Source: Myxococcota bacterium
Lineage (GTDB): Bacteria; Myxococcota; B64-G9
DNA length: 64,000 nucleotides
NCBI GenBank assembly: GCA_022710975.1
Contig: JAKLGA010000013.1
Coordinates: 141,363 to 205,362 of the forward strand
Reading direction: 5' to 3'
Shown here: positions 1 through 64,000 of the stretch, piece after piece
Position numbering within the stretch: the stretch's first letter is position 1
Layout: each line of letters starts with the position of its first letter
Position numbers and translations under genes: made by a program
The notes under the pieces: model-generated
Seen by the model: the letters and a program-made list of their open reading frames with translations, nothing else
Databases searched by the model: none
What the model was told of the DNA's origin: nothing

Positions 1-1034
1 GGGAACACCCGGGCCTGGAAGTTGTTGCCGCCGGCCCACTCGAGCAGCGCCGGGTCCACGTTCTGGCGCACGATCTCCTCGTACACCTCGCGGGCGCGCT
101 TCTGCTCCACCACGCGCGCCTCCTGGCGCGCCTGCCAGCCCTCCCCGCCGCCCGGCGGCGCCGCTCCGACCGGGGCGAAGGCCTCCATGTCCTCGGGCCG
201 GGAGGAGTCGTCCGGCAGCCGCGGCAGGCTGCGCCCGCCCGCGAACAGCCTGGCCGCATCCGCCGGGATGCCGCCGGCGAACATGGCGAAGCCCACCGGA
301 GCGGACTCGGCGGGCAGGGGGAAGTAGAAGGTGCCCTCGATGGCGCGCTCGGCGCGGTTCTCGAACACCGCGTCCACCACGGTGCGGGCCCGCGGCCCTT
401 GCAGGTAGGCGACCACCCGGAGCTCGCGCAGCTCCAGCGGCACGAGCTTGCCCTCCTCGTTGCGCACCAGGACCTTGGGCTCGCGCGGGGCGGCCTGGAC
501 CGCCTTGAGCACGGTCTTGCCGGGCTCGTCGGCGCCGCTCTCGTCGCTCGTGCCGCTGTCCTTGGCGCCCCCAGGGCCGGCCAGCTCGGCCTTCTTGGCC
601 GGGGCCAGGCGCTCGTCGTCGGCCATGTCCATCTTGGCCATCTCGCGCGGTGGCTCGGCCTCCTCACGCATGGCCGCCGGCGCGGAGGGCGCGGGGCGGG
701 CGTCCGCGGGCGCCTCGGCGCCCGCGCTGGCCCCGCCCTCGCTCCCCCCGGCGCGCGCCTCGAGGCGCGCCACCTCGTCCGCGGACAGCTCCTTGGCCTC
801 CGCGATGGCCTCCCGGATGAGCTGCGGATCCAGGGCGGCCGCCCGCGGATCGACGGCGGTCATCTGGGTCGCCGGCGCCTCGAGGTTCTTCGCGCGGAAG
901 GCCTGCACCGCCTTGGCATCCGGCGGGGGGACCGCCGGGCCCTCCACGGGCTGATCCGGCCCGACCTGCGGCGGACAGCCCGCCGCGGCGAGGCACAAAA
1001 GCGCGATCCAGGAGCCGAGGTTCCACTTGCGCAT
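1..1034 (-). CDS. Lipoprotein with VIT-like domain (partial, C-terminus beyond window start)
   Basis: Hand translation of the minus strand from ATG at 1034 gives MRKWNLGSWIALLCLAAAGC (signal peptide plus lipobox). The frame then reads without stops to position 1 and contains VVDAVFENRAERAIEGTFYFPLP, typical of the VIT domain N-terminus. It is absent from the ORF table only because it has no in-window stop. Confidence 0.55.
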   Translation of the reverse strand, partial: MRKWNLGSWIALLCLAAAGCPPQVGPDQPVEGPAVPPPDAKAVQAFRAKNLEAPATQMTAVDPRAAALDPQLIREAIAEAKELSADEVARLEARAGGSEGGASAGAEAPADARPAPSAPAAMREEAEPPREMAKMDMADDERLAPAKKAELAGPGGAKDSGTSDESGADEPGKTVLKAVQAAPREPKVLVRNEEGKLVPLELRELRVVAYLQGPRARTVVDAVFENRAERAIEGTFYFPLPAESAPVGFAMFAGGIPADAARLFAGGRSLPRLPDDSSRPEDMEAFAPVGAAPPGGGEGWQARQEARVVEQKRAREVYEEIVRQNVDPALLEWAGGNNFQARVF

Positions 1035-1062
1035 GCGCCACTCCTTCTCGCCGGCCGGCCGC

Positions 1063-2637
1063 CTAGCGGTCGGCCCAGCGCGCGATCCAGTCTTCGACGG
1101 TCATCTCCGACCCCTGGACCTGGACACCGCGGTCGGCCAGCTCGCCGCCGTCGACCGCCTTCTCCACCGTGCCCCAGTCCCCGCGGGTGTACTTGTACAG
1201 GCAGCTCGCGCCGGGCGGCAGCTCGAGGCTGCCGAACCACAGCCCCTGGCCGAGCTCCCGCAGCGCCAGGCCTGCCCCGTCCCAGGCGCCCAGCTCGGCC
1301 CGATCGCCGGACACCCACACGCCGTTGCCGCCGGGCGTGCCGGCCGGGACGTGGGCGGCGAAGTGGACCAGCGCCTGTCCGTCGTCGCCGATCCACACCG
1401 GCGCCTCGGCCTGCAGCCCCTGCAGCGAGGCCTGCGCGCGCGCCTGGCCCGGGTTCAGCCCGCGCAGCACGCCTCCGGCCCGGACCTCCAGCAGGCCGGG
1501 CTCGCTCGAGGCGAGGCCCACGCGCTCGGCCGGCCAGGTGAGCCGCACGCGACCGTGGCTGGCCTCCACCCCCACCAGCGCCTCGGCCGCGTCCGTGCCC
1601 GGCAGCAGCCGCTGGCGGTGGGCGAAGACGCTGAGCGCGGAGGGGGCCGGGAGGGCCGACCCCAGCAGGAAGGTCAGGACGCTCGGCAGCCGGGCGGCCC
1701 AGGCGGCCTCGTTGTGCAGGGCCAGCGGATCCTCCAGGCAACCGAGGGAGACGGCGTGGGTGAGCCCCTTGGAGAGCCCGAGCGCGCACAGCGCTCGCAG
1801 GTCCTCGACCAGCAGGGACCCGCGCGGGCCCTGATCGCCCTCGCCCGTGCCCATGTCCAGCCACAGGCGCTCGGGCAGGGCGCCCTCGTACGCCTCGAAG
1901 GCGCGGGTGGGGGAGCCGGCGTTCCACCACAGGGACGGGGACAGGCCGGCCACGCGGCCGAACACCTGCGGGTGGCGCAGGCAGGCGTGCAGGCTGATGA
2001 TGCCGCCCAGGCTGGAGCCGCCCAGCGCGGTGTGGCTGCGGTCGGGCAGCGTGCGCAGCTCCCGATCGACGATGGGCTTCAGCACCTCGACCAGGAAGTC
2101 GGCGTAGGCGTCGCCGTTTCCGCCTCCGTGCTGGGGGTCCGGGTCCGGGGTGTAGTCGGACAGGCGCTCGGCGGTGTTGTTCACGCCGATGACCAGGGTC
2201 GGCTCCACCGCGCCCTCGGCCGTGAGCCGATCGAGCACCTCGTCCACCTGCCACTCCACGCCGAAGGCGGCCTGGGCCGCGTCGAACAGGTTCTGGCCGT
2301 CGTGCAGGTAGAGCACGCCGAAGCGCCTGTCCGGCTCCAGCGCGTAGGCCTCGGGCAGGTAGATGGTGGCGCCCCGCGGCAGCAGGCCGGGGTAGGGGAG
2401 CGGGCTGAGCTCGAGGTACCGTCCGTGGGCGGTCAAGGTGTAAGGAGGGAGGTCCACTTCGTCCGATCCGTCCACTTCGTCCGATCCGTCCACTTCGTCC
2501 ACTCCGTCGGATCCGTCCGATCCGTCCGATCCGTCGGATCCGTCCGATCCGTCCGATCCGTCCCATCCGTCGGATCCCTCGCAGGCCGCCCAGCAGAGCG
2601 CCAGGCCGATCCCCAGGCAAGCCGCCAGCGCCTTCAC
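1063..2637 (-). CDS. Secreted esterase (alpha/beta hydrolase, putative-esterase family) with N-terminal acidic SDG repeat and C-terminal CBM20-like domain
   Basis: Internal GTG start (VKALAACLGIGLALCWAAC lipoprotein signal) preceded by GGAGGTGA RBS. Motifs LHDGQNLF and GGSSLGG (GxSxG). C-terminus VWVSGDRAELGAWDGAG...LYKYTRGDWGTVE resembles a starch-binding CBM20. Confidence 0.7.
   Translation of the reverse strand: MKALAACLGIGLALCWAACEGSDGWDGSDGSDGSDGSDGSDGSDGVDEVDGSDEVDGSDEVDLPPYTLTAHGRYLELSPLPYPGLLPRGATIYLPEAYALEPDRRFGVLYLHDGQNLFDAAQAAFGVEWQVDEVLDRLTAEGAVEPTLVIGVNNTAERLSDYTPDPDPQHGGGNGDAYADFLVEVLKPIVDRELRTLPDRSHTALGGSSLGGIISLHACLRHPQVFGRVAGLSPSLWWNAGSPTRAFEAYEGALPERLWLDMGTGEGDQGPRGSLLVEDLRALCALGLSKGLTHAVSLGCLEDPLALHNEAAWAARLPSVLTFLLGSALPAPSALSVFAHRQRLLPGTDAAEALVGVEASHGRVRLTWPAERVGLASSEPGLLEVRAGGVLRGLNPGQARAQASLQGLQAEAPVWIGDDGQALVHFAAHVPAGTPGGNGVWVSGDRAELGAWDGAGLALRELGQGLWFGSLELPPGASCLYKYTRGDWGTVEKAVDGGELADRGVQVQGSEMTVEDWIARWADR
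2452..2578. repeat. Tandem 9/18-bp repeat (tccgatccg/tccacttcg units) encoding (S/V)DG(S/E) acidic repeats inside the esterase gene
   Basis: Direct reading shows gtccgatccgtccacttcg units iterated about 14 times. They translate to SDGWDGSDGSDGSDGSDGSDGSDGVDEVDGSDEVDGSDEVD. Confidence 0.8.
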
Positions 2638-3632
2638 TCGATCACCTCCGTGGCACCCGGGGCCAGGCCGAGCGCCTGCGCCTGCTGGAGGAGCTGGCTG
2701 AGGCGCGCCTCGGCGTGCGTCCGCAGGCTGGCCGCCAGCTCCAGGGCCAGCACGGGGCAGGCCCCCTGGAGCCGCGCGAGCATGCGGTTCGAGGCCCCCA
2801 GCTCCTCGTCTGCCTGGTCGGTCAGGCGTGCGGTGGTCAGGCGCACCTCGGCCTCCAGGGAGGAGAACAGCCGCTGCCACTCGCGCGCCGGCAGGCGCGC
2901 ACGCAGGCCCGCCGCGGCCTGCAGCAGGTCGGTCGCCTCCGGGGTCTTGCGGTCCAGCCAGCTGTCCAGACGCGTGAGCTCTGCCTGCACGGCGGTGCGC
3001 ACGGCCTCGCAGTCAGGCGGCTCGGTCGCCAGGGACCGGTGGAGCGCAGGCAGCACCCGGTCCCGGGCTTCCAGGCCGCGGTGGAACACGGCCTCGGCCA
3101 GCGCGGCCAGCCGGCGGCGCAGCTCCACGCGGGCGGCGCGGGGGCCCCGGCTGGCCACGGCCCGCAGCGCCGAGGTCGGCCGCTCCCGGCGCGCGGCCTC
3201 GAGCAGCCGGTCGGCGCCCGTCCGCAGGCCCGCGTCCGTGCACGGGCCGCGTTGCCTGAGCAGGGTGCGCGTCGGGCCGCCGCGCAGGTCCACGAGTTGC
3301 GCCGTCAGGGCGCAGCGCTCGCCGCTCCGGCGGAGTTCGACGCGCAGCGCCGCGGCTGCGCCCGCGGCGTTGCCCAGCCTGCGGGCGCAGTCCTCGCGGC
3401 TGCAGATCGCGTGGGTGTCCGCCGGGCCGGCCTCCCAGGTCGGGTCCTGGGCCAGCCCGGCGGCCAGGTGGTGGTCGAAGGCGCGCAGGCTGGCCACCGG
3501 CCAGTGCCCGTCGTGGTCCACGACGGGCAGCAGCAGCAGCAGGCTACGGAGCTCGCCGGCCGAGGCCGCGCCAGCCAGCAGGACGAGGGCCAGCCCCGCC
3601 CAGGTGAGCCCGAGGGCGCTCCGCACGCGCAT
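2634..3632 (-). CDS. Hypothetical secreted protein
   Basis: 332-aa ORF with N-terminal signal MRVRSALGLTWAGLALVLLAGAASA. Its stop overlaps the esterase start by 4 bp, suggesting translational coupling. No recognisable domain. Confidence 0.45.
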   Translation of the reverse strand: MRVRSALGLTWAGLALVLLAGAASAGELRSLLLLLPVVDHDGHWPVASLRAFDHHLAAGLAQDPTWEAGPADTHAICSREDCARRLGNAAGAAAALRVELRRSGERCALTAQLVDLRGGPTRTLLRQRGPCTDAGLRTGADRLLEAARRERPTSALRAVASRGPRAARVELRRRLAALAEAVFHRGLEARDRVLPALHRSLATEPPDCEAVRTAVQAELTRLDSWLDRKTPEATDLLQAAAGLRARLPAREWQRLFSSLEAEVRLTTARLTDQADEELGASNRMLARLQGACPVLALELAASLRTHAEARLSQLLQQAQALGLAPGATEVIE

Positions 3633-3709
3633 CTACCTCCGAGGATCGTGAGGAGGGACCGGTCGTGCCGGTCACCCGGGATGGAGCGCCGTCGATCTGC
3701 GGCCGGGGA

Positions 3710-3967
3710 TCAGGTGCCCGAGGACCCGCCGCCTTCGCCGCCCCCGCCGCCCTCGCCGCCGCCCTCGCCGCCCCCGCTCCCGCCGCCGCTCCCGCCGCCC
3801 TCATCCCCGCCGCTGGGATCGCCTTCCTGCTCGGAGTCCGACCAGTCGACGTTGTCGCTGTCGCAGCGACAGGCTCCGGTCAGGGTCAAACCCAAGCCGA
3901 GCGCGAGCAGGGCCGGGAGCGCCAGGAGCCGCCTCCAAGACCTCTTGGAACCCTTCCTTCGAAGCAT
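3710..3967 (-). CDS. Small Gly-rich putative lipoprotein
   Basis: Second ATG preceded by AGGAGA. Signal MLRRKGSKRSWRRLLALPALLALGLGLTLTGAC, then a GGGSGGGEGGG low-complexity tail encoded by a (GCC)n-rich tract. Could be a spurious ORF. Confidence 0.3.
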   Translation of the reverse strand: MLRRKGSKRSWRRLLALPALLALGLGLTLTGACRCDSDNVDWSDSEQEGDPSGGDEGGGSGGGSGGGEGGGEGGGGGEGGGSSGT

Positions 3968-4049
3968 GGTCTCGTCTCCTGCGTAAAGCACCCTTGGAGG
4001 AACAACTGCTTTGCCTCTGGGTTTACCTCAACTCACCCGGCAGTGCAAG

Positions 4050-5411
4050 TCACGCCCGGGGGTCGGCCGGCCCCCGTCCAGCCGCCGGGTCATAGAGCTG
4101 GATCCGGCTGGCCGGCACCCTCCTGGCCAGCCGCGTCATGCCGTGGCGCACCCGCGCCACGATCTCGTCCCGGTCCAGGGTGAGCAGGCGCCGGTCGCGC
4201 ATCAGCACCTTGCCGTCCACGAGGACCGTGCGCACGTCGCTGGCCCGGGCCGCGTACACCAGGCTCGCGGCCGGGGAGTGCAGCGGCTGGTGGTGGGCAC
4301 CGGACAGGTCCACCAGGATGAGGTCGGCCAGGGCCCCGGGCTCCAGCCGGCCGAGATCCTCCGGCAGGCCGTAGACGCGGGCGCTCTCCCGGGTGGCGAT
4401 CCACAGCGCCTCGGCCAGGTTGAGCTCCTGGGGCCGGCCGGTGGCGTGCTTCTGGACCAGCGCGAGCAGCCTCAGGCTCTCCCACAGGTCGAGCGTGTTG
4501 TTGCTGACCGCGCCGTCGCTGGCCAGGCCGACCGGCACGCCCGCGCGGCGCATGGCCACGACCGGAGCCGCGCCCATGGACAGCTTGAGGTAGGTCTTGG
4601 GCGCGTGGGCGACCCCGGCGCCCCGGCGCGCGAGCAGCGCGAGATCCTCCGGGGTGGCGCCGCAGGCGTGGGCCACCAGGGCGGGCCGGGCGAGCAGGCC
4701 GGTGCGCTCGAGCACCTGGATGGGGGTCGCGCCGCAGGCGCGCAGGCTGGCCTCGGTCTGGGCCCGGGTCTCGGCGGCGTGGATGTGCACGCCCAGGCCG
4801 AGGCGCTCGGAGGCGGCGGCCACTGCGCGCAGGAAACCCTCGTCGCAGGTGTAGGGCGCGTGCGGCGCCAGCCAGGTGGTGATGCGACCGGAGGCCGCCC
4901 CGCGGAACTCCTGGGCGAAGCGGCTGGTCTGCTCCACGCCGGCCTGGCCCTGGCTGCCGAACACCGCCCAGCCCAGGGCGGCCCGGGTGCCCGCCTGCTC
5001 GACGGCCCGGGCGGCCAGATCCATGTGGAAGTAGTGGTCCGCCACCGCGGTCACGCCGGCCTCGATCATCTCGGCCAGCCCGAGCTGCATGCCCCAGTAC
5101 ACGTCCTCCGGCTCGAGGTTGGCCTCCAGGGGCCACATGTACTGGTTGAACCAGGTCTCCAGATCGACGTCCTCGGCCAGCCCGCGGAAGAGGACCATGG
5201 GGACGTGGGCGTGGGTGTTCACCAGGCCGGGCATGGCCAGCAGGCCGGAGGCCTCGAGGACCTCGGCCCCGGGGGTCGGGTGGACCTCGGAGGAGGGGCC
5301 GACCTGGGCGATGCGTTGGCCGCGGATGAGCAGGCTCTGGTCCGGGACGAACTCGGTGCGCTGCGCGAGACAGCGCGCGAGCAGGCAACCCCGCACCAGG
5401 ATGTCAGGCAT
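4050..5411 (-). CDS. mtaD: Amidohydrolase, 5-methylthioadenosine/S-adenosylhomocysteine deaminase-like
   Basis: 453 aa. Metal-binding LVNTHAHVPMVLFRG, HIHAAE and ASDGAVSNN motifs are typical of the MtaD / N-ethylammeline chlorohydrolase subgroup of amidohydrolases. Confidence 0.75.
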   Translation of the reverse strand: MPDILVRGCLLARCLAQRTEFVPDQSLLIRGQRIAQVGPSSEVHPTPGAEVLEASGLLAMPGLVNTHAHVPMVLFRGLAEDVDLETWFNQYMWPLEANLEPEDVYWGMQLGLAEMIEAGVTAVADHYFHMDLAARAVEQAGTRAALGWAVFGSQGQAGVEQTSRFAQEFRGAASGRITTWLAPHAPYTCDEGFLRAVAAASERLGLGVHIHAAETRAQTEASLRACGATPIQVLERTGLLARPALVAHACGATPEDLALLARRGAGVAHAPKTYLKLSMGAAPVVAMRRAGVPVGLASDGAVSNNTLDLWESLRLLALVQKHATGRPQELNLAEALWIATRESARVYGLPEDLGRLEPGALADLILVDLSGAHHQPLHSPAASLVYAARASDVRTVLVDGKVLMRDRRLLTLDRDEIVARVRHGMTRLARRVPASRIQLYDPAAGRGPADPRA

Positions 5412-5432
5412 GGGCAGGCGCGGACAGCGGGC

Positions 5433-5762
5433 TCAGTGGACGCCCATCTCCTGGCGCAGCTGCCGCTCCGCCTCGAGCCAGTGCTCCATGTCGTGCCCGG
5501 GCTGCCGGCCCTGGAGCTCCCAGATCAGGTAGGCGCGCTCTGCGATCTGCTGGTTGGTCGGCTTGGCACCCGCGGGGGCCTTGGGGGTCGCCTTGCCGTG
5601 GCCAGGAGGCACGTGGACCGGGGTGGTCACCTTCTTGGCCTGCTGCTTGGCCTGCTCCGCCGCGGCGGCTGCCTTGGCGCAGCAGGGCTGCTCCTTGCCG
5701 TTCCCATCCCGGTTGCCGTTGCCGTTCGTCCTCTGCGTGGGCCGCTTGGTCGTGGTCGCCAT
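5433..5762 (-). CDS. DUF2934-domain small protein
   Basis: Internal ATG (MATTTKRP...) preceded by AGGAGGAG. The C-terminus AERAYLIWELQGRQPGHDMEHWLEAERQL carries the HWLEAE signature of DUF2934. N-terminal half is basic and N/G-rich. Confidence 0.65.
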   Translation of the reverse strand: MATTTKRPTQRTNGNGNRDGNGKEQPCCAKAAAAAEQAKQQAKKVTTPVHVPPGHGKATPKAPAGAKPTNQQIAERAYLIWELQGRQPGHDMEHWLEAERQLRQEMGVH

Positions 5763-6079
5763 CCTGCTACTCCTCCTTCGACAGCGGAAGGTCCCTCGGC
5801 GAACAAGCCGTTCGGCGCCTGCGCCTAGCCGCGAGGCCCCGCCGGACCTTCTCACCCGTTCGCGGGCCATTGTAGGCAGGCAATCTCAAAATGCAACCAG
5901 AATCTGCCATTGACTCGAAAATAGGGTGACTTTCGCGTCAACTCGACCCCGCGTGGAGGTGATAACACACTGTTTTCGGGATTGAATTTTGTGTTCCATT
6001 GTCCCACCTGGGAACACATGCCGCGGTGTGTCAATTTACCCGTGATCCGGAGCCTGCCTGCCTCTCGGCGCCGGGAGGC

Positions 6080-6107
6080 TTGATTCCCCGGGCACCCTGG
6101 CTACAAT
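6080..6107 (+). promoter_or_regulatory. Putative sigma70-like promoter (TTGATT-16nt-TACAAT) giving a leaderless transcript for the 6115 gene
   Basis: -35 TTGATT at 6080-6085, 16-nt spacer, -10 TACAAT at 6102-6107, ATG at 6115 only 7 nt downstream and no RBS. Sits in a locally lower-GC intergenic region. Confidence 0.3.
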
Positions 6108-6114
6108 CCGCCCC

Positions 6115-7137
6115 ATGTCACGACTCCACCTCGGCTCGCTGTCCCTCGCTCTGGTCGCGACCTGCCTGGCGCCCCCGGCCCGGTCCGAGCCCGCGCCGGC
6201 CCTGGCTCCCCTGTCGGCGGAGGAGGTGGCGGCCCTGGCCGGGGTGCGCGCCGATCCCCCTCCCGAGGAGCTCTCGAAGGGGCTGCACTTCATCGTGTCG
6301 GACGAGAAGCGGCACTACCTCTTCCAGCCGACCGTGCAGGATCTCGGCGGGGTGATGATCGGCTTGGGCACCGACCAGAACTACACCCTGGCCGGCTGGG
6401 CGAGGCCGGAGCTGCTGGTGCTGCTCGACTTCGACCAGATGGTGGTCGATCTGCACAAGGTCTACCGGCTGGTGTTCCTGGCCGCGGCCAGCCCCGAGGA
6501 GTTCCTGGAGCTGTGGTCCTTCCGCAAGGCCAAGGAGCTGCGCAAGCTGGTCACCACGGCCTATCCGCGCAAGGCCGAGCAGAAGGACATCTTCTTTGCC
6601 CTGAACAACTCGCGCGCGACGGTGGCCAAGAACTTCAAGGACGTGATGGAGCGCTACCGCCAGGTGGGCGTGCCCATGTTCCTGACTGCGCCCGACCAGT
6701 ACGCCCACCTGCGCGCGCTGTTCCAGGCCGACCGCGTGCTGATGGTGCGCGGCGATCTCACCGCGACCCGGACCCTGGCCGACCTGGCCCGGGTGCTCAA
6801 GGCCCAGGGCCGCGTGGTGCGCGCGCTGTACCTGTCCAACGCCGAGCAGTACTTCAACTACACCCGGGCCTTCCGCGACAACGTGCTGGGGCTGCCCTAC
6901 GACGAGCGCTCCTGGATCCTGCGCACCCGGCCCCGGGGCTTCGAGTACATCTACCTGGCCCAGCGGCCGGACGTGCTGCGGGCCTGGCTCGAGGACCGGC
7001 GCACCTGGAACGTGCGGGTCCTCGCGCCCCGCAAGCTGCTGTCGGTCCAGCGGCCCTTCCAGGTGCTCGCGGCGCTCCCGCCGCCGCCGCCCCCGCCCAG
7101 GCCGAAGAAGGCCCGCGCGGCGCCGCCAAATCCTTGA
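6115..7137 (+). CDS. Hypothetical secreted protein with C-terminal poly-Pro/basic tail
   Basis: 340 aa. Signal MSRLHLGSLSLALVATCLAPPARS, natural composition, ends ...LPPPPPPPRPKKARAAPPNP. No domain recognised. Confidence 0.6.
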   Translation: MSRLHLGSLSLALVATCLAPPARSEPAPALAPLSAEEVAALAGVRADPPPEELSKGLHFIVSDEKRHYLFQPTVQDLGGVMIGLGTDQNYTLAGWARPELLVLLDFDQMVVDLHKVYRLVFLAAASPEEFLELWSFRKAKELRKLVTTAYPRKAEQKDIFFALNNSRATVAKNFKDVMERYRQVGVPMFLTAPDQYAHLRALFQADRVLMVRGDLTATRTLADLARVLKAQGRVVRALYLSNAEQYFNYTRAFRDNVLGLPYDERSWILRTRPRGFEYIYLAQRPDVLRAWLEDRRTWNVRVLAPRKLLSVQRPFQVLAALPPPPPPPRPKKARAAPPNP

Positions 7138-7161
7138 CGGACCGGCGGCGCTTCACGCACG

Positions 7162-8598
7162 ATGGGCCACGAGGAGCGCTTGGAGTCGAACCACGCACAG
7201 ACGCCCCCGCAGGGGTGCGCCGAGCAGCCTCAGCCGCCCCGCGTGCTGGGGGGGATGTCCTCGTTCGCCGTGGTGGCGGGCAGCATGCTGGGCATCGGCA
7301 TCTTCCTGGCCCCGCCCATCGTCGCCCGCCTGGTCGAGTCGCCGCTGGCCTTCTACGCGCTGTGGGTGGTGGGCGGGCTGACCGCGCTCGGCGGCGCGGT
7401 GGCCTGCGCCGAGCTGGCCACCATGTTCCCGCGCTGCGGCGGCGACTACGTGTTCCAGCGCGAGGCCTTCGGCCCCTCGGTGGCCTTCGCCTCGGGCTGG
7501 GTGCTCCTGGCCGCGGTGTTCGCCGGCTCGATCGCCTCCATCGCGGTGGGCCTGTGCACCTACCAGCTCCCCACGCTCCTGGGCGTGGATCTCGCCCAGC
7601 CCCTGTGGCTCGGCCCCTTCGGCCTGCGGGTGACCCCGGCCCAGCTCCTGGGCATCGGCCTGGTGCTCGCCCTGACCGGGGTGAACCACCTGGGCGCCCG
7701 GCCGGCGGGCTGGCTGCAGATGGTGACCACGCTGGTGCCGGTGGGGCTGCTGCTGGTCGGCGCGGTGTACGTGCTGGGCTTCTCGCCGCTCGGGCGCTTC
7801 CACGAGGCCGCGCCGCCGCTGACCCAGGGCTTCAGCTGGCTCGCGCTGGTGGGCGCCTACCTGCCCATCTACTTCGCCTTCTCCGGCTGGAACAGCGTCA
7901 TCTACCTGGCCGGCGAGGTGCAGCGCCCGAACCGCAACCTGCCGCGCGGCCTGGTGCTGGGCACGCTGGTGGTGACCGGCCTGTACCTGCTGATGTGCAG
8001 CGGCTTCCTGCAGGCCCTGGGGCTGGGCGGGCTGCGCGAGGTGGGTGAGGCGGGCTCGGCCAGCGCGCTGGCGGTGGGCGGGCGGGTGGCCGAGCTGGCG
8101 GTGACGGTGTGCGTGGCCATCACCATGCTGGCCTGCCTGAATGGCTCGATCCTGGGCAGCGCCCGGGTGGCCTTCGCCATGGGGCAGGGCGGCGCCTTCT
8201 GGAGGCGGGTGGGCGTGCTGAACTCCCGCCGCGGCGTGCCCGGGCTGGCGCTGTGGCTGCAGGCCGGCTGGTCCTCGGTGCTGATCCTGTCCAACTCCTT
8301 CGAGCAGATCCTGAACTTGGTGTCCGTGGCCATGCTGCTGTCGGGCTCGCTCACCGTGGCGTCCCTGTTCGTGCTGCGGCGCCGGCAGCCGCACGCCCCG
8401 CGCCCCTTCATGGCCTGGGGCTACCCGGTCCTGCCGCTGCTGTACCTCATCTCCAGCGGCGCGGTGATCGGCGCGCTGCTCTACAAGGTGTTCACCCTCG
8501 AGCCGGGCGCGCTCTACCCGCTGTTCGGGCTCGGCATCCTGGGGGTCACCTACCTGGCCCACCGGCTGCGCCCGGGGCGCTCCACCGGGCAGGCCTGA
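7162..8598 (+). CDS. APC-family amino acid permease
   Basis: 478 aa with about 12 hydrophobic segments. GIGIFLAPP, GGDYVF and FSGW motifs are typical of APC transporters. Start may be further downstream. Confidence 0.8.
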   Translation: MGHEERLESNHAQTPPQGCAEQPQPPRVLGGMSSFAVVAGSMLGIGIFLAPPIVARLVESPLAFYALWVVGGLTALGGAVACAELATMFPRCGGDYVFQREAFGPSVAFASGWVLLAAVFAGSIASIAVGLCTYQLPTLLGVDLAQPLWLGPFGLRVTPAQLLGIGLVLALTGVNHLGARPAGWLQMVTTLVPVGLLLVGAVYVLGFSPLGRFHEAAPPLTQGFSWLALVGAYLPIYFAFSGWNSVIYLAGEVQRPNRNLPRGLVLGTLVVTGLYLLMCSGFLQALGLGGLREVGEAGSASALAVGGRVAELAVTVCVAITMLACLNGSILGSARVAFAMGQGGAFWRRVGVLNSRRGVPGLALWLQAGWSSVLILSNSFEQILNLVSVAMLLSGSLTVASLFVLRRRQPHAPRPFMAWGYPVLPLLYLISSGAVIGALLYKVFTLEPGALYPLFGLGILGVTYLAHRLRPGRSTGQA

Positions 8599-8602
8599 AG
8601 AG

Positions 8603-10669
8603 ATGCGCGCGGTCCAATCGCTCGGGCTGCTCGGGCTGTGCCTGCCCGCCCTGGTGGCCGGGCCCGCGGCCGGCCGGGAGCTCCCGCCGCCGGCCGTGCG
8701 TCCGGCCTTCGACCGGACCGCCGAGGCGGTCTCGCTGGAGGGGCCGGCGCGGCACCTGCGCGGGACCGGGGCGCTGCTCGCGCCCCCCGACGCGGCGCTG
8801 ATCGACGGGCTCGTGCGGGCGCGCTTCGAGGGCGCCGAGGTCCAGGCCAGCCTGCTCGCGCGGGCCCGGCTGCGGGCCGGGGACCGACGGGTGGAGCAGG
8901 CCGTGGGCGTGCGCCTGGCCGGGCGCTACGCCTGGCCCGTGGTGATCGAGCGCGGGCGCGCGCGGCGGGTGGGGCTCAAGGTGCTGGTGCTGCGCGAGCC
9001 GGCCCGCAAGGCCACCGAGGTGGTGCTGACGCTGGCCGGGCCGTGGCTCGTGGCGGACCTGTTCGACGCCGACTCCGGCGCGCTGCTGGCGTCCGTGGTC
9101 GCCCGGGGCGTGCCCGCCGGTCCGGGCCGGGTGGCCGTGCGGGCGGAGGCCCCGGCCGGCGCGCGGCTCCTGCTGCTGTCGGGGCGGCAGGCCTGCCTGC
9201 GCATGCCCGACCCGCTCGGGGACGGCCCGCCGCTCGTGGTCGAGCTCGAGCCGCGCGAGGCGCGCGCGGCCGCGGGGCTGGCGCTCGAGCTCGAGCGGCT
9301 GCCGGCCGAGCCCGGGCGCGCGCCGGAGCGGGTCGTGCTCCGCACCGACGCCAGCGGCCTCGAGCGGCTCACCTGCGCCGGGCTGCGCCCGCTGCGGGTG
9401 ACGAACGACCTGCCCTGGAAGTACCTGGACCTCGACTACTTCCACGCCCGCGGGCGGCCGCTGCCGCGCACCGCGGGCGGCCTGGACCTGGGCGCCAGCC
9501 TGAAGAGCCCGGACATGGTGCGCGAGGCGCTGGAGAGCTGGCACCGGGAGCACCCCGCGCGCACCCGGCTGGAGGTCCTCGGGCGGACCTGGCAGGGGCG
9601 GCCGCTGCTGGCGCTCGCCATCGGCGCCGATCTGCAGCCGGACGACCCGCGGCCGGCGCTGCTGCTCCTGGGCGCGCACCACGGCGACGAGCCCATGGCG
9701 GCGGAGGCGGTGCTGGACGCCGCGCAGCAGCTGCTCGAGCGGTCCGACGACGACCCCGAGCTCCGGCGGATCCTCCAGGAGATGGTGGTGTGGTGCCTGC
9801 CGCTGGTCAACCCCGACGGCCTGCAGGCCTTCATGGAGTCGAGCGTGCGGACCGGCCGCAAGAACGGCCGCGACCTGGACCTGGACGGGCGGCGCGGGCC
9901 GGGCGAGGGCGTCGATCTCAACCGCAACTACCCCTTCCGCTGGGACGCCCGCGCCAGCCCCGGGCACCGGCGGGTCACCCCGCCCCGCTCGCGCTACTAC
10001 CCCGGGCCGGGCCCGGCCTCCGAGCCCGAGACCCAGGCGGTCATGCGGCTCGCGGAGCGCGAGCGTTTCCTGGCCGCGATCTCGTTCCACACCGGCACGG
10101 TGGCGCTGCTCGCGCCCTACACCATCCCGGAGGCGGCCAACCCCGAGCCGAACGAGGCCTGGCAGGTGGCCGAGGAGGTCCTGGCCGGCCTGGGCAGGCA
10201 CCCCACCACCGGGCAGGTCTTCCGTGTGCGGCGCAACCTGTACCCGGTCCACGGCGTGGACCAGGACTGGCTGCGCCACACCCACGGCACGCTGGCGCTG
10301 CTGGTCGAGGCGGGCGGCTGGCCGCCCCCGCTCGCGCCCGCCGAGCGCACGGCGGAGCTCGCCGTGCTCCGCCCCCTGTGGCTGGATCTCGCGCGGCGCT
10401 ACCTGGAGGGCCCCTCGCTCACCGGCCGGGTGCTCGACCCCGACGGGCGCCCGCTCGCGGCCGAGGTGCGGCTGACCGGGCAGGCCCTGCGCTCGGGCGA
10501 GCGCTGGACCACCCGGCCGCGGGACGGGCGTTTCGACCGCTACCTGCCCGCACCCGGGCGCCACACCCTGCGCGTCGAGGCCGCCGGGTTCACCGCCGTC
10601 GAGCGCACGCTCGAGGTGGGCAGCGCGCGGGCGGTGGCCGGGGAGATCGTGCTGCGCAGGGCGCCCTGA
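8603..10669 (+). CDS. M14 zinc carboxypeptidase with C-terminal carboxypeptidase-regulatory-like domain
   Basis: Signal peptide. Zinc and catalytic motifs GAHHGDEPMAAE, DLNRNY and SFHTG. C-terminal beta-sandwich LTGRVLDPDGRPLAAEVRL. Confidence 0.8.
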   Translation: MRAVQSLGLLGLCLPALVAGPAAGRELPPPAVRPAFDRTAEAVSLEGPARHLRGTGALLAPPDAALIDGLVRARFEGAEVQASLLARARLRAGDRRVEQAVGVRLAGRYAWPVVIERGRARRVGLKVLVLREPARKATEVVLTLAGPWLVADLFDADSGALLASVVARGVPAGPGRVAVRAEAPAGARLLLLSGRQACLRMPDPLGDGPPLVVELEPREARAAAGLALELERLPAEPGRAPERVVLRTDASGLERLTCAGLRPLRVTNDLPWKYLDLDYFHARGRPLPRTAGGLDLGASLKSPDMVREALESWHREHPARTRLEVLGRTWQGRPLLALAIGADLQPDDPRPALLLLGAHHGDEPMAAEAVLDAAQQLLERSDDDPELRRILQEMVVWCLPLVNPDGLQAFMESSVRTGRKNGRDLDLDGRRGPGEGVDLNRNYPFRWDARASPGHRRVTPPRSRYYPGPGPASEPETQAVMRLAERERFLAAISFHTGTVALLAPYTIPEAANPEPNEAWQVAEEVLAGLGRHPTTGQVFRVRRNLYPVHGVDQDWLRHTHGTLALLVEAGGWPPPLAPAERTAELAVLRPLWLDLARRYLEGPSLTGRVLDPDGRPLAAEVRLTGQALRSGERWTTRPRDGRFDRYLPAPGRHTLRVEAAGFTAVERTLEVGSARAVAGEIVLRRAP

Positions 10670-10673
10670 GGGC

Positions 10674-11588
10674 TCAGGGCGCCGGCGGGGGCGCGCCGAG
10701 CGCGGCCGCCTCGGCCGCGGAGGCCGCGCAGCGGAAGCCGTAGTGGTGGTAGGGGCTGTTCGACGGCACGTGCTGGCGCCGGTAGAACGTGGTGGCCTGC
10801 TCGGCCGGCCAGTACCAGGAGCCGCCGCGCACGACCCGCAGGCTCATGCCCCGGCAGGGCTCCGCGCCGCCGCAGGGGCCGCGCGGGTCCTGGCCGCGGC
10901 AGGCCGGGCCGCACTTCGAGTACGGCGTGTACCAGTCGTTCACCCACTCCCAGGCGTTGCCCGCCATGTCGTACAGCCCGTAGGGGTTGGGCGGCCGGGT
11001 GCCCACCTCGTAGGTGCGGCCCTTCTCGGGGGCGAAGCCCTTCCAGGGTGTGCCGCAGGAGCGCTTGCCCTGGGCGTCCATGATCACCGCCCGCTCGCAG
11101 GTGGCCGGCTCCTCGCCCCAGGGGTAGGTGCGCCCGTCCGTGCCGCGGGCGGCCTTCTCCCACTCGGCCTCGGTGGGCAGGTGCTTGCCGCGGGCCTTGC
11201 AGAAGGCCACCGCGTGGTACCAGCTCTGGCCTACCTTGGGCTGGCGCGGCCGCAGGTAGTCCCTGCCATAGGCGGTCTTGGCCGGCTTGCACTTCTTCTC
11301 GGCCACGCACGCGTCGTAGGCCTCGACCGTCACCTCGTGGGTGTCCATGAAGAAGGTCTGCAGCCAGACCGCCTCCTGCGGCCGGGCGTCCCTGGGACCC
11401 TTGGCGGTCCCGCGCAGGAACGGCCCGCCCGGGATGCAGGCCATGCCCGCGGGCGCCGCGCCGCAGGCGATCACCGTGGGCAGCCTGTCGGGCGGCTCGG
11501 GGGCGGGAGGCTCCGCCCGGGCGATCGACGGGGCCAGGAGGAAGGCCGACAGCAGCAGCCAGGGGATGCGGATGATCGTCGCGCGCAT
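10674..11588 (-). CDS. Formylglycine-generating enzyme (FGE/SUMF1) family protein
   Basis: Signal peptide. Motifs HEVTVEAYDACV, YGLYDMAGNAWEWV and RVVRGGSW are diagnostic of the FGE-sulfatase fold. Confidence 0.8.
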   Translation of the reverse strand: MRATIIRIPWLLLSAFLLAPSIARAEPPAPEPPDRLPTVIACGAAPAGMACIPGGPFLRGTAKGPRDARPQEAVWLQTFFMDTHEVTVEAYDACVAEKKCKPAKTAYGRDYLRPRQPKVGQSWYHAVAFCKARGKHLPTEAEWEKAARGTDGRTYPWGEEPATCERAVIMDAQGKRSCGTPWKGFAPEKGRTYEVGTRPPNPYGLYDMAGNAWEWVNDWYTPYSKCGPACRGQDPRGPCGGAEPCRGMSLRVVRGGSWYWPAEQATTFYRRQHVPSNSPYHHYGFRCAASAAEAAALGAPPPAP

Positions 11589-11626
11589 GCGCCGAGGTTA
11601 CCCCTCCTGGAGGCTCCTTTCCAGCC

Positions 11627-12676
11627 TTGACGCAGAGGTCCCCGGCTGGTAGCGACCATGCAGGAGGAGGCCCCTTGCCCACGAAGCTCCGCCCGATCCT
11701 CGGCCTGCTCACCTGGCTCTCCCTCGCGGCCTGCGCGGAGCGGCCGGCGCTCACCGGGCCGCAGCTCGCGCGGCTCGAGGCGCCCGGCCAGGTGGTGGCC
11801 ATCGGCGATCTGCACGGGGATCTCGAGGCGGCGCGCGCGGCGCTGCGCCTGTGCGGGGCCATCGACGCCCAGGACCGCTGGGTGGGTGGGGAGCTGGTGG
11901 TGGTGCAGACCGGCGACCAGCTCGACCGCGGGGACGACGAGCGCGCCATCCTGGACCTCTTCGACCGGCTGGCCGGCGAGGCCGTGGCGGCCGGCGGGGC
12001 CTTCCTGGTGCTCATCGGCAACCACGAGATCACCAACGCCTCGGGGCTGTACAAGTGGGTCAGCCCGGCCGGCCTGGCCGCCTTCGCCGACTTCTACCGC
12101 GACGACCTACCGGCCGAGGTGCTGGCGGCCTACCTGCCCGAGGAGCGCGGCCGGGCCGCGGCCTTCCTGCCCGGCGGGGCCTACGCCCGCAAGCTCGCCC
12201 GCCGCTCCGTGGTGGTGCAGGTCGAGGATACGGTGTTCGTGCACGGCGGCCTGCTGCCCGAGCACCTGCGCTACGGGCTCGGGCGGCTGAACGACGAGGT
12301 GCGCGCCTGGCTGCGCGGGGACCGGCCCATGGCCCCGAAGCTCATCCTGAACCTCAACGCGGCGCCCACCTGGTCCCGGCGGGTGAGCGTGCCGAAGCCG
12401 AGCAAGGCGGCCTGCGCCCGGCTCGGCGAGGCGCTCGACGCGCTCGGCGCCCGCCGCCTGGTGGTGGGGCACACCATCCAGGAGGGCGGCATCAGCTCGG
12501 CCTGCGACGGGCGGGTGTGGCGCATCGACGTGGGCATGAGCCGGGTGTACGGCGGGCCGGTGCAGGTGCTCCGCATCGAGGGGAGGCGGGTCGAGGTGCT
12601 GAAGGATCCGGCCACCGCCGACCGCCGCCCCGGCCATGAGCCCGGCCCGCGCAACACGGCCGTCCCTTCGCCCTGA
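11627..12676 (+). CDS. Calcineurin-like metallophosphoesterase (Shewanella-like phosphatase type) lipoprotein
   Basis: GDLHGD, GDQLDRGDD, GNHE and VVGHT phosphoesterase motifs. Likelier start is TTG at 11675 (preceded by AGGAGGAGG), giving lipoprotein signal LPTKLRPILGLLTWLSLAAC. Confidence 0.75.
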   Translation: MTQRSPAGSDHAGGGPLPTKLRPILGLLTWLSLAACAERPALTGPQLARLEAPGQVVAIGDLHGDLEAARAALRLCGAIDAQDRWVGGELVVVQTGDQLDRGDDERAILDLFDRLAGEAVAAGGAFLVLIGNHEITNASGLYKWVSPAGLAAFADFYRDDLPAEVLAAYLPEERGRAAAFLPGGAYARKLARRSVVVQVEDTVFVHGGLLPEHLRYGLGRLNDEVRAWLRGDRPMAPKLILNLNAAPTWSRRVSVPKPSKAACARLGEALDALGARRLVVGHTIQEGGISSACDGRVWRIDVGMSRVYGGPVQVLRIEGRRVEVLKDPATADRRPGHEPGPRNTAVPSP

Positions 12677-12746
12677 CCCGCAGAGGTCGGCTCGCTTCCG
12701 TCCGTGGTATCCTGGGGGCGTCGCGCGGAGCGCGGAAGGAGGGACC

Positions 12747-13037
12747 ATGATCCGGAAGATGCGGAGCCTGCTCGGGCTGGGCCTGGCGCTGTGCCTGATG
12801 CTGCCGCTGCTCGCCCAGGTCTCGCCCGGGACGGCCGGACAGGAGGCGGGGGAGGAGGACTCGGTCGTGTACCCGAAGGTGACCTTCATACCCTTCCCCG
12901 ATGTCATCATCACCGGCACCCTGACCATGCCCTCCAGCTCGTTCTACCTGTCCAAGCCGGACGCCAAGTTCAGCTCGCTCGTCCCGGTGCGGGCGGACAT
13001 GCTGCCCGAGCTGGTGCGCTCGGCCGACAGCCTCTAG
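12747..13037 (+). CDS. Small secreted hypothetical protein
   Basis: ATG preceded by GGAAGGAGGG. Signal MIRKMRSLLGLGLALCLMLPLLAQ. 96 aa, no domain. Confidence 0.45.
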   Translation: MIRKMRSLLGLGLALCLMLPLLAQVSPGTAGQEAGEEDSVVYPKVTFIPFPDVIITGTLTMPSSSFYLSKPDAKFSSLVPVRADMLPELVRSADSL

Positions 13038-13074
13038 AGGGGTCTGGGCCGGGCGGGGCGGGGCCGACGGGTGC

Positions 13075-13689
13075 CTACTTGCCGCGCTTGGCCTCTTCCT
13101 TCTCCAGGTCGTCGAAGGCCTTCTCCGCGTTGGCGCGCACGTAGTCGCGCAGCTTGGCGTCGAGCTCCTGCTTGCCGGACAGCAGGTCCTTGATGGCGGC
13201 CAGGTCGAGGGCCATCATGATGTAGATGGTGCCGTCGTTCGGGTCGCGCCAGGTGTCGACGAGCTGGGCGCCGTTGAGATCGCCGATGGAGATGGTCTTC
13301 TGCACCTGCAGCACGTCCGCCTCGTAGCTCTCCTTGCTCATGTCGCCGGCCGTGGTCGAGCGGGAGTAGTCCTTCATCATGTAGGCGATGTAGGTGTTGA
13401 AGACCTTGAGGATCTCGGCCCGAGCCCGGTTGCCGGCCCGATCGCGCTGCATGCTGATGTCCACCATCTTGGGCGCGGAACCCACCCCGAAGATGACCTT
13501 GCCGCGGTCGCCGCTCTGGGCGCCGCCGCCGCTGAACACCCAGGTCGGGGCCTGGACCTGGTTCGGGTTGTAGAGCGGCTGCTCCTCGGGCGGGCGGGTC
13601 TCCTCCTTGCGGGTGTCGTTGCTGGGGCAGCCGGCCAGGCCCAGGGCCAGGAACAGGGATGCGCACAGGCTCGCGTGGATCGTACTCAT
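13075..13689 (-). CDS. Lipoprotein (possibly LPP20-like)
   Basis: Only the C-terminal 204 aa of the 556-aa table ORF look natural: MSTIHASLCASLFLALGLAGC signal and lipobox, K/E/D-rich mature part. Upstream part is R/G-rich junk. Confidence 0.55.
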   Translation of the reverse strand: MSTIHASLCASLFLALGLAGCPSNDTRKEETRPPEEQPLYNPNQVQAPTWVFSGGGAQSGDRGKVIFGVGSAPKMVDISMQRDRAGNRARAEILKVFNTYIAYMMKDYSRSTTAGDMSKESYEADVLQVQKTISIGDLNGAQLVDTWRDPNDGTIYIMMALDLAAIKDLLSGKQELDAKLRDYVRANAEKAFDDLEKEEAKRGK

Positions 13690-13818
13690 GGCGTTCCTTT
13701 CGTCTTCAGGCGGTTTCTGCTTGCCCGCAGCTTGGACCCGCGTCCGGGGGCTGTCAACCCCGGCTTGTCTGCGGCCGGGTCCTCTGCCATGCTCGCCCCG
13801 ACTCTCAGGAGGCGGGCG

Positions 13819-14811
13819 ATGCCGTCGAAGACAGCCGGACTCGGAATGGTGGCGGCGCTGCTCCTGTGCGCCCTGGGCGCGCGGGCGGAGGAGGCAGCGA
13901 CCAAGGAACGGCCCATCGTGGCCGTGTTCCAGCTCCAGGACAAGGGCAAGAAGCTCGACGCGGCCACCCTGGACCAGCTCACCGAGCTGCTGGCCAGCGC
14001 GCTGGCGGAGGGCGGGGTGTTCCGCATCGTCCCGCCAGGGGACATCCGCCGGGCGCTGGTCGAGAAGTCGAAGGAGTCCTACAAGGAGTGCTACGACCAG
14101 GCCTGCCAGATCGAGCTCGGCCGCGAGCTGGCCGCGGGCAAGAGCCTGTCCGGCTCCATCCTGCGGCTCGAGCAGAGTTGCACCGTGGCGCTGGCGCTCT
14201 ACGATCTGCAGTCCCAGACCACGGACGTCACCGCCAGGGAGACCACGGGCTGCAAGGTCTCCGAGCTGCAGGCGGCCCTGGAGAAGGCGGTCGCGGCCCT
14301 GCGGGCCTACCAGCAGGGCGGACCCGCCGCGGTCGCGCCCGGGCCCGCGCCCCTGCCGGCGCTGCCGCCTGCCCCGGCCGACGGCGCTGCCCCGGCCCCG
14401 CCGGCCGGAGGCTACCTGGCCTTCGCCCAGGAGGTCGGGGGCAAGCGCAAGGAGAGCCTGGAGTCCCTCCGGCGGCTGGTCGCCGAGCACCCGCAGGGCC
14501 TGCCCGCGCTCGACGCCCGCCTGGCCTACGCCCAGGCGCTGCTGGTCGGAGGCTGGGCCGCCCAGGCGCTGGAGGTGCTCCGCTCCGTGCGCGCCGCCTC
14601 CGGCTTCGACGGCTGGGGGGGCGCGGCCCTGGCCCGCTTCCTCATGGCCGTGTGCCTGGCGGAGCTCGGCGACCCGGCCATGGCGCGCATCGAGCTGATG
14701 ACGGTGGACCAGCTCCTGCGCGGGGGCAAGGTCGACAAGAAGCACCGCGAGGGCCTGCGCCGCGCGGCCGCCAGGCTGCAGAAGAAGCTGCGCTCCGCCA
14801 AGAACCGCTGA
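13819..14811 (+). CDS. Secreted protein with conserved CxxQxC N-terminal domain (paralog of 31349..32743 N-domain)
   Basis: Internal ATG preceded by AGGAGG. Signal MPSKTAGLGMVAALLLCALGARA. Domain IVAVFQLQDKG...SYKECYDQACQIELGRELAAGKSLSGSILRLEQSCTVALALYDL aligns with the N-domain of the 31349..32743 protein. Confidence 0.6.
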   Translation: MPSKTAGLGMVAALLLCALGARAEEAATKERPIVAVFQLQDKGKKLDAATLDQLTELLASALAEGGVFRIVPPGDIRRALVEKSKESYKECYDQACQIELGRELAAGKSLSGSILRLEQSCTVALALYDLQSQTTDVTARETTGCKVSELQAALEKAVAALRAYQQGGPAAVAPGPAPLPALPPAPADGAAPAPPAGGYLAFAQEVGGKRKESLESLRRLVAEHPQGLPALDARLAYAQALLVGGWAAQALEVLRSVRAASGFDGWGGAALARFLMAVCLAELGDPAMARIELMTVDQLLRGGKVDKKHREGLRRAAARLQKKLRSAKNR

Positions 14812-14942
14812 CTCCCGTCGCCCGCACCCCGCGGCTTACCTGTCTCCTGTCTGGCTGCCTTGCCTGCCCTCGAGGAAGGCCCTGAGGATTTCGGAACCGG
14901 TCCCGGCCATGCGCCGCCCCGGTCTCCTCCGGGTTCCCGCGC

Positions 14943-17066
14943 TCAGTTGCAGGTGAGCGAGAGGGTGTAGGGGCCGGTCTCGCCGGAGTAGTAGGTGGTG
15001 GCCTCGATCATCCAGGTGCCGCCCTCCAGGATGGTCCCGCGGATGCGCGCGTCGTCGCCGCTGCCGCTGTTGTCGTCGTAGTCCTGGAGGAAGCCGTCCG
15101 GGTCCAGCAGGATCAGGAACGGGTCCACCGCGTCGCTCTTCAGATTGATGGTGATGTCCTGGTCGGCCTGGGCCTCGAACAGGTACACGAAGCCGTAGGA
15201 GCCGTAGCGGTCGGGCGCCTCGCAGGCCGGGCTGAAGTTCCCCTGGAGGCTGTCCCCGCAGGCGATCGAGCCGGTGCAGTCGTCGCCCCCTCCGCAGGTG
15301 AGCGTCAGGGTGAAGTCGCCGCCCGTGGCCGACGAGTAGGTGGTGGCCTCGACGGTGTAGGTTCCGCTGGTGGGCAGGGTCGCGGAGAGCAGGGAGTCCA
15401 GGCCCGACCCGCCATCGTCGTCCTCGTCGAGCAGCGCCCCACCCGGGCCGAGCAGGTACAGGTAGGCGTCGAAGTCCGGGCTGGAGAGCGCGAGGGTCAC
15501 CCGGTCTCCGGCGCTGCCGGCGAAGGTGTAGGCGCGGGCGTAGGCGTAGGGGTCCTGGGTGGAGACGCAGCCCGGGGCGAGGGTGCCGCTCGCGCTGCCC
15601 CCGCAGGCGATGGCCGCGCTGCAGTCGCCGGCGTCGGCGCAGGTGACCCGCAGGGTGAAGGCGCCGCTCGTGTCCGCGGCGTAGGTGGTGGCCTCGATGG
15701 TGTAGCTGCCGCTCGCGCTCAGGGCGTAGACGATCTGCGACTCGCGGATCGATTCGCCGTCGTCGTTGTAGGCCAGCTGCGCCCCGCCCGGGCCGAGCAG
15801 GTAGAGGTAGGTGTCGACGGTGCTGGACAGGTCGATGGTCAGCACCTGGCCGGCCGTGCCCTGGAGCACGTACTGCTTGGCGTAGCTGCCGGCGCGCTGG
15901 GTGGACTCGCAGCCCGGCTCGAAGCTGGACGAGGCCGTGCCGCCGCACTGGATGGGCGCGGTGAACTCGGTGGCCGGGTCGCAGCCGACGGGATCTTGCG
16001 CGCAGGCGCCGGTGGCGGCGTCGCAGTGCGAGCCGGCCGGGCAGGAGGTCGCGTCGCACACGCACTGGCCGTCGGCCAGGCGGCACACGGTCGTGGGGGG
16101 GCAGTCGTCGTCGCCGGTGCACACGTTCTCGCACTGGCAGGTGAGCGGATCGCACACCTGGCTGCCCGCCGTGCACAGGCCGCCGCAGCAGTCGGTCTGC
16201 TGGCACTGGTGGGTGCCGTAGTTGCAGGTGGCCGGCGCCGGGCAGTCCGAGTTCGAGTCGCAGCCCGGCTTGCAGAGGCCCGCGCCCAGCTCACACCACT
16301 GGCCCGCGGGGCAGCTCTCCAGGCTGCAGCCGGGCTGCACGCAGAAGCCGTCCTGGCAGACCTGGCCCGCGGCCGGGCAGTCCGCGTCGATGGCGCAGTC
16401 GGTCTCGCGGGCCACGCACTTGGCTTCCACGCAGAGGGGCAGGGCCGGATTGACGCACTCAGAGTCCGCGATGCAGCCGCTCTGATCGGCCGCGCACTCG
16501 CCGAAGTTGCAGAAGAAGCCCACGCAGCAGTCCTCGTCGCCCAGGCACACGGCCGCCGGGGCGGCGCACACACCGCCCCGGCACACCTGGCAGCCGTCGC
16601 CCACGCAGTCCTCGCGGGTCTGGCAGGACACCGGCTGGCAGATGCCCGCCTCGCACACCTGGCCTGCGGGGCACGCCGCGTCGGCCTCGCAGCGCGGCGA
16701 GCACACGCTGCTCGCGCAGGCCTCGCCCGCGTAGCAGTCGCAGTCGCTCAGGCAGGTGGCGGGGGCCGGCCTCTCCTCGCACCTGAGGCTGAAGCGGTTG
16801 CAGGTGTAGCCGTGGAGCCGGTCGCACTCGAAGTTGCAGCCGGAGGGGCAGGGGGTCTCCAGGCTGGTGCACACCCCGTCGATGCACTGCAGGCCCGCGC
16901 AGCAGTCCTCCGGGGCGGAGCACACCAGCGCGCAGCCGCCGCCGTCTCCGCCCCCGTCCGGCGGGCCCCCGTCCGGCGGGGAGATCTCCTGGCCGCAGCC
17001 GGCCAGGGTCCAGGTGACGCCGACGAGCAAAACCAGGAGGGGCGAGAGGACGCGGACTCGCAGCAT
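14943..17066 (-). CDS. Cys-rich repeat lipoprotein with three C-terminal pre-peptidase C-terminal (PPC)-like domains
   Basis: Internal ATG (MLRVRVLSPLLVLLVGVTWTLAGC) preceded by GGAGGAG. About 350 aa of Cys-rich repeats, then three about 110-aa repeats ending YTIEATTY...TLRVTC, YTVEATTY...TLTLTC and WMIEATTY...TLSLTC. Confidence 0.7.
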   Translation of the reverse strand: MLRVRVLSPLLVLLVGVTWTLAGCGQEISPPDGGPPDGGGDGGGCALVCSAPEDCCAGLQCIDGVCTSLETPCPSGCNFECDRLHGYTCNRFSLRCEERPAPATCLSDCDCYAGEACASSVCSPRCEADAACPAGQVCEAGICQPVSCQTREDCVGDGCQVCRGGVCAAPAAVCLGDEDCCVGFFCNFGECAADQSGCIADSECVNPALPLCVEAKCVARETDCAIDADCPAAGQVCQDGFCVQPGCSLESCPAGQWCELGAGLCKPGCDSNSDCPAPATCNYGTHQCQQTDCCGGLCTAGSQVCDPLTCQCENVCTGDDDCPPTTVCRLADGQCVCDATSCPAGSHCDAATGACAQDPVGCDPATEFTAPIQCGGTASSSFEPGCESTQRAGSYAKQYVLQGTAGQVLTIDLSSTVDTYLYLLGPGGAQLAYNDDGESIRESQIVYALSASGSYTIEATTYAADTSGAFTLRVTCADAGDCSAAIACGGSASGTLAPGCVSTQDPYAYARAYTFAGSAGDRVTLALSSPDFDAYLYLLGPGGALLDEDDDGGSGLDSLLSATLPTSGTYTVEATTYSSATGGDFTLTLTCGGGDDCTGSIACGDSLQGNFSPACEAPDRYGSYGFVYLFEAQADQDITINLKSDAVDPFLILLDPDGFLQDYDDNSGSGDDARIRGTILEGGTWMIEATTYYSGETGPYTLSLTCN

Positions 17067-17279
17067 AGGGGACTCCTCCGAACTTCCGGAGACACCCGAC
17101 GAACCCCGATCTTCCCAGGAGCCGAGCAGGAAACTAGCGCTGGAGGGGCTTCGCGTCAACCGGCGCCGGCCGGGACCCCGCGGAGGGCTGGAGCGGCCCG
17201 CCTTGACCTCGCGCAGCGGATGCGGATAGCCTCTGCTCGGTTTCGAACCGAGAGGACCTGGGGCGTGGATCTGTTCCGC

Positions 17280-17936
17280 ATGCAGGGCGCCTGGCAGCCC
17301 TGGAACGCCTGGCTGTACGAGACCGTGGTGGCCAGCCACATCGCGCCGCTGTACGAGCGGCTGGCGGACTCCCTGGACGCCAACCTCGAGCTACGCGGGC
17401 GGGTGCTGGACGTGGGCTGCGGGCCGGGCCAGCTCGCGGCCATCCTGGCGCGCCGCCACCCCGCCTGCCAGCTCGTGGGCGCGGACCTCTCGGAGACCAT
17501 GATCCGGCTGGCCCGCCGGCGCGCGGCCGATCTGCCCAACCTGTCCTTCCGCGCCGCGGCGGCCGAGGCGCTGCCCTTCGCCGACGGGGAGTTCGACCTG
17601 GCGCTCAGCGTGACGTCGATCAAGCACTGGGCGGACCAGGAGCGCGGCGTGCGCGAGATGGTCCGGGTGGTGCGGCCCGGCGGGCGGGTGTTCGTGCTGG
17701 AGCTCGACCGCGAGCTCGACCAGGCCAAGGCCGAGGCCTTCGTGCGGCGCTGGCCGCGCGTGCTGCGCCTGCTGGGGCCGCTCCTGGCCTCCTACTTCCG
17801 CAGGGTGGTCGCGGCCCAGGGGCTGGACCTGGCCAGCCTGCGCGGCCTGCTCCAGGCCGCCGGGCTCGAGGCGGTGGGCGGCGCCGCCGACGCCGAGGGG
17901 CCGATCGTCTACGCCCACGGGCGCAAGTCTGCCTGA
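17280..17936 (+). CDS. Class I SAM-dependent methyltransferase
   Basis: VLDVGCGPG (motif I), ADGEFDLAL, VVRPGGRVFVLE. Alternative start at 17217. Confidence 0.75.
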   Translation: MQGAWQPWNAWLYETVVASHIAPLYERLADSLDANLELRGRVLDVGCGPGQLAAILARRHPACQLVGADLSETMIRLARRRAADLPNLSFRAAAAEALPFADGEFDLALSVTSIKHWADQERGVREMVRVVRPGGRVFVLELDRELDQAKAEAFVRRWPRVLRLLGPLLASYFRRVVAAQGLDLASLRGLLQAAGLEAVGGAADAEGPIVYAHGRKSA

Positions 17937-17951
17937 GCCGGCTCCTGGGGC

Positions 17952-18842
17952 TCAGCGCGGGCGGGGCGGGGGCTCGTCCCGGCGGACGGCCACCTCGTCC
18001 AGCACGGCCTTGGCGGCCTGGGCGGCGGCCTCGTCGCCGGCCATGCGCGCCAGGCGCGCCAGGCGCTTGGCCATCACCGAGGCCTGGGTGAGATCTCCGG
18101 CCCCCAGGTAGGCCCGGGCGGACAGGCCGAGCGCCTGGAGGTCGTCCGACCGGGAGCGCAGCGTCTCCTGGAGCGCCTCCAGCGCCGGCTCCCAGGCCTG
18201 CCGGGCCAGCAGCCCCTCGGCCAGCAGCAGGTGGAGCTCGGCCGGGGCCTGGCCCGCGGCGATCAGGGCCTGGAGCGGCTCCACCAGGTCGCCCAGCTTG
18301 CCGGTCTTCTGCAGCGCGGGCCGGGCGGCCAGCAGCCGGGCGCTGGCCGCCGCGACCTCACCCCGCGCGAGCTGCAGGCGGGCGAGCTGCAGGCTCACCT
18401 CCGCGTCGTCCGGGGCCAGCTCCGCGGCCCGCTCCAGGCTGGCGAGCTGCTCGGTGTCGACGCCGGCGCGGGCGTACTCTCCGGCCAGCAGCACGAGCTG
18501 CCGGGCCGCCTCGCGCTCCTGGCCCTTGGCCAGCAGCGCGTCCACCAGCCGGGCGTGCAGCTCGGGCCGGTGGGGCTCGGACGTCAGGGCCTGCCGGAGC
18601 ACGGCCACGGCCCGGTCGAAGAAGCCCTCCTCCAGGTAGCCCTCGGCCGCCTGCAGGAAGCGCTCCACGGCCTTGGCCTGGTTGCCCTCCTTGGCCCACA
18701 GCTCACCCAGGCGGTGCAGGCTGCGGGTGTCCCCGGGCAGGGCCGCCAGCAGCTCCTCGAAGAGCTGGATGGCCTTCCGGGTCTGACCCTTCTGGGCGGC
18801 GTCGGCGGCCTTCTGCTTGAGCTCGTGGATCTTGTCGCCCAT
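17952..18842 (-). CDS. TPR-repeat protein
   Basis: 296 aa from MGDKIHELKQ. Helical TPR-like repeats with A/L/E/R-rich 34-aa periodicity. Confidence 0.6.
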   Translation of the reverse strand: MGDKIHELKQKAADAAQKGQTRKAIQLFEELLAALPGDTRSLHRLGELWAKEGNQAKAVERFLQAAEGYLEEGFFDRAVAVLRQALTSEPHRPELHARLVDALLAKGQEREAARQLVLLAGEYARAGVDTEQLASLERAAELAPDDAEVSLQLARLQLARGEVAAASARLLAARPALQKTGKLGDLVEPLQALIAAGQAPAELHLLLAEGLLARQAWEPALEALQETLRSRSDDLQALGLSARAYLGAGDLTQASVMAKRLARLARMAGDEAAAQAAKAVLDEVAVRRDEPPPRPR

Positions 18843-18916
18843 GGCCGGGAGGTCCTCCCAGGGTTCAGCCCATGATAGCCCACATGCCCCGCCCGGTCGC
18901 CAGTTTCGAGGCGCGC

Positions 18917-20314
18917 TCAGCCCTGCGCCGCGCGGCGGACGTCGCGCACGCGGACGGGCAGCAGCACGAAGCGCGCCGCGCCCAGCGCGAGCAGCGCGAG
19001 CGCCAGCCAGGCGGCCAGCTCGGTCACCCCGGCGGCCAGCGGGTGGCCGGGCCGCAGGATGTCGAGCTGGCTGGTCAGGATCGTCTCGCAGGCGCCCATG
19101 GCCACGTCGTCCCGGGTGGTGCTGGAGACCCACTCGAAACGCCGCTTGTCGAACATCCCCGCGGAGCCGAGCAGCCGGGCGTGGATGGCCACGAGCTGCC
19201 CCCTCACGCGGATCTGGTCCCCGGGCAGGATCTCGTCCAGGCGGTCCTGCAGGCTGCCGTCGCGCAGGAAGATGTGGTTGTTCGACAGCGCGGTGCCCAG
19301 GATGGGCAGGCCGCAGGACTGGGTGTAGCAGACCCGGCCGTGGATCTCGAACTCCGCGGACGGGTGGCTGTAGGCGCCGCTGGTCAGGTTCGGCCCCCAC
19401 AGCACGCACAGGTCCGCCGGGAAGGCGTCGTCCTCCGCCTCGTCCTCGGTCCAGAAGGAGGTGTGGTCCCGCTTGGCGACCACCAGCCCGGCCAGGTCGT
19501 AGTCGGCCAGCGGGGTGACGTCGAAGCGGTAGCCGCTGTACTCGAAGCTGAAGGGCACGGGCCGCTCCACGGCCACCTGGCGCGGCTCGCGCAGCACCTC
19601 GGGGTGGAGCTCGGTCACGGTCTTGTAGTCGTCCCGCCGGCCCCAGGCGGCGGCCAGCGCCACCAGGGTGAGCAGCAGCGCCCCCGCGTACAGCCTGGAG
19701 ATCCAGCGCCAGCGCGGGGAGCCCACCGGGCCCAGGCGGGCGTTCAGCGCCAGGCCAAGGCGGGCCAGCGCGCCCGCCCCCCCGAAGTCCTGCAGGGCCT
19801 CGAGCGGCGCGGCCCGGTGCTCGGCCGCGGCGGCCTCGCAGGCCGGGCGGTGCACCTCCACCAGGCTCGCTTCCAGGTGGGGCAGCAGCTCCGAGCTGGG
19901 CACGCTCTCCCCCTGGGAGAGCCGCGCGCGGATGCCGGCCGCCCGGGGGTGCTCCGGGTGCGCGGGCCAGCGCTCCAGGAAGAAGTCGAGCAGCGCCAGG
20001 CCCGGTTCGGGGCGCCCGGCCGGGCCGAGCAGCAGGGCCGCCGCGCGCAGCACGCTGCCCGCGGCCTCCGGCGCGGCCAGATCGGCCTCGGCCGCCATGC
20101 GGAACACGCGCGCGGCGTCCAGGTAGTGGCCCCGGCCCTCCAGCAGCTCGGCCAGCTCACGCGCGAGCTGGGGCTCCAGATCGGGCTTCTGGCCGCCGGC
20201 CTCGAGCAGCCGCCAGGCGCCCAGCGCCCGCTCGACGTCGCCGCCGGCCACGGCCTCCCACAGCGCCTTCCTGGGGTCGTCGATGGTGTCGAGCTCGAGC
20301 GCCATGCCGGCCAT
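18917..20314 (-). CDS. Hypothetical membrane protein (two TM segments) probably co-transcribed with the TPR gene
   Basis: 466 aa from MAGMALELD. Soluble N-region, TM WISRLYAGALLLTLVALAAAW, about 200-aa periplasmic domain with conserved Cys pairs, C-terminal TM ELAAWLALALLALGAARFVLL. Confidence 0.5.
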   Translation of the reverse strand: MAGMALELDTIDDPRKALWEAVAGGDVERALGAWRLLEAGGQKPDLEPQLARELAELLEGRGHYLDAARVFRMAAEADLAAPEAAGSVLRAAALLLGPAGRPEPGLALLDFFLERWPAHPEHPRAAGIRARLSQGESVPSSELLPHLEASLVEVHRPACEAAAAEHRAAPLEALQDFGGAGALARLGLALNARLGPVGSPRWRWISRLYAGALLLTLVALAAAWGRRDDYKTVTELHPEVLREPRQVAVERPVPFSFEYSGYRFDVTPLADYDLAGLVVAKRDHTSFWTEDEAEDDAFPADLCVLWGPNLTSGAYSHPSAEFEIHGRVCYTQSCGLPILGTALSNNHIFLRDGSLQDRLDEILPGDQIRVRGQLVAIHARLLGSAGMFDKRRFEWVSSTTRDDVAMGACETILTSQLDILRPGHPLAAGVTELAAWLALALLALGAARFVLLPVRVRDVRRAAQG

Positions 20315-20392
20315 GCTACCAACTGCGGGTGGTCCATGGCCAGCCCCAGAACCTCCAGGGGGTGCTTTTCTCCGGCCCGGGGGTTGGGTATC

Positions 20393-21277
20393 ATGGCGCC
20401 CATGAAACGCCGCTCGACCTGGGGTCTGCTGGTGCTCGGGGTGGTGAGCGCGTCCGCCGGGGTGGCCCTGGCGGCGGGCGAGGAGCTGGCCGCGCTGCGC
20501 CGGGCCGCGCTGGAGGCCAGGGAGCGGGACGCCGCGGCCCAGGCCCTCCAGCGCCTGCTCGCGGGCCGGGCGGCCAACCTGGTGGACGACCCGGAGCTGG
20601 CCATCGCGTTGCCCGCCCGCTGGCTGGCCCAGCGCAGGGTGGCCGAGCCCTCCACGGGCGCCCTCGAGCCGGGCAGCCTGGCGGGCCTGGTGAGCCTGCT
20701 CCAGGCGCGCCTGCCCGCGCCCCCGCCGGCCTGGTGGTGCGACGCGCTGGCCGCGGGCCGGGTGCGGGCCGGGGAGCACACCTCCTTCCCGCCGGCTCCG
20801 GCCGGGGCGTACGAGGCCACGGCCAGCGGGGTGCGCGTGGCGTCCGGGCTCAGCCTGGCCGCGGACGGTGATCGGCTGACCCTGGCGGGCGAGGAGGGTT
20901 GCGTTACCGTGGCGCGCGCGCTCGTGGCCGAGGGCGGGGCGCTGCCCGATCAGCTCGTGGCGCGCTTCGCCTCCGACGCGGTCTACCTGGCGCCGCACCC
21001 CGCGGCCGGCTTCCCCTTCCGGCTGCTGCGGGTCGACCCCGACACGGGCACGCTGGCCTGGTCGGCCGAGGTGTGGGCGGCTGGCCGGGACGCGCTGGGC
21101 GGCCTGGGCTTCCACCGGGTCGAGCTGGTGGCGGCCGGCGGGCAGGTGCTGGTCTTCGGGCTCGAGAGCCACGGCGCCTACCTGGAGGTCTTCGACGCGC
21201 GCACGGGCGCGCCGCGGCTGCGCTTCTGCACCGCCTTCTGGTCCCACTTCCCCGAAGCCTGGAGTCAGGTCCCATGA
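20393..21277 (+). CDS. Hypothetical secreted protein, translationally coupled to the guaA-like gene
   Basis: Signal MAPMKRRSTWGLLVLGVVSASAGVALAAG. Its stop TGA overlaps the ATG of the next gene (ATGA at 21274-21277). Confidence 0.5.
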   Translation: MAPMKRRSTWGLLVLGVVSASAGVALAAGEELAALRRAALEARERDAAAQALQRLLAGRAANLVDDPELAIALPARWLAQRRVAEPSTGALEPGSLAGLVSLLQARLPAPPPAWWCDALAAGRVRAGEHTSFPPAPAGAYEATASGVRVASGLSLAADGDRLTLAGEEGCVTVARALVAEGGALPDQLVARFASDAVYLAPHPAAGFPFRLLRVDPDTGTLAWSAEVWAAGRDALGGLGFHRVELVAAGGQVLVFGLESHGAYLEVFDARTGAPRLRFCTAFWSHFPEAWSQVP

Positions 21278-23121
21278 GCGCGCCAGAGCAGCCGGGCCCG
21301 GGCGGACACGACGCCATCGCGGTGGTCGACTTCGGCGGCCAGTACGCCCACCTGATCGCCACCAAGGTGCGCCGGCAGCGGGTGCTGGCCGAGGTGCGCC
21401 AGCCCGAGGACCCGACCGCCGCCTTCCGCGGCTACCGGGGCATCATCATCTCCGGCAGCCCCTCGCTGTCCTCCCACGGCGAGGACTCCGCCTACAACAA
21501 GGAGATCTTCGAGCTGCCCGTGCCCATCCTGGGCTTCTGCTTCGGGCACCAGGAGATCGCCAAGCGCTACGGCGGCCGGGTGATCCACGGTGGCCGCGAG
21601 TGGGGTCCGGTGGACTTCCGCCGCAGCCGGCCGCACCCGCTGTTCGCGGGGCTGGCCGAGAGCGAGCGGGTGTGGATGAGCCACTTCGACTCGGTGGTCG
21701 AGGTGGGTCCGGGCTTCGAGGAGCTCGGCACCAGCCGGCTCGGGGACGGCGAGGTGCACCGCTTCGCCGCGCTGGGCTCGGACACGCTGCGGCGCTACGG
21801 CCTCCAGTTCCACCCCGAGGTGGACGACACGCTGCACGGCGACCAGATGATCGCCAACTTCGTGCTCGGCATCTGCGGCTGCCGGCCGTCCTGGACCATG
21901 GCGCGCTACCTGGAGGAGCAGCTCGACGCCATCCGCGCCCGGGCCGCGGGCCAGAGCGTGTTCCTGTTGGCCTCGGGCGGGGTGGACTCCACGGTGGCCG
22001 CCCTGCTGCTCGGCCGGGCGCTGGGGGAGGAGCGGCTACACCTGCTGCACATCGACAACGGCCTGATGCGCCAGGGCGAGAGCCAGCAGGTGCTCGCGCT
22101 GCTCCGCGGCCTGGGGCTGGGGCGCCACCTGCACTTCGTGGACGCCGGCGACGAGTTCCTGGCCGCGCTGGCCGGGCTGGTCGAGCCCGAGCAGAAGCGC
22201 TGGGCCATCGGCGACACCTTCGTGCGGGTGTTCCAGCGCGAGGCCGAGCGGATGGGGCTGGCCGGGCACCTGCTGGGTCAGGGCACCATCTACCCCGACA
22301 CCATCGAGACCGGCGGCACCCGCCGCGCGGACACCATCAAGACCCACCACAACCGGGTGCCGATCATCGAGGAGATGATCGCCCGCGGGCGGGTGATCGA
22401 GCCCCTGGCGGAGCTGTACAAGGTCGAGGTGCGGGAGCTGGGCGAGAGCCTGGGCATCCCCCGCGAGGTGGTCTGGCGCCACCCCTTCCCCGGACCGGGG
22501 CTGGGCGTGCGGGCGCTGTGCGCGGACGGCGCGGCCCCGGCGCCGGGCGAGCTCGAGCGCCTGTCCGCGGAGGCCGGGGCCATCGCCCGGCCGCGCGGGC
22601 TCGAGGCCCTCGGGCTGCCGGTGCGCTCGGTGGGCGTCAAGGCGGATCTGCGCTCCTACGAGCGCCCGGTGCTGCTGTCGGGCGCGGCCCCCTTCGAGCG
22701 GCTGCTGGAGGTGGCCGGCGAGATCTACCAGCGGGTGGCCGGGGTGAACCGCTGCGCGCTGTGGCTGGGCGGGGCGCCGCCCCGCTCGGCCAGGCCGCTC
22801 CAGGCGACCCTGACCCGCGAGCGGCTGGAGCTGCTGCGGGAGGCGGACGCGGTGGTCATGCAGGGGCTCCGGCGGCACGGGGTCCACGACCAGGTGTGGC
22901 AGTGCCCCACGGTGCTGGTGCCGCTCGAGCTCGACGGCTGCGGCCGGGAGCTGGTGGTCGTGCGCCCGGTGCTGTCCGAGCGCGCCATGACCGCCCGGCC
23001 GGCCGAGCTGCCCGCGGCGCTCCTGGACGAGCTCGGCGAGCGGCTGCTGCCGCTGCCGGGCGTCTCGGGCCTGGCGCTCGACCTCACCACCAAGCCCCCC
23101 GGGACGATCGAGTGGGAGTAG
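21274..23121 (+). CDS. guaA: GMP synthase (glutamine-hydrolysing)-like protein, unusually long (615 aa)
   Basis: GATase motif ILGFCFGHQ, ATP-PPase P-loop SGGVDSTV, C-terminal KPPGTIEWE signature of GuaA. About 90 aa longer than canonical GuaA. No guaB nearby. Confidence 0.75.
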   Translation: MSAPEQPGPGGHDAIAVVDFGGQYAHLIATKVRRQRVLAEVRQPEDPTAAFRGYRGIIISGSPSLSSHGEDSAYNKEIFELPVPILGFCFGHQEIAKRYGGRVIHGGREWGPVDFRRSRPHPLFAGLAESERVWMSHFDSVVEVGPGFEELGTSRLGDGEVHRFAALGSDTLRRYGLQFHPEVDDTLHGDQMIANFVLGICGCRPSWTMARYLEEQLDAIRARAAGQSVFLLASGGVDSTVAALLLGRALGEERLHLLHIDNGLMRQGESQQVLALLRGLGLGRHLHFVDAGDEFLAALAGLVEPEQKRWAIGDTFVRVFQREAERMGLAGHLLGQGTIYPDTIETGGTRRADTIKTHHNRVPIIEEMIARGRVIEPLAELYKVEVRELGESLGIPREVVWRHPFPGPGLGVRALCADGAAPAPGELERLSAEAGAIARPRGLEALGLPVRSVGVKADLRSYERPVLLSGAAPFERLLEVAGEIYQRVAGVNRCALWLGGAPPRSARPLQATLTRERLELLREADAVVMQGLRRHGVHDQVWQCPTVLVPLELDGCGRELVVVRPVLSERAMTARPAELPAALLDELGERLLPLPGVSGLALDLTTKPPGTIEWE

Positions 23122-23143
23122 GGGCGGTCCGCGACCCGGCCTG

Positions 23144-24076
23144 TCAGCGCGGCCCGCGCAGCTGGAAGGACAGGGCCAGGCCGAGCAGCAGGCGCACCTC
23201 CTCCTCCGCCTCGCGCCCGCCCGGCCCGGCCGGGCGGTGGGTCCAGCCCGCCTCGGCCACCAGGGCGAGCGGCTGATCGTCGAGCGCGACGAGCACGCGC
23301 TCGACCCGCGCGCGGGCCTCGGCCCCCACGTCCCAGCCTGGCCCGGGGCTCCAGTGCGGGAAGGCGTCCGCCAGGACCTCCAGGGCGGTCAGGCCCGGCT
23401 CGTCCTGCCAGCGGAAACGCGCCCAGGCCGCGGTGAACGGCGCCAGGCGGTGGCGGGCCTGCGCGTCGGCGAGCCCAGGCTGCCCGGTCAGCTCCACGTC
23501 GTAACGCACCCCGAGCACAAGGCGCAGATCGTTCCCGGGCCGGCCCGCGCGCCAGGGATCCAGCGCCACCCCGGCCCGGGCCACCCCCACCTCCAGCCGC
23601 TCTAGTCCCTCCTCCAGGGGGCGGAGCTGGAGGCGACCCAGCTCGCACTCCACCCCGATGTCGAAGGGGAAGAACACCCGGCGCGGCGGAGAGCCCGGCA
23701 GCGTCAGGCTGGGCTCGGCGCTGTGGCGCATGAACCCGCCGGCGTAGGCCGTGGCGTCGAGCGCGGGCGCACCGCCCGCGGCGGGCTGGAGCGGCCGGAG
23801 CCGGGTCCAGGCGAAGCGGTGCTCGAGCGTCCAGGACACACCCTCCGCGCCCTCGCCCGCGGGCTCGACCGTCCGGTAGGCCACCCCCAGCTCGAGCTCC
23901 AGCGCGCCCTCGAAGGCGCCCGCGTGCTCCGCCCCGCCGAGCACCCCCAAGCGCACCACGCTGGCCGGATCGAAGGCCACCCGCAGGCTGCGGCCGCGCT
24001 CGTCCACGGCCACGTCGCCGGCCCGGGCGGGCGAGCCCAGCGCGAGGAGCAGCAGGCAGGGCAGGAGCTTGCGCAT
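23144..24076 (-). CDS. Secreted hypothetical protein (tandem paralog 1, beta-rich)
   Basis: Signal MRKLLPCLLLLALGSPARA. Shares the C-terminal ...LALDDQPLALVAEAGWTHRPAGPG block with the upstream gene. Confidence 0.5.
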   Translation of the reverse strand: MRKLLPCLLLLALGSPARAGDVAVDERGRSLRVAFDPASVVRLGVLGGAEHAGAFEGALELELGVAYRTVEPAGEGAEGVSWTLEHRFAWTRLRPLQPAAGGAPALDATAYAGGFMRHSAEPSLTLPGSPPRRVFFPFDIGVECELGRLQLRPLEEGLERLEVGVARAGVALDPWRAGRPGNDLRLVLGVRYDVELTGQPGLADAQARHRLAPFTAAWARFRWQDEPGLTALEVLADAFPHWSPGPGWDVGAEARARVERVLVALDDQPLALVAEAGWTHRPAGPGGREAEEEVRLLLGLALSFQLRGPR

Positions 24077-24099
24077 GACCGCGGGCCTCCGCTCGCCAT

Positions 24100-25308
24100 T
24101 CAGTCGGCGCGGGCCGGGGGCAGGGGCTCGAGCACCCGGGCCGGCGCCCAGAAGGAGAAGCGCAGGCCCACCCCGGCCGTGAGGTCCCAGCGCGAGACCC
24201 CAGGGCCCAGGTCGTCGCGCCAGGAGCCCGCCGCCTCGACCCGCAGGCTCAGGGGCTGATCGTTGAGGGCCAGGACGATCAGCTCGTAGGCGGCGCTGGC
24301 CGTGGCCCGGGTGTGGGTGGCGCCGAGCGCCGGTTCCTGGAGCCACACCGGCATCTGCCAGGCCAGCCTGGACTCCAGCAGGTGGTGGCCGGCCGGGTCG
24401 AGGCCGAAGCGGCCCTCCAGGGCCACCCCGGGCACGAGCGCCCAGCGCTCCCGGCCCGCCGGCCCGAGCTCGAACAGGGCGGCGGCCCCCAGCCCGGTCT
24501 CCAGGCGCACGTGGCTCCACAGGTCGGCCGACTGCCACAGGTCCCAGGAGGCGTGCAGCTCGACCACCTCGAGGTCCAGCGCCTCGGCCCGGTGCGGGCG
24601 GTAGCCCACCCCGAGCAGCCGCAGGCCCCAGCCGAGATCCAGGTACAGATCGTGGCGCGCGGGCGGGCCGAAGAAGGTGGTCAGGCGCAGGAACGGCTCG
24701 TCGGCGGACCGGTCCAGATCGTAGGCGAACAGCAGCCCGCGCGAGGTGAGATCCAGGATGGCCACCTGGCCCTCCAGCGCCCGCAGGGTGTGGCGCGAGC
24801 GCTCGGAGGCCTCCAGCCAGCTGGCCACGAGCGCCATCTCGAAGCGCGCCCGCCCGAGCGACAGGCGCTGCGGATCGAAGCCGAAGGCCGGGGACCACTG
24901 GGCGCCGAGCTGGAAGCGCTGCAGCAGGTCGAAGGTCACCTGGAACACCCGGCCCTGGAGGTCGCGGTGCCAGCCCGGCGGCGCCTCTGCCAGCGCCGGG
25001 GCGAGCGTCGCGCCCTGGGCGTGCAGGCGCTCCCAGCCCTCGCGGCCCTGGCTCTCGCAGTACTGCACGCGCTGCAGGGGTCCCCCGTCGCCGGTCGCAT
25101 CGGGGGCCAGCAGGCAGCGGGGGGTGAGGCCCTCGGGCGCCTGGGCGCACTGCACCCTCCAGCGCTTGCCGGCCGGATCCTCCACGCACAGCACGGGCTG
25201 GTCCCAGTCGAGCCGCTGGAGATCCTGGCCGGGCTCCGCCCCTGCCCGGGCCCCTGCGCCGCAGAGGCACACGAATCCAATGGCGCCCCACGCGAGCGTC
25301 CTGGCCAT
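24100..25308 (-). CDS. Secreted hypothetical protein (tandem paralog 2)
   Basis: Signal MARTLAWGAIGFVCLCGAGARAGA. C-terminal ...LALNDQPLSLRVEAAGSWRDDLGPG is similar to paralog 1. 23-bp gap to the next gene suggests an operon. Confidence 0.5.
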   Translation of the reverse strand: MARTLAWGAIGFVCLCGAGARAGAEPGQDLQRLDWDQPVLCVEDPAGKRWRVQCAQAPEGLTPRCLLAPDATGDGGPLQRVQYCESQGREGWERLHAQGATLAPALAEAPPGWHRDLQGRVFQVTFDLLQRFQLGAQWSPAFGFDPQRLSLGRARFEMALVASWLEASERSRHTLRALEGQVAILDLTSRGLLFAYDLDRSADEPFLRLTTFFGPPARHDLYLDLGWGLRLLGVGYRPHRAEALDLEVVELHASWDLWQSADLWSHVRLETGLGAAALFELGPAGRERWALVPGVALEGRFGLDPAGHHLLESRLAWQMPVWLQEPALGATHTRATASAAYELIVLALNDQPLSLRVEAAGSWRDDLGPGVSRWDLTAGVGLRFSFWAPARVLEPLPPARAD

Positions 25309-25532
25309 GGCCCACCTCCTTGTTCCTCGCGCCTTCTGGCGTGAGCAAGGCCCGTGCCGCGCTGCGCCGTGACGGACGAGAAGTCAGAAAAGGAAGGATT
25401 TTCTTCGAGGGTGGGGAGGGGTGGGAGTTGGCGCACTGCGTAGCGAGCGACGCGGCGGGTGGGTAGGCCGCGTGGCGATCCCACCTGCAGCGGGCGGGCC
25501 GTCGTGCGGTGGCGGCTGCGGGCCGGTCCGGC

Positions 25533-27863
25533 TCAGCGCGGGGTGATGGTGCCCGACGGCCAGTCGATGTCGCACACGTACCAGTCGGAGTCCTCACCCG
25601 AGGTGGAGTGGGTGAAGGTCTGCATGAGCGCGCCGTTGATGTACACGTTCACCGTGACGCCGTTCGAGGCGTAGTTCTCCGAGCCCGGGTAGTCGTGCAC
25701 GAACACCGTGTACCGGCCCGAGGCCGGCACCGGGATGTTGATGTTCTCCGGCCCGTCGCCCGGGATGTCGTCGAGGTCGAGGCGCGGGTTGTCCGCGGCC
25801 ACCCCGGCCTGGCCCCATTCGAGCGTCCCGAAGGGGGTGGGCACACAGTTGGCGTAGTAGCAGTCGGAGCGGGTGCGGGGGATGCCGTTGGGCGCCAGCA
25901 GGTGCAGATCCATGTCGTCGTTGGTGAGCGTCCAGTACATCTCGATCCACAGCTCCTGGCTGGGGGCCACGTTGACCTGGGCGTAGCAGATCTGGCTCTG
26001 CTGGCCGATGTCGTTGACCACGACCAGGCTGGCGATGTAGTCGCCGGCCAGATCCACGCTGGTGGTGCGGTTCGGGCCCGTGCCCAGGAGGCGCGCGGCC
26101 GAGCCCGGCGGGAAGGCGAAGATGTTCCAGCGGTACTCGGTGATGGTGCGGGCGGGCGAGGTGTCGTAGGAGCGCGAGCCGTCCCACACCACGTTGTCGA
26201 AGGGCAGGGCCTGGGCCGGGCTGCCCGAGCAGACCGCGATGGGCCCATCGCCGTCGGGCCGGGCGAACCCGTTGATGTCAACCCGCGTCTCGTCCCCGTC
26301 CTTGTCGTTGGCGAAGATGCTGAGCGTGCCCACGTCCTGGCCGAGGTCGGTCGGGTGGTACGAGATCTTGACCGGGGTCGGGGAGGCGTCGGCGGGCTGC
26401 AGGCTGAGCGGCATGGCCGGGGCCGACACCAGGCCGAACTCCTGGGCCGCGGAGTTCACGCTGAGCTCCACCCGGTCGATGACGCAGGTGTCGCTGCCCA
26501 CGTTGGAGATGATGAGGTCGGTCTCGTTGCTGCTGTCGATCGGCACCACCCCGAAACTCACCGCGAAGGGGGTCACCTGGATGTCGCAGGCCGCGTCCAC
26601 GGCCCGGCCCAGCAGCACCACGGTGCCGCTCAGGCCGGTCACGGGGTCCGAGGACTGGTCGTTGGAGTAGATCTCCACGCCGCCGCGGTCCGAGCCCGGC
26701 CCCTGGGGCGCGTACTGCACCTGGACCTGCACCACGGCCTCCGGGGCGAGGTCGGAGGGCAGGGCCGGCAGGCTGATCAGGCTGAAGTCCGGGCTGGTGC
26801 CCGCGGCGGGCCGCACGTCATCCAGGTGCAGGGCCTCCAGGCCGCAGGAGCGCAGATCGATGGGCAGGGTCACCACCTCGCCCACCCGCAGGGCGCCGAA
26901 GTCCAGCACCGCGGGCTCGGGGCACACGCGCGGGGCCACCCCACGGCCGAGCACCGGGAACTCGATCTCGGGCTCGCTCACGTCGGTGGTGCTGACGCGC
27001 AGGCTGTCGCGGAACTCGCCGCCCCAGGGCGGGGCGAACTGGACGGTCACGTCGAAGGACGCGCCCACCGCCAGCTCGAACGGGAACAGGGTCGCGCCCA
27101 GGTCCACCTGCATGCCCGTGCCCTGGCGGATGACCAGGGCCACCTCGTAGGCGGTCAGCGCCTTCTGGCCCAGGTTGCGCACGGTCACCCGGCGGGACTT
27201 CTGCTGGTCCATCTCCACGTCGCCGAAGTCGAGGATGAACTGGTCCTTCTCCACCTGGTCGTTGCACATGTCCTCGACGCCCTGGCAGGCGGGCTCCCCG
27301 TCCCCGCCCGTGCAGGCCTGGAAGCACACCTGGACCTCGGGCGTCACCCCCTCGCCCGTCACGTTCACCGTGAGCTGGGTGTGCAGGGCGGTGTTGAACA
27401 GCAGCACGAAGCTGGCCTGGTCGCCGCCCGGCTCGCCCGGGGCGTAGGCCACGTCCAGGATGAGGTCCCGGCCCGGGCCCACGCTCAGCGTCTCGCTGAG
27501 GGTGTAGGGGCAGTCGGGCTTCATGCTGCCGCCGTCCAGGCAGGAGATCATCACGTCCCCGCTGTTGGCGGGGTCGGGCGTCACCCCGGCCAGCTGCAGG
27601 TCGCCCTGGCCCTCGTTGCGCACCAGGAGGTAGCGGTGGGCCATGGTGCCCACGTCCACCGTCCCGAAGGGCACCGGGATGGCGTCGCCCTCGGGGATGG
27701 GCTGGTAGAGCTCGAGGGCCGGCGGCTCCGGCTGGGTGCCGACGAAGTAGCGCTCGATCAGCGGCGAGGTGAGCCCGAACTGCGAGTCGTCGCAGTCGCA
27801 GGCGTTCGTCGCCAGCAGGAGCAGGAGGCCCGAGAGTGCAACCACGGTCCGGGTCAGCCGCAT
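25533..27863 (-). CDS. Large surface lipoprotein with multiple Ig-like beta-sandwich repeats
   Basis: ATG preceded by GGAGG. Signal MRLTRTVVALSGLLLLLATNAC. Repeated LDFG.V.VG... segments (choice-of-anchor-D / ASH-like). 776 aa. Confidence 0.65.
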   Translation of the reverse strand: MRLTRTVVALSGLLLLLATNACDCDDSQFGLTSPLIERYFVGTQPEPPALELYQPIPEGDAIPVPFGTVDVGTMAHRYLLVRNEGQGDLQLAGVTPDPANSGDVMISCLDGGSMKPDCPYTLSETLSVGPGRDLILDVAYAPGEPGGDQASFVLLFNTALHTQLTVNVTGEGVTPEVQVCFQACTGGDGEPACQGVEDMCNDQVEKDQFILDFGDVEMDQQKSRRVTVRNLGQKALTAYEVALVIRQGTGMQVDLGATLFPFELAVGASFDVTVQFAPPWGGEFRDSLRVSTTDVSEPEIEFPVLGRGVAPRVCPEPAVLDFGALRVGEVVTLPIDLRSCGLEALHLDDVRPAAGTSPDFSLISLPALPSDLAPEAVVQVQVQYAPQGPGSDRGGVEIYSNDQSSDPVTGLSGTVVLLGRAVDAACDIQVTPFAVSFGVVPIDSSNETDLIISNVGSDTCVIDRVELSVNSAAQEFGLVSAPAMPLSLQPADASPTPVKISYHPTDLGQDVGTLSIFANDKDGDETRVDINGFARPDGDGPIAVCSGSPAQALPFDNVVWDGSRSYDTSPARTITEYRWNIFAFPPGSAARLLGTGPNRTTSVDLAGDYIASLVVVNDIGQQSQICYAQVNVAPSQELWIEMYWTLTNDDMDLHLLAPNGIPRTRSDCYYANCVPTPFGTLEWGQAGVAADNPRLDLDDIPGDGPENINIPVPASGRYTVFVHDYPGSENYASNGVTVNVYINGALMQTFTHSTSGEDSDWYVCDIDWPSGTITPR

Positions 27864-28066
27864 GGGAACCTCCGCGGAATGGACCACGCCCTGGACACGC
27901 TGTGTGGATCTCGAATGCTCGCCCGTCCTTCGCTGTCACACTCTAGCATCGCTGTCAATAGTGTGCCAGGGATCACAAACCCGATTCCGCCTACTTTGTG
28001 GGACGTTGTGCCACCTTGGGTGATGTGTGACATCCTGGCCCGGTGGAGACTCGACCGCGAGGAGGG

Positions 28067-31000
28067 TCAGAGCTCCGAGCAGGTGGCGGTGGCGACCGCC
28101 GGGTTGCCGTACACCTCGAGGGACCACGGGTTGCAGGTGGCCCCGCTGTAGTACCTGACCTGGAGGTACACGTACCGGCTCGAGTCGCTGCCCGAGGGGA
28201 ATCCGAGGACGCATTCCTCCTCCCAGCGGAGCTCGACCTGGTCCAGGGTGGTGCCGCCGTTGGACGAGCTGTCCGCGACCGTGCTGCAGCCGTCGCAGTA
28301 GGCGAACAGGTCGTAGTCGGTGTTGAGGCCCGGGGCCAGGGTGATGATCGTGCTCAGGTAGAGGCAGCTGGACCAGTCCTCGTAGGTCTCCATGACGTAG
28401 AGCCGCAGCCAGGTCTCCCCCCGCCCGGAGTAGGAGATGCGACCGGCGCCCTCGTCCCCGCTGATGTCGCCGATGTCGGTGTAGCTGCCGCAGGCGGGGT
28501 TGGTGTCGAGATCGAACTCGCAGCCGTTGGCCGGCAGGTTGTTCAGATCGCACCAGCCCGCGTTGCAGCTCTCGATGGCGCAGGTGCCCGTGCCGCAGGT
28601 GGCGGTGGCGTTCGCCAGCGGGCCGCAAGGGGTGCCGCAGAAGCCGCAGTCGCTCAGGCTGGTGAGCTGGGTCTCGCAGCCGTCGATCGGATCGCCGTCG
28701 CACGAGCCCCACAGGCTCGAGCAGCTCGGGGAGCACAGGCTGTTGGCGCAGGCGATCCCGCCGTGCGCGTTGGTGCACACGGTGTCGCAGTCGCCGCAGT
28801 GGGCGGGATCGTTGTCGGTGCGGGTCTCGCAGCCCGCGCTCGCGTTGCAGTCATGGAAGCCCCAGTCGCAGGCGGTCAGGGTGCAGGCGCCCGTGCTGCA
28901 GCTCTCCACGGCGTTGGGCAGCTCGCAGCGCACGTCGCAGGTCGAGCAGTCGTCCAGCGTGTTGGTGGGGGTCTCGCAGCCGTTGCGGGGCAAGTTGTCG
29001 CAGTCGCCCCACAGCGGATCGCACTCGGGTGTGCACAGCCCGCCCACGCAGGGGTTGTCGCCGTGCTGGGCGGTGCACACCACGCCGCAGCCGCCGCAGT
29101 TCTGCGGGTCGGTCTGGGTGTCCGTCTCGCAGTCCGGGTCGGCGTCGCAGTTGGCGAGGCCGGCCGGGCAGCCCTGGCACTGGCCCTGGAGGGTGATGGT
29201 GACCAGCGGACGGCCGAGATCGCTGGACAGGATCTCGACCGCGCCGCTGGCCGGGCCGCCGGCCGTGGGCTGGTAGAGCATGGTCACCAGGATCTCCCCG
29301 CCCGCGTCGGGGATGAGCGCGGGCAGGACCGGCACGCCCTGCAGGCCGAAGGCCGGGGAGGAGCCCGAGCCCATGCGGATCTCGTTCACCGCCAGCGGGT
29401 AGGCCGAGGCGTTGCGGATGGAGAGGGTCGCGCTGCGCAGCTCCCCGATGGCCGCGGCGCCGAAGTCGTGGGCGCTGGCGGGCGTGGTGAAGATGAGCGA
29501 GTCGGTCCCGCGGGCCGAGAGGCTGACCGCCACCCGGCCCACCACGCCGTCCACGGCCACGTCGGGATCGTTCGTGTCGATGAGCAGGCTGCCGTTCTGG
29601 ATGCCCGCGGTGGTGGGGGCGAAGCTGATCTGCAGTTGCACCTCCTGGCCCGAGGGCACGGGCGCGAAGGCGGCCGGCTGCCAGGTGTAGTCGGCGGTGG
29701 TGCCGGTGGCGCGGGCCACCGCCGCGACGGTGAGCGGATCGCCGCCCGTCGAGCGCAGCACGAGCGGCAGGCTGCGGGTCTCGTGCAGGCCGAGGGCCTG
29801 GTCGAGCTGCACGTCCCCGAAGGCGAGCGCGGCCGGCTCGGGCACCAGCTCGACGTGCGCCGGCTCGTAGCCCTCGGCGTGGAGCGCCACCCGCAGCTCG
29901 CCGACCGGGTCGGAGGTGGTCGCCACCAGCTCCCCGGCCTCGAACCCGACGTCGGCCGGGGCGAAGGTCAGCTCGACCCAGACCATCTCGCCCATGGGCA
30001 CGACGTGCGGGGCGGTCGGCAGGTTGGGGAGGTCGAGGGAGCCCGAGGTGAGGCTCCACTCGGCGCTCACCCCCTGCAGGGACACCGAGTCGATCGCCAG
30101 GGCGGCGTCGCCTTCGTTGGACAGGTTGACCCGGACCGTGGCCTGGGCGCCCACCCGCACCCGCCCCGGGACCACCGGGCTGGGATCGGCGCTCAGGGCG
30201 CCCACCGCCCCGCGGCCGGCGAGCGGCACGCGCAGGCTCGGCGCCAGCGGGTCGTCGGTGGAGAACACCAGCTCGTCCCCGTCCACGCCGGGCGCGTCCG
30301 GGGTGTAGGTCACCTGCGCCTCGAGGAACTCGCCCTGGTTCAGCAGGGCGGGCAGCTCCGCCAGGTCGCCGTTGGCGTCGACCAGCTTGAGCACGAAGTC
30401 GGGCCGGGCCGGAGCGCGCACCTCGCTCACGGCCAGCACGGCGTTGCCCGTGCCCTGGTTGGCGAGGCTGACGCTGAGCGGGCCGCCCGACTGGCCGACC
30501 GGCACGTCGCCGAAGTCGAGGGCGGGGGTGGACAGCACGGCGCGGGCCTCGCCCTTGAACTCGGACAGCAGGTGGACCTTGACCAGGGCCTCGTCCGGGT
30601 CGTTGGAGACGATGTCCAGCACGCCGTGGTCGGTCACCCCGTCGCTGGCGGAGTAGGTCACCTGGAGGCTGGCCTCGTCGCCCGGCCCGAGGACGAGCGG
30701 CAGCGCGTCGGTGACCGCGGAGGGGATGGCGAAGTCCTCGGCGCCCGCCTCCAGGTTGAGCTGCAGCACGCGCAGCTCCTGGTCGCCGGCGTTGCGCACC
30801 ACGATGGCCTGCTCGACCGTCAGCCCCACGGCCACGTTGCCGAAGTCGAGCTGGTGCAGCGGGGGATCGCCGGTGAGCGGCGGCTGGACGATCTCGAGGT
30901 CCGGCCCGAGCGGGCCCTGGTCCGCCCCGTCCTCGCCGTCCTCCCCGTCCTGGTCGTCCCCGCCGTCCCCGCCGTCGGGCTGGCCGGACAGCACGCAGGT

Positions 31001-31225
31001 CCCGTTCCGGCAGGTCATGCCGTCCGGGCAGGCGTCGAACTCGGCGCAGGGCTGCACCCCCGGGACGCACACCCCGGAGTCGCAGTAGGTGCCGTAGACG
31101 CACTCCGTATCCTGCGAGCAGATGGCGGGGCCGTCCTGGCCGCCGGGGCTCGAGGACGAGCAGCCGGCGGCGAGCGCCAGGGCGAGCAGCAGCAGGGCAG
31201 GGGACAGGCGTCGGAGGTTCGTCAT
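28067..31225 (-). CDS. Giant Cys-rich lipoprotein with choice-of-anchor-D-like repeats and four NCGxCGxxC repeats
   Basis: ATG at 31225 (MTNLRRLSPALLLLALALAAGC) preceded by GAGGT. At least 5 LDFG-type beta-sandwich repeats. Four about 45-aa repeats of type DPQNCGGCGVVCT...WGDCD...NGCET. 1052 aa. Confidence 0.7.
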   Translation of the reverse strand: MTNLRRLSPALLLLALALAAGCSSSSPGGQDGPAICSQDTECVYGTYCDSGVCVPGVQPCAEFDACPDGMTCRNGTCVLSGQPDGGDGGDDQDGEDGEDGADQGPLGPDLEIVQPPLTGDPPLHQLDFGNVAVGLTVEQAIVVRNAGDQELRVLQLNLEAGAEDFAIPSAVTDALPLVLGPGDEASLQVTYSASDGVTDHGVLDIVSNDPDEALVKVHLLSEFKGEARAVLSTPALDFGDVPVGQSGGPLSVSLANQGTGNAVLAVSEVRAPARPDFVLKLVDANGDLAELPALLNQGEFLEAQVTYTPDAPGVDGDELVFSTDDPLAPSLRVPLAGRGAVGALSADPSPVVPGRVRVGAQATVRVNLSNEGDAALAIDSVSLQGVSAEWSLTSGSLDLPNLPTAPHVVPMGEMVWVELTFAPADVGFEAGELVATTSDPVGELRVALHAEGYEPAHVELVPEPAALAFGDVQLDQALGLHETRSLPLVLRSTGGDPLTVAAVARATGTTADYTWQPAAFAPVPSGQEVQLQISFAPTTAGIQNGSLLIDTNDPDVAVDGVVGRVAVSLSARGTDSLIFTTPASAHDFGAAAIGELRSATLSIRNASAYPLAVNEIRMGSGSSPAFGLQGVPVLPALIPDAGGEILVTMLYQPTAGGPASGAVEILSSDLGRPLVTITLQGQCQGCPAGLANCDADPDCETDTQTDPQNCGGCGVVCTAQHGDNPCVGGLCTPECDPLWGDCDNLPRNGCETPTNTLDDCSTCDVRCELPNAVESCSTGACTLTACDWGFHDCNASAGCETRTDNDPAHCGDCDTVCTNAHGGIACANSLCSPSCSSLWGSCDGDPIDGCETQLTSLSDCGFCGTPCGPLANATATCGTGTCAIESCNAGWCDLNNLPANGCEFDLDTNPACGSYTDIGDISGDEGAGRISYSGRGETWLRLYVMETYEDWSSCLYLSTIITLAPGLNTDYDLFAYCDGCSTVADSSSNGGTTLDQVELRWEEECVLGFPSGSDSSRYVYLQVRYYSGATCNPWSLEVYGNPAVATATCSEL

Positions 31226-31348
31226 GGCACCTGACCTCACTTTTCAGTCATGGGCCCGGGCAGGAGGGAGCCAACCGCGCCCCGCTCCGCTAGATACTAG
31301 CCCGCGGATGACAGATCGGTCAATTCGACGACCGGGCGGGCGGCGCGC

Positions 31349-32743
31349 TCAGAAGCCGTACTCGGCGCCGAGGGTGATGGTCAGGCGGGGCGGAAACATC
31401 ATGTCGTAGGTCACCGAGGTCTCCGGGCTCCCGGAGCCGGGGGGCGGTGGCCCCTCGATCGGGCCGGTCGGCTGGGCCATGACGCCGAAGCCGAACACCA
31501 GCCCCAGCTCGGGCAGCACCCACCAGGACACCTCCAGGAGCCCGCCGGCGGCCACCCCGGCAAACCCGCTGCTGATGTCGAACGAGAACCTATCCGTATC
31601 CCTGGCGACCTCGATCTTGGGGGCGTGGATCCACAGCCCGGCGCCCACGTTCAGGCCCAGGCGCAGCTCGACCACCTCCGCGATGGGCAGGCGGCCCTTG
31701 AGGCGCAGGGAGAAGGCCATGTAGTCGAAGGTGTCGTCGTGGAGGAAGCTGCCGCCCTGCTCGAACGTCTGGCGGGTCTCCGCGCGGAGGTAGCCCACCG
31801 CCAGGCCGAGCGAGAAGTACCTGCCGATCAGGAAGTCGAGCCCCAGGTCGAGGCAGACGCCGATGTCGGTCTCGGCCTCGCCTTCGTACGCTTGCCACTC
31901 CAGGAAGACACCCGATTCGTCGCCGAGCCCCGGGCTGAGGAGCCCGAGGTGCGCCCCGACCACCCCGAGGTGGTCGCCGATGCCTCCCTCGGGCTCCGCC
32001 TCGGCCTGCTTCTTCGAGGCCTCCTCCGCGAGCGCCTGCTGCCGGGCAGCTTCCTCCTGGAGGGCCTTCTGTCTGGCCGCTTCCTCCGCGAGGGCCTTCT
32101 GCCTGGCGGCCTCCTCCTCCTGCGTCCTCCTCTGGGCGGCTTCTTCCTCGGTGGTCTTCTGCCGGGCCAGCTCCTCCTCGAGGATCTTCTTCTTCGCGGC
32201 CGCCTCCTCGATGGCCTTGCGGTCCGCCTCGGCCTGTCGGGCCTTGTCCAGGGCGGCCTGGTCGAGCTTGCGGGTGATCCGCCCGGCCAGCGTCTCCAGG
32301 GCCAGCCCCAGCTTCTCGGGCTCGCAGTCGGACTCGACCTTCTCGGCCTTCTCGGTGGCCGCGCGCCTGAGATCGTAGAGCGTGGCGGTCACCCGGCACT
32401 TGCTGCCGAGCTTGAAGATCTGGGTGGAGAGCGTCTTCTGCGCCGCCAGCTCGCGGCCCAGCTCGACCTGGCAGGACTGGTCCACGCAGGCCTTGTAGGA
32501 GTCGGTCTGGGCCTCCTTGAGCCGGGCGCGGAGCTGGTCCCGCGGCACCACCTGCCAGCCGCCCTGGGTCAGCAGCACGGCCAGGTAATCGGCCAGGTCC
32601 TTGACCGCGCCCTCCTCCAGGGCCCTGGTCCGATCGTCGATGTCGAAGACCGCCACGATCGGCCCGGCCTCCTGGGCGAGAGCGGGTAGCGACAGGGACG
32701 TCGGCAGGGCGATGAGGGCCAGCCAGGCGAGCCCGGGGCGCAT
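31349..32743 (-). CDS. Tripartite outer-membrane protein: CxxQxC N-domain, coiled coil and C-terminal beta-barrel
   Basis: ATG preceded by GGAGG. Signal MRPGLAWLALIALPTSLSLPALAQ. N-domain paralogous to 13819..14811. EEAARQKALAEEAARQKALQEEAARQQALAEE coiled coil. Amphipathic beta strands ending ...LGAEYGF (C-terminal Phe). Confidence 0.65.
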   Translation of the reverse strand: MRPGLAWLALIALPTSLSLPALAQEAGPIVAVFDIDDRTRALEEGAVKDLADYLAVLLTQGGWQVVPRDQLRARLKEAQTDSYKACVDQSCQVELGRELAAQKTLSTQIFKLGSKCRVTATLYDLRRAATEKAEKVESDCEPEKLGLALETLAGRITRKLDQAALDKARQAEADRKAIEEAAAKKKILEEELARQKTTEEEAAQRRTQEEEAARQKALAEEAARQKALQEEAARQQALAEEASKKQAEAEPEGGIGDHLGVVGAHLGLLSPGLGDESGVFLEWQAYEGEAETDIGVCLDLGLDFLIGRYFSLGLAVGYLRAETRQTFEQGGSFLHDDTFDYMAFSLRLKGRLPIAEVVELRLGLNVGAGLWIHAPKIEVARDTDRFSFDISSGFAGVAAGGLLEVSWWVLPELGLVFGFGVMAQPTGPIEGPPPPGSGSPETSVTYDMMFPPRLTITLGAEYGF

Positions 32744-32878
32744 GAGACCTCCTCGAGGTGCGGGCACCGCAGGCCAGTGTACGGGACTTGGAGCCGCTGC
32801 TCAAGGCGGGACGTGTTTGACCGGGCGCGTCATCTGGTGTAGTTTGCGCCGGAGTTTCGAGCAGGAGGTCGAGATCCC

Positions 32879-34168
32879 ATGCGCAAGCTGATCCCCTGGA
32901 TGCTGGTGCTGGCCCTGGCCGGGTGCGCGGAGGAGGAGGGCACCGACGTGCCTGGCGAGGGCGAGGATCTCGGGCTGGGCGAGCTGTCCTCCGAGGACGA
33001 CAAGGAAGACGGCATGTGGGGCGCGGCCACCACCTGCAAGGCCATCCCCGACCTGCCGCCGCTCTCGAGCCCGCGCATCATCGTCTCGCTGCACGGGCTC
33101 ACCCTGCGGCTGGTGGACGAGGCGGCCGGCTACGACAAGGTGTTCCCCATCGGCCCCGGCGCGATCGACTCCAGCCCCTCCTCGCTGACCTACCAGGAGT
33201 CGCTGAGCATGTACCCGCTGCTGCGGTACGACACCCAGGACTTCGAGCTGCGGCCGGCCACCATCACCGCCTGCAAGATCTGGTGGCGCGACCCGGCCAC
33301 GGGCAAGCGCCTGCCGGTGTTCGCCGGGCTGCCGTTCCTGTCCTGGAGCGGCAACTACGGCATGCACGGGCCGATCGACAACTACCGGGCGGCCAACGGC
33401 GGCACGCTGCGGCGCGGCTTCGTGTCCCACGGCTGCCTGCGCATGGAGGCCGCCGACGTGCTCGAGGTGTACGCCCGCATCCGCGGCGTGGCGCGCGTCC
33501 CGGTGCGCGTGTCGCGCGAGCCGGAGCGCGACGCGGACGGCGTGCGGGTGGACGTGCCCGGCCGCTGGTTCGGCTCGGAGTGCCGCGCGGACGCCGACTG
33601 CGACTTCCAGAACGGCTTCTGCCTGGACAACCCGGTGGGCGGGCGCGGCTACTGCGCCCAGGCGTGCTCACGCACCTGCCCGGACAAGGCCGGCTACCCG
33701 GTGTCCTTCTGCGTGGCCGATCCCGGCGCGCCCGAGCGCGGGGTGTGCGCGCTCAAGGAGCAGGCCGAGAACCGCGGCTGCAGGCCGGGCGATCACCTGG
33801 TGCCCACGGCCCGCACCCGGTTCAACGAGCCGGCCGTGAGCGCCACGGTCTGCCTGCCGGGCTCCAGGGGCTGGATCGGCGACCGCTGCCTGGCGGACGG
33901 TGACTGCCTGGACGGGACGAGCTGCGTGCCCGTGGACGGCGCCGGCGGGGTGGGCATGTGCACCCAGGGCTGCACCAGCTCCTGCCCGGACCAGCCCGGC
34001 CGGCCGTGGACGGCCTGCGTGGAGGAGCCCGCGCTCGGCGGGGACACCTGCCTGCGCCAGTGCACCCCGGACGACCAGGGCGCGGAGTGCCCCGAGGGCT
34101 TCCTGTGCGAGGATCGGCCGCGCGCCGATCCCAGCCGGCCGGCCGTGGACGCCTGCGTCCCGCTCTGA
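32879..34168 (+). CDS. L,D-transpeptidase (YkuD) family lipoprotein with Cys-rich C-terminal extension
   Basis: Signal [16 protein letters not shown]. Catalytic motif [10 protein letters not shown]. About 200-aa Cys-rich tail. Confidence 0.7.
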
Positions 34169-34248
34169 TCCCGCCCCGCCCGCCTGTAAGCCGCGCGTCC
34201 CGCCCGGCGACCGCTGGTCAGACCGGAACCATTGAGGGAGAACGAATC

Positions 34249-34857
34249 ATGAAGATACTGGTGATCTTCTATTCTTCGTACGGACACATCTACAAGATGG
34301 CCGAGGCCGTGGCCGCGGGCGCGCGCGAGGCGGGCGCCGAGGTGATCCTGCGGCGCATCCCCGAGACGCTGCCGGTCGAGGTGCTGGAGAAGACGGGCGC
34401 CAGGGCCGCCCAGCAGGCCTTCGCGCACGTCCCCGTGGCGAGCGTGGACGAGCTGACCGGATACGACGCCATCGTGTTCGGCGTGCCCACGCGCTTCGGC
34501 AACGTCATCTCCCAGATGCAGGCCTTCCTGGACGCGACCGGCGGGCTGTGGGCCAGGGGCGCGCTGGTCGGCAAGCTGGGCAGCGTGTTCGTCTCCAGCG
34601 CCACCCAGCACGGCGGCCAGGAGACCACCATCCGCGCGCTACACACGAGCCTGCTGCACCACGGCATGGTGATCGCCGGCCTGCCCTACTCGTTCCAGGG
34701 GCTGATGAGGCTGGACGAGGTCACGGGCGGCTCCCCCTACGGCGCGTCCACCATCGCCGGTGGCAAGGGAGAGCGGCAGCCCTCCGAGAACGAGCTGGCT
34801 GGAGCGCGTTTCCAGGGACGGCACATCGCCGGACTGACCCGGAAGCTGGCCGGCTGA
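34249..34857 (+). CDS. wrbA: NAD(P)H:quinone oxidoreductase WrbA (flavodoxin-like)
   Basis: [27 protein letters not shown]..., flavodoxin-like fold, preceded by GAGGGAG. Confidence 0.85.
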
Positions 34858-34906
34858 GCAGGGCCTCTTGACGGGCCCTCGCGGGTCTGCCTACCCTGAA
34901 TGGGTC

Positions 34907-36862
34907 ATGACGGACCCCGAGAACGGGTGGGGAGCAGCGTTCTCGCTGCTCGACGCGTTGAAGATGCCGGTCGTGCTCCTCGGAGCCGACCGCACCATCC
35001 TGGCCGCGAACCTGGCCGCGCTCAAGCTGGCCGGCGGTCACCCCGAGCAGATCCTGGGTCAGCCCTGCCACCGGCTGTTCCACGGAGGCGCCGAGCGACC
35101 GCCGGCCGATTGCCCCCTCGACAAGGTGATCGCCGCGTGTGGCGAGCAGTCCGCGGAGATGAGGGTGGAGGCCCTGGGCGGGACGTTCCTGGTCTCCTGC
35201 GCCCCGGTGCCGGACGCACGCGGCGGGCCGGTCCGCTACCTGCACGTGCTGCACGACATCACCGAGCGCCTGCAGGCCGAGCGGGCGCTGCAGGACAGCC
35301 AGCGCCACCTGGCCGAGTCCAACCAGATGCTGCAGCTCGTGCTCGACACCATCCCGGTGCGCATCTTCTGGAAGGACAGGGACTGCCGCTTCCTGGGCTG
35401 CAACCGTCTGTTCGCGGAGGACGCCGGCCGCGCCTCGCCGGCCGAGCTCATCGGGCGCACCGACTTCGACATGGGCTGGCGCGAGCAGGCCGAGCAGTAC
35501 ACCCGCGACGACCGCCTGGTGATGGAGAGCGGCCAGGGCAAGGTGGCCTACGAGGAGCCCCAGACCAGCCCGTCCGGCCAGGCCCTGTGGCTGCGGACCA
35601 CCAAGGTGCCGCTGCGCGACCTGGACGGGGAGGTGATCGGGGTGCTGGGCACCTACGAGGACATCACCCCGCAGAAGCAGGCCGAGGAGGAGCGCGCGCG
35701 CCTTTCCGCCCAGCTCCAGCAGGCGGTCAAGATGGAGGCCCTCGGCCGGCTGGCCGGCGGGGTGGCGCACGACTTCAACAATCTCTTGACCAGCATCCTG
35801 GGGTACTCCTCGCTGGGCATGCTGGGGCTCAAGGCGGACGATCCGCTGCACCCCATCCTGGCGGACGTGCGCAAGGCCGCCGAGAGCGCCGCGCACCTGA
35901 CCCGGCAGCTCCTGGCCTTCGCCCGCAAGCAGGTGGTCGAGCCGCGGGTGCTCGATCTGCGCGAGGTGGTCGCCGACCTGCACCGGCTGCTCGGGCGGGT
36001 GATCGGCGAGGACGTGGAGCTCTGCGCCGCGCCGGGCGAGGGGCCGGCCGCGGTGCGGGTGGACCCGGGCCAGGTCGAGCAGATCCTGGTCAACCTGGCG
36101 GTCAACGCGCGCGACGCCATGCCCGGGGGCGGGCGCCTGACCATCTCGACCGGCCAGGAGGTGCTGGAGGATGCGCGGGCGCTGGCCCTGGGGGTGCCCG
36201 CGGGCCGCTACGTGCGCCTGACCGTGGCCGACACCGGCAGCGGCATGGGCGACGAGGTCAAGGCCCACCTGTTCGAGCCGTTCTTCACCACCAAGCCCCG
36301 GGGCCGGGGCACCGGCCTGGGGCTGGCTTCGGTCTACGGCGCGGTGCGCCAGGCCGGCGGCGCCATCGACGTGGACACCGCGGCCGGGCGCGGGACCGCC
36401 TTCCACATCTTCCTGCCCGCGCAGGACGGGCCGGCCGCGCCGCTCCGGCGCGGCCCGGACGAGCCCGAGCTGCCGGCCGGCCACGAGGCGGTGCTGCTGG
36501 TCGAGGACGACGCGGTGGTGCGGGAGGCCGGCCGGCGCATGCTGGAGCGGCTGGGCTACCGGGTGTGGAGCGCCTCGAGCGGCGAGGAGGCCCTGCGGCT
36601 GGTGGTGTCCGGGACCTGCCAGGCGGAGCTGCTCTTCAGCGACGTGGTCATGCCGGGCCTCAACGGCGTGGAGCTGACCCAGCAGCTCCGCGCGATGATC
36701 CCGGGGCTCAAGGTGGTGCTCACCTCGGGTTACGCCGAGGAGGCCGTGGAGCGGCTCGGCGAGCGCGCCCCCGGGGCGCTCTTCCTGCCCAAGCCCTACA
36801 CCGCCGGCAGCCTGGCCGGGAAGCTGCGCGAGGCCCTGGACGGACCGCCCCGCAGGCGCTGA
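34907..36862 (+). CDS. Hybrid sensor histidine kinase (PAS-PAS-HisKA-HATPase-REC)
   Basis: H-box [13 protein letters not shown] boxes [15 protein letters not shown] and GTGLGLA, receiver LLVEDD...DVVMPGLNG...KPY. Confidence 0.8.
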
Positions 36863-36907
36863 GTTTCCCATTCACCGCTTGACGCTGGGCGGCGGAATGC
36901 CCGAGAC

Positions 36908-37576
36908 TTGGGCATCATGCGCGCGCGGAACCCACTTTCAGGAAATGGCATTCTGTTCGGGGTGATCGGCGTCCTGGCGGCCTGGCAGGGCGCGGGCTGT
37001 GAGCGGGGGCCGCTCGAGCTCGTCTGCACGCCCCTGCAACCAGGGGCCCTCGTGGTCACCGAGGTGTCCAGCGCCGGCTGGCACTGGATCGAGATCGCCA
37101 ACCCCGGCGCCAGCGAGATCGCGCTGACGGGCATGCAGTTCCTGTTCGGCGGCGCCGGCGGGACATACGTGGACGAGTTCTGGATTCGCGAGCACGACGT
37201 GAGCCTGGCGCCCGGTGGGCGGTACGTGGCCGCCCGGTTCCCCGGCAGCGTGTCCCCTCCGGCCTGGGCCGACTACCTGTTCGGGGACGAGTTCGACGCC
37301 GACTTCCCCAGCTCCGGCATCCTCGAGATCCACAACTGCGACGATCACGCTGACATCGGCGCCATCAACCCCGAGCTCGTGGACCGCGTCCAGTGGTCCG
37401 GGCTGCCCGAGACCGGGAGCTGGGCCTTCGACGGCGGCCAGGCCCCGAACGCGCTGGCGAACGACACCCCGACGAGCTGGTGCCAGGACTCCCACTCGCA
37501 GACCCTCGGGGCCGGGCCGTACGACACGGTGCTGGGCTCCCCGGGCGAGGACAACCCCCCATGCGCCACCCCCTGA
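36908..37576 (+). CDS. Lamin-tail-domain (LTD) lipoprotein
   Basis: Signal and lipobox ...VLAAWQGAGC. LVVTEVSSAGWHWIEIANPGASEIALTGMQF matches the LTD signature (NE..p...EWIEl.N). Confidence 0.7.
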   Translation: MGIMRARNPLSGNGILFGVIGVLAAWQGAGCERGPLELVCTPLQPGALVVTEVSSAGWHWIEIANPGASEIALTGMQFLFGGAGGTYVDEFWIREHDVSLAPGGRYVAARFPGSVSPPAWADYLFGDEFDADFPSSGILEIHNCDDHADIGAINPELVDRVQWSGLPETGSWAFDGGQAPNALANDTPTSWCQDSHSQTLGAGPYDTVLGSPGEDNPPCATP

Positions 37577-38928
37577 AGCGTTGGTCCACAGCGGTCCTGG
37601 CGCTCGCGCTCGCGCTCGGGCTGAGCGGCTGTTTCGGCGGCTCCAAGACCCAGCGCCGGGCCAACAAGGCCGAGCTGCAGGAGCGCCTGCGGAAGCTCGA
37701 GACCCCGGGCCTGCTGCTGGGCGAGTTCCCGCTGGCCAAGAACGCGGTGGTGGACGGCGACACCATCAAAGTGGCCGGGCTGAACGCCAGCCTGCGCCTG
37801 ACCGGCATGGACACCGAGGAGACCTTCAAGTCCGAGGGCGATAGGCGCCTGTTCGAGATGGGCTGGGAGCACTACCTCAAGACCAAGCGCGGCAAGTCCC
37901 GGCACCCGGTCAAGGCGGCCAGCCCGCTCGGCGAGGACGCCAAGAAGTTCGCCAAGGCCTTCTTCGCCGACGCGGACACGGTGCGCCTGGAGCGCGACCA
38001 CCCCAAGGAGATCCGCGACCGCTACAACCGCTACCTGGCCTACGCCTTCGCCAAGAAGAACGGCGAGTGGGTCAACTACAACGTCGAGGCGGTGCGGGCC
38101 GGCATGAGCCCGTACTTCATGAAGTACGCCTACTCGCGCCGCTTCCACGACCAGTTCGCGGCCGCCCAGCAGGAGGCCCGCGCGGCCCAGCGCGGCATCT
38201 GGAAGCCCGGCGCCATGGCCTACCCCGACTACCCCGAGCGGCTGCGCTGGTGGGAGGCGCGCGCGCGCTACATCAAGGCCTTCGAGGAGGAGGCCGAGGG
38301 CAAGGACGACTACGTCATCCTGACCCAGTGGGACTCGCTGAAGCGCCTGGAGGCCAAGCTCGATCAGCAGGTGACCGTGTTCGGCACGGTGGGGGAGATC
38401 AAGCTCGGCGACCGCGGGCCGACCGTGGCCACGCTCAGCCGGCGCATGTTCGGCGATCTGCAGATCGTCTTCTTCGACAAGGACGTGTTCCTGGGCTCCT
38501 GCATCGGCAACATGACCGGCGAGTTCGTGCGCGTGCGCGGCGCGGTCACCAAGTACCGCGACCGGTTCCGCAAGCGCGAGTACCTCCAGATCGTGGTCAA
38601 CCTGCCGGGCCAGGTGGAGTGCTGCCCGCTGGACTCCGCGTTCGCGGGCTCCGACCCGGCCCAGCCGCCCATGCCCGAGCCGCGCAAGCAGGCCGCGCCG
38701 GCGCGGGCCGAGCCGGCCAAGGCCGGGGAGCCGGCGCCCGCGGAGCCCGAGCCGCCCGAGGACGAGGACGAGACCTGGGAGCAGTGGGCCCCGCCCGCGG
38801 GGGGCGTGGGCGAGGATCCGGGCGACGAGGGCGAGGACGGGGGTGAGGACGAGGGCGCGGACACCCGCGCGGGCGGCGAGGTGGTGGGGGACGACCTGGG
38901 CGACGAATCCGGAGACCAGGCCCCGTGA
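37561..38928 (+). CDS. Staphylococcal-nuclease (SNase/thermonuclease)-like lipoprotein with extended C-terminal domain and acidic tail
   Basis: Signal MRHPLKRWSTAVLALALALGLSGC. SNase motifs VVDGDTIKV and LTGMDTEE. About 250 extra aa, then E/D/P-rich tail. Start overlaps the LTD gene end by 16 nt. Confidence 0.75.
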   Translation: MRHPLKRWSTAVLALALALGLSGCFGGSKTQRRANKAELQERLRKLETPGLLLGEFPLAKNAVVDGDTIKVAGLNASLRLTGMDTEETFKSEGDRRLFEMGWEHYLKTKRGKSRHPVKAASPLGEDAKKFAKAFFADADTVRLERDHPKEIRDRYNRYLAYAFAKKNGEWVNYNVEAVRAGMSPYFMKYAYSRRFHDQFAAAQQEARAAQRGIWKPGAMAYPDYPERLRWWEARARYIKAFEEEAEGKDDYVILTQWDSLKRLEAKLDQQVTVFGTVGEIKLGDRGPTVATLSRRMFGDLQIVFFDKDVFLGSCIGNMTGEFVRVRGAVTKYRDRFRKREYLQIVVNLPGQVECCPLDSAFAGSDPAQPPMPEPRKQAAPARAEPAKAGEPAPAEPEPPEDEDETWEQWAPPAGGVGEDPGDEGEDGGEDEGADTRAGGEVVGDDLGDESGDQAP

Positions 38929-38948
38929 GGGCCTCGGAGGGTAACGGC

Positions 38949-40682
38949 ATGCAGACGGTGCGCAAGGCGTTCGCGGGAGGGGGCTGGGTGGTGCTGGGCG
39001 GGCTCCTGCTCGCGGCGGTCGCGCTGGTGCCGGGCTGCGGCGGGGGCGGGGGAGGGGGCTGCAAGGCCAACCTGCTCGCCGGCGATCTCGCGGTCAGCGA
39101 GATCATGGCCAATCCGGCCGGCGCGGACTCGGGCAAGGAGTGGTTCGAGATCTACAACGCCACGGGCCAGACCCTCCAGCTCGAGGGGCTGACCGTGGTG
39201 CACAGCAAGGCGGACGGCACCGCGGAGAAGACCATCGCCCTGGACGAGGCCCAGGTGGCCGCGGGCGACTACTTCGTGCTGGGCGGTGCGGTGCCGGCCC
39301 TCAAGCCGACATTCATGGACTACGCCTATGGCGCCGCCCTCGGCGATCTCCGCAACACGGACGGCCAGCTGGCGCTGAGGTGCGACGCGCTGGTCATCGA
39401 TTCGGCCACCTACGCCAGCACGGCGGACGGCAGCTCCAGGGTGTTCGACGGCACCCAGGTGCCGGACGCCATCGCCAACGACACCCCCACCAAGTGGTGC
39501 GACTCCGAGGTCGAGTACGAGACCGGCTCCAAGGGCTCGCCCGGCGCGGCCAACGAGCACTGCGAGCCGGTGCTGCCGCCCGGCCAGTGCCAGGACGGCG
39601 CGAACCAGCGCGCGGTCCGGCCGCCGGCCGCGGGCAGCCTGGTGATCAACGAATACATGCCCGATCCGGCCACCCCTGTGGACGACGTAGTCGGCGAGTG
39701 GATCGAGCTCTACACCAGCGCGGACTTCGATCTGAACGGGCTGGAGCTCGGCAAGCTCCCGCCCGACATCGCCCAGACCCTGCCCAACGCCGACTGCGTC
39801 CCCATCCTGGCCGGCACCTACGTGGTGCTGGCCAGGAACGCGGACTCCGCCACCAATGGTGGGTTGCCCCGGGTGGACGCGTTGCTGACCATGTCCCTAT
39901 CCAACGACGCGGTCACGGGCATCTTCGTGGGCTACGGGGGCCAGGTGCTGGACGCCATCACCTACACCTCCTCCGACACCGGCGCCTCGACCGCCCTGGA
40001 TCCGACCAAGCGCAACCCGACCGACAACGATCAGGCCGGGTTCTGGTGCGAGGGAACAGATACCTATGGCGCAGGAAACAAGGGCACGCCCGGCGCGGCC
40101 AACCCCTCCTGCGGCATCATCACCCCGGGCATGTGCCTGGAGGGCGGGGTGGAGCGGGCCAAGGTGGCCCCGGCCGCCGGGGACCTGGTCATCAACGAGC
40201 TCATGGCCAACCCGGCCGCGGTGGAAGACACGGACGGCGAGTGGTTCGAGCTGTACGTGGGCCGGGACGTGGATCTGAACGGCCTGCAGCTCGGCCGCGC
40301 CGTGGGTGTGGTGAGCCTGACGCTCCCGGAGGGCGAGTGCCGCCGGGTGACCGCCGGCAGCCACGTGCTGTTCGCCCAGGAGACCGACCCGCTGGTGAAC
40401 GGCGGCCTCCCGGCCGTGGACGTGCAGCTCACCTTCGCCCTGGTGAACGGCAGCGCGGCCACCCCGGGCACCCTGTTCGTCGGGCTGGCCGGCGCGGTGC
40501 TGGACGACATCAGCTGGACGGGCTCGGACAGCGGCGTGGCCTCGAGCCTGAACCCCGCGGCCCGCAACCCGACCGACAACAACCTGCCCGCGTCCTGGTG
40601 CCCGGCGGTGAACGACTACGGCACGGGCGACCCGACCAAGGACAAGGGCACCCCGGGCGCGGCCAATCCGGCCTGTCCCTGA
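38949..40682 (+). CDS. Triple lamin-tail-domain (3xLTD) lipoprotein
   Basis: ATG preceded by GGAGGG. Signal ...LLLAAVALVPGC. Three LTD repeats (LAVSEIMANP...EWFEIYN, LVINEYMPDP...EWIELYT, LVINELMANP...EWFELYV), each followed by the same about 50-aa Cys-pair segment. Confidence 0.75.
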   Translation: MQTVRKAFAGGGWVVLGGLLLAAVALVPGCGGGGGGGCKANLLAGDLAVSEIMANPAGADSGKEWFEIYNATGQTLQLEGLTVVHSKADGTAEKTIALDEAQVAAGDYFVLGGAVPALKPTFMDYAYGAALGDLRNTDGQLALRCDALVIDSATYASTADGSSRVFDGTQVPDAIANDTPTKWCDSEVEYETGSKGSPGAANEHCEPVLPPGQCQDGANQRAVRPPAAGSLVINEYMPDPATPVDDVVGEWIELYTSADFDLNGLELGKLPPDIAQTLPNADCVPILAGTYVVLARNADSATNGGLPRVDALLTMSLSNDAVTGIFVGYGGQVLDAITYTSSDTGASTALDPTKRNPTDNDQAGFWCEGTDTYGAGNKGTPGAANPSCGIITPGMCLEGGVERAKVAPAAGDLVINELMANPAAVEDTDGEWFELYVGRDVDLNGLQLGRAVGVVSLTLPEGECRRVTAGSHVLFAQETDPLVNGGLPAVDVQLTFALVNGSAATPGTLFVGLAGAVLDDISWTGSDSGVASSLNPAARNPTDNNLPASWCPAVNDYGTGDPTKDKGTPGAANPACP

Positions 40683-40689
40683 GGGCCGC

Positions 40690-41154
40690 ATGCGCTGGGC
40701 TCTCCTGCTCCTCGGCCTCGGGCTCGCGGCCTGCGACGGCGGCGGCGGCGGGGAGAAGGCCGTCGTGGAGCGCATCATCGACGGCGACACGGTCGAGCTG
40801 CAGGACGGCCAGCGCCTGCGCTACCTGATGATCGACACCCCCGAGACCACGGGCGGCGCCACCGACTGCTACGGCCAGGAGGCCAAGGACTTCAACACCC
40901 AGCTCGTGCTCGGCCAGGAGGTGGAGCTCACCTTCGATGTCGAGCGCACCGACAACTTCGGGCGGCTACTGGCCTACGTGTCGGTGGCCGGGCGCGAGGT
41001 GAACACCCTCATGGTCGAGCGGGGCTACGCCTGCGTGCTCCTGATCCCGCCCAACGGCGAGGATCGCCGGGTGGAGTTCGAAAATTTAGAGATGGAGGCG
41101 CGCGGGTTCGGCCGCGGGATGTGGGGGGCGTGCGAGGTGGTAACTTGTGACTAG
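40690..41154 (+). CDS. SNase-like thermonuclease lipoprotein
   Basis: Signal MRWALLLLGLGLAAC. IIDGDTVEL, YLMIDTPE, GRLLAYV. 154 aa. Confidence 0.75.
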   Translation: MRWALLLLGLGLAACDGGGGGEKAVVERIIDGDTVELQDGQRLRYLMIDTPETTGGATDCYGQEAKDFNTQLVLGQEVELTFDVERTDNFGRLLAYVSVAGREVNTLMVERGYACVLLIPPNGEDRRVEFENLEMEARGFGRGMWGACEVVTCD

Positions 41155-41161
41155 AGAGGCT

Positions 41162-41722
41162 TCAGGGCGCGGTCGCCGCCCGGGTACAGCGGGCCGGCCT
41201 CTCCGGCGGCCCGGGGTAGGGGTAGCGGCCGGCCAGGCCGTCCGCCACCAGGCGCTCGTTGAGGTTCACCTTCTTGCACACCACGTAGCCCAGCCTCCGG
41301 CCGTAGGCGTCGCTGTCCGAGCCGGTCACCTCCACCTGCGCGCCCTCGGGGCAGAGTTCCCTGGCGCGCGCCGTGGCCAGCTTGCCGCAGGCCAGCACAT
41401 CCTCGTAGGTCAGGCCCCACTGGCGCGCCTGGCGCCGGGCCCGGGCGCGGGAGTTCCGGTCGAAGCCGCTCTCGGCCGTGTCGACGCCCACCAGGCGCAC
41501 CGCCACGTCCGGCCCGCCGTCGGAGCAGCGCACGTAGGGCGTGTCGCCGTCCTCCCACTCCACCAGCAGGCAGGGCATGGGGGGCGCCTCCCGGGACAGC
41601 TCCTCGAGGGTGGGGATGGGCGCGGGCGGACGATCGCCGAACGGGGAGTCCGAGGCGTCCCCGTCGGTGGCGCAGGCCGCGGGCAGCGCGAGAAACACCA
41701 TGGCTAGCTTGGAGATCCCCAT
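41162..41722 (-). CDS. SNase-like thermonuclease (third copy), probably a lipoprotein starting at an internal ATG around 41701
   Basis: WEDGDTPYV, LVGVDTAE, RRLGYVV motifs. MVFLALPAACATDG looks like the true signal and lipobox. Confidence 0.65.
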   Translation of the reverse strand: MGISKLAMVFLALPAACATDGDASDSPFGDRPPAPIPTLEELSREAPPMPCLLVEWEDGDTPYVRCSDGGPDVAVRLVGVDTAESGFDRNSRARARRQARQWGLTYEDVLACGKLATARARELCPEGAQVEVTGSDSDAYGRRLGYVVCKKVNLNERLVADGLAGRYPYPGPPERPARCTRAATAP

Positions 41723-43880
41723 GACGCGACGGTACTCCCTTACGCTCCTGGCGGCAACCCTGACGCTGCTCGGCCTGGGCGGCCCGAGCGCGCGGGCCGT
41801 GGACTACGGCGTGTTCGTCGAGGTGGAGACCGAGGAGGACATCCTCGACCTCCTGGCGGCCGGCGATCTCGACGAGGACGACGCCGAGACGCTGATCGAG
41901 CTCCTGGCGCAGGGGCTGGTGCTCGACCGGGCCAGCCGCGAGGAGCTGTACGCGCTGCCGAACCTGTCCTACGCGGACGTGGACGCCATCCTGGACTACC
42001 GCAAGGACGCCGGGGTGATCCCGGACCCGATGAACCTGGTGGTGGGCGGGGCCCTGGACGAGAAGAAGCTGCTGGCCATCGCCCCCTTCCTGGTGATCGA
42101 GGAGGAGGAGCCGGGCACCTTCCCCACCAAGGGCCGCTTCCGCTATCGCACGGCCTACGTGGCCGGGGACGAGAAGGTCCCCAGCATGATGCTGTCGGCC
42201 AGGGTGTCCACCCTGAAGAACCTGGACATCGGGCTGGTGGGCGTGCTGACCCACGGCCGGATCGGCGACGTCCGCTACGATCCCAACCGCGACGCGCTCT
42301 CGGCCGAGGGGCCGGCCGTGCGGGCGCACCTGCCCAAGTTCTACCTCCAGTGGGACACCACGAGCTGGCAGGTGGCGGCCGGGACCTACCGCATCGGCTT
42401 CGGCCAGCGGCTGACCTTCGACAACACCACGGCCTACACCCCGAACGGCATCAAGCTGGACGAGACCATCAACATGGCCCAGGACCTCGCCAACCAGTGC
42501 CGGGAGACCGCGGGTGAGCTGCCCAGCCCGTGCCTGGACGAGGACTACTACCAGTACGGCGCGCCCGACTACCGCTGGACCGACCGGCTGCGGGGCATCG
42601 CGGCCGGCTTCAAGCACGCCGAGGCCGGCCCGGGCTGGTTCCAGGGCTACGGCTTCCTGAGCTTCCAGACCCACAGCCCCACGCAGTACCAGATCTACCG
42701 CCCGGATCACTGCGACGACCCCTTCTCGGACGATTCCGAGTGCTCCGCGCCGGATCTGTTCCTGCGCCGCGGCGACCTGCTCGCCGACACCACCGAGCTG
42801 AAGTGGGCCGTGCTGCCGGACATGTTCAACGAGCTGCTGGGCGGGGCCAACGTGGCCTACTTCTTCAATCGCCGCACCCACGTGGGGGTGACCGGCTACG
42901 GGGCCGACCTGTACTGGCTGACGGAGGGCATCCAGCTCGACCTCCAGGACTGGGCGCGCCTGCCCTTCGGCGGGCCGTTCGGCGCGGTGGGGGTGGACGC
43001 GGCCTGGGGCCACGAGGTGATCGACCTCTTCCTGGAGCTCACCCGCTCCTTCGACTCCCAGCCCGCGGGCGGCGGCTGGGCCGCGCTGCTGCGCGGCACC
43101 GCCACCTGGAAGAAGCACGAGTTCGAGGCCACCGCGCGCTACTTCGACCAGGACTTCAACAACCCCTACGCCCGGCCCATCGCCGCGGACGACCAGTACC
43201 AGGGCCTGCGGGCCTCGGACGAGGCCGGGGTGAAGCTGAAGTACACCGGCGACCTGGGCGACCTCGATCTGCGCGCCGCGCTCGATGTGTGGGCCCAGCT
43301 CTCGGGCGAGATCCCGCGGACCTTCCTGTACCTGCGCGCCAGCTACGAGGTCGAGGAGTGGTTCAAGCCCGGGCTGTACTTCGACTACAGGGACAAGGAT
43401 CTCAGCGACACCGGCCGGGACAACTGCTACGTGGGCGAGGACTACGAGGACGAGGGGACCGGGGAGCCGACCGACTGCAAGGGTGAGAAGATCCGGGTCG
43501 GGCTGGAGCTCAAGTTCCAGCCGCTCAAGCGCCTGGGGATCACCGCCAAGTACCAGCACGGCTGGGTGGACGACGGCGGCACGTACTACCCGGACTCCAG
43601 GCGCCAGGACATCTCGGCCTGGGTGATCGCCATGTACAAGCCCATCGACGGGGTGCGGCTGCGCCTCCGGGTGCGCTACCTGAACGAGGGCATCGCCGAG
43701 AACGACTACCTGGAGCAGTCGGTGTGGGCGTACCTCGAGGGCTCCTACTGGTACGAGCGCTACTTCGGGGTGAAGCTGCGCTACGAGCTGTACGCCATCG
43801 TGGACGAGCGCGACAGCACCCAGCAGCGCTCCCCCAACCCCGCCCACTGGCTCCGGCTGGAGCTCGAGTACCGCTTCTGA
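41721..43880 (+). CDS. Large outer-membrane beta-barrel protein with N-terminal ComEA-like helix-hairpin-helix
   Basis: Signal MTRRYSLTLLAATLTLLGLGGPSARA. ASREELYALPNLSYADVDAILDYRKDAGVIPDPMNLV aligns with the ComEA HhH consensus. About 600 aa of alternating aromatic beta strands ending ...LELEYRF. Confidence 0.65.
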   Translation: MTRRYSLTLLAATLTLLGLGGPSARAVDYGVFVEVETEEDILDLLAAGDLDEDDAETLIELLAQGLVLDRASREELYALPNLSYADVDAILDYRKDAGVIPDPMNLVVGGALDEKKLLAIAPFLVIEEEEPGTFPTKGRFRYRTAYVAGDEKVPSMMLSARVSTLKNLDIGLVGVLTHGRIGDVRYDPNRDALSAEGPAVRAHLPKFYLQWDTTSWQVAAGTYRIGFGQRLTFDNTTAYTPNGIKLDETINMAQDLANQCRETAGELPSPCLDEDYYQYGAPDYRWTDRLRGIAAGFKHAEAGPGWFQGYGFLSFQTHSPTQYQIYRPDHCDDPFSDDSECSAPDLFLRRGDLLADTTELKWAVLPDMFNELLGGANVAYFFNRRTHVGVTGYGADLYWLTEGIQLDLQDWARLPFGGPFGAVGVDAAWGHEVIDLFLELTRSFDSQPAGGGWAALLRGTATWKKHEFEATARYFDQDFNNPYARPIAADDQYQGLRASDEAGVKLKYTGDLGDLDLRAALDVWAQLSGEIPRTFLYLRASYEVEEWFKPGLYFDYRDKDLSDTGRDNCYVGEDYEDEGTGEPTDCKGEKIRVGLELKFQPLKRLGITAKYQHGWVDDGGTYYPDSRRQDISAWVIAMYKPIDGVRLRLRVRYLNEGIAENDYLEQSVWAYLEGSYWYERYFGVKLRYELYAIVDERDSTQQRSPNPAHWLRLELEYRF

Positions 43881-43909
43881 TTCGCTCCCACCCCCGAGGA
43901 GGTTGCCCC

Positions 43910-44722
43910 ATGTCCGTGCTGGAAGTGACCCGCGAGGGCGCGGTCGCCACCCTGTGGCTGGCGAGCGCCGACCGCCACAACGCCATGGGCCTCGACTTCT
44001 TCAGCGAGCTGCCGGCCCGGGTGGCCGAGCTCGACGCCGACCCGGGCGTGCGCGCTGTGGTGGTGGCCGCGCGCGGGCGGGACTTCTCCGTGGGGCTGGA
44101 TCTCCGCGGCGGGCTGGGGGACGGCTTCGCCGAGATCCTGCAGGGCGGCCTGGCCGGGGTGCGCCAGCGCCTGTACAAGCTCGTCCACGAGCTGCAGTCC
44201 GGCTTCAACGCCATCCACGACAGCCCCAAGCCCTACCTGGCCGCCATCCACGGCTGGTGCGTGGGCGGCGGGCTCGACCTGGCCGCGGCCTGCGATCTGC
44301 GCTACGCCACCCGGGACGCGCGCTTCTCCTTGCGCGAGACGCGCATGGCCATGGTGGCTGACCTCGGCTCGCTCCAGCGCCTGCCCGGTATCCTGGGCCA
44401 GGGCCAGCTCCGCGAGATCGCCTTCACCGGGCGCGACTTCTCCGCCGAGGAGGCCCTGGGCATGGGCCTGGTGAACGGGCTCCACGACGGCGGCGAGGCG
44501 CTGGTCGCGGGCGCGCAGGAGAAGGCCCGGGAGATCGCGGCCAACTCCCCGCTCGCCGTGCAGGGCGCCAAGCGGGTGCTGAACCGGCTGGACGAGGCCC
44601 AGCGCCGCGAGGCGCTCGACTACGTGGCGCTGTGGAACGCGGCCCACTTCGCCTCCCAGGATCTCCTGGAGGCCTTCGCCGCTTTCGCGGAGAAGCGCGC
44701 CCCCGAGTTCAAGGGCGAGTGA
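43910..44722 (+). CDS. Enoyl-CoA hydratase/isomerase (crotonase) family protein
   Basis: ATG preceded by GAGGAGG. Oxyanion-hole and crotonase motifs AARGRDFSVGLDL and IHGWCVGGGLDLAAACDLRYA. Confidence 0.8.
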   Translation: MSVLEVTREGAVATLWLASADRHNAMGLDFFSELPARVAELDADPGVRAVVVAARGRDFSVGLDLRGGLGDGFAEILQGGLAGVRQRLYKLVHELQSGFNAIHDSPKPYLAAIHGWCVGGGLDLAAACDLRYATRDARFSLRETRMAMVADLGSLQRLPGILGQGQLREIAFTGRDFSAEEALGMGLVNGLHDGGEALVAGAQEKAREIAANSPLAVQGAKRVLNRLDEAQRREALDYVALWNAAHFASQDLLEAFAAFAEKRAPEFKGE

Positions 44723-44734
44723 GCGGGGGCGCGG

Positions 44735-45163
44735 GTGCGGGTGCGCGAGGTCACCTGGGCCGCGGAGGGCGAGCGGCTGTGGGCGCTGCGCGAGGCGGTC
44801 TTCGTGCGCGAGCAGGCCGTGCCCCCGTCCCTCGAGTGGGACGGGCTGGACGAGCGAGCCCGCCACTTCCTGGCCGAGGACGACGCCGGGGACGGGCAGA
44901 GCCTGGCGCTCGGCACGGCCCGGCTGCTCGAGGACGGGCACGTGGGCCGGGTGTGCGTGCTGGCCCCGGCCCGCGGGCGCGGGGTGGGCGGCGCGCTCCT
45001 GCGGGCCGCGGTGGCGGCCGCCCGGGCCGCCGGCGCTCCCCGGGTGTGGCTCACCGCCCAGGTGCGCGCCATCCCCTTCTACGAGGCCCACGGCTTCACG
45101 GCCGAGGGGCCGGAGTTCGACGACGCCGGCATCCCCCACCGGCTCATGGTCCTGCAACGCTGA
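44735..45163 (+). CDS. GNAT family N-acetyltransferase
   Basis: 142 aa, GTG start. Acetyl-CoA motif VCVLAPARGRGVGGALLRAAV. Confidence 0.7.
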   Translation: MRVREVTWAAEGERLWALREAVFVREQAVPPSLEWDGLDERARHFLAEDDAGDGQSLALGTARLLEDGHVGRVCVLAPARGRGVGGALLRAAVAAARAAGAPRVWLTAQVRAIPFYEAHGFTAEGPEFDDAGIPHRLMVLQR

Positions 45164-45342
45164 TCCAGATCGGTGCAGCCGCACCAGACGCGCTGCTCGC
45201 ATCCGGCCCTCCGCCGCAGGGCGCGGGCGCACGCCTCCCCGAACCCCGCCGCGGGGCACGGATTCCAGCGCTGGCCGCGGCTGGCACGCCGCTCGCAATG
45301 CTCCCGGATCGGAAGGCGAACGGAAGCGGGAAGGAGGCGGCC

Positions 45343-46887
45343 ATGCGGTTCCCCATCGAGGTGAAGGCGGTCATGCGCGGGGCCCTGGTGGTGTGCGCGG
45401 GCGAGGAGCAGGTGGCGGTCGGCTTCCCCGAGGAGGTGGTCAAGGCCTGGATGCGCGCGGGTCTCCAGCCCACCGCCTGGGTGGTGCCGGACGTCCGCTG
45501 CGCGGACGGCCTGGTGCAGTGGGCGCTCGAGTTCCCCCTGTACCACGCGCTGTTCGTGCGGAACCTGTTCGCCCAGGGCAAGAAGATCCCGGTGCTGGTG
45601 CAGGAGCGCGACTGGCCCGACGTGGTGGAGTACCTGCGGCTCAGCCTGCTGGGGCTCGAGCGGCCGGAGCTGCTGGCGGCCGGGCTCACGGCCGAGCTGG
45701 CCGACCAGCTGCTCGCCGAGCGCGCGGCGCTGGCGCTGAAGCGCGGGGATGGCGAGCTCGCCCGCCTGGAGGACTTCCTGGAGCCGCGCTTCTTCGACGC
45801 CGGGGGCGTGGCCGCGGTCGGTCCGCTGCGGGTCCGGGCCCACGGACAGAACACCTTCTCCTTCTCCAGCGCGGACGACCGGGTGGAGGCGGTGCGCCTG
45901 GAGGCCGGCGCGGCCGAGCCGCCCTGGGCCCGGCCTCCCGTCCCGGCCACGCCGCAGCCGGTCTCCAGCTCGCAGCCCTTCGTGCGGGTGCTGGGCAGCT
46001 CGACCGGCTTCGATCCGGACGGCCCCTGCACCAGCCTGCTGGTGCAGGCCCAGGGCCGGCTGGTGCTGGTGGACGCCGGCCCCCACGTGCGGGCGCTGCT
46101 CACCCAGGCCTGGGCGAGCCCCGCCGCGCTGCAGGCGGTGATCCTCACCCACGCCCACGAGGATCACGCGGTGGGCCTGTCCGCCCTGCTGGGCGGCCCG
46201 CGCAGGCTCCGGCTCTTCGCCACCCCGGAGGTGCTGGAGGTACTGCGGCGGAAACTCGCCATCCTGAACCCGGGGCTCGGCGATCCGGGCCGGCTGCTCG
46301 AGGACTCCTTCGAGCCCTGCCCGGTGGAGCCGGGCGTGGCGCTGGACTTCCAGGGGCTGGGATTGCGCTTCCACCGCACCCTCCACAGCATCCCCTGCGC
46401 CGGGGTGGAGCTGCGGCTGGAGGTGGGCGGCGTCGAGCGCCGGGTGCTGGTGCAGGGCGACTGCGTCAGCCGGGCCCGGTTCCAGGAGCTAGCCGCGGCC
46501 GGGGTGCTCTCGCCCGCCAGGCGGCGGGAGCTCGAGGCCCTGTGGAGCTGGCAGGGCGACCTGGTGTTCGCCGACACGGGCGGGGGAGCGCTGCACGGCC
46601 AGGCCGGGGACTTCGCCGCCCTCCCGGGGCGCCGCGTGGTGTGCGTGCACGCCGCCAGCCTGCCCGAGGCCGGGCGCCAGGGGCACACCCTGGCCGCCCC
46701 CGGCGATCGTTTCGGGCTGGGCCTGGAGGTGGGCGCGGTGCGGCTGCGCTCCGGGACGCGCCACCCGGCCCGCCGCCGGCCGCGGCCGGTCGCCCGCCGC
46801 CGCGGCCAGCCGCGCGAGGTCCTGGCCACCCGCGAGGAGATGGCCCTCCTGGGGGCGGCCATCAAGGATCAGGAGAAGGCCTCTTGA
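45343..46887 (+). CDS. MBL-fold metallo-hydrolase with about 200-aa N-terminal domain of unknown function
   Basis: ATG preceded by GGAAGGAGG. MBL motifs LVLVDAGP and VILTHAHEDH. N-terminal domain has no recognisable family. Confidence 0.7.
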   Translation: MRFPIEVKAVMRGALVVCAGEEQVAVGFPEEVVKAWMRAGLQPTAWVVPDVRCADGLVQWALEFPLYHALFVRNLFAQGKKIPVLVQERDWPDVVEYLRLSLLGLERPELLAAGLTAELADQLLAERAALALKRGDGELARLEDFLEPRFFDAGGVAAVGPLRVRAHGQNTFSFSSADDRVEAVRLEAGAAEPPWARPPVPATPQPVSSSQPFVRVLGSSTGFDPDGPCTSLLVQAQGRLVLVDAGPHVRALLTQAWASPAALQAVILTHAHEDHAVGLSALLGGPRRLRLFATPEVLEVLRRKLAILNPGLGDPGRLLEDSFEPCPVEPGVALDFQGLGLRFHRTLHSIPCAGVELRLEVGGVERRVLVQGDCVSRARFQELAAAGVLSPARRRELEALWSWQGDLVFADTGGGALHGQAGDFAALPGRRVVCVHAASLPEAGRQGHTLAAPGDRFGLGLEVGAVRLRSGTRHPARRRPRPVARRRGQPREVLATREEMALLGAAIKDQEKAS

Positions 46888-47036
46888 AGGGTAAGACGAG
46901 GAAGGTAGACATTGGAAGCAGACCCGTGGAAGCAAGAGGGAGGGGTGGCGGCGACAGCCGAGCCCCTGCAGAGCAGGGGCGAGCAGTCCCAGGGGTAGGG
47001 GAGGGGGCCCCCATCCACGCGGAGCGAACGAAGTGA

Positions 47037-47963
47037 GTGAGCATGGATGGGGAGCGAGCCGACAGGACCCCGACCTCCGCTGAGACAGTGGATTTTTTCC
47101 GTCATGTGCCTGAGATGATGATTCGAGCGAGCATCCTGGGCGTGATCGGGTTCCTGGCAGCGGGCAGCGCGGCCGGGCAGGAGGGCGTGTTCGTCCTGTG
47201 CATGCGCTTCGACTTCATGGGCGGCTGCTCCCAGACGAGCGAGTACGTGAGCGCCCTGGCCTGGGTCCGGCTGACGCTCGGGCCGGAGAACCGGGCCGAT
47301 CTCGCGCTACGGGTGCGCAGCCAGGACCACCTCGCAGGCTGGCACGACCCGGGTGGGAGCTTCCACCGCGGGGAGCAGCACGTCGACCTGCGCTGGACCG
47401 GCGCCTTCACGCGCCCGGCCGCCGACGGCGAGGACGTGGTGATCGAGCTCCAGGCACCCACGGGCGAGGCCTGGGACCGCTGGCAGACCGACAAGGGATA
47501 CTTCCTGCCGCGGGACGAGCGGCCGGCCGAGGGCATGCGCCTCGTGTGCGCCCTCTCTCCGGGGAAGGCGCTCATCTGCAAGGCACCCGCGGGGGACGAG
47601 GTGCCGCCCGGCCACCTGGCCCGCCTGGCCCACTACCTGTTCGAGGAGGGCGTCCTGGAGCTCACGGCCGCGCCGGGGGTGTACCGGGAGCGCTCCGAGG
47701 ACAGCATGGGCGTGCACGGCGAGCTGCCCGGGGGCGAGCCAGCCAGACCAGGTCCGCCTGCGCTCGACGCGGTCCTGGCCGAGGCCCGGGCGAGCCCGCA
47801 CGATCCCGTCAAGACCCGGGAGCGCCAGGCGGCCTCGCTGCTGGCGGTGTGCGACCCGGGCGCCGAGCCCTCGCCCGAGGCCCTGACCTGGCTGCGCGCC
47901 CCGGCGCCGAGCGCGGCTGAGCGCCAGCAGCTTGAGGAGCTGCGGAAGAAGCGCGCGAGGTAG
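47037..47963 (+). CDS. Hypothetical (probably secreted) protein
   Basis: 308 aa, natural composition. Possible later start at 47115 (MMIRASILGVIGFLAAGSAAGQ signal). No domain recognised. Confidence 0.45.
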   Translation: MSMDGERADRTPTSAETVDFFRHVPEMMIRASILGVIGFLAAGSAAGQEGVFVLCMRFDFMGGCSQTSEYVSALAWVRLTLGPENRADLALRVRSQDHLAGWHDPGGSFHRGEQHVDLRWTGAFTRPAADGEDVVIELQAPTGEAWDRWQTDKGYFLPRDERPAEGMRLVCALSPGKALICKAPAGDEVPPGHLARLAHYLFEEGVLELTAAPGVYRERSEDSMGVHGELPGGEPARPGPPALDAVLAEARASPHDPVKTRERQAASLLAVCDPGAEPSPEALTWLRAPAPSAAERQQLEELRKKRAR

Positions 47964-47990
47964 GGCACCTGGGCCGCCCGGCCCTCCCCC

Positions 47991-48070
47991 CTCTGATGGT
48001 GCCAGCCGATTTCCCTGCCAGCCGATTTCCCTCTGATGGTGCCAGCCGATTTCTGCAAGATTTCTGCAAA
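47991..48070. repeat. Short direct repeats (ctgatggtgccagccgatttc x2, gccagccgatttcc x3, gatttctgcaa x2)
   Basis: Seen directly in the sequence between the hypothetical gene end and the transposase 3' end. Confidence 0.6.
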
Positions 48071-48273
48071 CGCCGGGTGGGCAGGACCGCCGAATCGCGG
48101 CAGGGTGAGTTTCTAGACCGGGTGAGCCCCTCCGCGGGTCTGCGGAGGCTCGGTTTCAGGTCAGATCGGAACGCTCATGCGGCTGGATTCTGGGCTTCGT
48201 GCAGGGGTCTGCCTCTGGCCAGGCCGTCAGGTAGTGATCTTCGCTTGTCGGACGCTCGTCACTTGACCGTGGC

Positions 48274-49215
48274 TCACGGCGGGCCGGCGCCCTGGTAGGC
48301 CAGGGCCGGTGGGAAGCAGTGCTCCGGGAAGATCGCGGTCAGGTCTCCAGCTCTCAGCCTGGCTGAGGCCTCCCGGAACACGCTCGCGAACGTCCGGTAG
48401 GCGGCGCGGTAGGCCTTCCAGAGCACCGCGCTCGCCGTGTGGCAGGAGGGCGCCCTGCTGCGCTTCACTTCTTTCGGAATGCCGTGCGGGTGCTGGGCCA
48501 GGATGCGGTGAACGCCCATCGGTCGGGTGCCTTCTTTCTCGTGCCGCTCCTTCGTCTCGGCCTCGATGTCCGCGACCATGGCCCGGACCTTCGCCTGTCG
48601 CGCCTCCTCGCTGAGGTCCGCCCAGCAGGGCAGAGGAGCCATCGGGATCGGGTAGCGGATGAACGCCTCCTCGGGCTTCAGGCCATCCTCGCAGCCCATC
48701 GGATCCTGGCTCGGGTCGCTGGAGCTTCTCGGCTTCCGGTGCAGGGCGGTGTGATCGACCCACACGCCCTCGAGCTGCTTCCCCTCGAGGAGGGCGGGCA
48801 GGCAGCTGACCCCGGGCCAGTCCCCGGGCATCATCACCAGGCCTTCCTTGCAGCCGTGGGAGAGGATGTAGCGCAAGCGGGCGACCAGCGCCTCGTCGTC
48901 GCGGATGGGGATGGCGCGGTAGCGCCTCTCCCAGAAGGGCCCGTGCCAGCCGTGGAGCTTGTTCACCTGGCGGGCGATGTTGGACTCGAGGTAGCCCATG
49001 AAGGCGGAGATGGCCTGGGAGCTCAGGCCCCTGAGGAGCAGGTGGAAGTGGTTGGAGGCCCAGAAGAAGGCGAAAATGCCGATCTCTGGGAACTGGTCCA
49101 GGGCGCGGCCGAGGCAGCCGAGGAGGATGGCGTTGAGCTCTTCGGAGGGGCGGAGGAGGAGCCTGCCCATGACGGTGCGGTTGGTGATCTCGAACAGGGT
49201 GCCCGGCTCGGGCAT
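48274..49215 (-). mobile_element. HuH Y1 tyrosine transposase, IS200-like / REP-associated (RAYT-like) family
   Basis: FEITNRTVMGRLLL then FWASNHFHLLL (HuH motif, cf. MPNHFHLLL of RAYTs), and GPFWERRY...RYILSHGCKEGLV...PGDWPGVS (Tyr region). R/P-rich N-terminal 107 aa of the table ORF judged non-coding. Flanked by palindromic REP-like repeats. Confidence 0.6.
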
Positions 49216-49469
49216 GAAGCGCAGCGGTCTCGGCAAGGTTCCCCTCCGTGAAACCTGCCCTGCAAACCGCTTGCCAGCTTGAGCTAGCCAACGAAGATGG
49301 CGTTGACCTGGACGCGGTCGTGGCTGACAATCGAGGCATGGCGATGGGTTGCGAGGATCGGGGACGGAGGGAGTGGTCGACAGAGCGCCAGGCCGAGGCC
49401 CTGCCTGTACTGCCTGACGTGACCGGAATCCGGTCACCGTGGATGAAAAAACCGGACACGCTCCGGGCG

Positions 49470-49630
49470 GGGCCAGGACCTCGGGAGCTGGCGCTGAGAA
49501 TAGGGTGTCACGCACTGGGGGAAAATAGGGTGGCACGCGCTGGGGCGCTGAACGACCCTGTCACCAAGACAGGGCGATTGGAAGGTCGGAGGGTCGGCGC
49601 TGAAAGACCCTGGCACCAGTACAGGGGAGA
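49470..49630. repeat. REP-like tandem and palindromic repeats (tagggtgNcacgcNctgggg x2; gcgctgaaNgaccctgNcaccaNNacagggg x2)
   Basis: Each long unit contains an inverted repeat (ccctgtc...gacaggg). The last unit at 49597-49627 recurs at 50041-50070. Confidence 0.5.
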
Positions 49631-49636
49631 TAATAC

Positions 49637-49960
49637 ATGGCGACATACATTGAAGAGTTTCGGGAATTGATCGCCTCAGAATTCCCAAAGGAACGGGAAA
49701 GGGCAGCAGACGAGGTCACTGACATCCATAGAGGTGTGGGTGATGCCGAGGCAGTTGAATTTGCTAGAATCCTCGTAGCGGCAAGGTTGGTAGAACCAGA
49801 CCTGGCTTGCCAGGAAGCGCAGCTTCATGCAATCTGCGATCTCATGGCCTGGCATCACATTCCGGCTGAAGCTGTGATGCCACTCAAAGAGCTTCGAGGA
49901 AAATCCGACCTGGGAGCACAAGAGGAGTACCTCGAAGATATCATTGGAAAACCTCCCTAA
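49637..49960 (+). CDS. Small hypothetical protein in a low-GC island (107 aa)
   Basis: GC drops to about 50% over 49630-49990. Complete ORF MATYIEEFRELIASEF...EDIIGKPP with natural composition. Flanked by about 30-bp direct repeats. Confidence 0.4.
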   Translation: MATYIEEFRELIASEFPKERERAADEVTDIHRGVGDAEAVEFARILVAARLVEPDLACQEAQLHAICDLMAWHHIPAEAVMPLKELRGKSDLGAQEEYLEDIIGKPP

Positions 49961-50040
49961 CCACGATTGGGTATAGGTCTACATCCGAGGTCGGGTAGCG
50001 AGGTCGCATCAACACTTCTCGAGATTCTTGAGCCTGTGCC

Positions 50041-50395
50041 CGCTGAAAGACCCTGGCACCAGGACAGGGGGACAGGGGGCACCAGGACAGGGGCACCAGG
50101 ACAGGGGGGCTGCGTGCGGCGTGCAGCGTGCGGCGTGCGGCGTGCGAAGTGCGGCGAAGGGCGAACGGAGTGAAGAGTGCAGTTCCTCGTTCCAGGTTCC
50201 ACGTTCCAAGTTCCTGGTTCTTACCCCTTTAAGCCTGCCCTGAGCGATTCACACACGGAAGGTCTGCCAGCTCCAGCCAACTGCTCTTAGCGATACCCAC
50301 ACGCGGGGTTTGCAAACTCACGCCAACTGCTCTAGCGATTCACACACGCAGGGTCTGCCAACACCAGCCAACGGCTCACCAGCGCTGCTCGCGGG
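50041..50395. repeat. Repeat-rich intergenic island: DR copy, (ggcaccaggacagggg)x3, (gcgtgcg)n, gttccaNgttcc repeats, and three about 47-bp imperfect tandem repeats
   Basis: Direct reading. 50239-50385 holds three units of type agcgattcacacacgNagggtctgccaNNNccagccaacNgctc. Confidence 0.6.
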
Positions 50396-51956
50396 TGGTG
50401 ACCTGGCTGCTCGGGGTGCGTGCGGACAGGGGCTGGAGGTCGCAGCCGGCCAGGGACACCTCGGGCAGCGACCCGTCGAACGCTTCCAGCCCGGTCACCC
50501 GGAGCCCGCACGCACCGCTGATGGGCTGGTCGAACAGCACCACGAAGGCGCGGTTGCTGAAGTGGTGGTGCGGGGCGCTGTAGACCAGCTTCCAGTAGTC
50601 GAGCTGGTCGAAGGCCACGCCGTCCAGCTCCCCCCGGCCCTCGAGGAACACCGCCGGCCCGGGGAACAGGGCGGTCGCGCCGAAGCGCACCGTGAGCTCG
50701 ACCCAGCCGCCCTGGAACTCCACCCGGTGGATCTCCTGCTGGACCCAGTTGGGGAAGGTGCAGGAGTCGAGGCCGCGGAGCTCGCCGCCCGCCGTCGGGC
50801 TGACGAGCAGGCTCGCGCCCAGCCCCTCCATGTCCGGATCCGCGCCGTCCAGGCTGAAGGCCTGGGTGCCCGGGGGGCCGCTCACCCGGACCTGGAGGGT
50901 GTAGCCCTCCCCGCCCGGGGCCTCGAGCGGCTCCTCGAGGTTGAAGCTCGTGGCGTACTGGCCGTAGGTCGCGGTCACCTGGCCCACGCCCGAGAGCGCC
51001 GGCGAGGCCTGCGGATCGAGGAAGGCCACGCACACCGGCAGCCGGTAGGGCTCGCTGCCGGCGGCGTCGGGCAGGCGGTACTCGCCGGGCAGCACCCGCG
51101 CCTCGGTCTTGCGCTGGTAGGCCTCCTCCAGCCCGGTGCCCGCGGGCTCGTTCCACTCGCGGTAGGTCAGGCAGTAGACCGCGTCCTGGGTGGCGGTCAG
51201 GGTCGTGGTCCAGGCGCCTCCCACGTAGGCCATGGGATCGTCCGGGCAGTCGAGCGAGCTCCCGTCGCAGGCCTCGGCCGCGTCGCAGGAACCCGCCGAC
51301 GGGCGGCACTCCGTCCCCGGCTGGGCCGGGCTCCAGCCGGCCGGATCGCGCTCCGGGTCGCACACCGCGCAGGCGCGCGCGGGGTCCACGCTGCCCACGG
51401 GCAGGCAGACGCCGCCGATGTCGCAGCAGGCCGCGTCCTCCAGGCACAGGCCGCTGGCCGGGTCCCGGCTGTAGCCCGGGGCGCAGCTCGCGCAGGCGCC
51501 GCCCGTGTAGCCGCTGTCGCAGGTGCACACCGCCTGGCCGGTCGAGCCGTCGCAGGCGCCGTGGCCCGAGCAGGAGTCCGGCCCGCACGGATCCACCACG
51601 TCGGGCACGCAGGCGCCGGCCCCGTCGCCGTGGTGGCCGGCCGCGCAGGTGGAGCAGTCCGCGCCCGCGTAGCCCGTGTCGCAGGCGCAGTCGATCACCC
51701 CTCCTACCAGGCTGCAGGCGCCGTGGCCCGAGCAGGAGCCCGCCTCGCAGACCTCGTCGGCCACGCACGCCTGCCCCTGCTCGTGGAAGCCGGTCAGGCA
51801 GTCGCCGCAGATCGCGTGTCCCTCCACGGCCAGGCACCCGCGGTGCTGCTCGAGGCACTGCGTGTCGTCGGCGCAGGGGTCGGCGACCGTGTTGCCACAG
51901 GCAGACGCAAGGACGAAAAGGACAGCAAGGACGCAAGGGACGAAGCGGTCTCGCAT
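50376..51956 (-). CDS. Lipoprotein with EGF-like Cys-rich repeats
   Basis: Signal MRDRFVPCVLAVLFVLASAC. Repeats CSGHGAC....C.C..GY.G..C..C. 526 aa. 11-bp gap from upstream gene suggests an operon. Confidence 0.6.
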   Translation of the reverse strand: MRDRFVPCVLAVLFVLASACGNTVADPCADDTQCLEQHRGCLAVEGHAICGDCLTGFHEQGQACVADEVCEAGSCSGHGACSLVGGVIDCACDTGYAGADCSTCAAGHHGDGAGACVPDVVDPCGPDSCSGHGACDGSTGQAVCTCDSGYTGGACASCAPGYSRDPASGLCLEDAACCDIGGVCLPVGSVDPARACAVCDPERDPAGWSPAQPGTECRPSAGSCDAAEACDGSSLDCPDDPMAYVGGAWTTTLTATQDAVYCLTYREWNEPAGTGLEEAYQRKTEARVLPGEYRLPDAAGSEPYRLPVCVAFLDPQASPALSGVGQVTATYGQYATSFNLEEPLEAPGGEGYTLQVRVSGPPGTQAFSLDGADPDMEGLGASLLVSPTAGGELRGLDSCTFPNWVQQEIHRVEFQGGWVELTVRFGATALFPGPAVFLEGRGELDGVAFDQLDYWKLVYSAPHHHFSNRAFVVLFDQPISGACGLRVTGLEAFDGSLPEVSLAGCDLQPLSARTPSSQVTTREQRW

Positions 51957-51966
51957 GGGAGGTCTC

Positions 51967-54900
51967 CTACTTGATCCGGCCGATCAGGATGGCCGCGCGG
52001 TGCACGGTCAGGGTCTCGTCCGCGCCCAGCGCGTCGTCGAAACAGTCCAGGCAGGACGGGGTCTGGCTCGCGGACCACATGGCCCCGGTGTCCCAGGTGT
52101 TGAACTGGGCCGAGGCCACCGCCAGCGTGGCCGGGAGCGCGGCCGCCTGGCCCGGGCCGGCCAGCTCGAGCGCGCCCTCGAGCAGCGCGCTGCCCGCGCA
52201 GGTCGCGCCGGCGAGCGCCTGCCAGCCTGCGCCGTCCCACTCCCAGAAGCCGCACACCCCGGCGCCCGGCTCCTCGATGAGCGCGAGCAGCCTGCCTCCG
52301 GCGACCGGCCCGGCCAGCGTGCCCGCCTTGGCCCAGGGGAAGGACACTCGCTCGCTCGGGTGCGCGCCGCCCAGCCACACGAACAGCATCTTGTCCGTGG
52401 AGCCCGGGATGCCGCGCGCCCCGGCCAGGTACAGCGTGCCCTGATCGTTGAGCGCGGCGTGGATCGGCTCGGGCGCCGCGGCCAGCTCGGGCGGCCCGGC
52501 CGGCAGGGTGTCGGCGAAGGCGTCCAGGGCCCCGTCCCCGGCCAGGAAGGGCTGGCGGAGCGTGAGGTCGAAGTCGTCCACGGTGAGCGCCGCGCCCCCG
52601 TCCCAGCCGGCCTCGGGTTCGATCAGCAGGCCGCCGCCCACGGCGGCCGGCAGCGGGGCGCCGGCGATCTCGGCCGAGGCCACGAGCTCGACGAAGGCCG
52701 CGCCGTCCGCGCTGGCCTGGGCGCCAGGCGCGGGCGCGCCGTCGAGCCACACGGCCGGCCGGGCCGCGGCGGCCGGATCGTCCTCCCGCACCCAGGCGTG
52801 GAAGGTGAGGGTCTGGCCCGCGGGCGGTCCGGGGAAGGGCCGCGCGATGCGGAGCGCGTTCCCGTCCGGACCGGTGACGGTGAGGCCGGCCGCCTGGGCG
52901 CCCCGCGAGACCGGGCTCGCCACCGGCGCGGCCTGGAGCCCGCCGGCCACGACCAGGTCGGGCGGGGGCTCACCCGCGGCCCAGCTCTCCTCGAAGCCCC
53001 AGTTCGAGGCGTCCGCCGCGGAGGCGGTCGAGGTGAGCGCGCCGGCCTGGGCCGGGCCGTAGCCGTCCTCGCTGCCGTCCAGGCCTTCGCCCGCGTCCCG
53101 GTCGCACAGGGTCCAGGTCTGGCCGCCGTTGGCCGAGAAGCGGAAGGCGAAGTCGTAGGGCGAGCCCGCGGCCCGCGGGATCACCAGCTCGGCCTGGTAC
53201 TCGTCGTTGCCCGGCTCCCCCGAGGCGCCGCCGTCCCAGCCCGCGTTGGGCCCGGCGGGCAGCCACACCCAGCCGCCCTGGTCGGGCAGGCTGCCGTCCG
53301 GGCCGTAGCCCAGCTCGGCGCCCACCTGGGCCGAGGGGTCGATCCCCGGGGTGAGGTCCGTGAGCCCCTGGATGTACACCCGCCCGTACACGGTCGCCTG
53401 GCTGCCCTCGGCCTGGTCGAGCTCGGTCGGCCACTGCAGCCGGCACCAGCCCACCTGGGGGCCGGCGTCCGTGCGGCTGGCGAGCTTGCCGGCGTTGGCG
53501 GCCTGGTAGCCGTCCTCGCTGCCGTCGTGGCCAGCCCCGGCGGCCCGGTCGCACACGGTCCAGGTCGCCCCGGAGTCGGCCGAGAAGCGGAAGGCGAAGT
53601 CGTAGGGCGAGCCCGCCGCGGGCGGGACGGTGAGGGTGGCCCAGTACTCGTCGTTGCCCGGCTCGGCCGCGTCCAGCCAGCCCGGGTTGGGCGCGGCCGC
53701 GAGCCAGGTCCAGCCGGCCTGGGCGGGATCGCTGCCCCGCGGGCCGTGGCCGAGCTCCGCCTGGACGCGCGGGTCCGCGTCGGTGCCCGCGCCGCGGGTG
53801 GTCACCCCCAGGATGTACAGGCGGCCGTACACGTCCACCTGGGCGCCCTCGAGCTCGTCGAGGTCGAGCGGCCACTGCAGCCGGCACCAGTCCACCCGGT
53901 AGACCACGCAGGCCGGATCCGCGCCGCAGTCCCCGTCCAGGCAGTCCCCGGAGCCGTCGCCGTCGTTGTCCTGGCCGTCGGTGCAGCAGCGCTCCGCCCC
54001 GGGCTCGCACGCGCCCTGCGCGCAGACGTCGCCCTGGGTGCAGGCGTCCTGATCGTCGCAGGGGGCGCTGTTGAAGGGGTAGGTGCAGCCCGTGGCCGGC
54101 TGGCACAGGGCGTCGGTGCAGGGGTCGGCGTCCTGGCACACCACGGCCTCCCCGCGGCACTCGCCCTGCTGGCAGCGGTCGTCCTGGGTGCAGGCGTTCC
54201 CGTCCTGGCAGTCCGCCTGGTTGGGGCTGAACACGCAGCCCGTGTCCGGATCGCAGCTCGCGTCGGTGCAGGGGTTCGCGTCGCTGCAGGTGACCGCGGC
54301 GCCGCCGCAGCCGCCGGCCTGGCACTGGTCGTCCCGGGTGCAGGCGTCGCCGTCGTCGCAGCCCGCGCCGTCGGCCAGCGGCTGGAGCTGGCAGGCGCCG
54401 CTCGCGGGCACGCAGGTGTTCCGCTGGCAGGGCGGGTCGGCGCTGGTGTCGCAGCCGGGGTGGGGCACGATCTCGCAGCGGCTCTGCCGGCAGGCGAGCG
54501 TCCCGTTGCAGGCGTCGTGGTCCTCGTAGGGTTCGCAGTCGGCGTCCGCGCCGCACTGGCAGGAGTTGGTCCCGCCGGTGCACTGGCCGCCGCTGCAGCC
54601 CTCGCCCGTGGTGCACGGGTTCGCGTCGTCGCAGGAGGCGGCGTTGGGCGCGTGGGTGCAGGCCCCGCCGGCGCAGCCGTCGTCGGTGCAGGGGTTCTGG
54701 TCGTCGCAGTCTCGCGGGCTGCCCGCACAGGCGCCCGCCTGGCAGGCGTCGTTCTGCGTGCAGGCGTCCCCGTCGTCGCAGGCGTTCTGGTTCGGGGCGT
54801 GCACGCAGCCGGTCCGGGAGTCGCAGGAGTCGTCGGTGCAGGGGTTCTGGTCGTCGCAGGAGATCCGCTCGCCGGCGCACACGCCGCTGGCGCAGGTGTC

Positions 54901-55254
54901 GCCGGCCGTGCAGGCGTCCCCGTCGTCGCAGGCGGTGACCTGGGTGTGCGCGCAGCCGGTCCCGGGCTCGCAGGCGTCCACGGTGCAGGCGTTGCGGTCG
55001 TCGCAGTCCGCGCTCGACTGGCAGGTGGCGGTGGGCACGCAGCCCGCCACGAGGTCGCAGCGGAAGCCCGACCCGCAGCGGGTGGAGTCCGGGGCGTGGC
55101 TGCACTGGCCCGCGGCCGCGTCGCAGCTGTCGAGCGTGCAGGGCACGCCGTCCTCGCAGTCGCCGCAGGCCGAGCCGCCGGAGTCACAGGCGGAGAGGAC
55201 GAGAGGGGCGGCCAGGATCGCAGGGACGAGGAAGAGGAGAGGGCGTGAGTGCAT
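51967..55254 (-). CDS. Giant Cys-rich repeat lipoprotein with two tandem about 110-aa beta-sandwich (CBM-like) domains
   Basis: Signal MHSRPLLFLVPAILAAPLVLSAC. At least 10 repeats DGDACT..D.C..G.C.G....C.D.NPCTDD.C. Two repeats WCRLQWP...GNDEY.A.L..P.AAGSPYDFAFRFS..GG.TWT.CDR.AG.G.DGSEDGY. Confidence 0.65.
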   Translation of the reverse strand: MHSRPLLFLVPAILAAPLVLSACDSGGSACGDCEDGVPCTLDSCDAAAGQCSHAPDSTRCGSGFRCDLVAGCVPTATCQSSADCDDRNACTVDACEPGTGCAHTQVTACDDGDACTAGDTCASGVCAGERISCDDQNPCTDDSCDSRTGCVHAPNQNACDDGDACTQNDACQAGACAGSPRDCDDQNPCTDDGCAGGACTHAPNAASCDDANPCTTGEGCSGGQCTGGTNSCQCGADADCEPYEDHDACNGTLACRQSRCEIVPHPGCDTSADPPCQRNTCVPASGACQLQPLADGAGCDDGDACTRDDQCQAGGCGGAAVTCSDANPCTDASCDPDTGCVFSPNQADCQDGNACTQDDRCQQGECRGEAVVCQDADPCTDALCQPATGCTYPFNSAPCDDQDACTQGDVCAQGACEPGAERCCTDGQDNDGDGSGDCLDGDCGADPACVVYRVDWCRLQWPLDLDELEGAQVDVYGRLYILGVTTRGAGTDADPRVQAELGHGPRGSDPAQAGWTWLAAAPNPGWLDAAEPGNDEYWATLTVPPAAGSPYDFAFRFSADSGATWTVCDRAAGAGHDGSEDGYQAANAGKLASRTDAGPQVGWCRLQWPTELDQAEGSQATVYGRVYIQGLTDLTPGIDPSAQVGAELGYGPDGSLPDQGGWVWLPAGPNAGWDGGASGEPGNDEYQAELVIPRAAGSPYDFAFRFSANGGQTWTLCDRDAGEGLDGSEDGYGPAQAGALTSTASAADASNWGFEESWAAGEPPPDLVVAGGLQAAPVASPVSRGAQAAGLTVTGPDGNALRIARPFPGPPAGQTLTFHAWVREDDPAAAARPAVWLDGAPAPGAQASADGAAFVELVASAEIAGAPLPAAVGGGLLIEPEAGWDGGAALTVDDFDLTLRQPFLAGDGALDAFADTLPAGPPELAAAPEPIHAALNDQGTLYLAGARGIPGSTDKMLFVWLGGAHPSERVSFPWAKAGTLAGPVAGGRLLALIEEPGAGVCGFWEWDGAGWQALAGATCAGSALLEGALELAGPGQAAALPATLAVASAQFNTWDTGAMWSASQTPSCLDCFDDALGADETLTVHRAAILIGRIK

Positions 55255-55394
55255 CGGGCGACTCCTCGGGAAGGGGGATGTCTGGGGCAGTCTAGATCCT
55301 GCGCGCCTTTCCCTCAAGGAGGCCTTTGCCTTGTTTTCTCAGGGACCTTCTTGGTATCGTGCGCTGGATGCGTCGGGGAGGGAGGAGAATCCAG

Positions 55395-56903
55395 ATGCGG
55401 TGGGCGAGAGGCGGGGGGATGCTCGGGGCGGCCTGCCTGGCGTGGCTGGCGCTCGCGCCGGCCCGGGCGGGCGACTTCATGGACGTGCGCCTGACCTGGC
55501 TGCTGGGGGACGGCAACCTGCTGGCCTCGCCGGAGGAGGGCTCGGCCGGGCTGGGCCCGAGCGACGGCGCGCGCTCCTTCTTCGACAACTACGACACGAA
55601 GTACACGGGCTTCGAGACCCTGGGCCACCTGGTGCTCTACAAGAGCGTGCCGGCCTTCTTCGAGGGCTTCGGCGCCGAAGCGGCGTTGTTCCTCGGTATC
55701 CAGACGAGCGAGCCCTACCTGAGGGACGAGGGCTCCTACATCCGCATGACCTGGGACTGGACCCACGGCCTGGAGCCGGGCACCAACCTCGAGCTGACCT
55801 TCTTCCCGGTGGACGCGGACCGCTTCCGGCTGGGCTACTCCTACAAGGTCTCCTGGGGCGGCACGCAGGCCTTCGCGTTCAGGGAGGGCGACACCCAGCT
55901 CGCGCCGGGACTGCGCCTGCAGGTGAACCTGCCCTGGGGCCACGCGTTCGTGGGGCTCAAGGCCACCCGCCTCACGGAGGACTTCAGCGACGGGATCCGC
56001 CACTGGACGGCTCCGGAGGTGAACTACGCCGGGCTGGCCGGCCTGGGCATGGACCACGAGGGCTTCGTGGCCGAGGTGCGCGGCGGTTACTTCGAGGGCG
56101 GGGAGTTCGAGGGGCCGGGCGCTGAGGGCGAGGCCCATCACCTGGCCGGCTTGTCCTACCAGCTCGGCTACCACCAGGGGGTGCCCATCGGCACCTCGAT
56201 CGACTTCGAGCTGTACCGGAACGATCCCTACCTGGAGGAGCGCTTCTTCGCCCCGGAGGAGTACGACGGCGGGCTGTCGTTCGTGGTCAAGCACGAGGGC
56301 AGCGTGATCTTCCAGAACCTGGGTGATCCGGGTCACTTCGGCCAGCAGGTGGAGCAGATCGGCTGGGCCTTCGACCTGAACGCGGCCCTCAAGCTGGGCT
56401 TCCTGCGGGTGCACCTGGACGTGGTGGCGCGCTCGCTCGAGTTCCTGCTGCACGAGGAGCCGGGCTTCACGCCCTTCCAGGGCATCCCTGATCAGGCCAG
56501 CGTGTCACCCGAGGTGTGGGCGGCCGTGGGGCTGGACTACTTCTTCGAGGGCCCGCGCCTGACCCCCGGGCTCACGCTTGGGGTGAAGAAGCCGGCCACC
56601 TATGCGATCGCCGATCTGGATGTGGGCGGCGTGACGCTCAGGGGTCACCGGGTCGTGGTGATCTACGGCCCGGACGAGCGCGAGATCTTGCCCGCCGACC
56701 AGGACGAGGGGCTGGTGTGGACGGTGAAGACCAGCCTGCGCTGGGACTACGCCGAGATCCTGGCCCTGGTGGCCGAGCTGTACTACAGCCGCGACCCCAA
56801 CCGGGTGCGCTACCTCACCGACTTCAACGGGCTGAACCTGTACTCCACGTTCCTGGACGAGGACGTGCTGGGCCTGAACCTCATGGCCCAGGCCAGGTTC
56901 TAG
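55395..56903 (+). CDS. Outer-membrane beta-barrel protein (hypothetical)
   Basis: Signal MRWARGGGMLGAACLAWLALAPARA. Alternating aromatic beta strands. Terminal ...NLMAQARF (C-terminal Phe). Confidence 0.6.
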   Translation: MRWARGGGMLGAACLAWLALAPARAGDFMDVRLTWLLGDGNLLASPEEGSAGLGPSDGARSFFDNYDTKYTGFETLGHLVLYKSVPAFFEGFGAEAALFLGIQTSEPYLRDEGSYIRMTWDWTHGLEPGTNLELTFFPVDADRFRLGYSYKVSWGGTQAFAFREGDTQLAPGLRLQVNLPWGHAFVGLKATRLTEDFSDGIRHWTAPEVNYAGLAGLGMDHEGFVAEVRGGYFEGGEFEGPGAEGEAHHLAGLSYQLGYHQGVPIGTSIDFELYRNDPYLEERFFAPEEYDGGLSFVVKHEGSVIFQNLGDPGHFGQQVEQIGWAFDLNAALKLGFLRVHLDVVARSLEFLLHEEPGFTPFQGIPDQASVSPEVWAAVGLDYFFEGPRLTPGLTLGVKKPATYAIADLDVGGVTLRGHRVVVIYGPDEREILPADQDEGLVWTVKTSLRWDYAEILALVAELYYSRDPNRVRYLTDFNGLNLYSTFLDEDVLGLNLMAQARF

Positions 56904-56933
56904 GAATCCGGGCGCAGAGGGCGGGGGAGGCGG

Positions 56934-59900
56934 TCAGGCCCGCCTGCGGGAGCGCAGCAGCGCGAGCGCCAGGCCGAGCAACGCGAGCCCGCCCAGCGAG
57001 CCCTTGCCGTCGGTCGAGCAGCCGCAGCCCGACTCCTCGCCGTCGTCCGGGGTCTCGCCCAGGCAGGTGCCGGCCTGGCAGGTGCCGCCCTGGCCGCAGG
57101 CGGTGCCGTCCGGCAGACGCGGGTGGGTGCAGTCGCCCGAGGCCGGATCGCACACCCCGGCCTCGTGGCACGCGTCCATGGGCTCGCACACCACCGGCTC
57201 CGCGCCGGTGCACGTCCCGGCCTGGCAGCTCGAGCTGCCGGTGCACAGGCTGCCGTCGTCGCAGGTCGTGCCGTCGGCCACGGGCGGGTCGCTGCACGCG
57301 CCGGTGGCCGGGTCGCAGGTGCCGGCCGCGTGGCAGGCGTCCAGCGCCTCGCACACCACGGGCGTGCCCGCCTGGCAGGCGCCGGCCTGGCAGGTGTCGG
57401 CGAGCGTGCAGGCGTCGGCGTCGTCGCAGGCCGTGCCGTCGGCCGCGGGCGGATGGCTGCACTCCCCGGTGGCCGGGTCGCAGGTCCCGGCCACGTGGCA
57501 GGCGTCCAGCGGCTCGCAGGCGAGCGGCGTGGAGTCGGCGCAGGCGCCGGCCAGGCAGGCGTCCTCCAGGGTGCAGGGATCGCCGTCGTCGCAGGCCGTG
57601 CCGTCCGCGGCCGCCGGGTGCTCGCAGCCGGCGCCCGAGAACACGTCGTCGGTGCAGGGATCCGTGTCCGCGCAGTCCCACACGGTGACGCTCACGCTGT
57701 CGGTGTCGGTGTACTCGCCGTCGCTCACCGTCAGCTCGAAGGTGAGCGTCGCCTGGCCGTCCACGTCCGGGGCGGTGAAGCCCGGGTCGGCGGCGGTGGC
57801 GTCGGAGAGCGCCACCGCCGGGCCGCCGGTCTGCGCCCAGGCGAAGGAGATCGGATCGTCGTCCGGGTCGCTGCTGCCGCTGCCCAGGAGCACGACCGCC
57901 GCGCCCTCGGCCACGTCCTGATCCGGGCCGGCCACCGCGTCGGGCGCCCGGTTGGGGATCACGCACACCTGCGCCTGGCAGACCACGGTCTCGGCGTCCA
58001 CCATCAGGTCGTCGATCCACCAGCCGCTGTAACCCGTGCTGACATCGCTGGTGAAGTGGAAGCGGATCTTCAAGCTGCCCGGGCCGAACGAGGACAGATC
58101 CACGAGCACCTGCTGCCAGGCGATGTCTCCACCCCAGAACTCGTCCCCACCCCAGTTGGAGTCGTTGTAGCCGTTCTGGGTGATGTAGGGGCCGGCGTCC
58201 ACGAAGTTGGTGCCGTTCACCCCGATCTCCAGCGTGCCGCCGTCGTAGCCGCTCTCCGAGCTCATCCGCTGCCAGAAGGAGAGGACGGCCGTGTCGCCGA
58301 TGGAGATGAGCGGCGTGTCGAGGTGCTTGTCCGAGTTCGTGCCTGGATCCGAGCACCACCAGGCGTGCGTGGGCGAGTGGGAGGAGCTGGTCACGTAGGC
58401 CCAGTCGTCGGAGTTCTCGCTCGCCGCGTGGGTCCAGCCGTTGGGCGCCGCGCCCTCCATGTCGTCGGTGTAGGTCGACATGGCGATGTCGGCCTGCAGC
58501 ATCTCGGTGAAGCCCGAAACGTCCGGCGCCGGCAGCTCGAGCGCGCCGACCGACAGGCTGAAGGCCTGGTCCAGGGCCGGGCAGCCCAGGCCGGCGAGCG
58601 GCAGCACCTCGAAGGTGGCGGTGGCCTCGGCGCCGCTCGGGACGGCGCCCAGCGCCACCGGGTCGCCGCCGTCCACGTCCGCCGCGCTGAGTGTGGCCTC
58701 GACCCCGTTCGCGTCCGCGCTGCCGTCGTTGCGCACCACCACCGCGAAGAGCGTGGGCTCGCCCACGTCGGGGATGCCGTCCGCGTCGCACAGCCCCTGG
58801 GAGTCGTCCACGGTGTGGCTCACGTACACCAGGTGCGGGCGCCCGACCGTGACGCTGAAGCGGGTGTTGCCCGTGGCGCCCTCGGCGGTGCTCCAGTCGA
58901 GCTTGAGGTCGATGAGCGCGCCGTCGACGGCGCCCGCGACGGTGTCGAGCTCGGCGTGGGTGGTGGAGCGGGTCACCGCCCCGGCGGCCACGTCCGGGAA
59001 CACGGGCGCGGCCTGGGTCAGCACGGCCGCGGCGCTGGTGGTCGACAGGGTGGCCTGGATGCCCGTGGCCGGGTCGTTGCCGATGTCGCGCAGGCTGATG
59101 GGCAGCACGACGTGGCGGCCCGGGGTGGGGGCCACCGGGGTCGAGCCGTCCGAGGTCACCTCGTGGCCGGCGTGCACCAGGTAGGGGCCGTCAGCCGGGA
59201 CCACCTGGATGGTGCCCACGTGGCGTTGCAGGTTGTGGCCGGTGATGGTGACCTCGAGGTTGCCCACGTCGGCCGGGGCCGGGTTCATCAGGATCTGCAC
59301 CTGCCCGGCCGCGTCGGTCAGGCCGACCTGCTGCACGCCGATGCCGCGCACCGCGACCAGCGCGCCCTCGACCGGCGCGCCGCCGCGGGTCACGCTGAAG
59401 TCCAGGGCGTCGATGCCCACCGGGATCTCGGTCGGGTACATGGCCGCCGGAACGAAGGGCACGTCGGTGTACAGGTCGATCGTGCCGTCGCCCAGCATGT
59501 TGTACATCTCGAAGTAGTACTCCATGGTGTCGACCGGGCCGTAGTGGGCCAGGGTCTGCAGCTTCGAGTTCTGGTTGATGTCGGCCAGCCGGGTGATGCC
59601 GTCCTGGAACACGCCGTCCCACAGGGCCTTCTCCAGGATGTCGTCCTCGTCCCAGTAGGAGTTGTTGGACGAGCCGAAGAACAGGATGGCGCCCTTCTGG
59701 TGCGCGAGCCACATCTCGCCCCAGCAGTCGCTGCCGTAGCCGTAGGAGCCGGTGATGCAGGCGTTGGAGACGACGAAGGGGATGGCGTCCGCGGGCAGCA
59801 CGTCGTCGAGGTAGTCCTGGGTGAAGCTCGGATCGGCCCAGTACTCCTCGCCGCCGTGGCCCGACATGTTGATGACCACCCGGCCGTTGCCCAGGTGGGT

Positions 59901-61325
59901 GGCGATGACCGCCTCGCTGGGGTTGGACACGCCGCAGTAGAGCTTGTCGCCGCCGGCCGTGGGGTTGGCCGGGTAGGTGCCGGTGAAGCCGGCCGGGGCG
60001 GTGTAGTTCGTGATGACGTAGTTGTGGGTGCCCTCGGAGATGTCGTTGTTGTCGCACGAGGCGAGCCAGGACCACTTGCGCAGCCAGGTGGTGTCGGTGG
60101 GGAAGTCGGCCCAGATGTACTTCTCGGCGCGGGCCAGGTAGAGGTCCAGCTCGGCCGCGTTGTTCACGCTGATGCGGGACACGAACAGATCCGGGGCCAG
60201 CAGGTCCGCGGCGTAGTTGTCCGGGTCGATCGAGGCGTAGAACAGGTCGGTGAACTGGCTGTTGCCGCCGCCCGAGCCGTTGTGGGCGGGCACGTCGGCC
60301 ACGTCGCCCACCAGCACCACGTAGCTCAGGGCCGGCGCGCTCCAGGCCAGGTACTGCGCGCGGACGTAGGCGCGGAGCGCCGTGTCGTTGGCGCCGATGG
60401 CGGACATCTGCACCACCTCGACCTTGTGGCCCTCGGCCCGGCGGTCCTCGACGTAGGCGGCGAGGTTGGCGTTGGCGGCGTAGGCGTTGCCCACCACCAC
60501 CAGGATGCCCTCGGCGTACTTGTCCGTGGACACCCCCTTGGGCACGGCCGGCAGCGCCGGGTTGAGCACGTTCTGCCGCAGCCAGGCGTCGTGGGCCGGC
60601 GAGGAGCGCAGCGCCGCCGCGAACGCGCCGGCCTGGTCGGGCTCACCGGCGAACCGGAGCTCGAGCAGCCCGCCGGCGCTCGCCTCGAGCTCGGCCCGGG
60701 CCGGGTTGTAGCGCAGCGGGGCGTACTCCACCATGAACAGCCGGTGGCCGCGCAGCTCGAAGGGACCGCTCACCCACACGTCCTGGGCGGGGTAGAGCGC
60801 GTCCCGGGCGTACAGCTCCTCGTCCTGCTCGAAGGGCACCAGCGCCGCGGCGCCCGGCAGCTTCTCCACGGGCCGCTGGACCGGCAGGAGCGCCTCGCGC
60901 GCCCCCAGCTCGGACAGCGGCAGGCTGCGGCGCCCGGCCGGGGCCAGGGAGGCCGTCAGCGTCATGCCGGCCGGGACCTCGACCAGCCGCCGCAGCACCG
61001 GGAGCTGGGGGCGGCCGAGCTCGGTCGTGGTGCCGCAGCCCGGGCAGCCCAGGGTGGAGAACTGGCGCCCGTAGGTGGTGCGTAGGCCCACCTCGAAGCG
61101 CCCGGCGTCCAGCTTCGCCAGCAGGCCGGTCGGGCCCTGCTCGACGAGCTCGAGCCGGGGGGCCACCGCGGGGTGCAGGCTGGAGGCCTGGAGGGGATCG
61201 CGCTTGCTCGCGGTCGAGGCGGGATCGTCCCCGGGTGCCTGGCAGGCGGACACCCCCAACAGCGCGACGCAACCCAGGACCCCCGCGCACGACCCGAGCC
61301 ACCTCTTGGCGCTCCTCATCTCCAT
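56934..61325 (-). CDS. Gingipain-like C25-family cysteine peptidase with PKD domain, Cys-rich repeats and MYXO-CTERM sorting signal
   Basis: ATG (MEMRSAKRW...) preceded by GGAGGAAGG. Catalytic dyad motifs NMSGHGGEE (His) and VVSNACITGS (Cys). PKD-like NRAPDAVAGPDQDV...TFELTVSDGEY. Four DGTACDDGDPCT repeats. C-terminal GCGCSTDGKGSLGGLALLGLALALLRSRRRA. N-terminal 337 aa of the table ORF is junk. Confidence 0.7.
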   Translation of the reverse strand: MEMRSAKRWLGSCAGVLGCVALLGVSACQAPGDDPASTASKRDPLQASSLHPAVAPRLELVEQGPTGLLAKLDAGRFEVGLRTTYGRQFSTLGCPGCGTTTELGRPQLPVLRRLVEVPAGMTLTASLAPAGRRSLPLSELGAREALLPVQRPVEKLPGAAALVPFEQDEELYARDALYPAQDVWVSGPFELRGHRLFMVEYAPLRYNPARAELEASAGGLLELRFAGEPDQAGAFAAALRSSPAHDAWLRQNVLNPALPAVPKGVSTDKYAEGILVVVGNAYAANANLAAYVEDRRAEGHKVEVVQMSAIGANDTALRAYVRAQYLAWSAPALSYVVLVGDVADVPAHNGSGGGNSQFTDLFYASIDPDNYAADLLAPDLFVSRISVNNAAELDLYLARAEKYIWADFPTDTTWLRKWSWLASCDNNDISEGTHNYVITNYTAPAGFTGTYPANPTAGGDKLYCGVSNPSEAVIATHLGNGRVVINMSGHGGEEYWADPSFTQDYLDDVLPADAIPFVVSNACITGSYGYGSDCWGEMWLAHQKGAILFFGSSNNSYWDEDDILEKALWDGVFQDGITRLADINQNSKLQTLAHYGPVDTMEYYFEMYNMLGDGTIDLYTDVPFVPAAMYPTEIPVGIDALDFSVTRGGAPVEGALVAVRGIGVQQVGLTDAAGQVQILMNPAPADVGNLEVTITGHNLQRHVGTIQVVPADGPYLVHAGHEVTSDGSTPVAPTPGRHVVLPISLRDIGNDPATGIQATLSTTSAAAVLTQAAPVFPDVAAGAVTRSTTHAELDTVAGAVDGALIDLKLDWSTAEGATGNTRFSVTVGRPHLVYVSHTVDDSQGLCDADGIPDVGEPTLFAVVVRNDGSADANGVEATLSAADVDGGDPVALGAVPSGAEATATFEVLPLAGLGCPALDQAFSLSVGALELPAPDVSGFTEMLQADIAMSTYTDDMEGAAPNGWTHAASENSDDWAYVTSSSHSPTHAWWCSDPGTNSDKHLDTPLISIGDTAVLSFWQRMSSESGYDGGTLEIGVNGTNFVDAGPYITQNGYNDSNWGGDEFWGGDIAWQQVLVDLSSFGPGSLKIRFHFTSDVSTGYSGWWIDDLMVDAETVVCQAQVCVIPNRAPDAVAGPDQDVAEGAAVVLLGSGSSDPDDDPISFAWAQTGGPAVALSDATAADPGFTAPDVDGQATLTFELTVSDGEYTDTDSVSVTVWDCADTDPCTDDVFSGAGCEHPAAADGTACDDGDPCTLEDACLAGACADSTPLACEPLDACHVAGTCDPATGECSHPPAADGTACDDADACTLADTCQAGACQAGTPVVCEALDACHAAGTCDPATGACSDPPVADGTTCDDGSLCTGSSSCQAGTCTGAEPVVCEPMDACHEAGVCDPASGDCTHPRLPDGTACGQGGTCQAGTCLGETPDDGEESGCGCSTDGKGSLGGLALLGLALALLRSRRRA

Positions 61326-61447
61326 CGTCCTTCCTCCGGCTTGCGACCGGCGTTTCGTGCTCGACCCGGCTGAAAAAGGCCACTCATTCCTAGCGCCGGA
61401 CGCCCCACAGGACAAGACCCCATTTGTGGCTGTCTTCCCCGGGCGGG

Positions 61448-62266
61448 TCAGGCGAATAGCTCGAGCTGCGGGCGGGGGGCGTCGGCGCGATTTCTCGCAG
61501 GATATTCGAGGGGTTGGTCCGGACCGACCACGGCCAGCCCGGCCCCGAGGCCCAGGCTGCGCAGCTTCTCCCCCAGGACCGCGGCGGCCAGCGGCGGCCG
61601 GTTGTTGACCTTGGACAGGTGCAGGAGGAAGACCTGGCGCAGCCCGGGGTGGGCCAGGCGCCCCAGGAGGTCGGCGGCCTGGGCGTTGGACAGGTGGCCG
61701 CGGTCGGACAGGATACGCCGCTTGAGGAAGGCGGGGTAGGGGCCCGCCCGCAGCATGTCCGGGTCGTGGTTGCTCTCCAGCCCGAGCAGCGCGCAGCCCC
61801 TGAGCGCCTCGACCGCCCCGTCGCCGGCCACGCCGAGATCGGTGGCGATGCCCAGCGCGCTGCCGTCGGGGAAGCCGAAGCGGTAGCCCACGGGCTCGCA
61901 GGCGTCGTGGAGGGTGCGGAAGGTGAGGACCTCGATCTCCCCCACCCGCAGCGGCACCCCGGGCCGCACCTCGAGCCGCTCGGCCTTGGCGCGCTTGGCC
62001 AGCTTGACGGCCCGGGCGGTGCCGGCGGTCAGCCCGAGCGCCAGGTGGCCGCGGCGCGACAGCCCGCGCAGCGCGGCCACGTGGTCGCTGTGCTCGTGGG
62101 TGACGAAGACGGCCTGCACGTCCTCGAGGCGCTCGCCGAGCCCTGCCAGCCGGCGGGAGAGCTCCGCCACCGAGAAGCCGCAGTCGAGCAGCAACCGGGT
62201 CTGGCCCCAGCGGATCAAGGCCGCGTTGCCGGAGGAGCCCGAGCCGAGGAAGGCGAGGCGCAGCAT
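61448..62266 (-). CDS. MBL-fold metallo-hydrolase (YycJ/WalJ-like)
   Basis: LAFLGSGSSGNAALI, VFVTHEHSDH, HLS. 272 aa. Confidence 0.7.
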   Translation of the reverse strand: MLRLAFLGSGSSGNAALIRWGQTRLLLDCGFSVAELSRRLAGLGERLEDVQAVFVTHEHSDHVAALRGLSRRGHLALGLTAGTARAVKLAKRAKAERLEVRPGVPLRVGEIEVLTFRTLHDACEPVGYRFGFPDGSALGIATDLGVAGDGAVEALRGCALLGLESNHDPDMLRAGPYPAFLKRRILSDRGHLSNAQAADLLGRLAHPGLRQVFLLHLSKVNNRPPLAAAVLGEKLRSLGLGAGLAVVGPDQPLEYPARNRADAPRPQLELFA

Positions 62267-62402
62267 GCGGGCCGGGATGATGCCACGCGGGGCCGACGTT
62301 GTCGAGGCGCAGATGCGCGGGAAAAAGGCTGCACAAGCGATGGTTGCGCCGGGAGGCGTTGCCGGGTTACACCAGGGGGCGGCAGCAGCCAGGAGGGCAG
62401 GC

Positions 62403-62762
62403 ATGGACGACGACCGGGTGGCGCGCTTCCGCCAGGAGCGCGAGCGGCTGAACGAGATCGTGCTCACGCAGGGCAGCCTGCAGACCAAGCGCTTCTTCGC
62501 CCTGGACACCAAGGTCTACCAGGACGGCGCGCTGCCGGCCCGCACCAAGGAGCTGCTGGGGCTGGTGGGCTCCCTGGTGCTGCGCTGCGACGACTGCGTG
62601 CTCTACCACCTGATCCGCTGCCGCGAGCTCGAGCTGAGCTCGGCCGAGGTGACCGAGGCGCTGGACGTGGGCCTGGTGATCGGCGGCTCGATCACCATCC
62701 CCCACCTGCGCCGGGCGCACGAGGCCTGGCAGCGGCTGAGCACGGACGAGGGGACCAAGTAG
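62403..62762 (+). CDS. Carboxymuconolactone decarboxylase (AhpD-like) family protein
   Basis: ATG preceded by AGGAGGG. Core CxxC/His motif VLRCDDCVLYHLIRC. 119 aa. Confidence 0.7.
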   Translation: MDDDRVARFRQERERLNEIVLTQGSLQTKRFFALDTKVYQDGALPARTKELLGLVGSLVLRCDDCVLYHLIRCRELELSSAEVTEALDVGLVIGGSITIPHLRRAHEAWQRLSTDEGTK

Positions 62763-62777
62763 GTCAGGAGGCTGCCC

Positions 62778-64000
62778 ATGCCCAGGACGCTGGCCGAGCT
62801 GTGGCGCGAGGCGGACGAGGCCTTCGTGCGCGGGGAGTACGACCTGTCGCTCAGGCGCTGCATCGTGGTGCTGCAGGGCGCGCCGGGCTGCTTCGAGGCC
62901 CGCATGCGGGTGGGGGACGCGCTGCTGAAGCGCGATCTGCCCGAGCTGGCCAGCGAGGTGTACAAGGTCACCGCCTGGCACTTCACCAAGGCGGGCTTCC
63001 CGCTGCTGGGCATCACCGCGCTCAAGATGCTCTCGGCCGTGGAGCAGGGCTACGCCGACGCCCTCGAGGTGCTGGCCGGGCTGTACGCGGCCGGCTCCGA
63101 CCGGGTGGCGGCGGACGCCCCCCGCCCGCGGCTGCCGGAGCTCGAGCGGCTCGAGCTCAGCGCGGCCGGCCAGAACATCGACGCGGTGGTCCCGCTGCAG
63201 GGCATGGAGCTGTGCCGGCTGGCCGCCTCGCTGGCCCAGGACGAGCGGGGCCTGGCGCCCTACCCGGAGAAGCTGCCGCCCATCCCGCTCTTCTCGGAGC
63301 TCGGCGAGGAGGACTTCGCCGCGGTGCTGGCCGACCTCAGGCTGCGGCGCTTCTACCCGGGCGGGGTCATCCTCGAGGAGGGCCGGCCCGGCGATTCGTT
63401 CTTCCTGCTGGCGCGCGGCGAGGTCCAGGTGACCAAGCAGGTCGGCGGTGAGAGCCTCACCCTGGCGCGCCTCTCGGACGGGGCCGTGTTCGGCGAGATG
63501 GCGCTGGTCTCGCGCGAGCCGCGCGCGGCCACGGTGCGGGCGCTGACCCAGTCGGACGCGCTCGAGCTGGGGCGCGAGCAGCTCGAGCGCCGCGCCGGGA
63601 AGCTCACCGGCGTGGCCAGGGCGCTGCTGCGCTTCACCCGCTCGCGGCTGCTCGCCAACGTGGTGGCCCTCTCGCCCGTGCTCCGCAGCCTGCCCCAGGA
63701 GGACCGCCACGCGCTGCTCGACCGGTTCGTGTCCACCGGGATGAAGAAGGGCCAGGTGCTGGTGGAGGAGGGCCAGCGCGGGCTGGGGCTCTTCCTGGTG
63801 CTGCGCGGGGACGCCGAGGTGAAGAAACGCGAGGGCGACGCCCTGGTCCCGGTGGCGCTGCTCCGGGAGGGCGACGTGTTCGGCGAGATCTCGCTGCTCA
63901 GGGAGCAGCCCACCACCGCCACGGTGATCGGGGGCCGCGACGGCGAGCTCCTGTTCCTGTCCCGGGGCGAGTTCGAGCGCCTGCTGGCCGCCCGCCCGGC
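62778..64000 (+). CDS. Cyclic-nucleotide-binding domain protein (two cNMP domains; partial, continues past window end)
   Basis: ATG preceded by AGGAGG. Helical N-region, then FGEMALVSREPRAATVRA and FGEISLLREQPTTATV cNMP-binding signatures. No stop before 64000. Confidence 0.7.
   Translation, partial: MPRTLAELWREADEAFVRGEYDLSLRRCIVVLQGAPGCFEARMRVGDALLKRDLPELASEVYKVTAWHFTKAGFPLLGITALKMLSAVEQGYADALEVLAGLYAAGSDRVAADAPRPRLPELERLELSAAGQNIDAVVPLQGMELCRLAASLAQDERGLAPYPEKLPPIPLFSELGEEDFAAVLADLRLRRFYPGGVILEEGRPGDSFFLLARGEVQVTKQVGGESLTLARLSDGAVFGEMALVSREPRAATVRALTQSDALELGREQLERRAGKLTGVARALLRFTRSRLLANVVALSPVLRSLPQEDRHALLDRFVSTGMKKGQVLVEEGQRGLGLFLVLRGDAEVKKREGDALVPVALLREGDVFGEISLLREQPTTATVIGGRDGELLFLSRGEFERLLAARP

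Follow-up and report, generated by a model that had tools for sequence, protein, structure and literature searches.

A predicted LpoB/TolB-N-like domain with four conserved cysteines in secreted proteins of uncultured Myxococcota

Introduction

Two genes on one contig of a Myxococcota bacterium encode secreted proteins whose N-terminal parts carry the same arrangement of cysteines, which raises the question of what this shared block is, how widely it occurs and what it might do in the cell envelope. The genes, here called A (13819..14811, + strand) and B (31349..32743, − strand), lie in a window of 64,000 nt, i.e. the whole stretch of DNA analysed. A preliminary description had proposed that both contain a conserved secreted domain of about 110 aa, about 45% identical between the two, with a CxxQxC motif and a conserved cysteine triad; it could not assign this domain to a named family and suggested a disulfide-stabilised interaction module.

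Genes A and B share an N-terminal domain

The window has a G+C content of 73% and most long ORFs in it are therefore spurious. Similarity between A and B might then reflect chance or base composition, or the ORFs might not be genes, and the genome is indeed rich in long spurious ORFs (e.g. a 556-aa ORF antisense to gene A, 13075..14745). However, BLASTP under composition-adjusted statistics aligned the two proteins over 150 aa with 40% identity and 57% positives (E = 3e-27), GC3 in the proposed frames is 0.96 (A) and 0.94 (B), both genes are preceded by a Shine-Dalgarno sequence and thousands of homologs exist. BLASTP, GC3 and the homolog search thus refute this explanation, to which we give practically no weight. 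GC2 is about 0.5 in both genes. The Shine-Dalgarno sequence is AGGAGG before the ATG of gene A and GAGGAGG before the ATG of gene B at 32743, which is for this reason preferred to an upstream GTG (32767).

A and B are distant paralogs with a common secreted domain, as first described, and the N-terminal homology is clear, although the earlier identity figure was slightly high (38% over 134 HMM-aligned domain columns, 40% by BLASTP). The cysteine spacing, C-x4-C-x24-C-x23-C, is the same in A (C91, C96, C121, C145) and B (C94, C99, C124, C148; 472-aa numbering), as had been noticed, with four conserved cysteines in place of the triad; the shared block is genuine but extends over about 133 aa. 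No third copy of the domain was found within the 64-kb window by tblastn. Both proteins begin with AxA-type signal peptides of the signal peptidase I type, read from the sequence: MPSKTAGLGMVAALLLCALGARA in A (13819..13887, +), with predicted cleavage before EE, and MRPGLAWLALIALPTSLSLPALA in B (32675..32743, −), with predicted cleavage before QE. The shared domain starts 5-9 residues past the predicted cleavage site, and neither signal peptide contains a canonical lipobox.

Gene A encodes 330 aa plus stop: the signal peptide is followed by the four-Cys domain (13912..14310, +; residues 32-164), a Pro/Ala-rich linker recognised by its composition (14311..14412, +; residues 165-198) and a C-terminal helical, TPR-like domain (14413..14808, +; residues 199-330). 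The last assignment comes from weak Pfam matches, both below cut-off (TPR_6, 0.005; TPR_19, 0.042). Homologs of this C-terminal domain, and full-length homologs of A, were found only in P0164 (100% identical) and P0165 (82% identical).

Gene B encodes 464 aa plus stop and has a different architecture. Its four-Cys domain (32264..32662, −), assigned by an AlphaFold2 (AF2) model and Foldseek, has cysteine codons at 32486-32488, 32471-32473, 32396-32398 and 32324-32326 (−). It is followed by a charged, Glu/Ala/Lys/Gln-rich spacer of ~95 residues (31982..32263, −), α-helical in a single-sequence AF2 model, and an all-β domain of ~210 aa ending in LGAEYGF (31352..31981, −), a probable outer-membrane β-barrel whose sequence is 100% identical to that of the Myxococcota MAG protein P0204. 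The helix (residues 142-242, pLDDT 78-90) is the sole confident part of the single-sequence model of full-length B, which has a pLDDT of 45, is therefore unreliable and was kept out of the fold search. The same layout is common to six MAG orthologs (L001, L002, L003, L007, L008 and L009), with spacers of ~40 to ~140 residues. On the C-terminus of B itself the OMP_b-brl model (PF13505) scored 15.1 bits (E = 0.027) against a cut-off of 28.7 bits, and three of the seven sequences (B plus orthologs) gave matches, the best with E = 8.1e-6. The AF2 model has ~10 strands here at pLDDT below 50, the terminal Phe is seen in the sequence, and a profile search of the PDB with this region returned only noise. 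That B is an outer-membrane β-barrel protein holding the four-Cys domain in the periplasm is thus probable rather than proven.

The domain is predicted to adopt an LpoB/TolB-N-like fold

An AlphaFold model of the domain, built from a 20-sequence alignment of metagenomic homologs, has a pLDDT of 83, a pTM of 0.75 and the topology β-α-β-α-loop-α-β-β-β-α. Foldseek searching of the PDB with this model gave 52 matches with E ≤ 1e-3, every one of them in the same fold group: the C-domain of LpoB (4q6l, E = 3e-7, TM 0.66; 4q6z, E = 4.8e-6), PelC (about 2e-6), GNA1162 (6e-6), the TolB N-domain (about 3e-5, with the top TM-score, 0.69) and CsgG (1e-4), with FlgT and HpaA at weaker E-values.

Sequence models place the domain close to, but just outside, the named families, and their sub-threshold matches are consistent with one another. 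Protein A matched DUF3280 (PF11684) at 1.7e-4 (22.4 bits, cut-off 30.1), over positions 20-109 of the 138 in the model, LpoB (PF13036) at 2.5e-4 (21.4 bits, cut-off 22.3), TIGR02722 (LpoB) at 2e-5 (24.7 bits, cut-off 110.55) and TIGR02800 (TolB) at 0.018 (14 bits, cut-off 343.15); B had no Pfam LpoB match. Among 100 relatives, Pfam matches were to DUF3280 (30), LpoB (17) and CsgG (3). The best DUF3280 E-value was 7.9e-7 and the top bit score inspected was 29.7, against the cut-off of 30.1. A small number of relatives score above the Pfam LpoB cut-off (P0017, 25.7 bits; P0018, 24.0; P0191, 25.0) and part of the family is therefore already labelled 'LpoB' in databases. Comparison with E. coli LpoB by hhalign was marginal (E = 0.055) and made the segment with the hallmark cysteine motif an insertion relative to that protein, and a profile search of the PDB with the four-Cys domain yielded no sequence match.

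Taken together, model and scores give solid grounds for placing the four-Cys domain, as an unnamed branch, in the α/β fold superfamily of LpoB, TolB-N, PelC, GNA1162 and CsgG. The earlier view that it could not be assigned has to be revised accordingly, with LpoB and DUF3280 lying just short of their Pfam cut-offs; the fold superfamily is well characterised, while at curated thresholds the block falls in no characterised family.

Four cysteines, predicted to form two disulfides

Alignment of 303 domains from the family gave the consensus PIVAVF...L..YL......G.YQVVPR....RL....K.SYK.CYDQSCQIELGRELAAQK......K.G..C.VT..LYDL..A......A....C, with all four cysteines (C1 to C4) present in 286 of them. 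The CxxQxC motif first noted in A and B is real, and falls within the segment that the family conserves most strongly (S-Y-K-x-C-Y-D-Q-S-C-Q-I-E-L-G-R-E-L-A-A). C1 alone is absent in five sequences, while in others, about a dozen in all, cysteines are lost in pairs: C1 and C2 together (TSCC, FTCC, NTCC, A-CC, H-CC and --CC at the four positions) or C3 and C4 together (CCFG and CC--). Loss of one pair with the other kept is what would be expected of two independent disulfides rather than of one four-ligand site.

The domain model is consistent with this pairing. Helix 3 has C59 and C64 on either side of its N-terminus. C89 occupies the second position of β4, and C113 follows the end of β5 by two residues; since β4 and β5 form a single antiparallel hairpin, with C89 and C113 at its open end, these two cysteines would be brought together. 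Two disulfides, C1-C2 and C3-C4, therefore appear most likely. Near-invariance of the four cysteines, and the location of C1 and C2 inside the most conserved motif, might also be taken to indicate a metal or redox centre (Zn or a thiol-disulfide exchange site) in place of structural disulfides, but the domain is exported to the oxidising periplasm, C-x4-C ... C-x23-C is neither a CxxC redox motif nor a zinc-ribbon pattern, and C3 and C4 flank a β-hairpin in the model. We regard such a centre as very improbable. The suggestion of a disulfide-stabilised interaction module is retained as the best reading of the domain, with both the co-loss of cysteines and the hairpin position of C3 and C4 fitting two disulfides.

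Model confidence is lowest in the loop containing CxxQxC (pLDDT 51-56, residues 51-70), yet no part is more conserved in sequence, a pattern typical of functional surfaces that require a partner.

A very large family with varied fusion partners

When 1.84 billion 50%-identity cluster representatives were searched exhaustively with a profile of the domain, 5,968 were recovered at E < 1e-3, 1,953 of them below 1e-10 and 1,048 below 1e-30. A motif scan of GTDB species genomes gave 99 confirmed matches. The best 80 of these come from 28 assemblies, all of them uncultured MAGs, labelled Myxococcales, Myxococcota or 'Deltaproteobacteria' save for one 'Fibrobacteria' bin and one unclassified bin. A MAG of this kind is also the source of the window. 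Further copies and fusion partners, which the preliminary description had proposed looking for, are plentiful: up to 11 copies of the domain per MAG were present among the best 80 matches, attached to many different partners. No match was obtained in a plasmid collection (tblastn).

The domain almost always follows a signal peptide directly: in 216 of 270 proteins it starts no more than 45 residues from the N-terminus, and true lipoboxes are few. Partner domains identified among 100 members were PEGA (38), CarboxypepD_reg (13), FGE-sulfatase (9), Sel1 (5), OMP_b-brl (5) and Lcl_C (3), with OmpA, PDZ, TonB_C and HEAT also present. Some single chains carry the domain in tandem: P0023-P0026, P0031 and P0037 each have two to four copies, in some at both ends, and in P0023 PEGA repeats lie between the terminal copies. 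Chains of this kind would suit an array-forming or multivalent module. One triple-domain member is named 'PEGA domain protein' in GenBank.

FGE-sulfatase is fused to the four-Cys domain in nine of 82 domain-bearing proteins at the 80 related loci and is encoded by a separate nearby gene at five (L018, L022, L023, L025 and L038). This association may reflect a functional link or just the commonness of the FGE-sulfatase domain in Myxococcota.

Such tandem chains also bear on whether the domain might assemble beneath the outer membrane into a ring of the PelC or CsgG type, in which case the proteins would belong to a gate for secretion or export. The leading fold matches include PelC dodecamers, the PelBC transporter and CsgG, B has its own probable β-barrel and Pfam CsgG recognises the few relatives mentioned above. 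However, no conserved polysaccharide or curli export genes accompany the family in the window or at the 80 related loci, PelC and CsgG are lipoproteins whereas the majority of members are not, and the domain lacks room for the transmembrane hairpins of CsgG, so that a ring of this type seems improbable.

Genomic context

No conserved gene neighbour was identified, the biggest neighbour cluster being present at only eight of the 80 related loci. The LPP20-like, 96-aa, YkuD and metallophosphoesterase neighbours described below do not recur beside the family at these loci, and recurrence of the PPC and of the ASH/Ig-like neighbours is limited to two loci each. Hypotheses that window neighbours are operon partners of A or B, with recurrence at none or two of 80 loci, were rejected.

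Around gene A, the contig carrying the 82% identical ortholog has the same order of genes: M14 peptidase, FGE-sulfatase, metallophosphoesterase, 96-aa ORF, A and PPC protein. The FGE-sulfatase (SUMF1-like) gene (10674..11597, −) lies 2.2 kb upstream of A and keeps this placement in the ortholog contig. The 96-aa secreted ORF (12747..13037, +) is situated between the metallophosphoesterase gene and A and has no family match; an ORF of the same length is kept at the same position in the ortholog contig. Downstream of A, the PPC-domain protein (14943..17066, −) is secreted, very Cys-rich and has three PPC (pre-peptidase C-terminal) domains.

A divergent LPP20-like lipoprotein gene (13075..13689, −; lipobox LALGLAGC; Pfam LPP20 1.7e-4, sub-cut-off) begins 129 bp upstream of A, and its fusion in the ORF list with the antisense strand of A generates the spurious 556-aa ORF mentioned above. 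This gene is missing at the matching position in the 82% ortholog contig, where there are only 77 bp, and was found beside none of the 80 related loci. An LPP20 plus LpoB-like pair, as an analogue of flgP/flgO, was considered and dropped in view of that 77-bp gap.

Two large secreted proteins are encoded next to B (25533..27935, − and 28067..31240, −); they combine ASH/HYDIN/Cep192-type Ig-like domains and DUF1573 with long C-terminal regions rich in cysteine. The second begins 108 bp downstream of B on the same strand and may be co-transcribed with it; proteins resembling these two account for the ASH/Ig-like neighbours at two of the 80 loci. On the other side, divergent from B across a 135-bp gap, lies a gene for a Cys-rich putative lipoprotein (32879..34168, +), in which a YkuD L,D-transpeptidase domain is recognised above cut-off (2.7e-5).

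This last gene is one reason to ask whether the domain is a genuine counterpart of LpoB in function, reaching from the outer membrane to regulate a peptidoglycan synthase or remodelling enzyme, with B as the clearest case. The LpoB C-domain is the best structural match, Pfam and TIGRFAM scores approach threshold, B has an anchor-spacer-head layout and one relative contains a peptidoglycan-binding OmpA domain. Against this, the TIGR02722 score of A is far below its cut-off (24.7 versus 110.55 bits), the alignment to E. coli LpoB is marginal with the key motif as an insertion, a YkuD neighbour occurs at none of the 80 related loci, spacer length varies widely among B orthologs (~40 to ~140 residues) and the majority of fusion partners (PEGA, FGE-sulfatase, Sel1) are unconnected with peptidoglycan synthesis. 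The UB2H domain of PBP1b, the target of LpoB, is not known outside Gammaproteobacteria, which also counts against an LpoB analogue, and no PBP gene was seen among the window ORFs scanned. We consider LpoB-like regulation rather unlikely. It and the PelC/CsgG-like ring are both less likely than the docking role discussed below, given the scores, the diverse fusions and the lack of both a lipid anchor and genomic partners.

Elsewhere in the window, two further, likewise very Cys-rich secreted proteins (50376..51983, − and 51967..55338, −) have a teneurin-like EGF match in one and Dictyostelium CTDC repeats in the other, and the stretch is unusually rich in disulfide-rich extracytoplasmic proteins. 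An ORF at 48274..49560 (−) has an IS200-like Y1 transposase domain (6.5e-6) and a GC3 of 0.82, below that of its neighbours, and could represent either a mobile element or a REP-associated transposase that has been domesticated.

Discussion

The block shared by A and B belongs to an unnamed and very large family within a known fold superfamily, at the fringe of Pfam LpoB and DUF3280, and is not a new kind of system. The analysis supplies a name and a fold for a block annotated 'hypothetical protein' in thousands of metagenomic proteins, and since at least 1,048 strong 50%-identity clusters belong to the family, mostly without a curated model, a new family model beside LpoB and DUF3280 is justified. 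A search of the literature found nothing on the family, no report of PEGA combined with LpoB, and mention of DUF3280 only in unrelated work.

With export behind a signal peptidase I-type signal peptide, the fold and the structure of the family established, the function that we favour, and think probable, is that of a disulfide-stapled periplasmic docking or oligomerisation handle, a cysteine-bearing branch of the LpoB-like superfamily placed on varied envelope proteins. This role is argued from a fold whose members act quite differently. It is suggested by the N-terminal location of the domain in many unrelated envelope proteins, by tandem copies and many paralogs, and by relatives that act through protein-protein contact; its steady N-terminal position and many fusion partners in particular mark it as a candidate docking module shared across the myxobacterial cell envelope. 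As its structural relatives do, it would mediate protein-protein docking or self-association beneath the outer membrane, and the bacterium might use it as a common 'handle' for envelope proteins of many kinds, each with its own working end. The C1-C2 disulfide would close off the CxxQxC loop where helix 3 begins, and C3-C4 would pin the β4-β5 hairpin together at its open end. The most conserved segment, which E. coli LpoB lacks, is the likely binding surface. In protein A the handle would be tied through the Pro/Ala linker to a TPR-like protein-binding domain. Protein B would be anchored by its probable C-terminal outer-membrane β-barrel, with the ~95-residue helical spacer extending the handle into the periplasm, i.e. 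the LpoB design (outer-membrane anchor, spacer, globular domain) in reversed order.

A more far-reaching version, in which uncultured Myxococcota use the domain as a lineage-specific handle for sorting or anchoring, comparable to SLH domains and served by a shared hub under the outer membrane, is unlikely, though we would rank it somewhat ahead of the LpoB and ring alternatives. If it were true, each cell would have at least a dozen envelope proteins docking onto one hub, whether a partner protein, peptidoglycan or an array formed by self-assembly, with the CYDQSCQIELGRELAA disulfide loop as the docking surface. The idea of a docking module has no bearing on any long-standing open question, but it can be tested, and the family is a reasonable target for those working on the Myxococcota envelope.

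Comparison with known systems

LpoB is an outer-membrane lipoprotein that activates PBP1b, a peptidoglycan synthase. The four-Cys domain resembles LpoB (PF13036, TIGR02722) in its predicted α/β fold, periplasmic location and near-threshold Pfam scores, and B follows a similar logic of outer-membrane anchor, long spacer and globular head. A and B, however, have neither a lipobox nor a disordered N-terminal linker, and the domain is N-terminal, while that of LpoB is C-terminal. Four conserved cysteines and an insertion of ~15 residues bearing CYDQSCQIELGRELAA set the family apart from LpoB, which has neither, as do fusion to many unrelated domains and occurrence in Myxococcota rather than enterobacteria. 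DUF3280 (PF11684) is the most frequent Pfam match of the family and aligns over most of the domain.

The N-terminal domain of TolB (6pnv, 2hqs), a protein-docking module which binds TolA, appears to have the same fold and, like the four-Cys domain, is periplasmic, N-terminal and situated directly after the signal peptide. In A and B the four-Cys domain is followed not by a six-bladed β-propeller, as in TolB, but by TPR-like (A) or helical and β-barrel-like (B) C-terminal parts, and a tol-pal context is absent from the window. PelC and CsgG form rings of 9 to 12 subunits and, with GNA1162 (DUF799), are lipoproteins from export operons, whereas most four-Cys members are not lipoproteins and have no linked export genes; CsgG also has transmembrane hairpins, for which the four-Cys domain is far too small. 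Common to PelC, GNA1162, CsgG and, according to the model, the four-Cys domain is the core fold, and the three known proteins all sit under the outer membrane.

Follow-up and report, generated by a model that had tools for sequence, protein, structure and literature searches.

The question raised by this locus is whether a group of neighbouring genes for secreted proteins, located in a 64,000-nucleotide stretch of a Myxococcota contig (JAKLGA010000013.1; hereafter the window), encodes an apparatus for handling extracellular nucleic acids and, if so, of which kind. The first-pass annotation counted seven consecutive genes in a candidate module for capture and degradation of extracellular DNA. 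Only six are present according to GC3-based gene calling, with which the public calls on the identical contig concur, and the list accompanying that annotation also held six:

36917..37576, + strand: G1, single-module LTD lipoprotein (219 aa from the gene calls; alternative TTG start at 36908)
37561..38928, + strand: G2, lipoprotein with an SNase domain and a candidate OB fold (455 aa)
38949..40682, + strand: G3, LTD lipoprotein with three tandem modules (3xLTD, 577 aa)
40690..41154, + strand: G4, small SNase lipoprotein (154 aa)
41162..41722, - strand: G5, third SNase lipoprotein, antisense (186 aa)
41721..43880, + strand: G6, outer-membrane beta-barrel with signal peptide (719 aa)

G1 and G2 overlap by 16 bp, the gaps G2/G3, G3/G4 and G4/G5 measure 20, 7 and 7 bp, and the start codons of G5 and G6 overlap head-to-head at a CATG (41720-41723). 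A histidine kinase gene ends 54 bp upstream of the ATG start of G1 (45 bp from the TTG start). The secretion signals initially noted on every gene were found again: G1 to G5 possess lipoboxes (GAGC, LSGC, VPGC, LAAC and PAAC, respectively), which qualifies them as bacterial lipoproteins, and G6 has a Sec signal peptide. Lipobox-like sites occur in 17/20, 39/55, 77/83 and 33/38 ortholog ORFs, counts obtained with crude start calling, the 77/83 referring to LTD-type ORFs. Position +2 of the lipoboxes in the G1 to G4 orthologs is never Lys, the inner-membrane retention signal of M. xanthus.

Synteny was counted in 60 Myxococcota loci from genomes with sufficient flanking sequence. The order G1-G2-G3-G4-(G5)-G6 on one strand is found in 51 of them, with a G1 ortholog 5' of G2 likewise in 51/60, and G2-G3-G4-G6 is present in 59/60. 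Recurrence of the block with identical order and strand in 51/60 genomes puts the arrangement far beyond chance. Cultured carriers of the operon include Nannocystis exedens DSM 71, Plesiocystis pacifica SIR-1 and Enhygromyxa salina. G4 is located directly 5' of the barrel gene in 75/80 loci (extrapolated median gap 17 bp), and the extrapolated medians of the intergenic gaps are -9, 37 and 17 bp; the flanking genes are not conserved among the loci. G1 to G4 and G6 thus form a real, strongly conserved Myxococcota operon, to which G5 was added in this lineage. The proposed co-conservation was borne out for these five genes but not for G5, a lineage-specific insertion present in 7/60 loci (the closest relative has it in the identical arrangement), nor for the PAS histidine kinase, which had been noted upstream of the genes. 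Neither the closest syntenic relative nor the other loci have the kinase at this site; it is a lineage-specific insertion outside the system.

The deepest conserved link, unanticipated in the first-pass annotation, is that between the barrel and an LTD lipoprotein. Distant barrel relatives (28-32% identity) still adjoin an LTD lipoprotein (L085, L086, L087, L088, L090 and L092) and/or a small nuclease, which is an SNase in L084 and L090. The place of the SNase is taken in L092 by a PLD/Nuc-type lipoprotein of 172 aa that bears the motif HxK(x)4D and whose gene overlaps the barrel gene. The evolutionary core of the module consists of the barrel (G6) and the two LTD lipoproteins (G1 and G3). No paper on this operon was found in a literature search, and the myxobacterial operon as a whole is apparently undescribed so far.

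The assignments of SNase, LTD and HhH fold on which the module had been postulated hold on profile searches, on an alignment of G1 with G3 and on a profile of the G6-family N-terminus. Pfam SNase (PF00565) matches G2, G4 and G5 with 47.8, 69.2 and 38.5 bits (cut-off 21 bits), and the SNase fold is recovered in these proteins. Aligned with S. aureus nuclease A, all three retain the Ca2+ ligands D21, D40 and T41 as well as the catalytic residues R35, E43 and R87 without exception. In G2, the SNase domain (aa ~50-215, pI 9.6) is followed by a helical linker, a candidate OB-fold domain (aa ~250-355, pI 8.5; PF01336 and PF12869 tested) and an acidic, disordered C-terminal tail of 97 aa. G4, in which the lipobox LAA/C precedes the residues D-G5, differs from staphylococcal nuclease by its acidic pI (4.3). 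The SNase match of G5 spans model positions 2-78 of 107, the C-terminal helix being absent.

G3 matches LTD (PF00932) with 88.6 bits over three stretches (Pfam cut-off 34.3 bits). G1 alone reaches 19.9 bits, under the cut-off, but can be aligned over its full length to the first module of G3 (E 7e-15), both ending in a W-C...G-S/T-P-G-x-x-N-x-x-C motif. A search of PDB sequences with G3 gave no match. The lipobox of G1 (...QGAG/C) yields a mature protein of pI 4.05; that of G3 (VPG/C) is followed by a Gly7 tether. About two to five or more LTD modules are found in G3 orthologs, and conserved Cys pairs are present in every LTD module and in the long loops of the barrel. The modules of G3 have a net charge of -14 to -15 each, and LTD modules overall range from -14 to -22 at a pI of about 4.05, which leaves the suggested capture of DNA by the LTD proteins unsupported.

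G6 combines the Sec signal, closed antiparallel barrel (aa ~137-719) and C-terminal aromatic residue (...EYRF) of outer-membrane beta-barrel proteins. Because DSSP gives 25 strand segments, the strand number (presumably ~24-26) and the side of the membrane on which the N-terminal domain is located can only be inferred. In a crude count, lumen-facing strand positions comprise ~29 basic and ~21 acidic residues, the basic ones including a ladder of R646/648/650/652, while the remaining protein is strongly acidic. The top structural matches are the usher pores PapC and FimD. These, like LptD-LptE and MtrB-MtrC, are large single-chain barrels housing a partner, with which G6 may be compared; identity is only 8-11%, however, there is no family-level sequence match, and unlike in those systems no gene for a chaperone or periplasmic partner is present here. 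The likeness to chaperone-usher ushers is structural only, as Pfam Usher does not match G6 and no chaperone gene was found in the window or in 80 loci. Neither is G6 a TonB-dependent transporter or SusC, since it has no plug, TonB box or TonB_dep_Rec profile match.

The N-terminal part of G6 (aa ~28-126) is an acidic ComEA-fold, (HhH)2-like domain with a net charge of about -18. G6 alone scores 16.6 bits against Pfam HHH_3 (PF12836), below the cut-off of 27 bits, but most G6 relatives have a precomputed PF12836 match, and the family N-terminal profile matches ComEA (8dss) over the whole HhH domain (E 3.7e-8) as well as EEPD1 (E 4.6e-9). The (HhH)2 fold and an L-P...I..YR..G core are common to ComEA and the G6 domain, which differs in being fused to an outer-membrane barrel. 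Where ComEA has L-P-G-I-G-x-x-K, the G6 family has L-P-N-L-S/T-Y-x-D-V-D, with N81 and D88 invariant across 37 sequences. D88 corresponds to K63 of ComEA; in V. cholerae, where ComEA acts as a periplasmic ratchet, the exchange K63E abolishes DNA binding (PMC3879209). With the G-I-G hairpin lost, K62/K63 replaced by x/Asp and a net negative charge, the domain does not qualify as a functional ComEA, and the view that this segment captures DNA found no support.

Taken together, the operon probably encodes an outer-membrane-associated, envelope-anchored apparatus for scavenging and degrading extracytoplasmic nucleic acids. Physically, this apparatus would be centred on G6, G1 and G3 in the outer membrane. 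The three lipid-anchored, putatively Ca2+-dependent staphylococcal-type nucleases, with G4 as the small nuclease beside the barrel and G5 as an extra one in this lineage, would cut DNA or RNA arriving at the cell envelope, and the basic candidate OB fold of G2 may bind nucleic acids. The barrel might admit fragments to the periplasm, or else position or retain the lipoproteins at the surface. Products would be dephosphorylated and imported as nucleosides for salvage or catabolism, to the possible benefit of the phosphorus, nitrogen and carbon nutrition of saprophytic or predatory hosts. Because the LTD modules and the N-terminal domain are acidic and the ComEA contacts are replaced, two of the three component types are without evident nucleic-acid binding.

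Among the roles initially considered, nutrient scavenging is best supported, both by the nucleoside genes flanking Nannocystales operons and by the replacement of the SNase, in one distant lineage, by a PLD-type nuclease that is not homologous to it. Nucleoside genes, confirmed with Pfam and NCBIfam, are located beside the operon in 29/80 loci, mostly of Nannocystales, and encode NupC/CNT nucleoside transporters (20 loci), adenosine deaminases (16) and thymidine kinases (12). The window itself has no such transporter, deaminase or kinase neighbours. One locus has a gene for a secreted HAD/acid-phosphatase-like protein between the SNase and the barrel genes, but the members conserved across the loci include neither a nucleotidase nor a phosphatase, which leaves the step from 3'-nucleotide to nucleoside unaccounted for.

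A possible but rather unlikely variant retains scavenging and regards the barrel as a translocon or docking platform, comparable to Slam, the ushers, LptD-LptE or MtrB-MtrC, which delivers the LTD lipoproteins and the lipid-anchored nucleases to the cell surface or retains them at this site, while digestion products use ordinary porins. In its favour, the association of the barrel with an LTD lipoprotein is conserved more deeply than that with a nuclease. PapC and FimD export Ig-fold subunits, and the LTD has been called an Ig fold (PMC6746945). Barrels of ~24-26 strands belong to the size class that houses proteins or polymers, whereas mononucleotides are too small to require such a pore, and an acidic N-terminal domain without the DNA contacts of ComEA would suit protein binding.

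It is doubtful that the nucleases chiefly remodel the DNA-containing matrix of the hosts' own biofilms or fruiting bodies, or release cells caught in DNA, instead of primarily serving nutrition. Xds/Dns and ExeM are reported to be cell-associated nucleases controlling biofilm architecture, which is in favour of such a role, and the role is compatible with scavenging rather than exclusive of it. It explains, however, neither the dedicated giant barrel nor the adjacency of the genes for nucleoside transport, adenosine deamination and thymidine phosphorylation.

Competence-like uptake for transformation, with the barrel conducting DNA and the N-terminal domain ratcheting it into the periplasm, is very improbable. 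The homology of this domain to the DNA-binding domain of ComEA and its periplasmic location in a canonical outer-membrane topology would be in line with uptake, whereas the altered hairpin, the invariant Asp in place of the essential Lys and the strongly negative charge argue against it. Moreover, the two or three non-specific nucleases of the operon would destroy transforming DNA, and the neighbours are genes of nucleoside catabolism and salvage, not comEC, dprA or pilus genes. A function of the SNase lipoproteins as toxins against other bacteria, for instance as SitA-like cargo of outer-membrane exchange, is scarcely credible: lipoprotein nuclease toxins are reported to pass between myxobacteria by this route, and a PT-HINT pretoxin protein is encoded upstream of the barrel at one distant locus, but no immunity gene adjoins the SNase genes, the proteins, instead of showing polymorphism, are conserved as orthologs whose synteny is fixed, and SNase requires millimolar Ca2+, which is lacking in the target cytoplasm.

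According to the first-pass annotation, no described system has this arrangement. For the exact operon this agrees with the literature search, but a precedent for an LTD-SNase lipoprotein exists in Hvo_1477 of Haloferax volcanii, which is required for growth on extracellular DNA and has been tied experimentally to its use as phosphorus source (PMC3929857, PMC5118699). Because Hvo_1477 already joins LTD and SNase, the arrangement is less unprecedented than claimed. The lipobox, the thermonuclease domain and the lamin-tail domain are common to both. Hvo_1477 is one fused polypeptide of an archaeon without outer membrane, whereas SNase and LTD are separate lipoproteins here; in addition, the operon has a multiplied LTD and a candidate OB fold on one of its nucleases, and its dedicated outer-membrane barrel is always present.

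[quoted passage not shown] Nucleases of this type are not known to have a partner barrel. A polypeptide combining LTD, OB fold and EEP was not found in the operon: Pfam detects no EEP domain in G1 to G6, and the LTDs belong to other proteins than the candidate OB fold. Nuclease activity of Xds from V. cholerae depends on its OB fold, while the LTD is dispensable for activity and for membrane association (PMC6746945).

Parallels may also be drawn to the Sus-like systems for polysaccharide utilisation. There, a SusC barrel is combined with the surface lipoproteins SusD/E/F/G, and by analogy the operon could be seen as pairing a large barrel with endo-acting lipoprotein enzymes and tandem beta-sandwich lipoproteins, with genes for inner-membrane transport and catabolism of the monomers next door. 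Unlike in Sus systems, the operon lacks a TonB box, a plug and a protein like SusD (no Pfam matches), the sequence of its barrel is unrelated, and nucleic acid is the presumed substrate. Among single enzymes, YhcR of Bacillus subtilis unites OB and SNase domains, and the single-HKD lipoprotein of L092 is of the Nuc type of PLD. YncB and YokF of the same species are thermonuclease lipoproteins like G2, G4 and G5 (YokF-type surface nucleases are cited in PMC3929857). YncB/YokF, YhcR and Nuc are stand-alone, Gram-positive or plasmid enzymes without LTD or barrel partners. Relatives of G2 are labelled 'endonuclease YncB' by JGI.

The locus comprises six genes, not the seven stated in the first-pass annotation:

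36917-37576, plus strand: G1, single-module lamin tail domain (LTD) lipoprotein, 219 aa
37561-38928, plus strand: G2, SNase and OB-fold lipoprotein, 455 aa
38949-40682, plus strand: G3, lipoprotein with three LTD modules, 577 aa
40690-41154, plus strand: G4, small SNase lipoprotein, 154 aa
41162-41722, minus strand: G5, antisense SNase lipoprotein, 186 aa
41721-43880, plus strand: G6, outer-membrane barrel with a ComEA-fold N-terminal domain, 719 aa

ORF lists are rich in artefacts because of the G+C content of the window (~72%). The gene models were derived from third-position GC, with one frame chosen per gene, and match the public gene calls on the same DNA exactly (Myxococcota MAG contig, GCA_035453905.1; JGI 3300010429). 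There is a 16-bp overlap between G1 and G2, and the later gaps are 20, 7 and 7 bp. The starts of G5 and G6 overlap head to head in a CATG palindrome (41720-41723), and a further CATG at 41699-41702 provides alternative starts for both genes. Due to this overlap, the promoter of G6 must be located inside G5, or G6 is transcribed antisense through G5. The same head-to-head pair is found in the closest relative (L093; 9442-10002 minus and 10001-12172 plus). A scan for sigma-70 promoters and terminators returned 0 promoters and 2 terminator-like sites, compared to 1.5 expected.

Lipoboxes are present in G1 to G5, while G6 carries a Sec signal peptide and ends in ...EYRF. The SNase assignments made earlier hold for G2, G4 and G5, all of which score above the Pfam cut-off and retain in the alignment the residues that serve staphylococcal nuclease in Ca2+ binding and catalysis (D21, R35, D40, T41, E43 and R87). 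The LTD assignments were confirmed for G3, in which three stretches exceed the Pfam cut-off, while G1 remained below it (19.9 bits), yet is homologous to the first G3 module (end-to-end alignment, E 7e-15; common terminal motif W-C...G-S/T-P-G-x-x-N-x-x-C). The AlphaFold model of G2 (pLDDT 76) comprises four parts, including a long helix and a 97-residue acidic disordered tail. A protein identical to G2 is named "OB-fold protein" by NCBI, and the OB models PF01336 (6/15) and PF12869 (9/15) match C-terminal fragments of G2 relatives. PDB sequence searches with G3 and the OB fragment gave no useful match. According to charge calculation, the SNase domain (pI 9.6) and the OB domain (pI 8.5) of G2 are the sole basic parts. 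The disordered tail (residues 359-455, window 38635-38928; net charge -23) is missing from most orthologs, which are about 360-400 aa long; it could act on the basic SNase and OB domains of the same protein as an autoinhibitory DNA mimic, or be merely lineage-specific low complexity.

In M. xanthus, a lysine at position +2 marks inner-membrane lipoproteins (PMC3222651). In the orthologs of G1 to G4 the lipoboxes are kept and the residue at +2 after the lipobox cysteine is Gly, Ala, Ser, Asp or Glu, never Lys, so these proteins are likely anchored in the outer membrane, provided that the M. xanthus rule extends to Polyangia.

In the model of G6 (pLDDT 83, pTM 0.81), a helical N-terminal domain leads into a very large barrel with 25 DSSP strand segments, from which 24-26 strands are estimated; an even count of 26 is reached only if residues 184-187 and 192-195 are taken as a hairpin. 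From residue 201 on, tight turns of 2-5 residues alternate with long Cys-containing loops in the model, which fits the canonical topology, where the C-terminus faces the periplasm. Only with an even number of strands would the N-terminal domain be periplasmic too. The nearest structures are the usher pores PapC and FimD, FhuA and MtrB, a likeness that is generic among large barrels (8-11% identity). No Pfam or NCBIfam family covered the barrel in profile searches, and a PDB sequence search with it gave no useful match. The barrel was not assigned to the TonB-dependent, usher, Slam or LptD families either, because their profiles gave zero matches. A rough count of the strand positions that face the lumen (~29 basic versus ~21 acidic, including a ladder of R646/648/650/652) hints weakly at an anionic cargo. 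When 1.84 billion representatives were searched exhaustively with HMMER (E <= 1e-3), the barrel family had only 468 members (clusters at 50% identity), none of which belongs to a curated family. Nearly all are 680-790 aa in length, and their alignments begin at about residue 10-25; the combination of N-terminal domain and barrel is thus a constant architecture. Records of the family that name an organism are from Myxococcota without exception.

The ComEA-like HhH motif noted in the barrel protein by the first-pass annotation is borne out as homology, since the family profile of the N-terminus matches the ComEA DNA-binding domain 8dss (E 3.7e-8), as well as the HhH repeats of EEPD1. In V. cholerae ComEA, DNA is bound by the GIG hairpin and K62/K63, and the exchange K63E abolishes binding and transformation (PMC3879209). 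In the aligned HhH1 the G6 family has L-P-N-L-S/T-Y-x-D in place of L-P-G-I-G-x-x-K, N81 and D88 being invariant among 37 barrel-family sequences, and the G6 domain carries a net charge of about -18. The domain has a ComEA fold, but ComEA-style DNA binding is not to be assumed for it, and the proposed capture of DNA by the HhH segment is unsupported. The same applies to capture by the LTD proteins, every module of which is strongly acidic (net charge -14 to -22, pI ~4.05). Binding bridged by Ca2+ would be conceivable. In Xds of V. cholerae, the LTD is dispensable for nuclease activity and for membrane association (PMC6746945).

Relatives of the barrel were found in 279 genomes when one genome per GTDB species was scanned. 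The best 80 of the 279 loci were retrieved; they include Nannocystis exedens, N. bainbridge, N. radixulma, Enhygromyxa salina, Plesiocystis pacifica, Paraliomyxa miuraensis, Kofleriaceae and many MAGs. Gene order was counted in those 60 of the best 80 loci whose upstream flank of the barrel exceeds 6.5 kb. The arrangement G1-G2-G3-G4-(G5)-G6 is conserved in order and strand in 51/60 loci, in line with the expected neighbourhood conservation, and G2-G3-G4-G6 in 59/60; the exception is G5, present in only 7/60. By extrapolation, the median intergenic gaps are -9, 37 and 17 bp, and G3 orthologs contain about two to five or more LTD modules. Other genes of the window are not conserved near the barrel in the best 80 of 279 loci. 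The closest syntenic relative, L093, has a barrel 65% identical to G6 and shares the flanks of the window on both sides, including two very large proteins upstream of the operon (25533-27935 and 28067-31243, minus strand; ~800 and 1058 aa) with weak matches to DUF1573/ASH/HYDIN-type Ig-like domains. It is devoid of the genes for a YkuD Cys-rich lipoprotein, a flavodoxin and a PAS-PAS-HisKA-HATPase-REC hybrid kinase, which form a three-gene insertion in the window (34249-36862 and 32879-34168). Since L093 is otherwise syntenic, the kinase is part of a local insertion outside the system; as a regulator of the module it was rejected, with no conserved kinase at this position in the best 80 of 279 loci.

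Gene contexts were also inspected for barrel-family members of only 28-32% identity, with Pfam checks on the neighbours.

Gene contexts of distant barrel relatives
L084: SNase overlaps the barrel
L085: barrel, then a 617-aa LTD lipoprotein
L086: 784-aa triple-LTD lipoprotein, divergent from the barrel
L087: LTD, then barrel
L088: barrel, then LTD
L090: LTD-SNase pair, divergent from the barrel
L092, 1618-2136: 172-aa PLD/Nuc-type single-HKD lipoprotein (HHKFVVVD motif, PLDc_2 91.8 bits) overlaps the barrel, then a 783-aa LTD protein

The most constant partner of the barrel is an LTD lipoprotein. The small lipoprotein nuclease is a strong member of the module as well, because in one lineage (L092) SNase was replaced by the unrelated PLD/Nuc family. 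Directly upstream of the barrel-LTD pair in L085, a 1137-aa PT-HINT (pretoxin Hint) protein is encoded (L085:2087-5500), possibly a coincidence or another cargo of the same outer-membrane module.

All ORFs of the best 80 of 279 loci were clustered and the neighbours checked by Pfam and NCBIfam. Nucleoside-handling genes are located directly beside the operon in 29/80 of these loci, mostly of Nannocystales and including cultured Nannocystis species. They encode a NupC/CNT nucleoside transporter (20 of the best 80 loci), adenosine deaminase (16) and thymidine kinase (12), often with a nucleoside/base-deaminase-like amidohydrolase downstream; the transporter, adenosine deaminase and thymidine kinase are not found in the window itself. 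One locus encodes a secreted HAD/class-B-acid-phosphatase-like protein between SNase and barrel (L019:733-1644), with a CNT nucleoside transporter just downstream. As a candidate for the missing nucleotidase step it was discarded as anecdotal (1 of the best 80 loci only).

We consider it reasonably probable that the operon encodes an outer-membrane nuclease complex scavenging nucleic acids. The nucleoside-handling neighbours, together with the displacement of one nuclease family by another, argue for a harvest of nucleic acids for nucleoside uptake rather than for transformation or toxin delivery; a competence-like role, a toxin role and matrix remodelling alone are less consistent. The barrel may be an import channel, or it may serve its lipoprotein partners as a platform or translocon. 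A more far-reaching version of the scavenging complex, which we hold to be rather doubtful, is that barrel, LTD lipoprotein and small nuclease constitute an unrecognised outer-membrane "nucleic-acid utilisation" machine importing fragments. Surface nucleases would supply oligonucleotide or polymer fragments, which would cross the barrel of ~24-26 strands independently of TonB and pili, with transport being gated or biased by the re-purposed ComEA-derived periplasmic domain and the LTD partner.

Soil and sediment hold major pools of phosphorus and nitrogen in the form of extracellular DNA and RNA, and myxobacteria feed by digesting other microbes. To our knowledge, the passage of nucleic-acid breakdown products, or of the enzymes forming them, across the Gram-negative outer membrane is poorly defined. 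If correct, the import model would describe the first route, apart from the competence secretin, that is dedicated to bringing nucleic-acid fragments in across the outer membrane, and assign the first function to free-standing bacterial LTD proteins. With five conserved genes and cultured carriers in Nannocystis, Plesiocystis, Enhygromyxa and Paraliomyxa, the operon is a compact, testable system. It also provides a handle on the long-unexplained bacterial LTD, here too acidic for a simple DNA binder.

The arrangement had been proposed to be undescribed. The operon was indeed absent from the open-access literature searched (LTD/nuclease/outer membrane; HhH/barrel/myxobacteria; LTD/thermonuclease/lipoprotein), which is no proof of absence elsewhere, while the pairing of SNase and LTD has a precedent. 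The closest experimental one is the lipoprotein Hvo_1477 of Haloferax volcanii, involved in extracellular DNA metabolism (PMC3929857), in which SNase and LTD are fused in one chain, whereas they are separate lipoproteins in this operon. In Xds, ExeM and NucH, a single protein unites LTD and OB with EEP, a nuclease domain of another kind. New compared to these systems are the split lipoproteins, the multiplied free-standing LTD proteins and, above all, the dedicated, so far uncharacterised barrel family with its degenerate ComEA domain.

Further downstream, 1.4 kb from the barrel gene and separated from it by genes for an enoyl-CoA hydratase and a GNAT protein, a 514-aa metallo-beta-lactamase-fold protein with a match to Pfam Anti-Pycsar_Apyc1 is encoded (45343-46887). 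It may be a cyclic-nucleotide phosphodiesterase; its homolog in L093 is 742 aa long and has an added cNMP-binding domain. The G+C content drops to 0.64 at ~48000-50000, compared to about 0.72-0.77 elsewhere in the window, and the public gene calls have a weak match to a Y1 (IS200/RAYT-like) transposase at ~48274-49240 on the minus strand.

Follow-up and report, generated by a model that had tools for sequence, protein, structure and literature searches.

An outer-membrane β-barrel with a ComEA-like helix-hairpin-helix domain in a conserved myxobacterial gene module that may serve the use of extracellular DNA

What could an outer-membrane β-barrel do when its N-terminus carries a domain resembling the DNA-binding protein ComEA? 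Such a protein is encoded in the window, a stretch of 64,000 nucleotides from a Myxococcota bacterium, and the first-pass annotation had proposed that it is a DNA receptor or channel. In soils and sediments, DNA outside cells makes up a major store of phosphorus, nitrogen and carbon. To our knowledge, passage of DNA over the outer membrane of diderm bacteria is known only for competence systems based on type IV pili and secretins and, since 2025, for a TonB-dependent system of Bacteroidota. If the proposal is true, the barrel family, which is widespread in the predatory, bulk-lysing Myxococcota, would provide a third, structurally unrelated route. The barrel is probably the outer-membrane part of a DNA-harvesting machine, since in hundreds of myxobacterial genomes its gene shares an operon with genes for lipoprotein nucleases and lamin-tail-domain (LTD) proteins. 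We assign a probability of about 0.5 to the reading in which a conserved myxobacterial gene module serves extracellular-DNA use and the barrel is its outer-membrane component; the main evidence for this reading is gene context. The features of the locus are collected in Table 1.

Table 1. Genes of the operon and segments of the barrel protein, with positions in the window
Feature	Position	Strand	Details
LTD1, small single-LTD lipoprotein whose gene opens the conserved module	36908..37576	+	Pfam LTD weak, E 0.001; lipobox ...WQGAGC
SNase1, lipoprotein nuclease: staphylococcal-nuclease domain, helical linker, OB-fold domain, disordered acidic tail	37561..38928	+	
LTD3, three-LTD lipoprotein whose lipid-anchored Cys is followed by a Gly-rich linker	38925..40682	+	Pfam LTD over three stretches, E 4.9e-25
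SNase2, minimal lipoprotein staphylococcal-type nuclease, directly 5′ of the barrel gene in most genomes	40690..41154	+	Pfam SNase E 5.1e-19; lipobox GLAAC
SNase3, accessory third SNase-type lipoprotein; its gene is inserted between those of SNase2 and the barrel	41162..41722	-	Pfam SNase E 1.7e-9; in-frame GC3 0.95
Barrel gene	41721..43880	+	ATG at 41721, stop 43878-43880, 719 aa
Signal peptide of the barrel protein, aa 1-26	41721..41798	+	Read from the sequence MTRRYSLTLLAATLTLLGLGGPSARA
Conserved strand-like peptide at the mature N-terminus, aa 27-37	41799..41831	+	VDYGVFVEVET
Acidic helical segment (aa 38-64), then ComEA-type tandem helix-hairpin-helix domain (aa 65-125)	41832..42095	+	
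β-barrel of about 24 strands, aa 137-719	42129..43877	+	Three long disulfide-bearing extracellular loops; C-terminal Phe

The start codon of the barrel gene is codon 61 of a longer stop-to-stop reading frame that begins at position 41541; a GGAG sequence is located 7 nt 5′ of it, and it overlaps head-to-head with the start codon of SNase3. The signal peptide is of the non-lipoprotein type, and a lipobox-like pattern was found in only 3 of 78 homologues. In the peptide that opens the mature protein Y29 is invariant and F32 is nearly invariant in A1, and the motif is retained by members of 25–34% identity. The peptide is unstructured in the AF2 model (pLDDT 44–78) and has no sequence match to a canonical TonB box; that it acts by β-augmentation as a TonB box does is only a conjecture.

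A ComEA-like helix-hairpin-helix (HhH) following the signal peptide had been read from the segment ASREELYALPNLSYADVDAILDYRKDAGVIPDPMNLV (residues 71–107), and this assignment was borne out. The Pfam HHH_3 profile (PF12836) was matched over positions 5–64 of 65. The isolated N-domain scored 20.4 bits (E 5.7e-4) and the whole protein 16.6 bits (E 0.0088), both below the gathering threshold of 27 bits. A profile prepared from 44 homologues and compared with PDB sequences matched ComEA (8dss, E 3.2e-6) and the HhH repeats of EEPD1 (E 2.9e-7), in each case over residues 60–140, and most homologues among the matches listed carry a precomputed PF12836 annotation. The N-domain has the tandem (HhH)2 fold of about 60 residues, and its HhH character is more than a chance resemblance. 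The G-h-G signature is, at the same time, absent from both HhH motifs in the 44 homologues: hairpin 1 reads L-P-N-L-[TS]-Y without variation, and hairpin 2 reads [AG]-[VA]-[LI]-[SD]. Divergent branches keep the first Gly of the hairpin, as LPG[LIV]T. Since the G-h-G hairpins are replaced and the N-domain is very acidic (net charge about −15), DNA binding by the HhH domain is to be viewed with caution and regarded as putative. DNA binding by the LTD domains is likewise putative.

The large outer-membrane barrel with a C-terminal Phe that had been proposed for the rest of the protein is likewise supported. The AF2 model (pLDDT 85.8) contains about 24 strands and the protein ends in ...LELEYRF; the arrangement of signal peptide, HhH and barrel is kept across the whole family, down to 25–30% identity. 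The closest structural likeness is to 24-strand usher pores, with TM-scores of 0.38–0.5 and identities of 8–10%. The usher pores of PapC and FimD are wide enough for a folded pilin. The barrel region had no match in Pfam (even at E≤10) or NCBIfam, and matches of the family profile to PDB sequences were confined to the HhH part, with none for the barrel; architectural relatives outside the barrel family were sought by sequence only. Lumen-facing residues, as assigned from the DSSP string and sequence periodicity and not from coordinates, are net positive (mean +9.7 over 193 homologues) and include conserved Arg ladders. The placement of the N-domain, periplasmic or inside the lumen, was judged by the same means, and a topology with the N-domain in the periplasm is suggested. 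Docking of the acidic N-domain in the basic lumen was tested by charge co-variation and no correlation was detected (rho −0.11, p 0.12, n=193).

A search for homologous architectures, which the first-pass annotation had recommended, revealed a family of about 390 clusters at 50% identity, with relatives in 303 GTDB species. All organism-labelled matches are from Myxococcota, bar one odd label. Of the 72 loci whose upstream flank exceeds 3 kb, 71 have co-directional SNase and LTD genes upstream of the barrel gene. The loci come from Nannocystaceae, Kofleriaceae, Sandaracinaceae and uncultured Myxococcota, and the junctions between module genes are tight or overlapping. The conserved module consists of one or two LTD lipoproteins, two staphylococcal-type nuclease lipoproteins, one of them with an OB-fold, and the barrel of about 24 strands. 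The sole exception, L079, has no nuclease or LTD neighbours, and a small bona fide ComEA-like gene adjoins its barrel gene; genes of this lower-GC locus were read by hand, as GC3-based calls merge or lose genes in such loci.

Individual module genes recur to similar extents when sought by tblastn. LTD1 homologues were found in 71 of 80 loci, co-directional and about 4–5 kb upstream of the barrel gene, while LTD3 (duplicated in some) and SNase2 were each found in 75 of 80; SNase3 was present in only 9. Lipobox-like signals are carried by 71–84% of the accessory-protein homologues (50/69 for LTD1, 63/75 for SNase2) and not by the barrel. The lipobox of LTD3, LVPGC, is followed directly by GGGGGGG, and the protein has a net charge of −42 and 13 Cys residues. 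The OB-fold of SNase1 is of the kind that binds nucleic acids. LTD1, LTD3 and SNase2 are strongly acidic, which is unusual for DNA binders and counts against DNA binding. SNase2 matches the NCBIfam thermonuclease NucI and EcnA models at the domain level only, under their cut-offs. A PAS/histidine-kinase hybrid (34868-36862) was considered as a dedicated regulator and rejected: tblastn matches were weak (26–33% identity), limited to 9/80 loci and mostly on the other strand. Downstream enoyl-CoA hydratase and GNAT genes recur in only 3–4 of 80 loci and were not counted as module parts.

In divergent members of the family (25–34% identity) the nuclease itself is exchanged. A PLD-type (PLDc_2) nuclease stands in place of SNase in L081, L088 and L089, and an LTD gene adjoins the barrel gene in L081, L084, L085, L086, L089 and L090; in L083, a 149-aa SNase overlaps the barrel gene and LTD is lacking. 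The exchange of SNase and PLD looks like non-orthologous displacement and points to nuclease function as the shared theme. Metabolic genes are also linked to the operon. It directly adjoins a gene for a NupC-type nucleoside transporter in 20 of 80 loci, with two arrangements seen, and genes for thymidine kinase and UPRTase occur nearby in 6 and 3 loci, respectively. In L089, genes for PstB-like, PhoU, OmpR-type regulator, PhoU_div and PHO4 proteins are followed by PLD, barrel and LTD genes, and PHO4 also adjoins the module in L088. In the window, no NupC or Pho genes adjoin the operon. An operon with nucleases could also be read as anti-phage defence, a reading that was rejected: the only PADLOC match of the SNases is to the candidate model C3a212 ‘SNc+LTD’, at the domain level, the barrel and LTD proteins have no match, and the linked genes are metabolic.

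The earlier proposal of a DNA receptor or channel is thus a reasonable hypothesis, of which one part has gained and another has lost. A DNA-related role is strongly supported by the nuclease/LTD operon, by the nuclease exchange and by adjacency to salvage and phosphate genes; the replaced hairpins and the charge of the N-domain stand against the DNA-binding HhH on which the proposal had been based. Under the extracellular-DNA reading, outer-membrane-anchored lipoproteins would hold and cut DNA from prey or dead cells, and the Arg-lined barrel would let DNA or oligonucleotides through the outer membrane. On the periplasmic side, the ComEA-like HhH would be tethered at the barrel mouth, there to receive or retain incoming nucleic acid or to gate the pore. 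Further hydrolysis would yield phosphate, to be taken up over the inner membrane by PHO4 or Pst, and nucleosides, to be taken up by NupC and salvaged by thymidine kinase and UPRTase. Both the direction of transport and the identity of the substrate are inferred here. Against DNA import, general porins would suffice for mono- and dinucleotides released by surface nucleases, making a 24-strand barrel superfluous, and no energy source for an import module is evident. A bolder reading, which we put forward only tentatively, is that the barrel is a novel type of nucleic-acid translocon of the outer membrane that works without pilus and secretin. Polymeric DNA would thread the Arg-lined 24-strand pore, and the ComEA-derived domain tethered to the channel would ratchet it inward, or else the acidic N-domain would serve as a DNA-mimicking lumen plug until displaced; outer-membrane lipoprotein nucleases facing the periplasm would digest the DNA, and the N-terminal peptide might couple an energising partner in the manner of a TonB box. 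The DNA-utilisation hypothesis gives bacterial lamin-tail domains a concrete, testable role, and it is directly testable because the module is small (five genes) and present in cultivable Nannocystis, Plesiocystis and Enhygromyxa species, among them Nannocystis exedens DSM 71, Plesiocystis pacifica SIR-1 and Enhygromyxa salina.

Three other explanations were weighed. It is possible, although we would not favour it, that the barrel is a device for export or display, which moves the LTD and SNase lipoproteins of the operon to the surface or threads their Gly-rich tethers through its lumen, possible parallels being Slam with surface lipoproteins, ushers with Ig-like pilins and the outer-membrane proteins through which RcsF is threaded; the HhH in the periplasm would then dock the substrates, and DNA products would enter by ordinary porins. 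Barrel and LTD form the most conserved partnership, kept in all informative divergent loci except L083, where the barrel is paired with a small SNase. The partners are lipoproteins, LTD3 bears its poly-Gly tether straight after the lipid-anchored Cys, and extracellular nucleases need a route to the surface. Ushers export Ig-like domains in the folded state, and the LTD β-sandwich is itself Ig-like. The top structural match is indeed a 24-strand usher, but this likeness is weak (TM 0.38–0.5, 9% identity), the usher plug, N- and C-terminal domains were not found by sequence, and sequence kinship to Slam (DUF560), ushers, TpsB or BamA was not detected in Pfam at E≤10. Non-canonical hairpins and an acidic N-domain fit protein binding better than DNA binding; a ComEA-type fold and an Arg-rich lumen, however, are unnecessary for lipoprotein export.

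The acidic domain with its non-canonical hairpins would also suit an outer-membrane protein with a general or structural role, or one that anchors biofilm matrix DNA, in which the HhH-like domain is a protein-interaction module and the nuclease link reflects co-regulation. PsbU, of the same Pfam clan, is a precedent for an HhH-like module in a protein that does not bind DNA, and L079 has a barrel gene free of nuclease and LTD neighbours. We nevertheless consider this explanation improbable, given synteny in 71/72 loci with tight or overlapping junctions and an association of barrel, LTD and nuclease that persists at 25–30% identity. That this association outlasts the exchange of the nuclease is hard to explain otherwise than by a physical or pathway link among the three. 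There is similarly little to recommend a pore for natural transformation without pilus or secretin, through which long dsDNA would pass, be held by the tethered ComEA-like domain and be handed to ComEC while the nucleases trim it or make single strands. The ComEA-like N-domain and the small ComEA-like gene beside the barrel gene of the nuclease-free L079 agree with such a pore. So does Riemerella, whose transformation depends on a barrel in the outer membrane, a lipoprotein at the surface and an HhH protein in the periplasm (PMC8459023), in a system homologous to a DNA-catabolic locus (PMC12478041). The constant partners of the myxobacterial barrel, however, are non-specific, complete degraders of DNA (SNase, PLD-Nuc), the linked genes serve nucleoside salvage and phosphate uptake and not comEC, dprA or recombination, and the recurrent neighbours include no competence genes.

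Among the closest known systems, ComEA itself (HHH_3; PDB 8dss, 8dfk) is a small protein that binds DNA and is either soluble or anchored in a membrane; here the domain heads an outer-membrane barrel of 590 aa, is preceded by the acidic helical segment and the conserved N-terminal peptide and, in the subfamily of the window, has lost both G-h-G hairpins. The chaperone-usher pores FimD and PapC (PF00577) differ in that the barrel has no Usher Pfam match and in that chaperone and pilin genes are absent nearby, their place being taken by nuclease and LTD genes. Slam combines a 14-strand DUF560 barrel with N-terminal TPR; here there is no DUF560 or TPR Pfam match, and an HhH N-domain precedes about 24 strands. 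The loci of SusCD and other TonB-dependent transporters are similar in combining an outer-membrane barrel with surface lipoproteins and in the N-terminal domain before the barrel, and the peptide of residues 27–37 is placed like a TonB box, although TonB dependence is a conjecture; neither Plug (PF07715) nor TonB_dep_Rec (PF00593) was matched, the strands number about 24 and not 22, and there is no SusD-like partner.

The module would best be read as a functional analogue, without homologous parts, of the ddbABCDEF loci of Bacteroidales. Such a locus brings together lipoprotein nucleases, a transporter of the outer membrane and a lipoprotein that binds DNA, and is needed for DNA depletion (PMC12478041). 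Shared with them are lipoprotein nucleases, a putative substrate-binding lipoprotein, a dedicated outer-membrane barrel and a link to nucleoside/nucleobase metabolism. DdbC is a TonB-dependent transporter with a plug, whereas the barrel of about 24 strands is matched by neither TBDT nor Plug models of Pfam; DdbD is a DUF5689 protein with a p202-like fold, while the partners here match only LTD; the nucleases here are of SNase or PLD types, and the phylum is Myxococcota. Transformation in Riemerella anatipestifer depends on homologues of the ddb transporter pair (PMC8459023), and there the periplasmic HhH protein is a separate protein and not fused to the barrel. LTD occurs together with extracellular nucleases and OB-folds, beside nucleoside transporters, in nucleases of the ExeM/NucH type and in the ‘DNA-degradation loci’ of Izemoplasmatales (PMC6085458, PMC8289736). 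In those systems LTD is fused to the nuclease and there is no dedicated outer-membrane barrel, whereas in the myxobacterial module the LTD and nuclease proteins are separate lipoproteins encoded around one.

The barrel gene is a real gene; it starts at an ATG within a longer open frame. Its start codon is preceded by GGAG at a spacing of 7 nt, and its third-codon-position G+C is 0.97 in a window of roughly 72% G+C. The 719-aa product carries an N-terminal non-lipoprotein signal peptide of the standard type (MTRRYSLTLLAATLTLLGLGGPSARA) and ends in ...YRF. The gene closes a run of five co-directional genes that encode lamin-tail-domain (LTD) proteins, staphylococcal-type nucleases (SNases) and the barrel protein, with an additional nuclease gene, SNase3, on the opposite strand (Table). 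Lipoprotein signal peptides are present on all five accessory proteins. Gene context is the decisive evidence. A tblastn search of the window proteins against 80 related loci carrying barrel homologues revealed near-uniform gene order and strand, and an upstream SNase and LTD on the same strand were found in 71 of the 72 loci whose upstream flank exceeded 3 kb. Lipobox-like signals were detected in 71–84% of accessory homologues, compared to 3 of 78 barrels. The PAS/histidine kinase, enoyl-CoA hydratase and GNAT neighbours were rejected as partners, being not conserved across the related loci in the same search. An inserted antisense nuclease similar to SNase3 was seen in only 9 of the 80 loci. 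In the window, the start codons of SNase3 and the barrel gene overlap head-to-head, and therefore either the promoter and ribosome-binding site of each gene lie within the coding sequence of the other, or transcription of the barrel gene starts upstream and runs across the SNase3 antisense strand.

Table. Module genes and other features of the window, with net charges of the module proteins
Feature	Position	Strand	Net charge	Remark
LTD1	36908-37576	+	-20	first of five co-directional genes
SNase1	37561-38928	+	-8	second of five
LTD3	38925-40682	+	-42	third of five; three LTD repeats
SNase2	40690-41154	+	-13	fourth of five
SNase3		-	-3	extra gene between SNase2 and the barrel gene
Barrel gene	41721-43880	+	-43	last of five
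Whole module	36908-43880
Start-codon overlap	41720-41723			barrel ATG 41721 (+), SNase3 ATG 41722 (-)
Mature N-terminus of barrel protein	41799-41831	+		aa 27-37
Low-G+C segment	48001-50000			G+C 0.64; about 0.72-0.77 elsewhere
ORF	48274-49536	-		420 aa
Large surface-type proteins	25533-31243	-
Large surface-type proteins	50376-62366

Contigs of divergent members, with 25–34% identity, were considered separately. The barrel is followed by an LTD protein in four of them (L085, L086, L087 and L090), and in L084 its neighbour is a protein with three LTD repeats encoded in divergent orientation. The gene order is PLDc_2 (a Nuc-type nuclease), barrel and LTD in L081, PHO4, PLDc_2 and barrel in L088, and PHO4, PLDc_2, barrel and LTD protein in L089; in L083 the gene for a 149-aa SNase overlaps the barrel gene. 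The recurrent pairing identifies barrel and LTD as the module core, and the nuclease may come from one of two families that are unrelated to each other, an indication that the function in common is nuclease activity. In L089 (1-12274) the module directly follows genes for a PstB-like ABC ATPase, PhoU, an HD hydrolase, an OmpR-type response regulator, PhoU_div and PHO4, a phosphate-regulon-like neighbourhood of the phosphate-starvation type. Within the Nannocystaceae branch, 20 of the 80 loci have a gene for a NupC/CNT nucleoside transporter directly adjoining the operon. It lies upstream in divergent orientation or follows the barrel gene immediately, with thymidine kinase (6 loci) and uracil phosphoribosyltransferase (3 loci) in between. 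The best-supported reading is that the module harvests extracellular DNA for phosphate and nucleosides and that the barrel is its dedicated outer-membrane component. Among related loci with sufficient flanking sequence, only L079 has neither SNase nor LTD neighbours; it encodes a small canonical ComEA-like protein (7489-7986, minus strand, 165 aa; HHH_3 E 2e-11) about 600 bp downstream of the barrel.

A database search yielded more than 836 full-length homologues of about 700–790 aa each. With the barrel portion alone as a phmmer query against 1.84 billion cluster representatives at 50% identity, 390 proteins were matched at E ≤ 1e-3 and 152 at E ≤ 1e-30. Every full-length match has about 95–165 residues ahead of the barrel. 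Thus, the architecture recurs in other genomes and the N-domain is integral to the family. A scan of GTDB species genomes detected relatives in 303 species, and among the best 80 are Nannocystis exedens DSM 71, N. bainbridge, N. radixulma, Plesiocystis pacifica SIR-1, Enhygromyxa salina and Paraliomyxa miuraensis, as well as MAGs of Kofleriaceae, Sandaracinaceae, Polyangia and other Myxococcota. The only non-myxobacterial label among these 80 belongs to a MAG titled 'uncultured Enterobacteriaceae' (L014, CAYTLW010000097.1). It bears a typical myxobacterial SNase-LTD-SNase-barrel module at 48% identity, and the bin is probably mislabelled or chimeric. The window derives from the genome of an uncultured member of the Myxococcota, and its SNase1 shares 100% identity with a protein listed by NCBI under 'Myxococcota bacterium'.

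The only Pfam match of the whole barrel protein was a weak one to HHH_3 (PF12836, ComEA-type helix-hairpin-helix, HhH; 16.6 bits), and NCBIfam returned none. The isolated N-domain scored 20.4 bits (E 5.7e-4), covering nearly the entire 65-position HHH_3 model. A profile of 44 aligned homologues matched, over aa 60-140, PDB sequences of ComEA (8dss, E 3.2e-6) and of the EEPD1 HhH repeats (E 2.9e-7). The ComEA-like HhH proposed in the first-pass annotation is therefore real at the level of fold and family, with the caveat that both G-h-G hairpins are replaced in the subfamily of the window protein, with an invariant L-P-N-L-[TS]-Y at hairpin 1 and [AG]-[VA]-[LI]-[SD] at hairpin 2 in the 44 homologues. 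Members at 25–34% identity retain the complete N-domain, with a hairpin 1 (LPG[LIV]T) nearer the canonical motif. In 193 homologues the net charge of the mature N-domain (aa 27-126) averages -15 (range -22 to -7); an acidic helical segment before the HhH core contributes -11 and the core about -4, compared to about -2 for ComEA HhH cores. The mature N-terminus is a strand-like peptide, 'DYGVFIDVE', with an invariant Y29; it is conserved family-wide and retained at 25–30% identity, yet is unstructured in the AF2 model. It occupies the position where a TonB box would be.

The rest of the protein had been taken for an outer-membrane barrel, and the AF2 model agrees, with residues 137-718 forming β-strands at pLDDT mostly 85–97. 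Tight turns of 2–5 residues alternate with longer loops. This alternation, read from the DSSP string rather than from coordinates, suggests 24 transmembrane strands with both termini periplasmic. The long extracellular loops 227-289, 319-368 and 559-588 each contain one pair of invariant cysteines. Lumen-facing residues were assigned approximately, by hydrophobic periodicity of each strand; on this assignment the net lumen charge is +9 in the query and +9.7 on average in 193 homologues (range 0 to +17), and conserved arginine runs (for example R646/R648/R650/R652 and R139/R141) face the lumen. Such an approximately defined basic lumen hints at passage of a polyanion or at docking of the acidic N-domain.

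Usher pores let through objects no narrower than a DNA duplex. The barrel falls in the usher-pore size class, its lumen appears basic, a ComEA-type domain is retained at the presumed periplasmic mouth, and the Bacteroidales ddb locus follows the same logic. These features favour the barrel being an import conduit for DNA or oligonucleotide fragments, to which we assign a probability of about 0.5. The main rival, which we consider rather unlikely, makes the barrel a device for export or display of the LTD and nuclease lipoproteins. It would account for the same usher-like size, and also for the strict pairing of barrel and LTD, the poly-Gly tether in LTD3 and an N-domain chemistry unlike that of ComEA. 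A function in natural transformation is improbable, the linked genes being catabolic, and a purely structural role, a poor fit with the synteny, seems just as doubtful. The acidity of the operon proteins is unaccounted for by import, export or display, transformation or a structural role.

In its proposed working, the barrel resembles the outer-membrane transporter of a polymer-utilisation locus, and it is outside every described family. The recently described ddb locus is built with a TonB-dependent transporter, and its Riemerella relative requires a separate periplasmic HhH protein (PMC12478041, PMC8459023). Membership tests placed the barrel protein outside TonB-dependent transporters, ushers, Slam and the ddb system; with ComEA it shares the fold alone. 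LTD and nuclease are known to be associated in ExeM/NucH and in the Izemoplasmatales DNA-degradation loci (PMC6085458, PMC8289736), which, in contrast to the myxobacterial module, have no barrel. A full-text literature search of limited coverage found no description of an HhH-barrel fusion or of the present operon. The module is therefore classed as a DNA-utilisation locus assembled from non-homologous parts, with a new barrel family at its centre. Translocation of polymeric DNA, if borne out, would make the barrel categorically new.

All six module proteins are net negative, four of them strongly acidic (Table), and they are Cys-rich, with 13 Cys in LTD3. Such acidity is surprising for putative DNA handlers and may reflect cation-bridged binding or a saline habitat. 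SNase1 and SNase2 match the PADLOC candidate-defence model C3a212, 'SNc+LTD' (E 3e-17 and 1.5e-13), and so an SNase-LTD fusion has already been flagged elsewhere as a candidate defence protein.

Downstream of the module, the 420-aa ORF in the low-G+C segment has a weak match to IS200-like Y1 transposases (PF01797, E 6.3e-6), and the region is possibly a mobile or REP-associated element. Also encoded in the window are several very large proteins of secreted or surface type: two ASH/DUF1573 Ig-like repeat proteins (800 and 1058 aa), EGF/disintegrin-like and Dictyostelium-repeat Cys-rich proteins, and a gingipain-like C25 peptidase with PKD domains (1810 aa). They are consistent with a predatory or surface-active lifestyle.

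Follow-up and report, generated by a model that had tools for sequence, protein, structure and literature searches.

In the 64-kb stretch of DNA analysed here, referred to as the window, a gene for a 107-aa protein (ORF107) lies on a low-GC insert between two short direct repeats, next to an element which carries a Y1 transposase gene between inverted termini (Table 1). The bracketing repeats, copy d (CGCTGAAAGACCCTGGCACCAGTACAGGGG, 49598-49627) and copy e (...CAGGACAGGGG, 50041-50070), share 29 of 30 positions and are the most similar pair of a larger repeat array; no match at all was obtained in 100 shuffles. The direct repeats of about 30 bp around the ORF reported in a preliminary description of this DNA were confirmed.

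Table 1. Features of the cassette and element locus (positions in the window)
Feature	Position	Strand	Properties or basis
Element (1.5 kb) with RAYT-like Y1 transposase and inverted termini	~47989-49520		transposase gene on - strand
IR-R, two copies (47991-48014 and 48031-48054)	47991-48054	-	minus strand reads GAAATCGGCTGGCACCATCAGAG; inverted relative to left-end copies
RAYT-like/TIRYT-like Y1 (HUH) transposase, 320 aa	48274-49236	-	motifs NHFH, WE, YILSHG; alternative start 49212
Conserved 5' leader of the element	49237-49511	-	alignment of 7 leaders
Sigma54-type box TGGCAA-N5-TTGC in leader	49262-49276	-	leader alignment; consensus match
Outward sigma70-like promoter TTGACC-17-GACAAT, towards ORF107	49303-49331	+	promoter scan; consensus match
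19-nt palindrome in leader	49419-49437		
Inward terminator-like hairpin with T6 in leader	49446-49466	-	terminator scan
IR-L, true left terminus (49492-49520), and tandem second copy (49521-49545)	49492-49545	+	both read GARAATAGGGTGKCACGCRCTGGGG
Copy c, third left-end-type repeat	49546-49575	+	83% identity to the bracketing repeats
Copy d, proximal bracketing repeat	49598-49627	+	G-rich tail GGGGAG, SD-like, 7 nt before ORF107 ATG
Low-GC insert, 413 bp	49628-50040	+	51.6% GC; extends exactly from the end of copy d to the start of copy e
ORF107, 107 aa (MATYIEEF...)	49637-49960	+	small all-alpha HEAT/ARM-like solenoid; candidate orphan immunity protein
Copy e, distal bracketing repeat	50041-50070	+	followed by stuttered tandem of copy-e 3' half GGCACCAGGACAGGGG (50071-50108)
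Repeat-rich module: GCGTGCG x6, GTTCCAC x5, 46-nt unit x3	50109-50377	.	adjoins stop codon of EGF-like gene

The insert is compositionally foreign. Its GC content contrasts with a mean of 73.0% for the window (sd 4.3, 350-bp windows), no other 350-bp stretch in the 64 kb has so low a GC content, and on either side the GC content shifts just at the boundary of the repeat. The windowed analysis thus reproduced the GC drop noticed before; GC3 of ORF107 is 0.48 compared to 0.91-0.97 in four neighbouring genes. Since GC3 of the adjoining transposase gene is 0.92, insert and transposase have separate histories. Comparison of the window with loci from four MAG assemblies, i.e. of five sequences, showed the locus to be identical to the base, and an assembly artefact or chimera was rejected for this reason; the MAGs sharing the locus appear to be near-clonal. 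Among 5.8 billion proteins no second copy of the cassette was found, i.e. it occurs at one locus only, and the search for an empty site among the five sequences was negative. The preliminary description as a recently acquired or mobilisable micro-cassette therefore agrees with the foreign composition, while the single locus and the lack of an empty site in these sequences do not support mobility. An Rfam scan of 47900-50450 gave nothing at E<=1. The intergenic tract around the insert contains five further types of tandem or dispersed repeats; a series related to the repeat-rich module, with its order kept, adjoins a terminal repeat at L023:6260-6420, one of the related loci compared below (designated L020 to L034). 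Foreign DNA and IS-like elements often co-localise for trivial reasons.

That a HuH Y1 transposase adjoins the insert, as first noticed, was verified by the Pfam model Y1_Tnp (PF01797; 27.5 bits, cut-off 23), by PDB profile matches to ISDra2 TnpA and TnpA-REP, and by an AF2 model (pLDDT 88) with E. coli TnpA-REP (4er8, E 2.8e-6) as top Foldseek match. A C-terminal region of ~180 aa is confidently modelled as well and has no Pfam match. More than 900 relatives of the transposase were found; across 46 homologues, NHFH and Y123 do not vary, the family consensus is RYxLSHGCKEGLV, and the 90% cluster has 15 members. Neither tblastn against PLSDB nor PADLOC gave a match for the transposase, and a metagenome scan with it yielded 7 loci only, mostly of the same species and too few for statistics. 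When compared to L026, which has a complete element, homology stops at position 47989 of the window; on the left side, homology to other element copies stops at 49511, inside the TGKCAC core. Inverted GAAA-N4-5-TGGCACC termini are present in the window and in L020, L026 and L034. In the assembly GCA_035453905.1, at least two copies of the element are intact and one is truncated, and leaders also occur on their own, with 88-95% nucleotide identity; the complete paralogue in L020 and, in L023, a truncated one together with two solo leaders (L023:1372-1622 and L023:5991-6205) all belong to one assembly. Assemblies break inside the transposase gene, where SNPs also cluster.

Judged by these features, the element is IS-like, multi-copy in the source Myxococcota MAG and closest to the TIRYT/TIRtron type. 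The TIR-associated tyrosine transposases of TIRtrons (TIRYT; Di Nocera et al. 2013, PMC3733652) largely correspond to TnpA-Y1 subclass 2.1 (Quentin et al. 2018, PMC6006769) and to RAYT Group 1 of Bertels. Features in common are a RAYT-like Y1 gene between terminal inverted repeats instead of palindromic REPs, repeats that occur as dimers or clusters near the gene, the HuH motif NH[YF]H/NHVH and the W motif W[EQ] (here SNHFHLL and FWERRY in the translation), a protein extended considerably at its C-terminus, duplicates and some other traits of IS elements, and homologues in Acidobacteriota. The element differs in its Y motif (YILSHG instead of Y---NP), in the length of the protein (320 aa compared to a median of 238), in that Pfam gives no HTH/DnaA_C-like tail (TIRYT tails are Bac_DnaA_C/HTH_23/HTH_28-like) and in the GGGGWSAS motif, which is not consistent here, with GGGGACAG seen by eye only at copy e. 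Low-GC genes after left ends, as present in this genome, are not described in the available parts of PMC3733652 and PMC6006769. With REPtrons (RAYT/TnpA-REP with REP/BIME; Nunvar 2010, Ton-Hoang 2012) the element shares a Y1 HUH fold closest to 4er8 and inverted copies of a short repeat flanking the gene, which are presumably recognised by the enzyme. In contrast to REPtrons, the repeats have no conserved hairpin and are not dispersed in the 64 kb, the score with the NCBIfam RAYT model (REP_Tyr_transpos, NF047646) is 43.3 bits and thereby under the cut-off of 80, the Y motif YILSHG differs from the Y---NP of class 2 (Quentin 2018, PMC6006769), and the gene is multi-copy with paralogues of 91-95% identity, whereas classical RAYTs are typically single-copy and vertically inherited.

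In each bracketing repeat, the TGGCACC core stands between the final 8-10 nt of the leader and a G-rich tail, and the true left terminus (IR-L) is contiguous with the leader of the element. Twenty-two termini from six loci align to GAAA-N4-5-TGGCACC-N7-9-GGGG with TG.CAC invariant, and the half containing GGCACC is stuttered in termini of L020, L023, L029 and L034 in a similar way as behind copy e. The degenerate motif GARA-N3-7-TGKCAC occurs six times at the cassette/element locus and not once elsewhere in the window. From these alignments, the bracketing repeats are to be regarded as spare copies of the left terminus of the adjacent element and not as dispersed REPs. An internal palindrome had been ascribed to each repeat, but in copies d and e the stem is just 5 bp long, with a loop of 9 nt, and no more stable than in shuffled sequences (z -0.3 and -0.45). 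Among the copies, only copy c contains a perfect 7-bp hairpin (CCCTGTC/GACAGGG; z -2.9), and no consensus hairpin was found across the 22 related termini. Of the earlier proposal that the repeats are REPs recognised by a RAYT-type transposase, the relationship to sequences flanking a Y1 transposase remains, but without a conserved hairpin they are not classical REPs. The repeat was also not found in higher copy number, as had been suggested for checking: within the 64 kb, all copies belong to the locus, and when 185,579 species genomes were scanned with GACCCTGNCACCANNACAGGG (chance expectation estimated at ~17), 11 single matches were obtained in unrelated taxa, which is about chance level, and none in the source species. 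As the representative of this species evidently lacks or misassembles the locus, the result of the scan applies to the other genomes only. The sub-variant GACCCTGKCACCARKACAGGG, to which copies c, d and e belong, is absent from all other readable element copies, and the three copies resemble the resident terminus only moderately in the alignment; another element that was not seen here may be their source. The terminus core was also inspected by eye as a possible sigma54 promoter and rejected, because TGGCAC resembles a -24 box but TTGC is absent at the proper spacing.

The outward sigma70-like promoter in the leader was found once compared to 0.1 expected occurrences, and its -10 box is kept in six of seven leaders. 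The ATG of ORF107 is located 19 nt after the terminus core, and the gene reads outward from the terminus. As consensus matches, the promoter and SD assignments are putative; the outward leader promoter would enable transcription of ORF107 and the tail of repeat d would provide its ribosome binding site.

A search with ORF107 gave ~184 clusters at E<=1e-3, a protein family without annotation, and the AF2 model of ORF107 (pLDDT 91.8) consists of six helices forming a three-repeat HEAT-like solenoid with alphaRep, ARM and HEAT proteins as best folds (TM 0.6-0.7). Protein search and model thus bear out the earlier impression that the ORF has no junk character. ORF107 had no match in Pfam, NCBIfam or PADLOC, nor by tblastn in PLSDB, and the family is absent from IMG/VR. 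No described Imm family was matched; one of 46 family members gave a borderline hit to Imm5_like (E 9e-4). For one relative, P0155 (40% identity), the start codon ATG overlaps a TGA that ends the coding sequence of an Ntox30 tip (PF15532, E 3e-34); this Ntox30 domain is joined in frame, via a Gly-rich linker, to a protein that exceeds 2400 aa and contains SpvB/TcdB_toxin_midN domains. This toxin link was found in one of the eight contexts of relatives examined, while the other seven relatives are orphans among hypothetical or TA-type genes. Many relatives are solitary in accessory islands or fused to other unknown domains, and their GC content is below that of their host loci; no Y1 transposase was found nearby in the contexts examined. 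The window contains no Ntox30 relative and the locus no co-directional partner ORF of ORF107. Based on this overlap of one relative with the end of an Ntox30 toxin gene, ORF107 is most likely an orphan immunity gene, whose product would bind and neutralise an Ntox30-type polymorphic toxin, a predicted RNase, from competitors. For Ntox30 no immunity family is given by Zhang et al. 2012 (PMC3482391). ORF107 resembles the orphan immunity genes described there in its small size, atypical composition and helical-repeat product, and by the one relative coupled translationally to the Ntox30 tip of an SpvB/TcdB-type toxin, but differs in being located in the end repeats of a transposase element and not in a toxin locus.

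Low-GC genes were also found at other copies of the element. L023 contains three genes of ~55% GC, each after a same-oriented terminus and 215-730 nt of element, with the start codons of two of them 19 and 15 nt after the core. Tandem duplication was rejected as the origin of this array, as the leaders are 85-93% identical, but the genes have <=30% identity or are unrelated. In L020, a low-GC ORF of 83 aa (ORF83) lies between terminal-type repeats; PADLOC gave nothing for either ORF83 or P0155. All five low-GC ORFs after a terminus in the window, L020 and L023 share the direction of the terminus, and three of these five start 15-19 nt after the core. L026 and L034 have plain elements without cargo, which shows the cargo to be an addition. 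Small ORFs in L020 and L026 lie between inverted and not direct repeats.

Our preferred explanation, to which as a whole we assign roughly even chances, is that the insert represents a single gene, horizontally acquired and now inside the left-end repeat cluster of the element; its acquisition route, its expression signals and its immunity function are presumed from the comparisons. Because the layout recurs at other copies in the genome, within a sample of one species and ~25 kb of additional sequence, we infer that the arrangement of terminus, gene and terminus is due to activity of the element ends and not to chance. For this, the transposase could join foreign DNA at its own end sequence. 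Alternatively, successive copies of the end could be laid down around the gene, and copy e would then be a possible alternative outer end of an extended element with ORF107 as passenger. Given the recurrence of the layout, ends of the element may be sites where foreign genes accumulate.

The mobilisable micro-cassette of the preliminary description would correspond to a non-autonomous mini-element of the IS200/IS605 type, with d and e as LE and RE hairpins on the same strand and a 473-bp unit excised by the Y1 enzyme as a single-stranded circle and inserted elsewhere with ORF107 as passenger. LE and RE hairpins of IS200/IS605 elements have direct orientation, and the pair d/e, which is the most similar one of the array and is accompanied by the GC shifts at both boundaries, mimics this layout. 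Also, the adjoining Y1 enzyme with its TnpA-REP-like fold is of the same transposase superfamily, and the inward terminator-like hairpin and a strong palindrome are present near the left end. Against this reading, the cassette is single-copy and has no empty site among the compared sequences, the hairpins of d and e are at the level of shuffled sequences in a terminus family without consensus hairpin, and the transposase's own, autonomous unit has inverted termini, lacks tnpB and shows the Y motif YILSHG instead of the Y---Q of IS200-type enzymes. We therefore consider a mini-element improbable. We regard a coincidental arrangement as unlikely, but to be taken seriously: the foreign DNA would have entered a tract of decayed ends and slippage-prone repeats by an unrelated route such as illegitimate or homologous recombination, the identity of d and e would result from local duplication or gene conversion, and the transposase would not be involved. 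The five other repeat types in the same intergenic tract and the stuttered terminal halves at many element ends, which indicate frequent local slippage, are in line with this, as are the general abundance of IS-like elements in accessory DNA, the low overall GC content of L023 (62%) and the relatives of ORF107 found elsewhere without a nearby Y1 transposase. However, the shared orientation of all five low-GC ORFs with their termini, the uniform start of three of them behind the core and the filling of the inter-repeat space by the insert to the base are regularities, within a small sample, that unrelated events would hardly produce.

ORF107 could also have a different function, either for the element, as accessory factor or regulator, or as the antitoxin of a type II TA pair, which we consider very improbable. 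Besides the adjoining transposase, one JGI record that names a relative 'predicted HTH domain antitoxin' would fit this function. The HEAT-like solenoid model, by contrast, has no DNA-binding fold, no toxin partner adjoins, PADLOC, Pfam and NCBIfam matches are nil, other element copies have unrelated genes or none at the equivalent position, and relatives of ORF107 are not linked to Y1 transposases. From the roles first considered for the small protein (immunity, antitoxin or regulation), immunity thus fits the one Ntox30-linked relative, whereas an antitoxin or regulator does not agree with the missing DNA-binding domain and the missing adjoining toxin.

Going beyond the preferred explanation of an acquired gene at an element end, the left end might act as a gene-capture platform, at which promoter-less foreign genes are joined 15-19 nt after the TGGCACC core. 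The element end would thereby lend a ribosome binding site and an outward promoter to the joined gene, and integron-like cargo arrays split by direct end copies would result, as seen at L023 and ORF107. We see only a small chance that this specific proposal is correct. IS91/ISCR rolling-circle elements capture adjoining genes, and by analogy with these elements and with integron arrays, unrelated foreign genes are found on one side of the element, the genes in L023 are bounded by a precise end copy on one side and variable element DNA on the other, and an outward promoter is predicted. Unlike in these systems, the enzyme is a Y1 transposase and not a Y2 transposase or integrase, attC or attI sites are lacking, and one genome is concerned.

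TIRYT/RAYT-like Y1 enzymes are widespread, but have no demonstrated activity or role. The element described here is such a case and, as its recent paralogues and solo ends show, behaves as insertion sequences do; its ends repeatedly precede foreign genes in a fixed orientation. If this link is causal, it would provide a tractable system for studying the function of TIRYT/RAYT-like enzymes and would reveal an unrecognised way for high-GC bacteria to install and express imported genes. A capture platform, if true, would represent the first function or activity for the TIRYT branch of HUH enzymes and a new gene-acquisition route based on single-strand DNA. In addition, the unannotated ORF107 family provides a candidate, open to testing, for the immunity partner that is missing for Ntox30 toxins.

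The lowest-GC 350-bp stretch of the 64-kb window lies in an insert of 51.6% GC, about 5 standard deviations under the mean of this Myxococcota MAG sequence (73% GC). GC3 of its single ORF, ORF107, is 0.48 vs 0.91-0.97 in four neighbouring genes; that of the adjoining transposase gene is 0.92. The insert exactly fills the space between two copies (d and e) of the 30-nt sequence CGCTGAAAGACCCTGGCACCAGKACAGGGG, which are identical at 29/30 positions, while 0/100 shuffles gave any such match. The low-GC ORF between direct repeats reported in the preliminary description was thereby borne out, and the locus is richer than described there. The internal palindrome ascribed to each repeat held in part, since a perfect 7-bp stem (z -2.9) was present only in a third, diverged copy c, whereas d and e contain a weak 5-bp stem (z -0.3 and -0.45). 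The window differs by one base from contig DAOTDZ010000012.1 of GCA_035453905.1.

The product of the adjacent gene, 320 aa long, contains a Y1 HUH domain and matched Pfam PF01797 over the cut-off. A PDB search with its family profile matched ISDra2 TnpA and E. coli TnpA-REP, and the best fold match of its AF2 model (pLDDT 88) was 4er8 (TnpA-REP; E 2.8e-6). With the NCBIfam RAYT model it scored 43 bits, under the cut-off of 80; many of its >900 relatives of ~310 aa carry the JGI label 'RayT'. The 90%-identity cluster of the transposase comprises 15 members, some of them paralogues from the same assembly; comparison of these loci with the window defined a unit of 1.5 kb.

Features of the Y1 element and of the adjoining low-GC insert (window coordinates)
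Feature	Position	Strand	Remark
Element unit	~47989-49520		
Two right-end repeats	47991-48054		
3' sequence of element			~220 bp
Transposase gene	48274-49236	-	
Conserved leader of element			~250 bp
Sigma54-type box TGGCAA-N5-TTGC	49262-49276	-	~25-40 nt upstream of transposase start
Outward-facing sigma70-like promoter	49303-49331	+	1 found vs 0.1 expected
Palindrome GTGACCGGAATCCGGTCAC	49419-49437		19 nt, invariant
Inward-facing terminator-like hairpin and T6 run	49446-49466	-	
Left terminus of element	49492-49520		
Copy c	49546-49575		
Copy d	49598-49627		
Low-GC insert	49628-50040		
ORF107	49637-49960	+	107 aa
Copy e	50041-50070		

Both element ends carry, in inverted orientation, the motif GAAA-N4-5-TGGCACC with a G-run 7-9 nt further on. 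Its TG.CAC core was invariant in 22 termini from six loci, among which no consensus hairpin was found, and all six occurrences of the motif in the window are located at this locus. Copies b (a tandem second copy), c, d and e each have in common with the left terminus the core, a G-rich tail and the 8-10 nt with which the leader ends (GGCGCTGAAA), and because of this we regard them, on sequence grounds, as supernumerary left termini and not as dispersed REPs. A search for an exact sub-variant of the repeat in 185,579 species genomes gave 11 single matches vs ~17 estimated for chance.

In its promoter, palindrome and terminator-like hairpin the leader resembles the left ends of IS200-type elements, which are insulated, and the -10 box of the promoter is kept in 6/7 leaders. 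The sigma54-type box is kept in all transposase-bearing copies (window and leaders of loci L020, L023, L026 and L034), reading TGGCGC-N5-TTGC in a 71%-identical orthologue of another species; taken by itself, the loose pattern has no significance, with 3 occurrences in the window vs 2.3 expected. Control of a transposase by sigma54 and an enhancer-binding protein would be unusual, if true.

Of the categories described so far, the TIRtron/TIRYT of Di Nocera et al. (PMC3733652) comes closest; it corresponds largely to subclass 2.1 of Quentin et al. (PMC6006769). The window transposase fits this subclass in its HuH motif (NHFH) and W motif (WE), but YILSHG replaces the Y motif Y---NP, the protein length is unlike, and Pfam detects no HTH tail.

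The genome GCA_035453905.1 contains further copies. L020 is a full paralogue (transposase gene 95% identical at the nucleotide level) with a low-GC 83-aa ORF (ORF83) upstream of the transposase, between terminal-type repeats. L023 (contig 1, 1814-10182; 8.4 kb) has 62% GC in a ~73% GC genome and contains a transposase copy truncated at codon ~148 and two solo fragments of terminus plus leader, 85-93% identical to each other. Interleaved with these are three genes of ~55% GC, each directly outward of a same-oriented left terminus. Two of these genes encode TPR proteins and the third an unknown 520-aa product; identity among the genes is ≤30% or they are unrelated. Their first in-frame start codons are 19, 15 and 63 nt past the TGGCACC core; the ATG of ORF107 is 19 nt past the core of copy d. 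Each of the three L023 genes is followed on its other side by the next element fragment, with 45, 250 or 730 nt of element DNA, so one boundary is precise and the other variable. In a related genome (L026:3271-3722), a terminal-type repeat (+), a ~105-aa ORF without a Pfam match and the left element terminus (-) correspond in position to the repeats, ORF83 and terminus of L020; this ORF has normal GC, and its flanking repeats are inverted, not direct. The 71%-identical orthologue (L034) is a plain element between housekeeping genes, which argues that cargo is optional and secondary, as judged from these sequences.

The element is active-looking. Locus L002 (GCA_035453025.1) has 13 SNPs within 174 bp of the transposase gene (window 48991-49164) and one other mismatch in its remaining ~11 kb, and the L002 and L003 assemblies break inside this gene, with contig ends at window 48663 and 49184; this is a signature of paralogue collapse or mixing in MAG assemblies. 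Of two truncated transposase copies (L028:3975-4400 and L023:3882-4332), one ends at gene nt ~443-451 and the other starts at nt 432, directly past a terminal repeat; a hot spot of recombination or breakage may therefore lie around codon 145-150 (window ~48786-48805).

Beyond the insert, short tandem repeats (50109-50377; GCGTGCG x6, GTTCCAC x5, a 46-nt unit x3) adjoin the stop codon of an EGF-like gene. Elsewhere in the genome (L023:6260-6420) a terminal repeat is accompanied by a related series with unchanged order, which points to an additional dispersed, possibly MITE-like repeat family. The locus also adjoins two large Cys-rich secreted-type proteins (50376-55317, -), one of 526 aa with EGF/teneurin-like repeats and one of 1095-1116 aa with Dicty_CTDC repeats and long internal 150-bp DNA repeats.

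ORF107 had no match in Pfam, NCBIfam or PADLOC, and a word search gave one relative (51% identical). A profile search of 1.84 billion representatives yielded 184 clusters at E<=1e-3, 75 of them at E<=1e-10. Most have 100-115 aa, and a few carry fusions to other domains of unknown kind; by this sequence measure ORF107 belongs to a real family. Named relatives (Streptomyces, Kribbella, Pseudenhygromyxa) are all annotated 'hypothetical'. The AF2 model (pLDDT 91.8, six helices) resembles alphaRep, armadillo and HEAT repeat proteins (TM 0.6-0.7, but E-values >=0.06), a predicted fold of the generic protein-binding scaffold type. Eight genomic contexts of relatives were inspected. In one (L032), relative P0155 (40% identical to ORF107) begins at the stop codon of an ORF (118 aa) consisting of a full-length Ntox30 domain (PF15532, E 3e-34), which via a Gly-rich linker is in frame with the 3' end of a >2400-aa protein with SpvB/TcdB_toxin_midN domains. 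Toxin tip and P0155 both have ~61% GC vs 73% for the trunk, a layout that reads as a canonical polymorphic toxin-immunity locus. At L032:5400-6001 (JGI 3300048539) the Ntox30 frame is open back through the poly-Gly linker, with a different frame annotated for the SpvB/TcdB-type gene; probably a single toxin of >2500 aa is concealed here by a frameshift or by a split in gene calling. Ntox30 is a predicted metal-independent RNase for which Zhang et al. (PMC3482391) list no immunity partner. In the other seven contexts the relative stands as an orphan, surrounded by small genes of hypothetical or TA type, with no Y1 transposase nearby, and relatives generally have lower GC than their host loci. 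No Ntox30 relative was found within the window.

Our explanation, for which the chances appear about even, is that ORF107 is an imported orphan immunity-type gene among spare left ends of a multi-copy TIRYT-like element. The outward promoter of the element would drive its expression, GGGGAG in the G-rich tail of copy d, located 7 nt ahead of the ATG, may act as its ribosome-binding site, and the product would protect against Ntox30-type toxins. That the protein is instead an accessory, regulator or antitoxin seems very improbable.

The layout is attributed to activity of the element's ends because terminus-gene-terminus recurs at other copies. It could have formed by strand transfer of foreign DNA at an end sequence or by successive ends deposited around a gene; by either route copy e could serve as alternative outer end of an extended element. 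A coincidence in a slippage-prone repeat tract is conceivable but doubtful as the origin of the same arrangement. A mobilisable mini-element of IS200/IS605 style, along the lines of the mobilisable micro-cassette initially envisaged, seems unlikely. Neither a second cassette copy nor an empty site was found, so mobility of the cassette is putative.

None of the categories involved (TIRtrons, orphan immunity genes, low-GC islands) is new. The boldest reading, improbable in our estimate, is that the element is a HUH-based gene-capture platform. New is an apparently ordered association of foreign genes with Y1 element ends, seen in one genome, and new as well is an unannotated protein family with its first toxin linkage.
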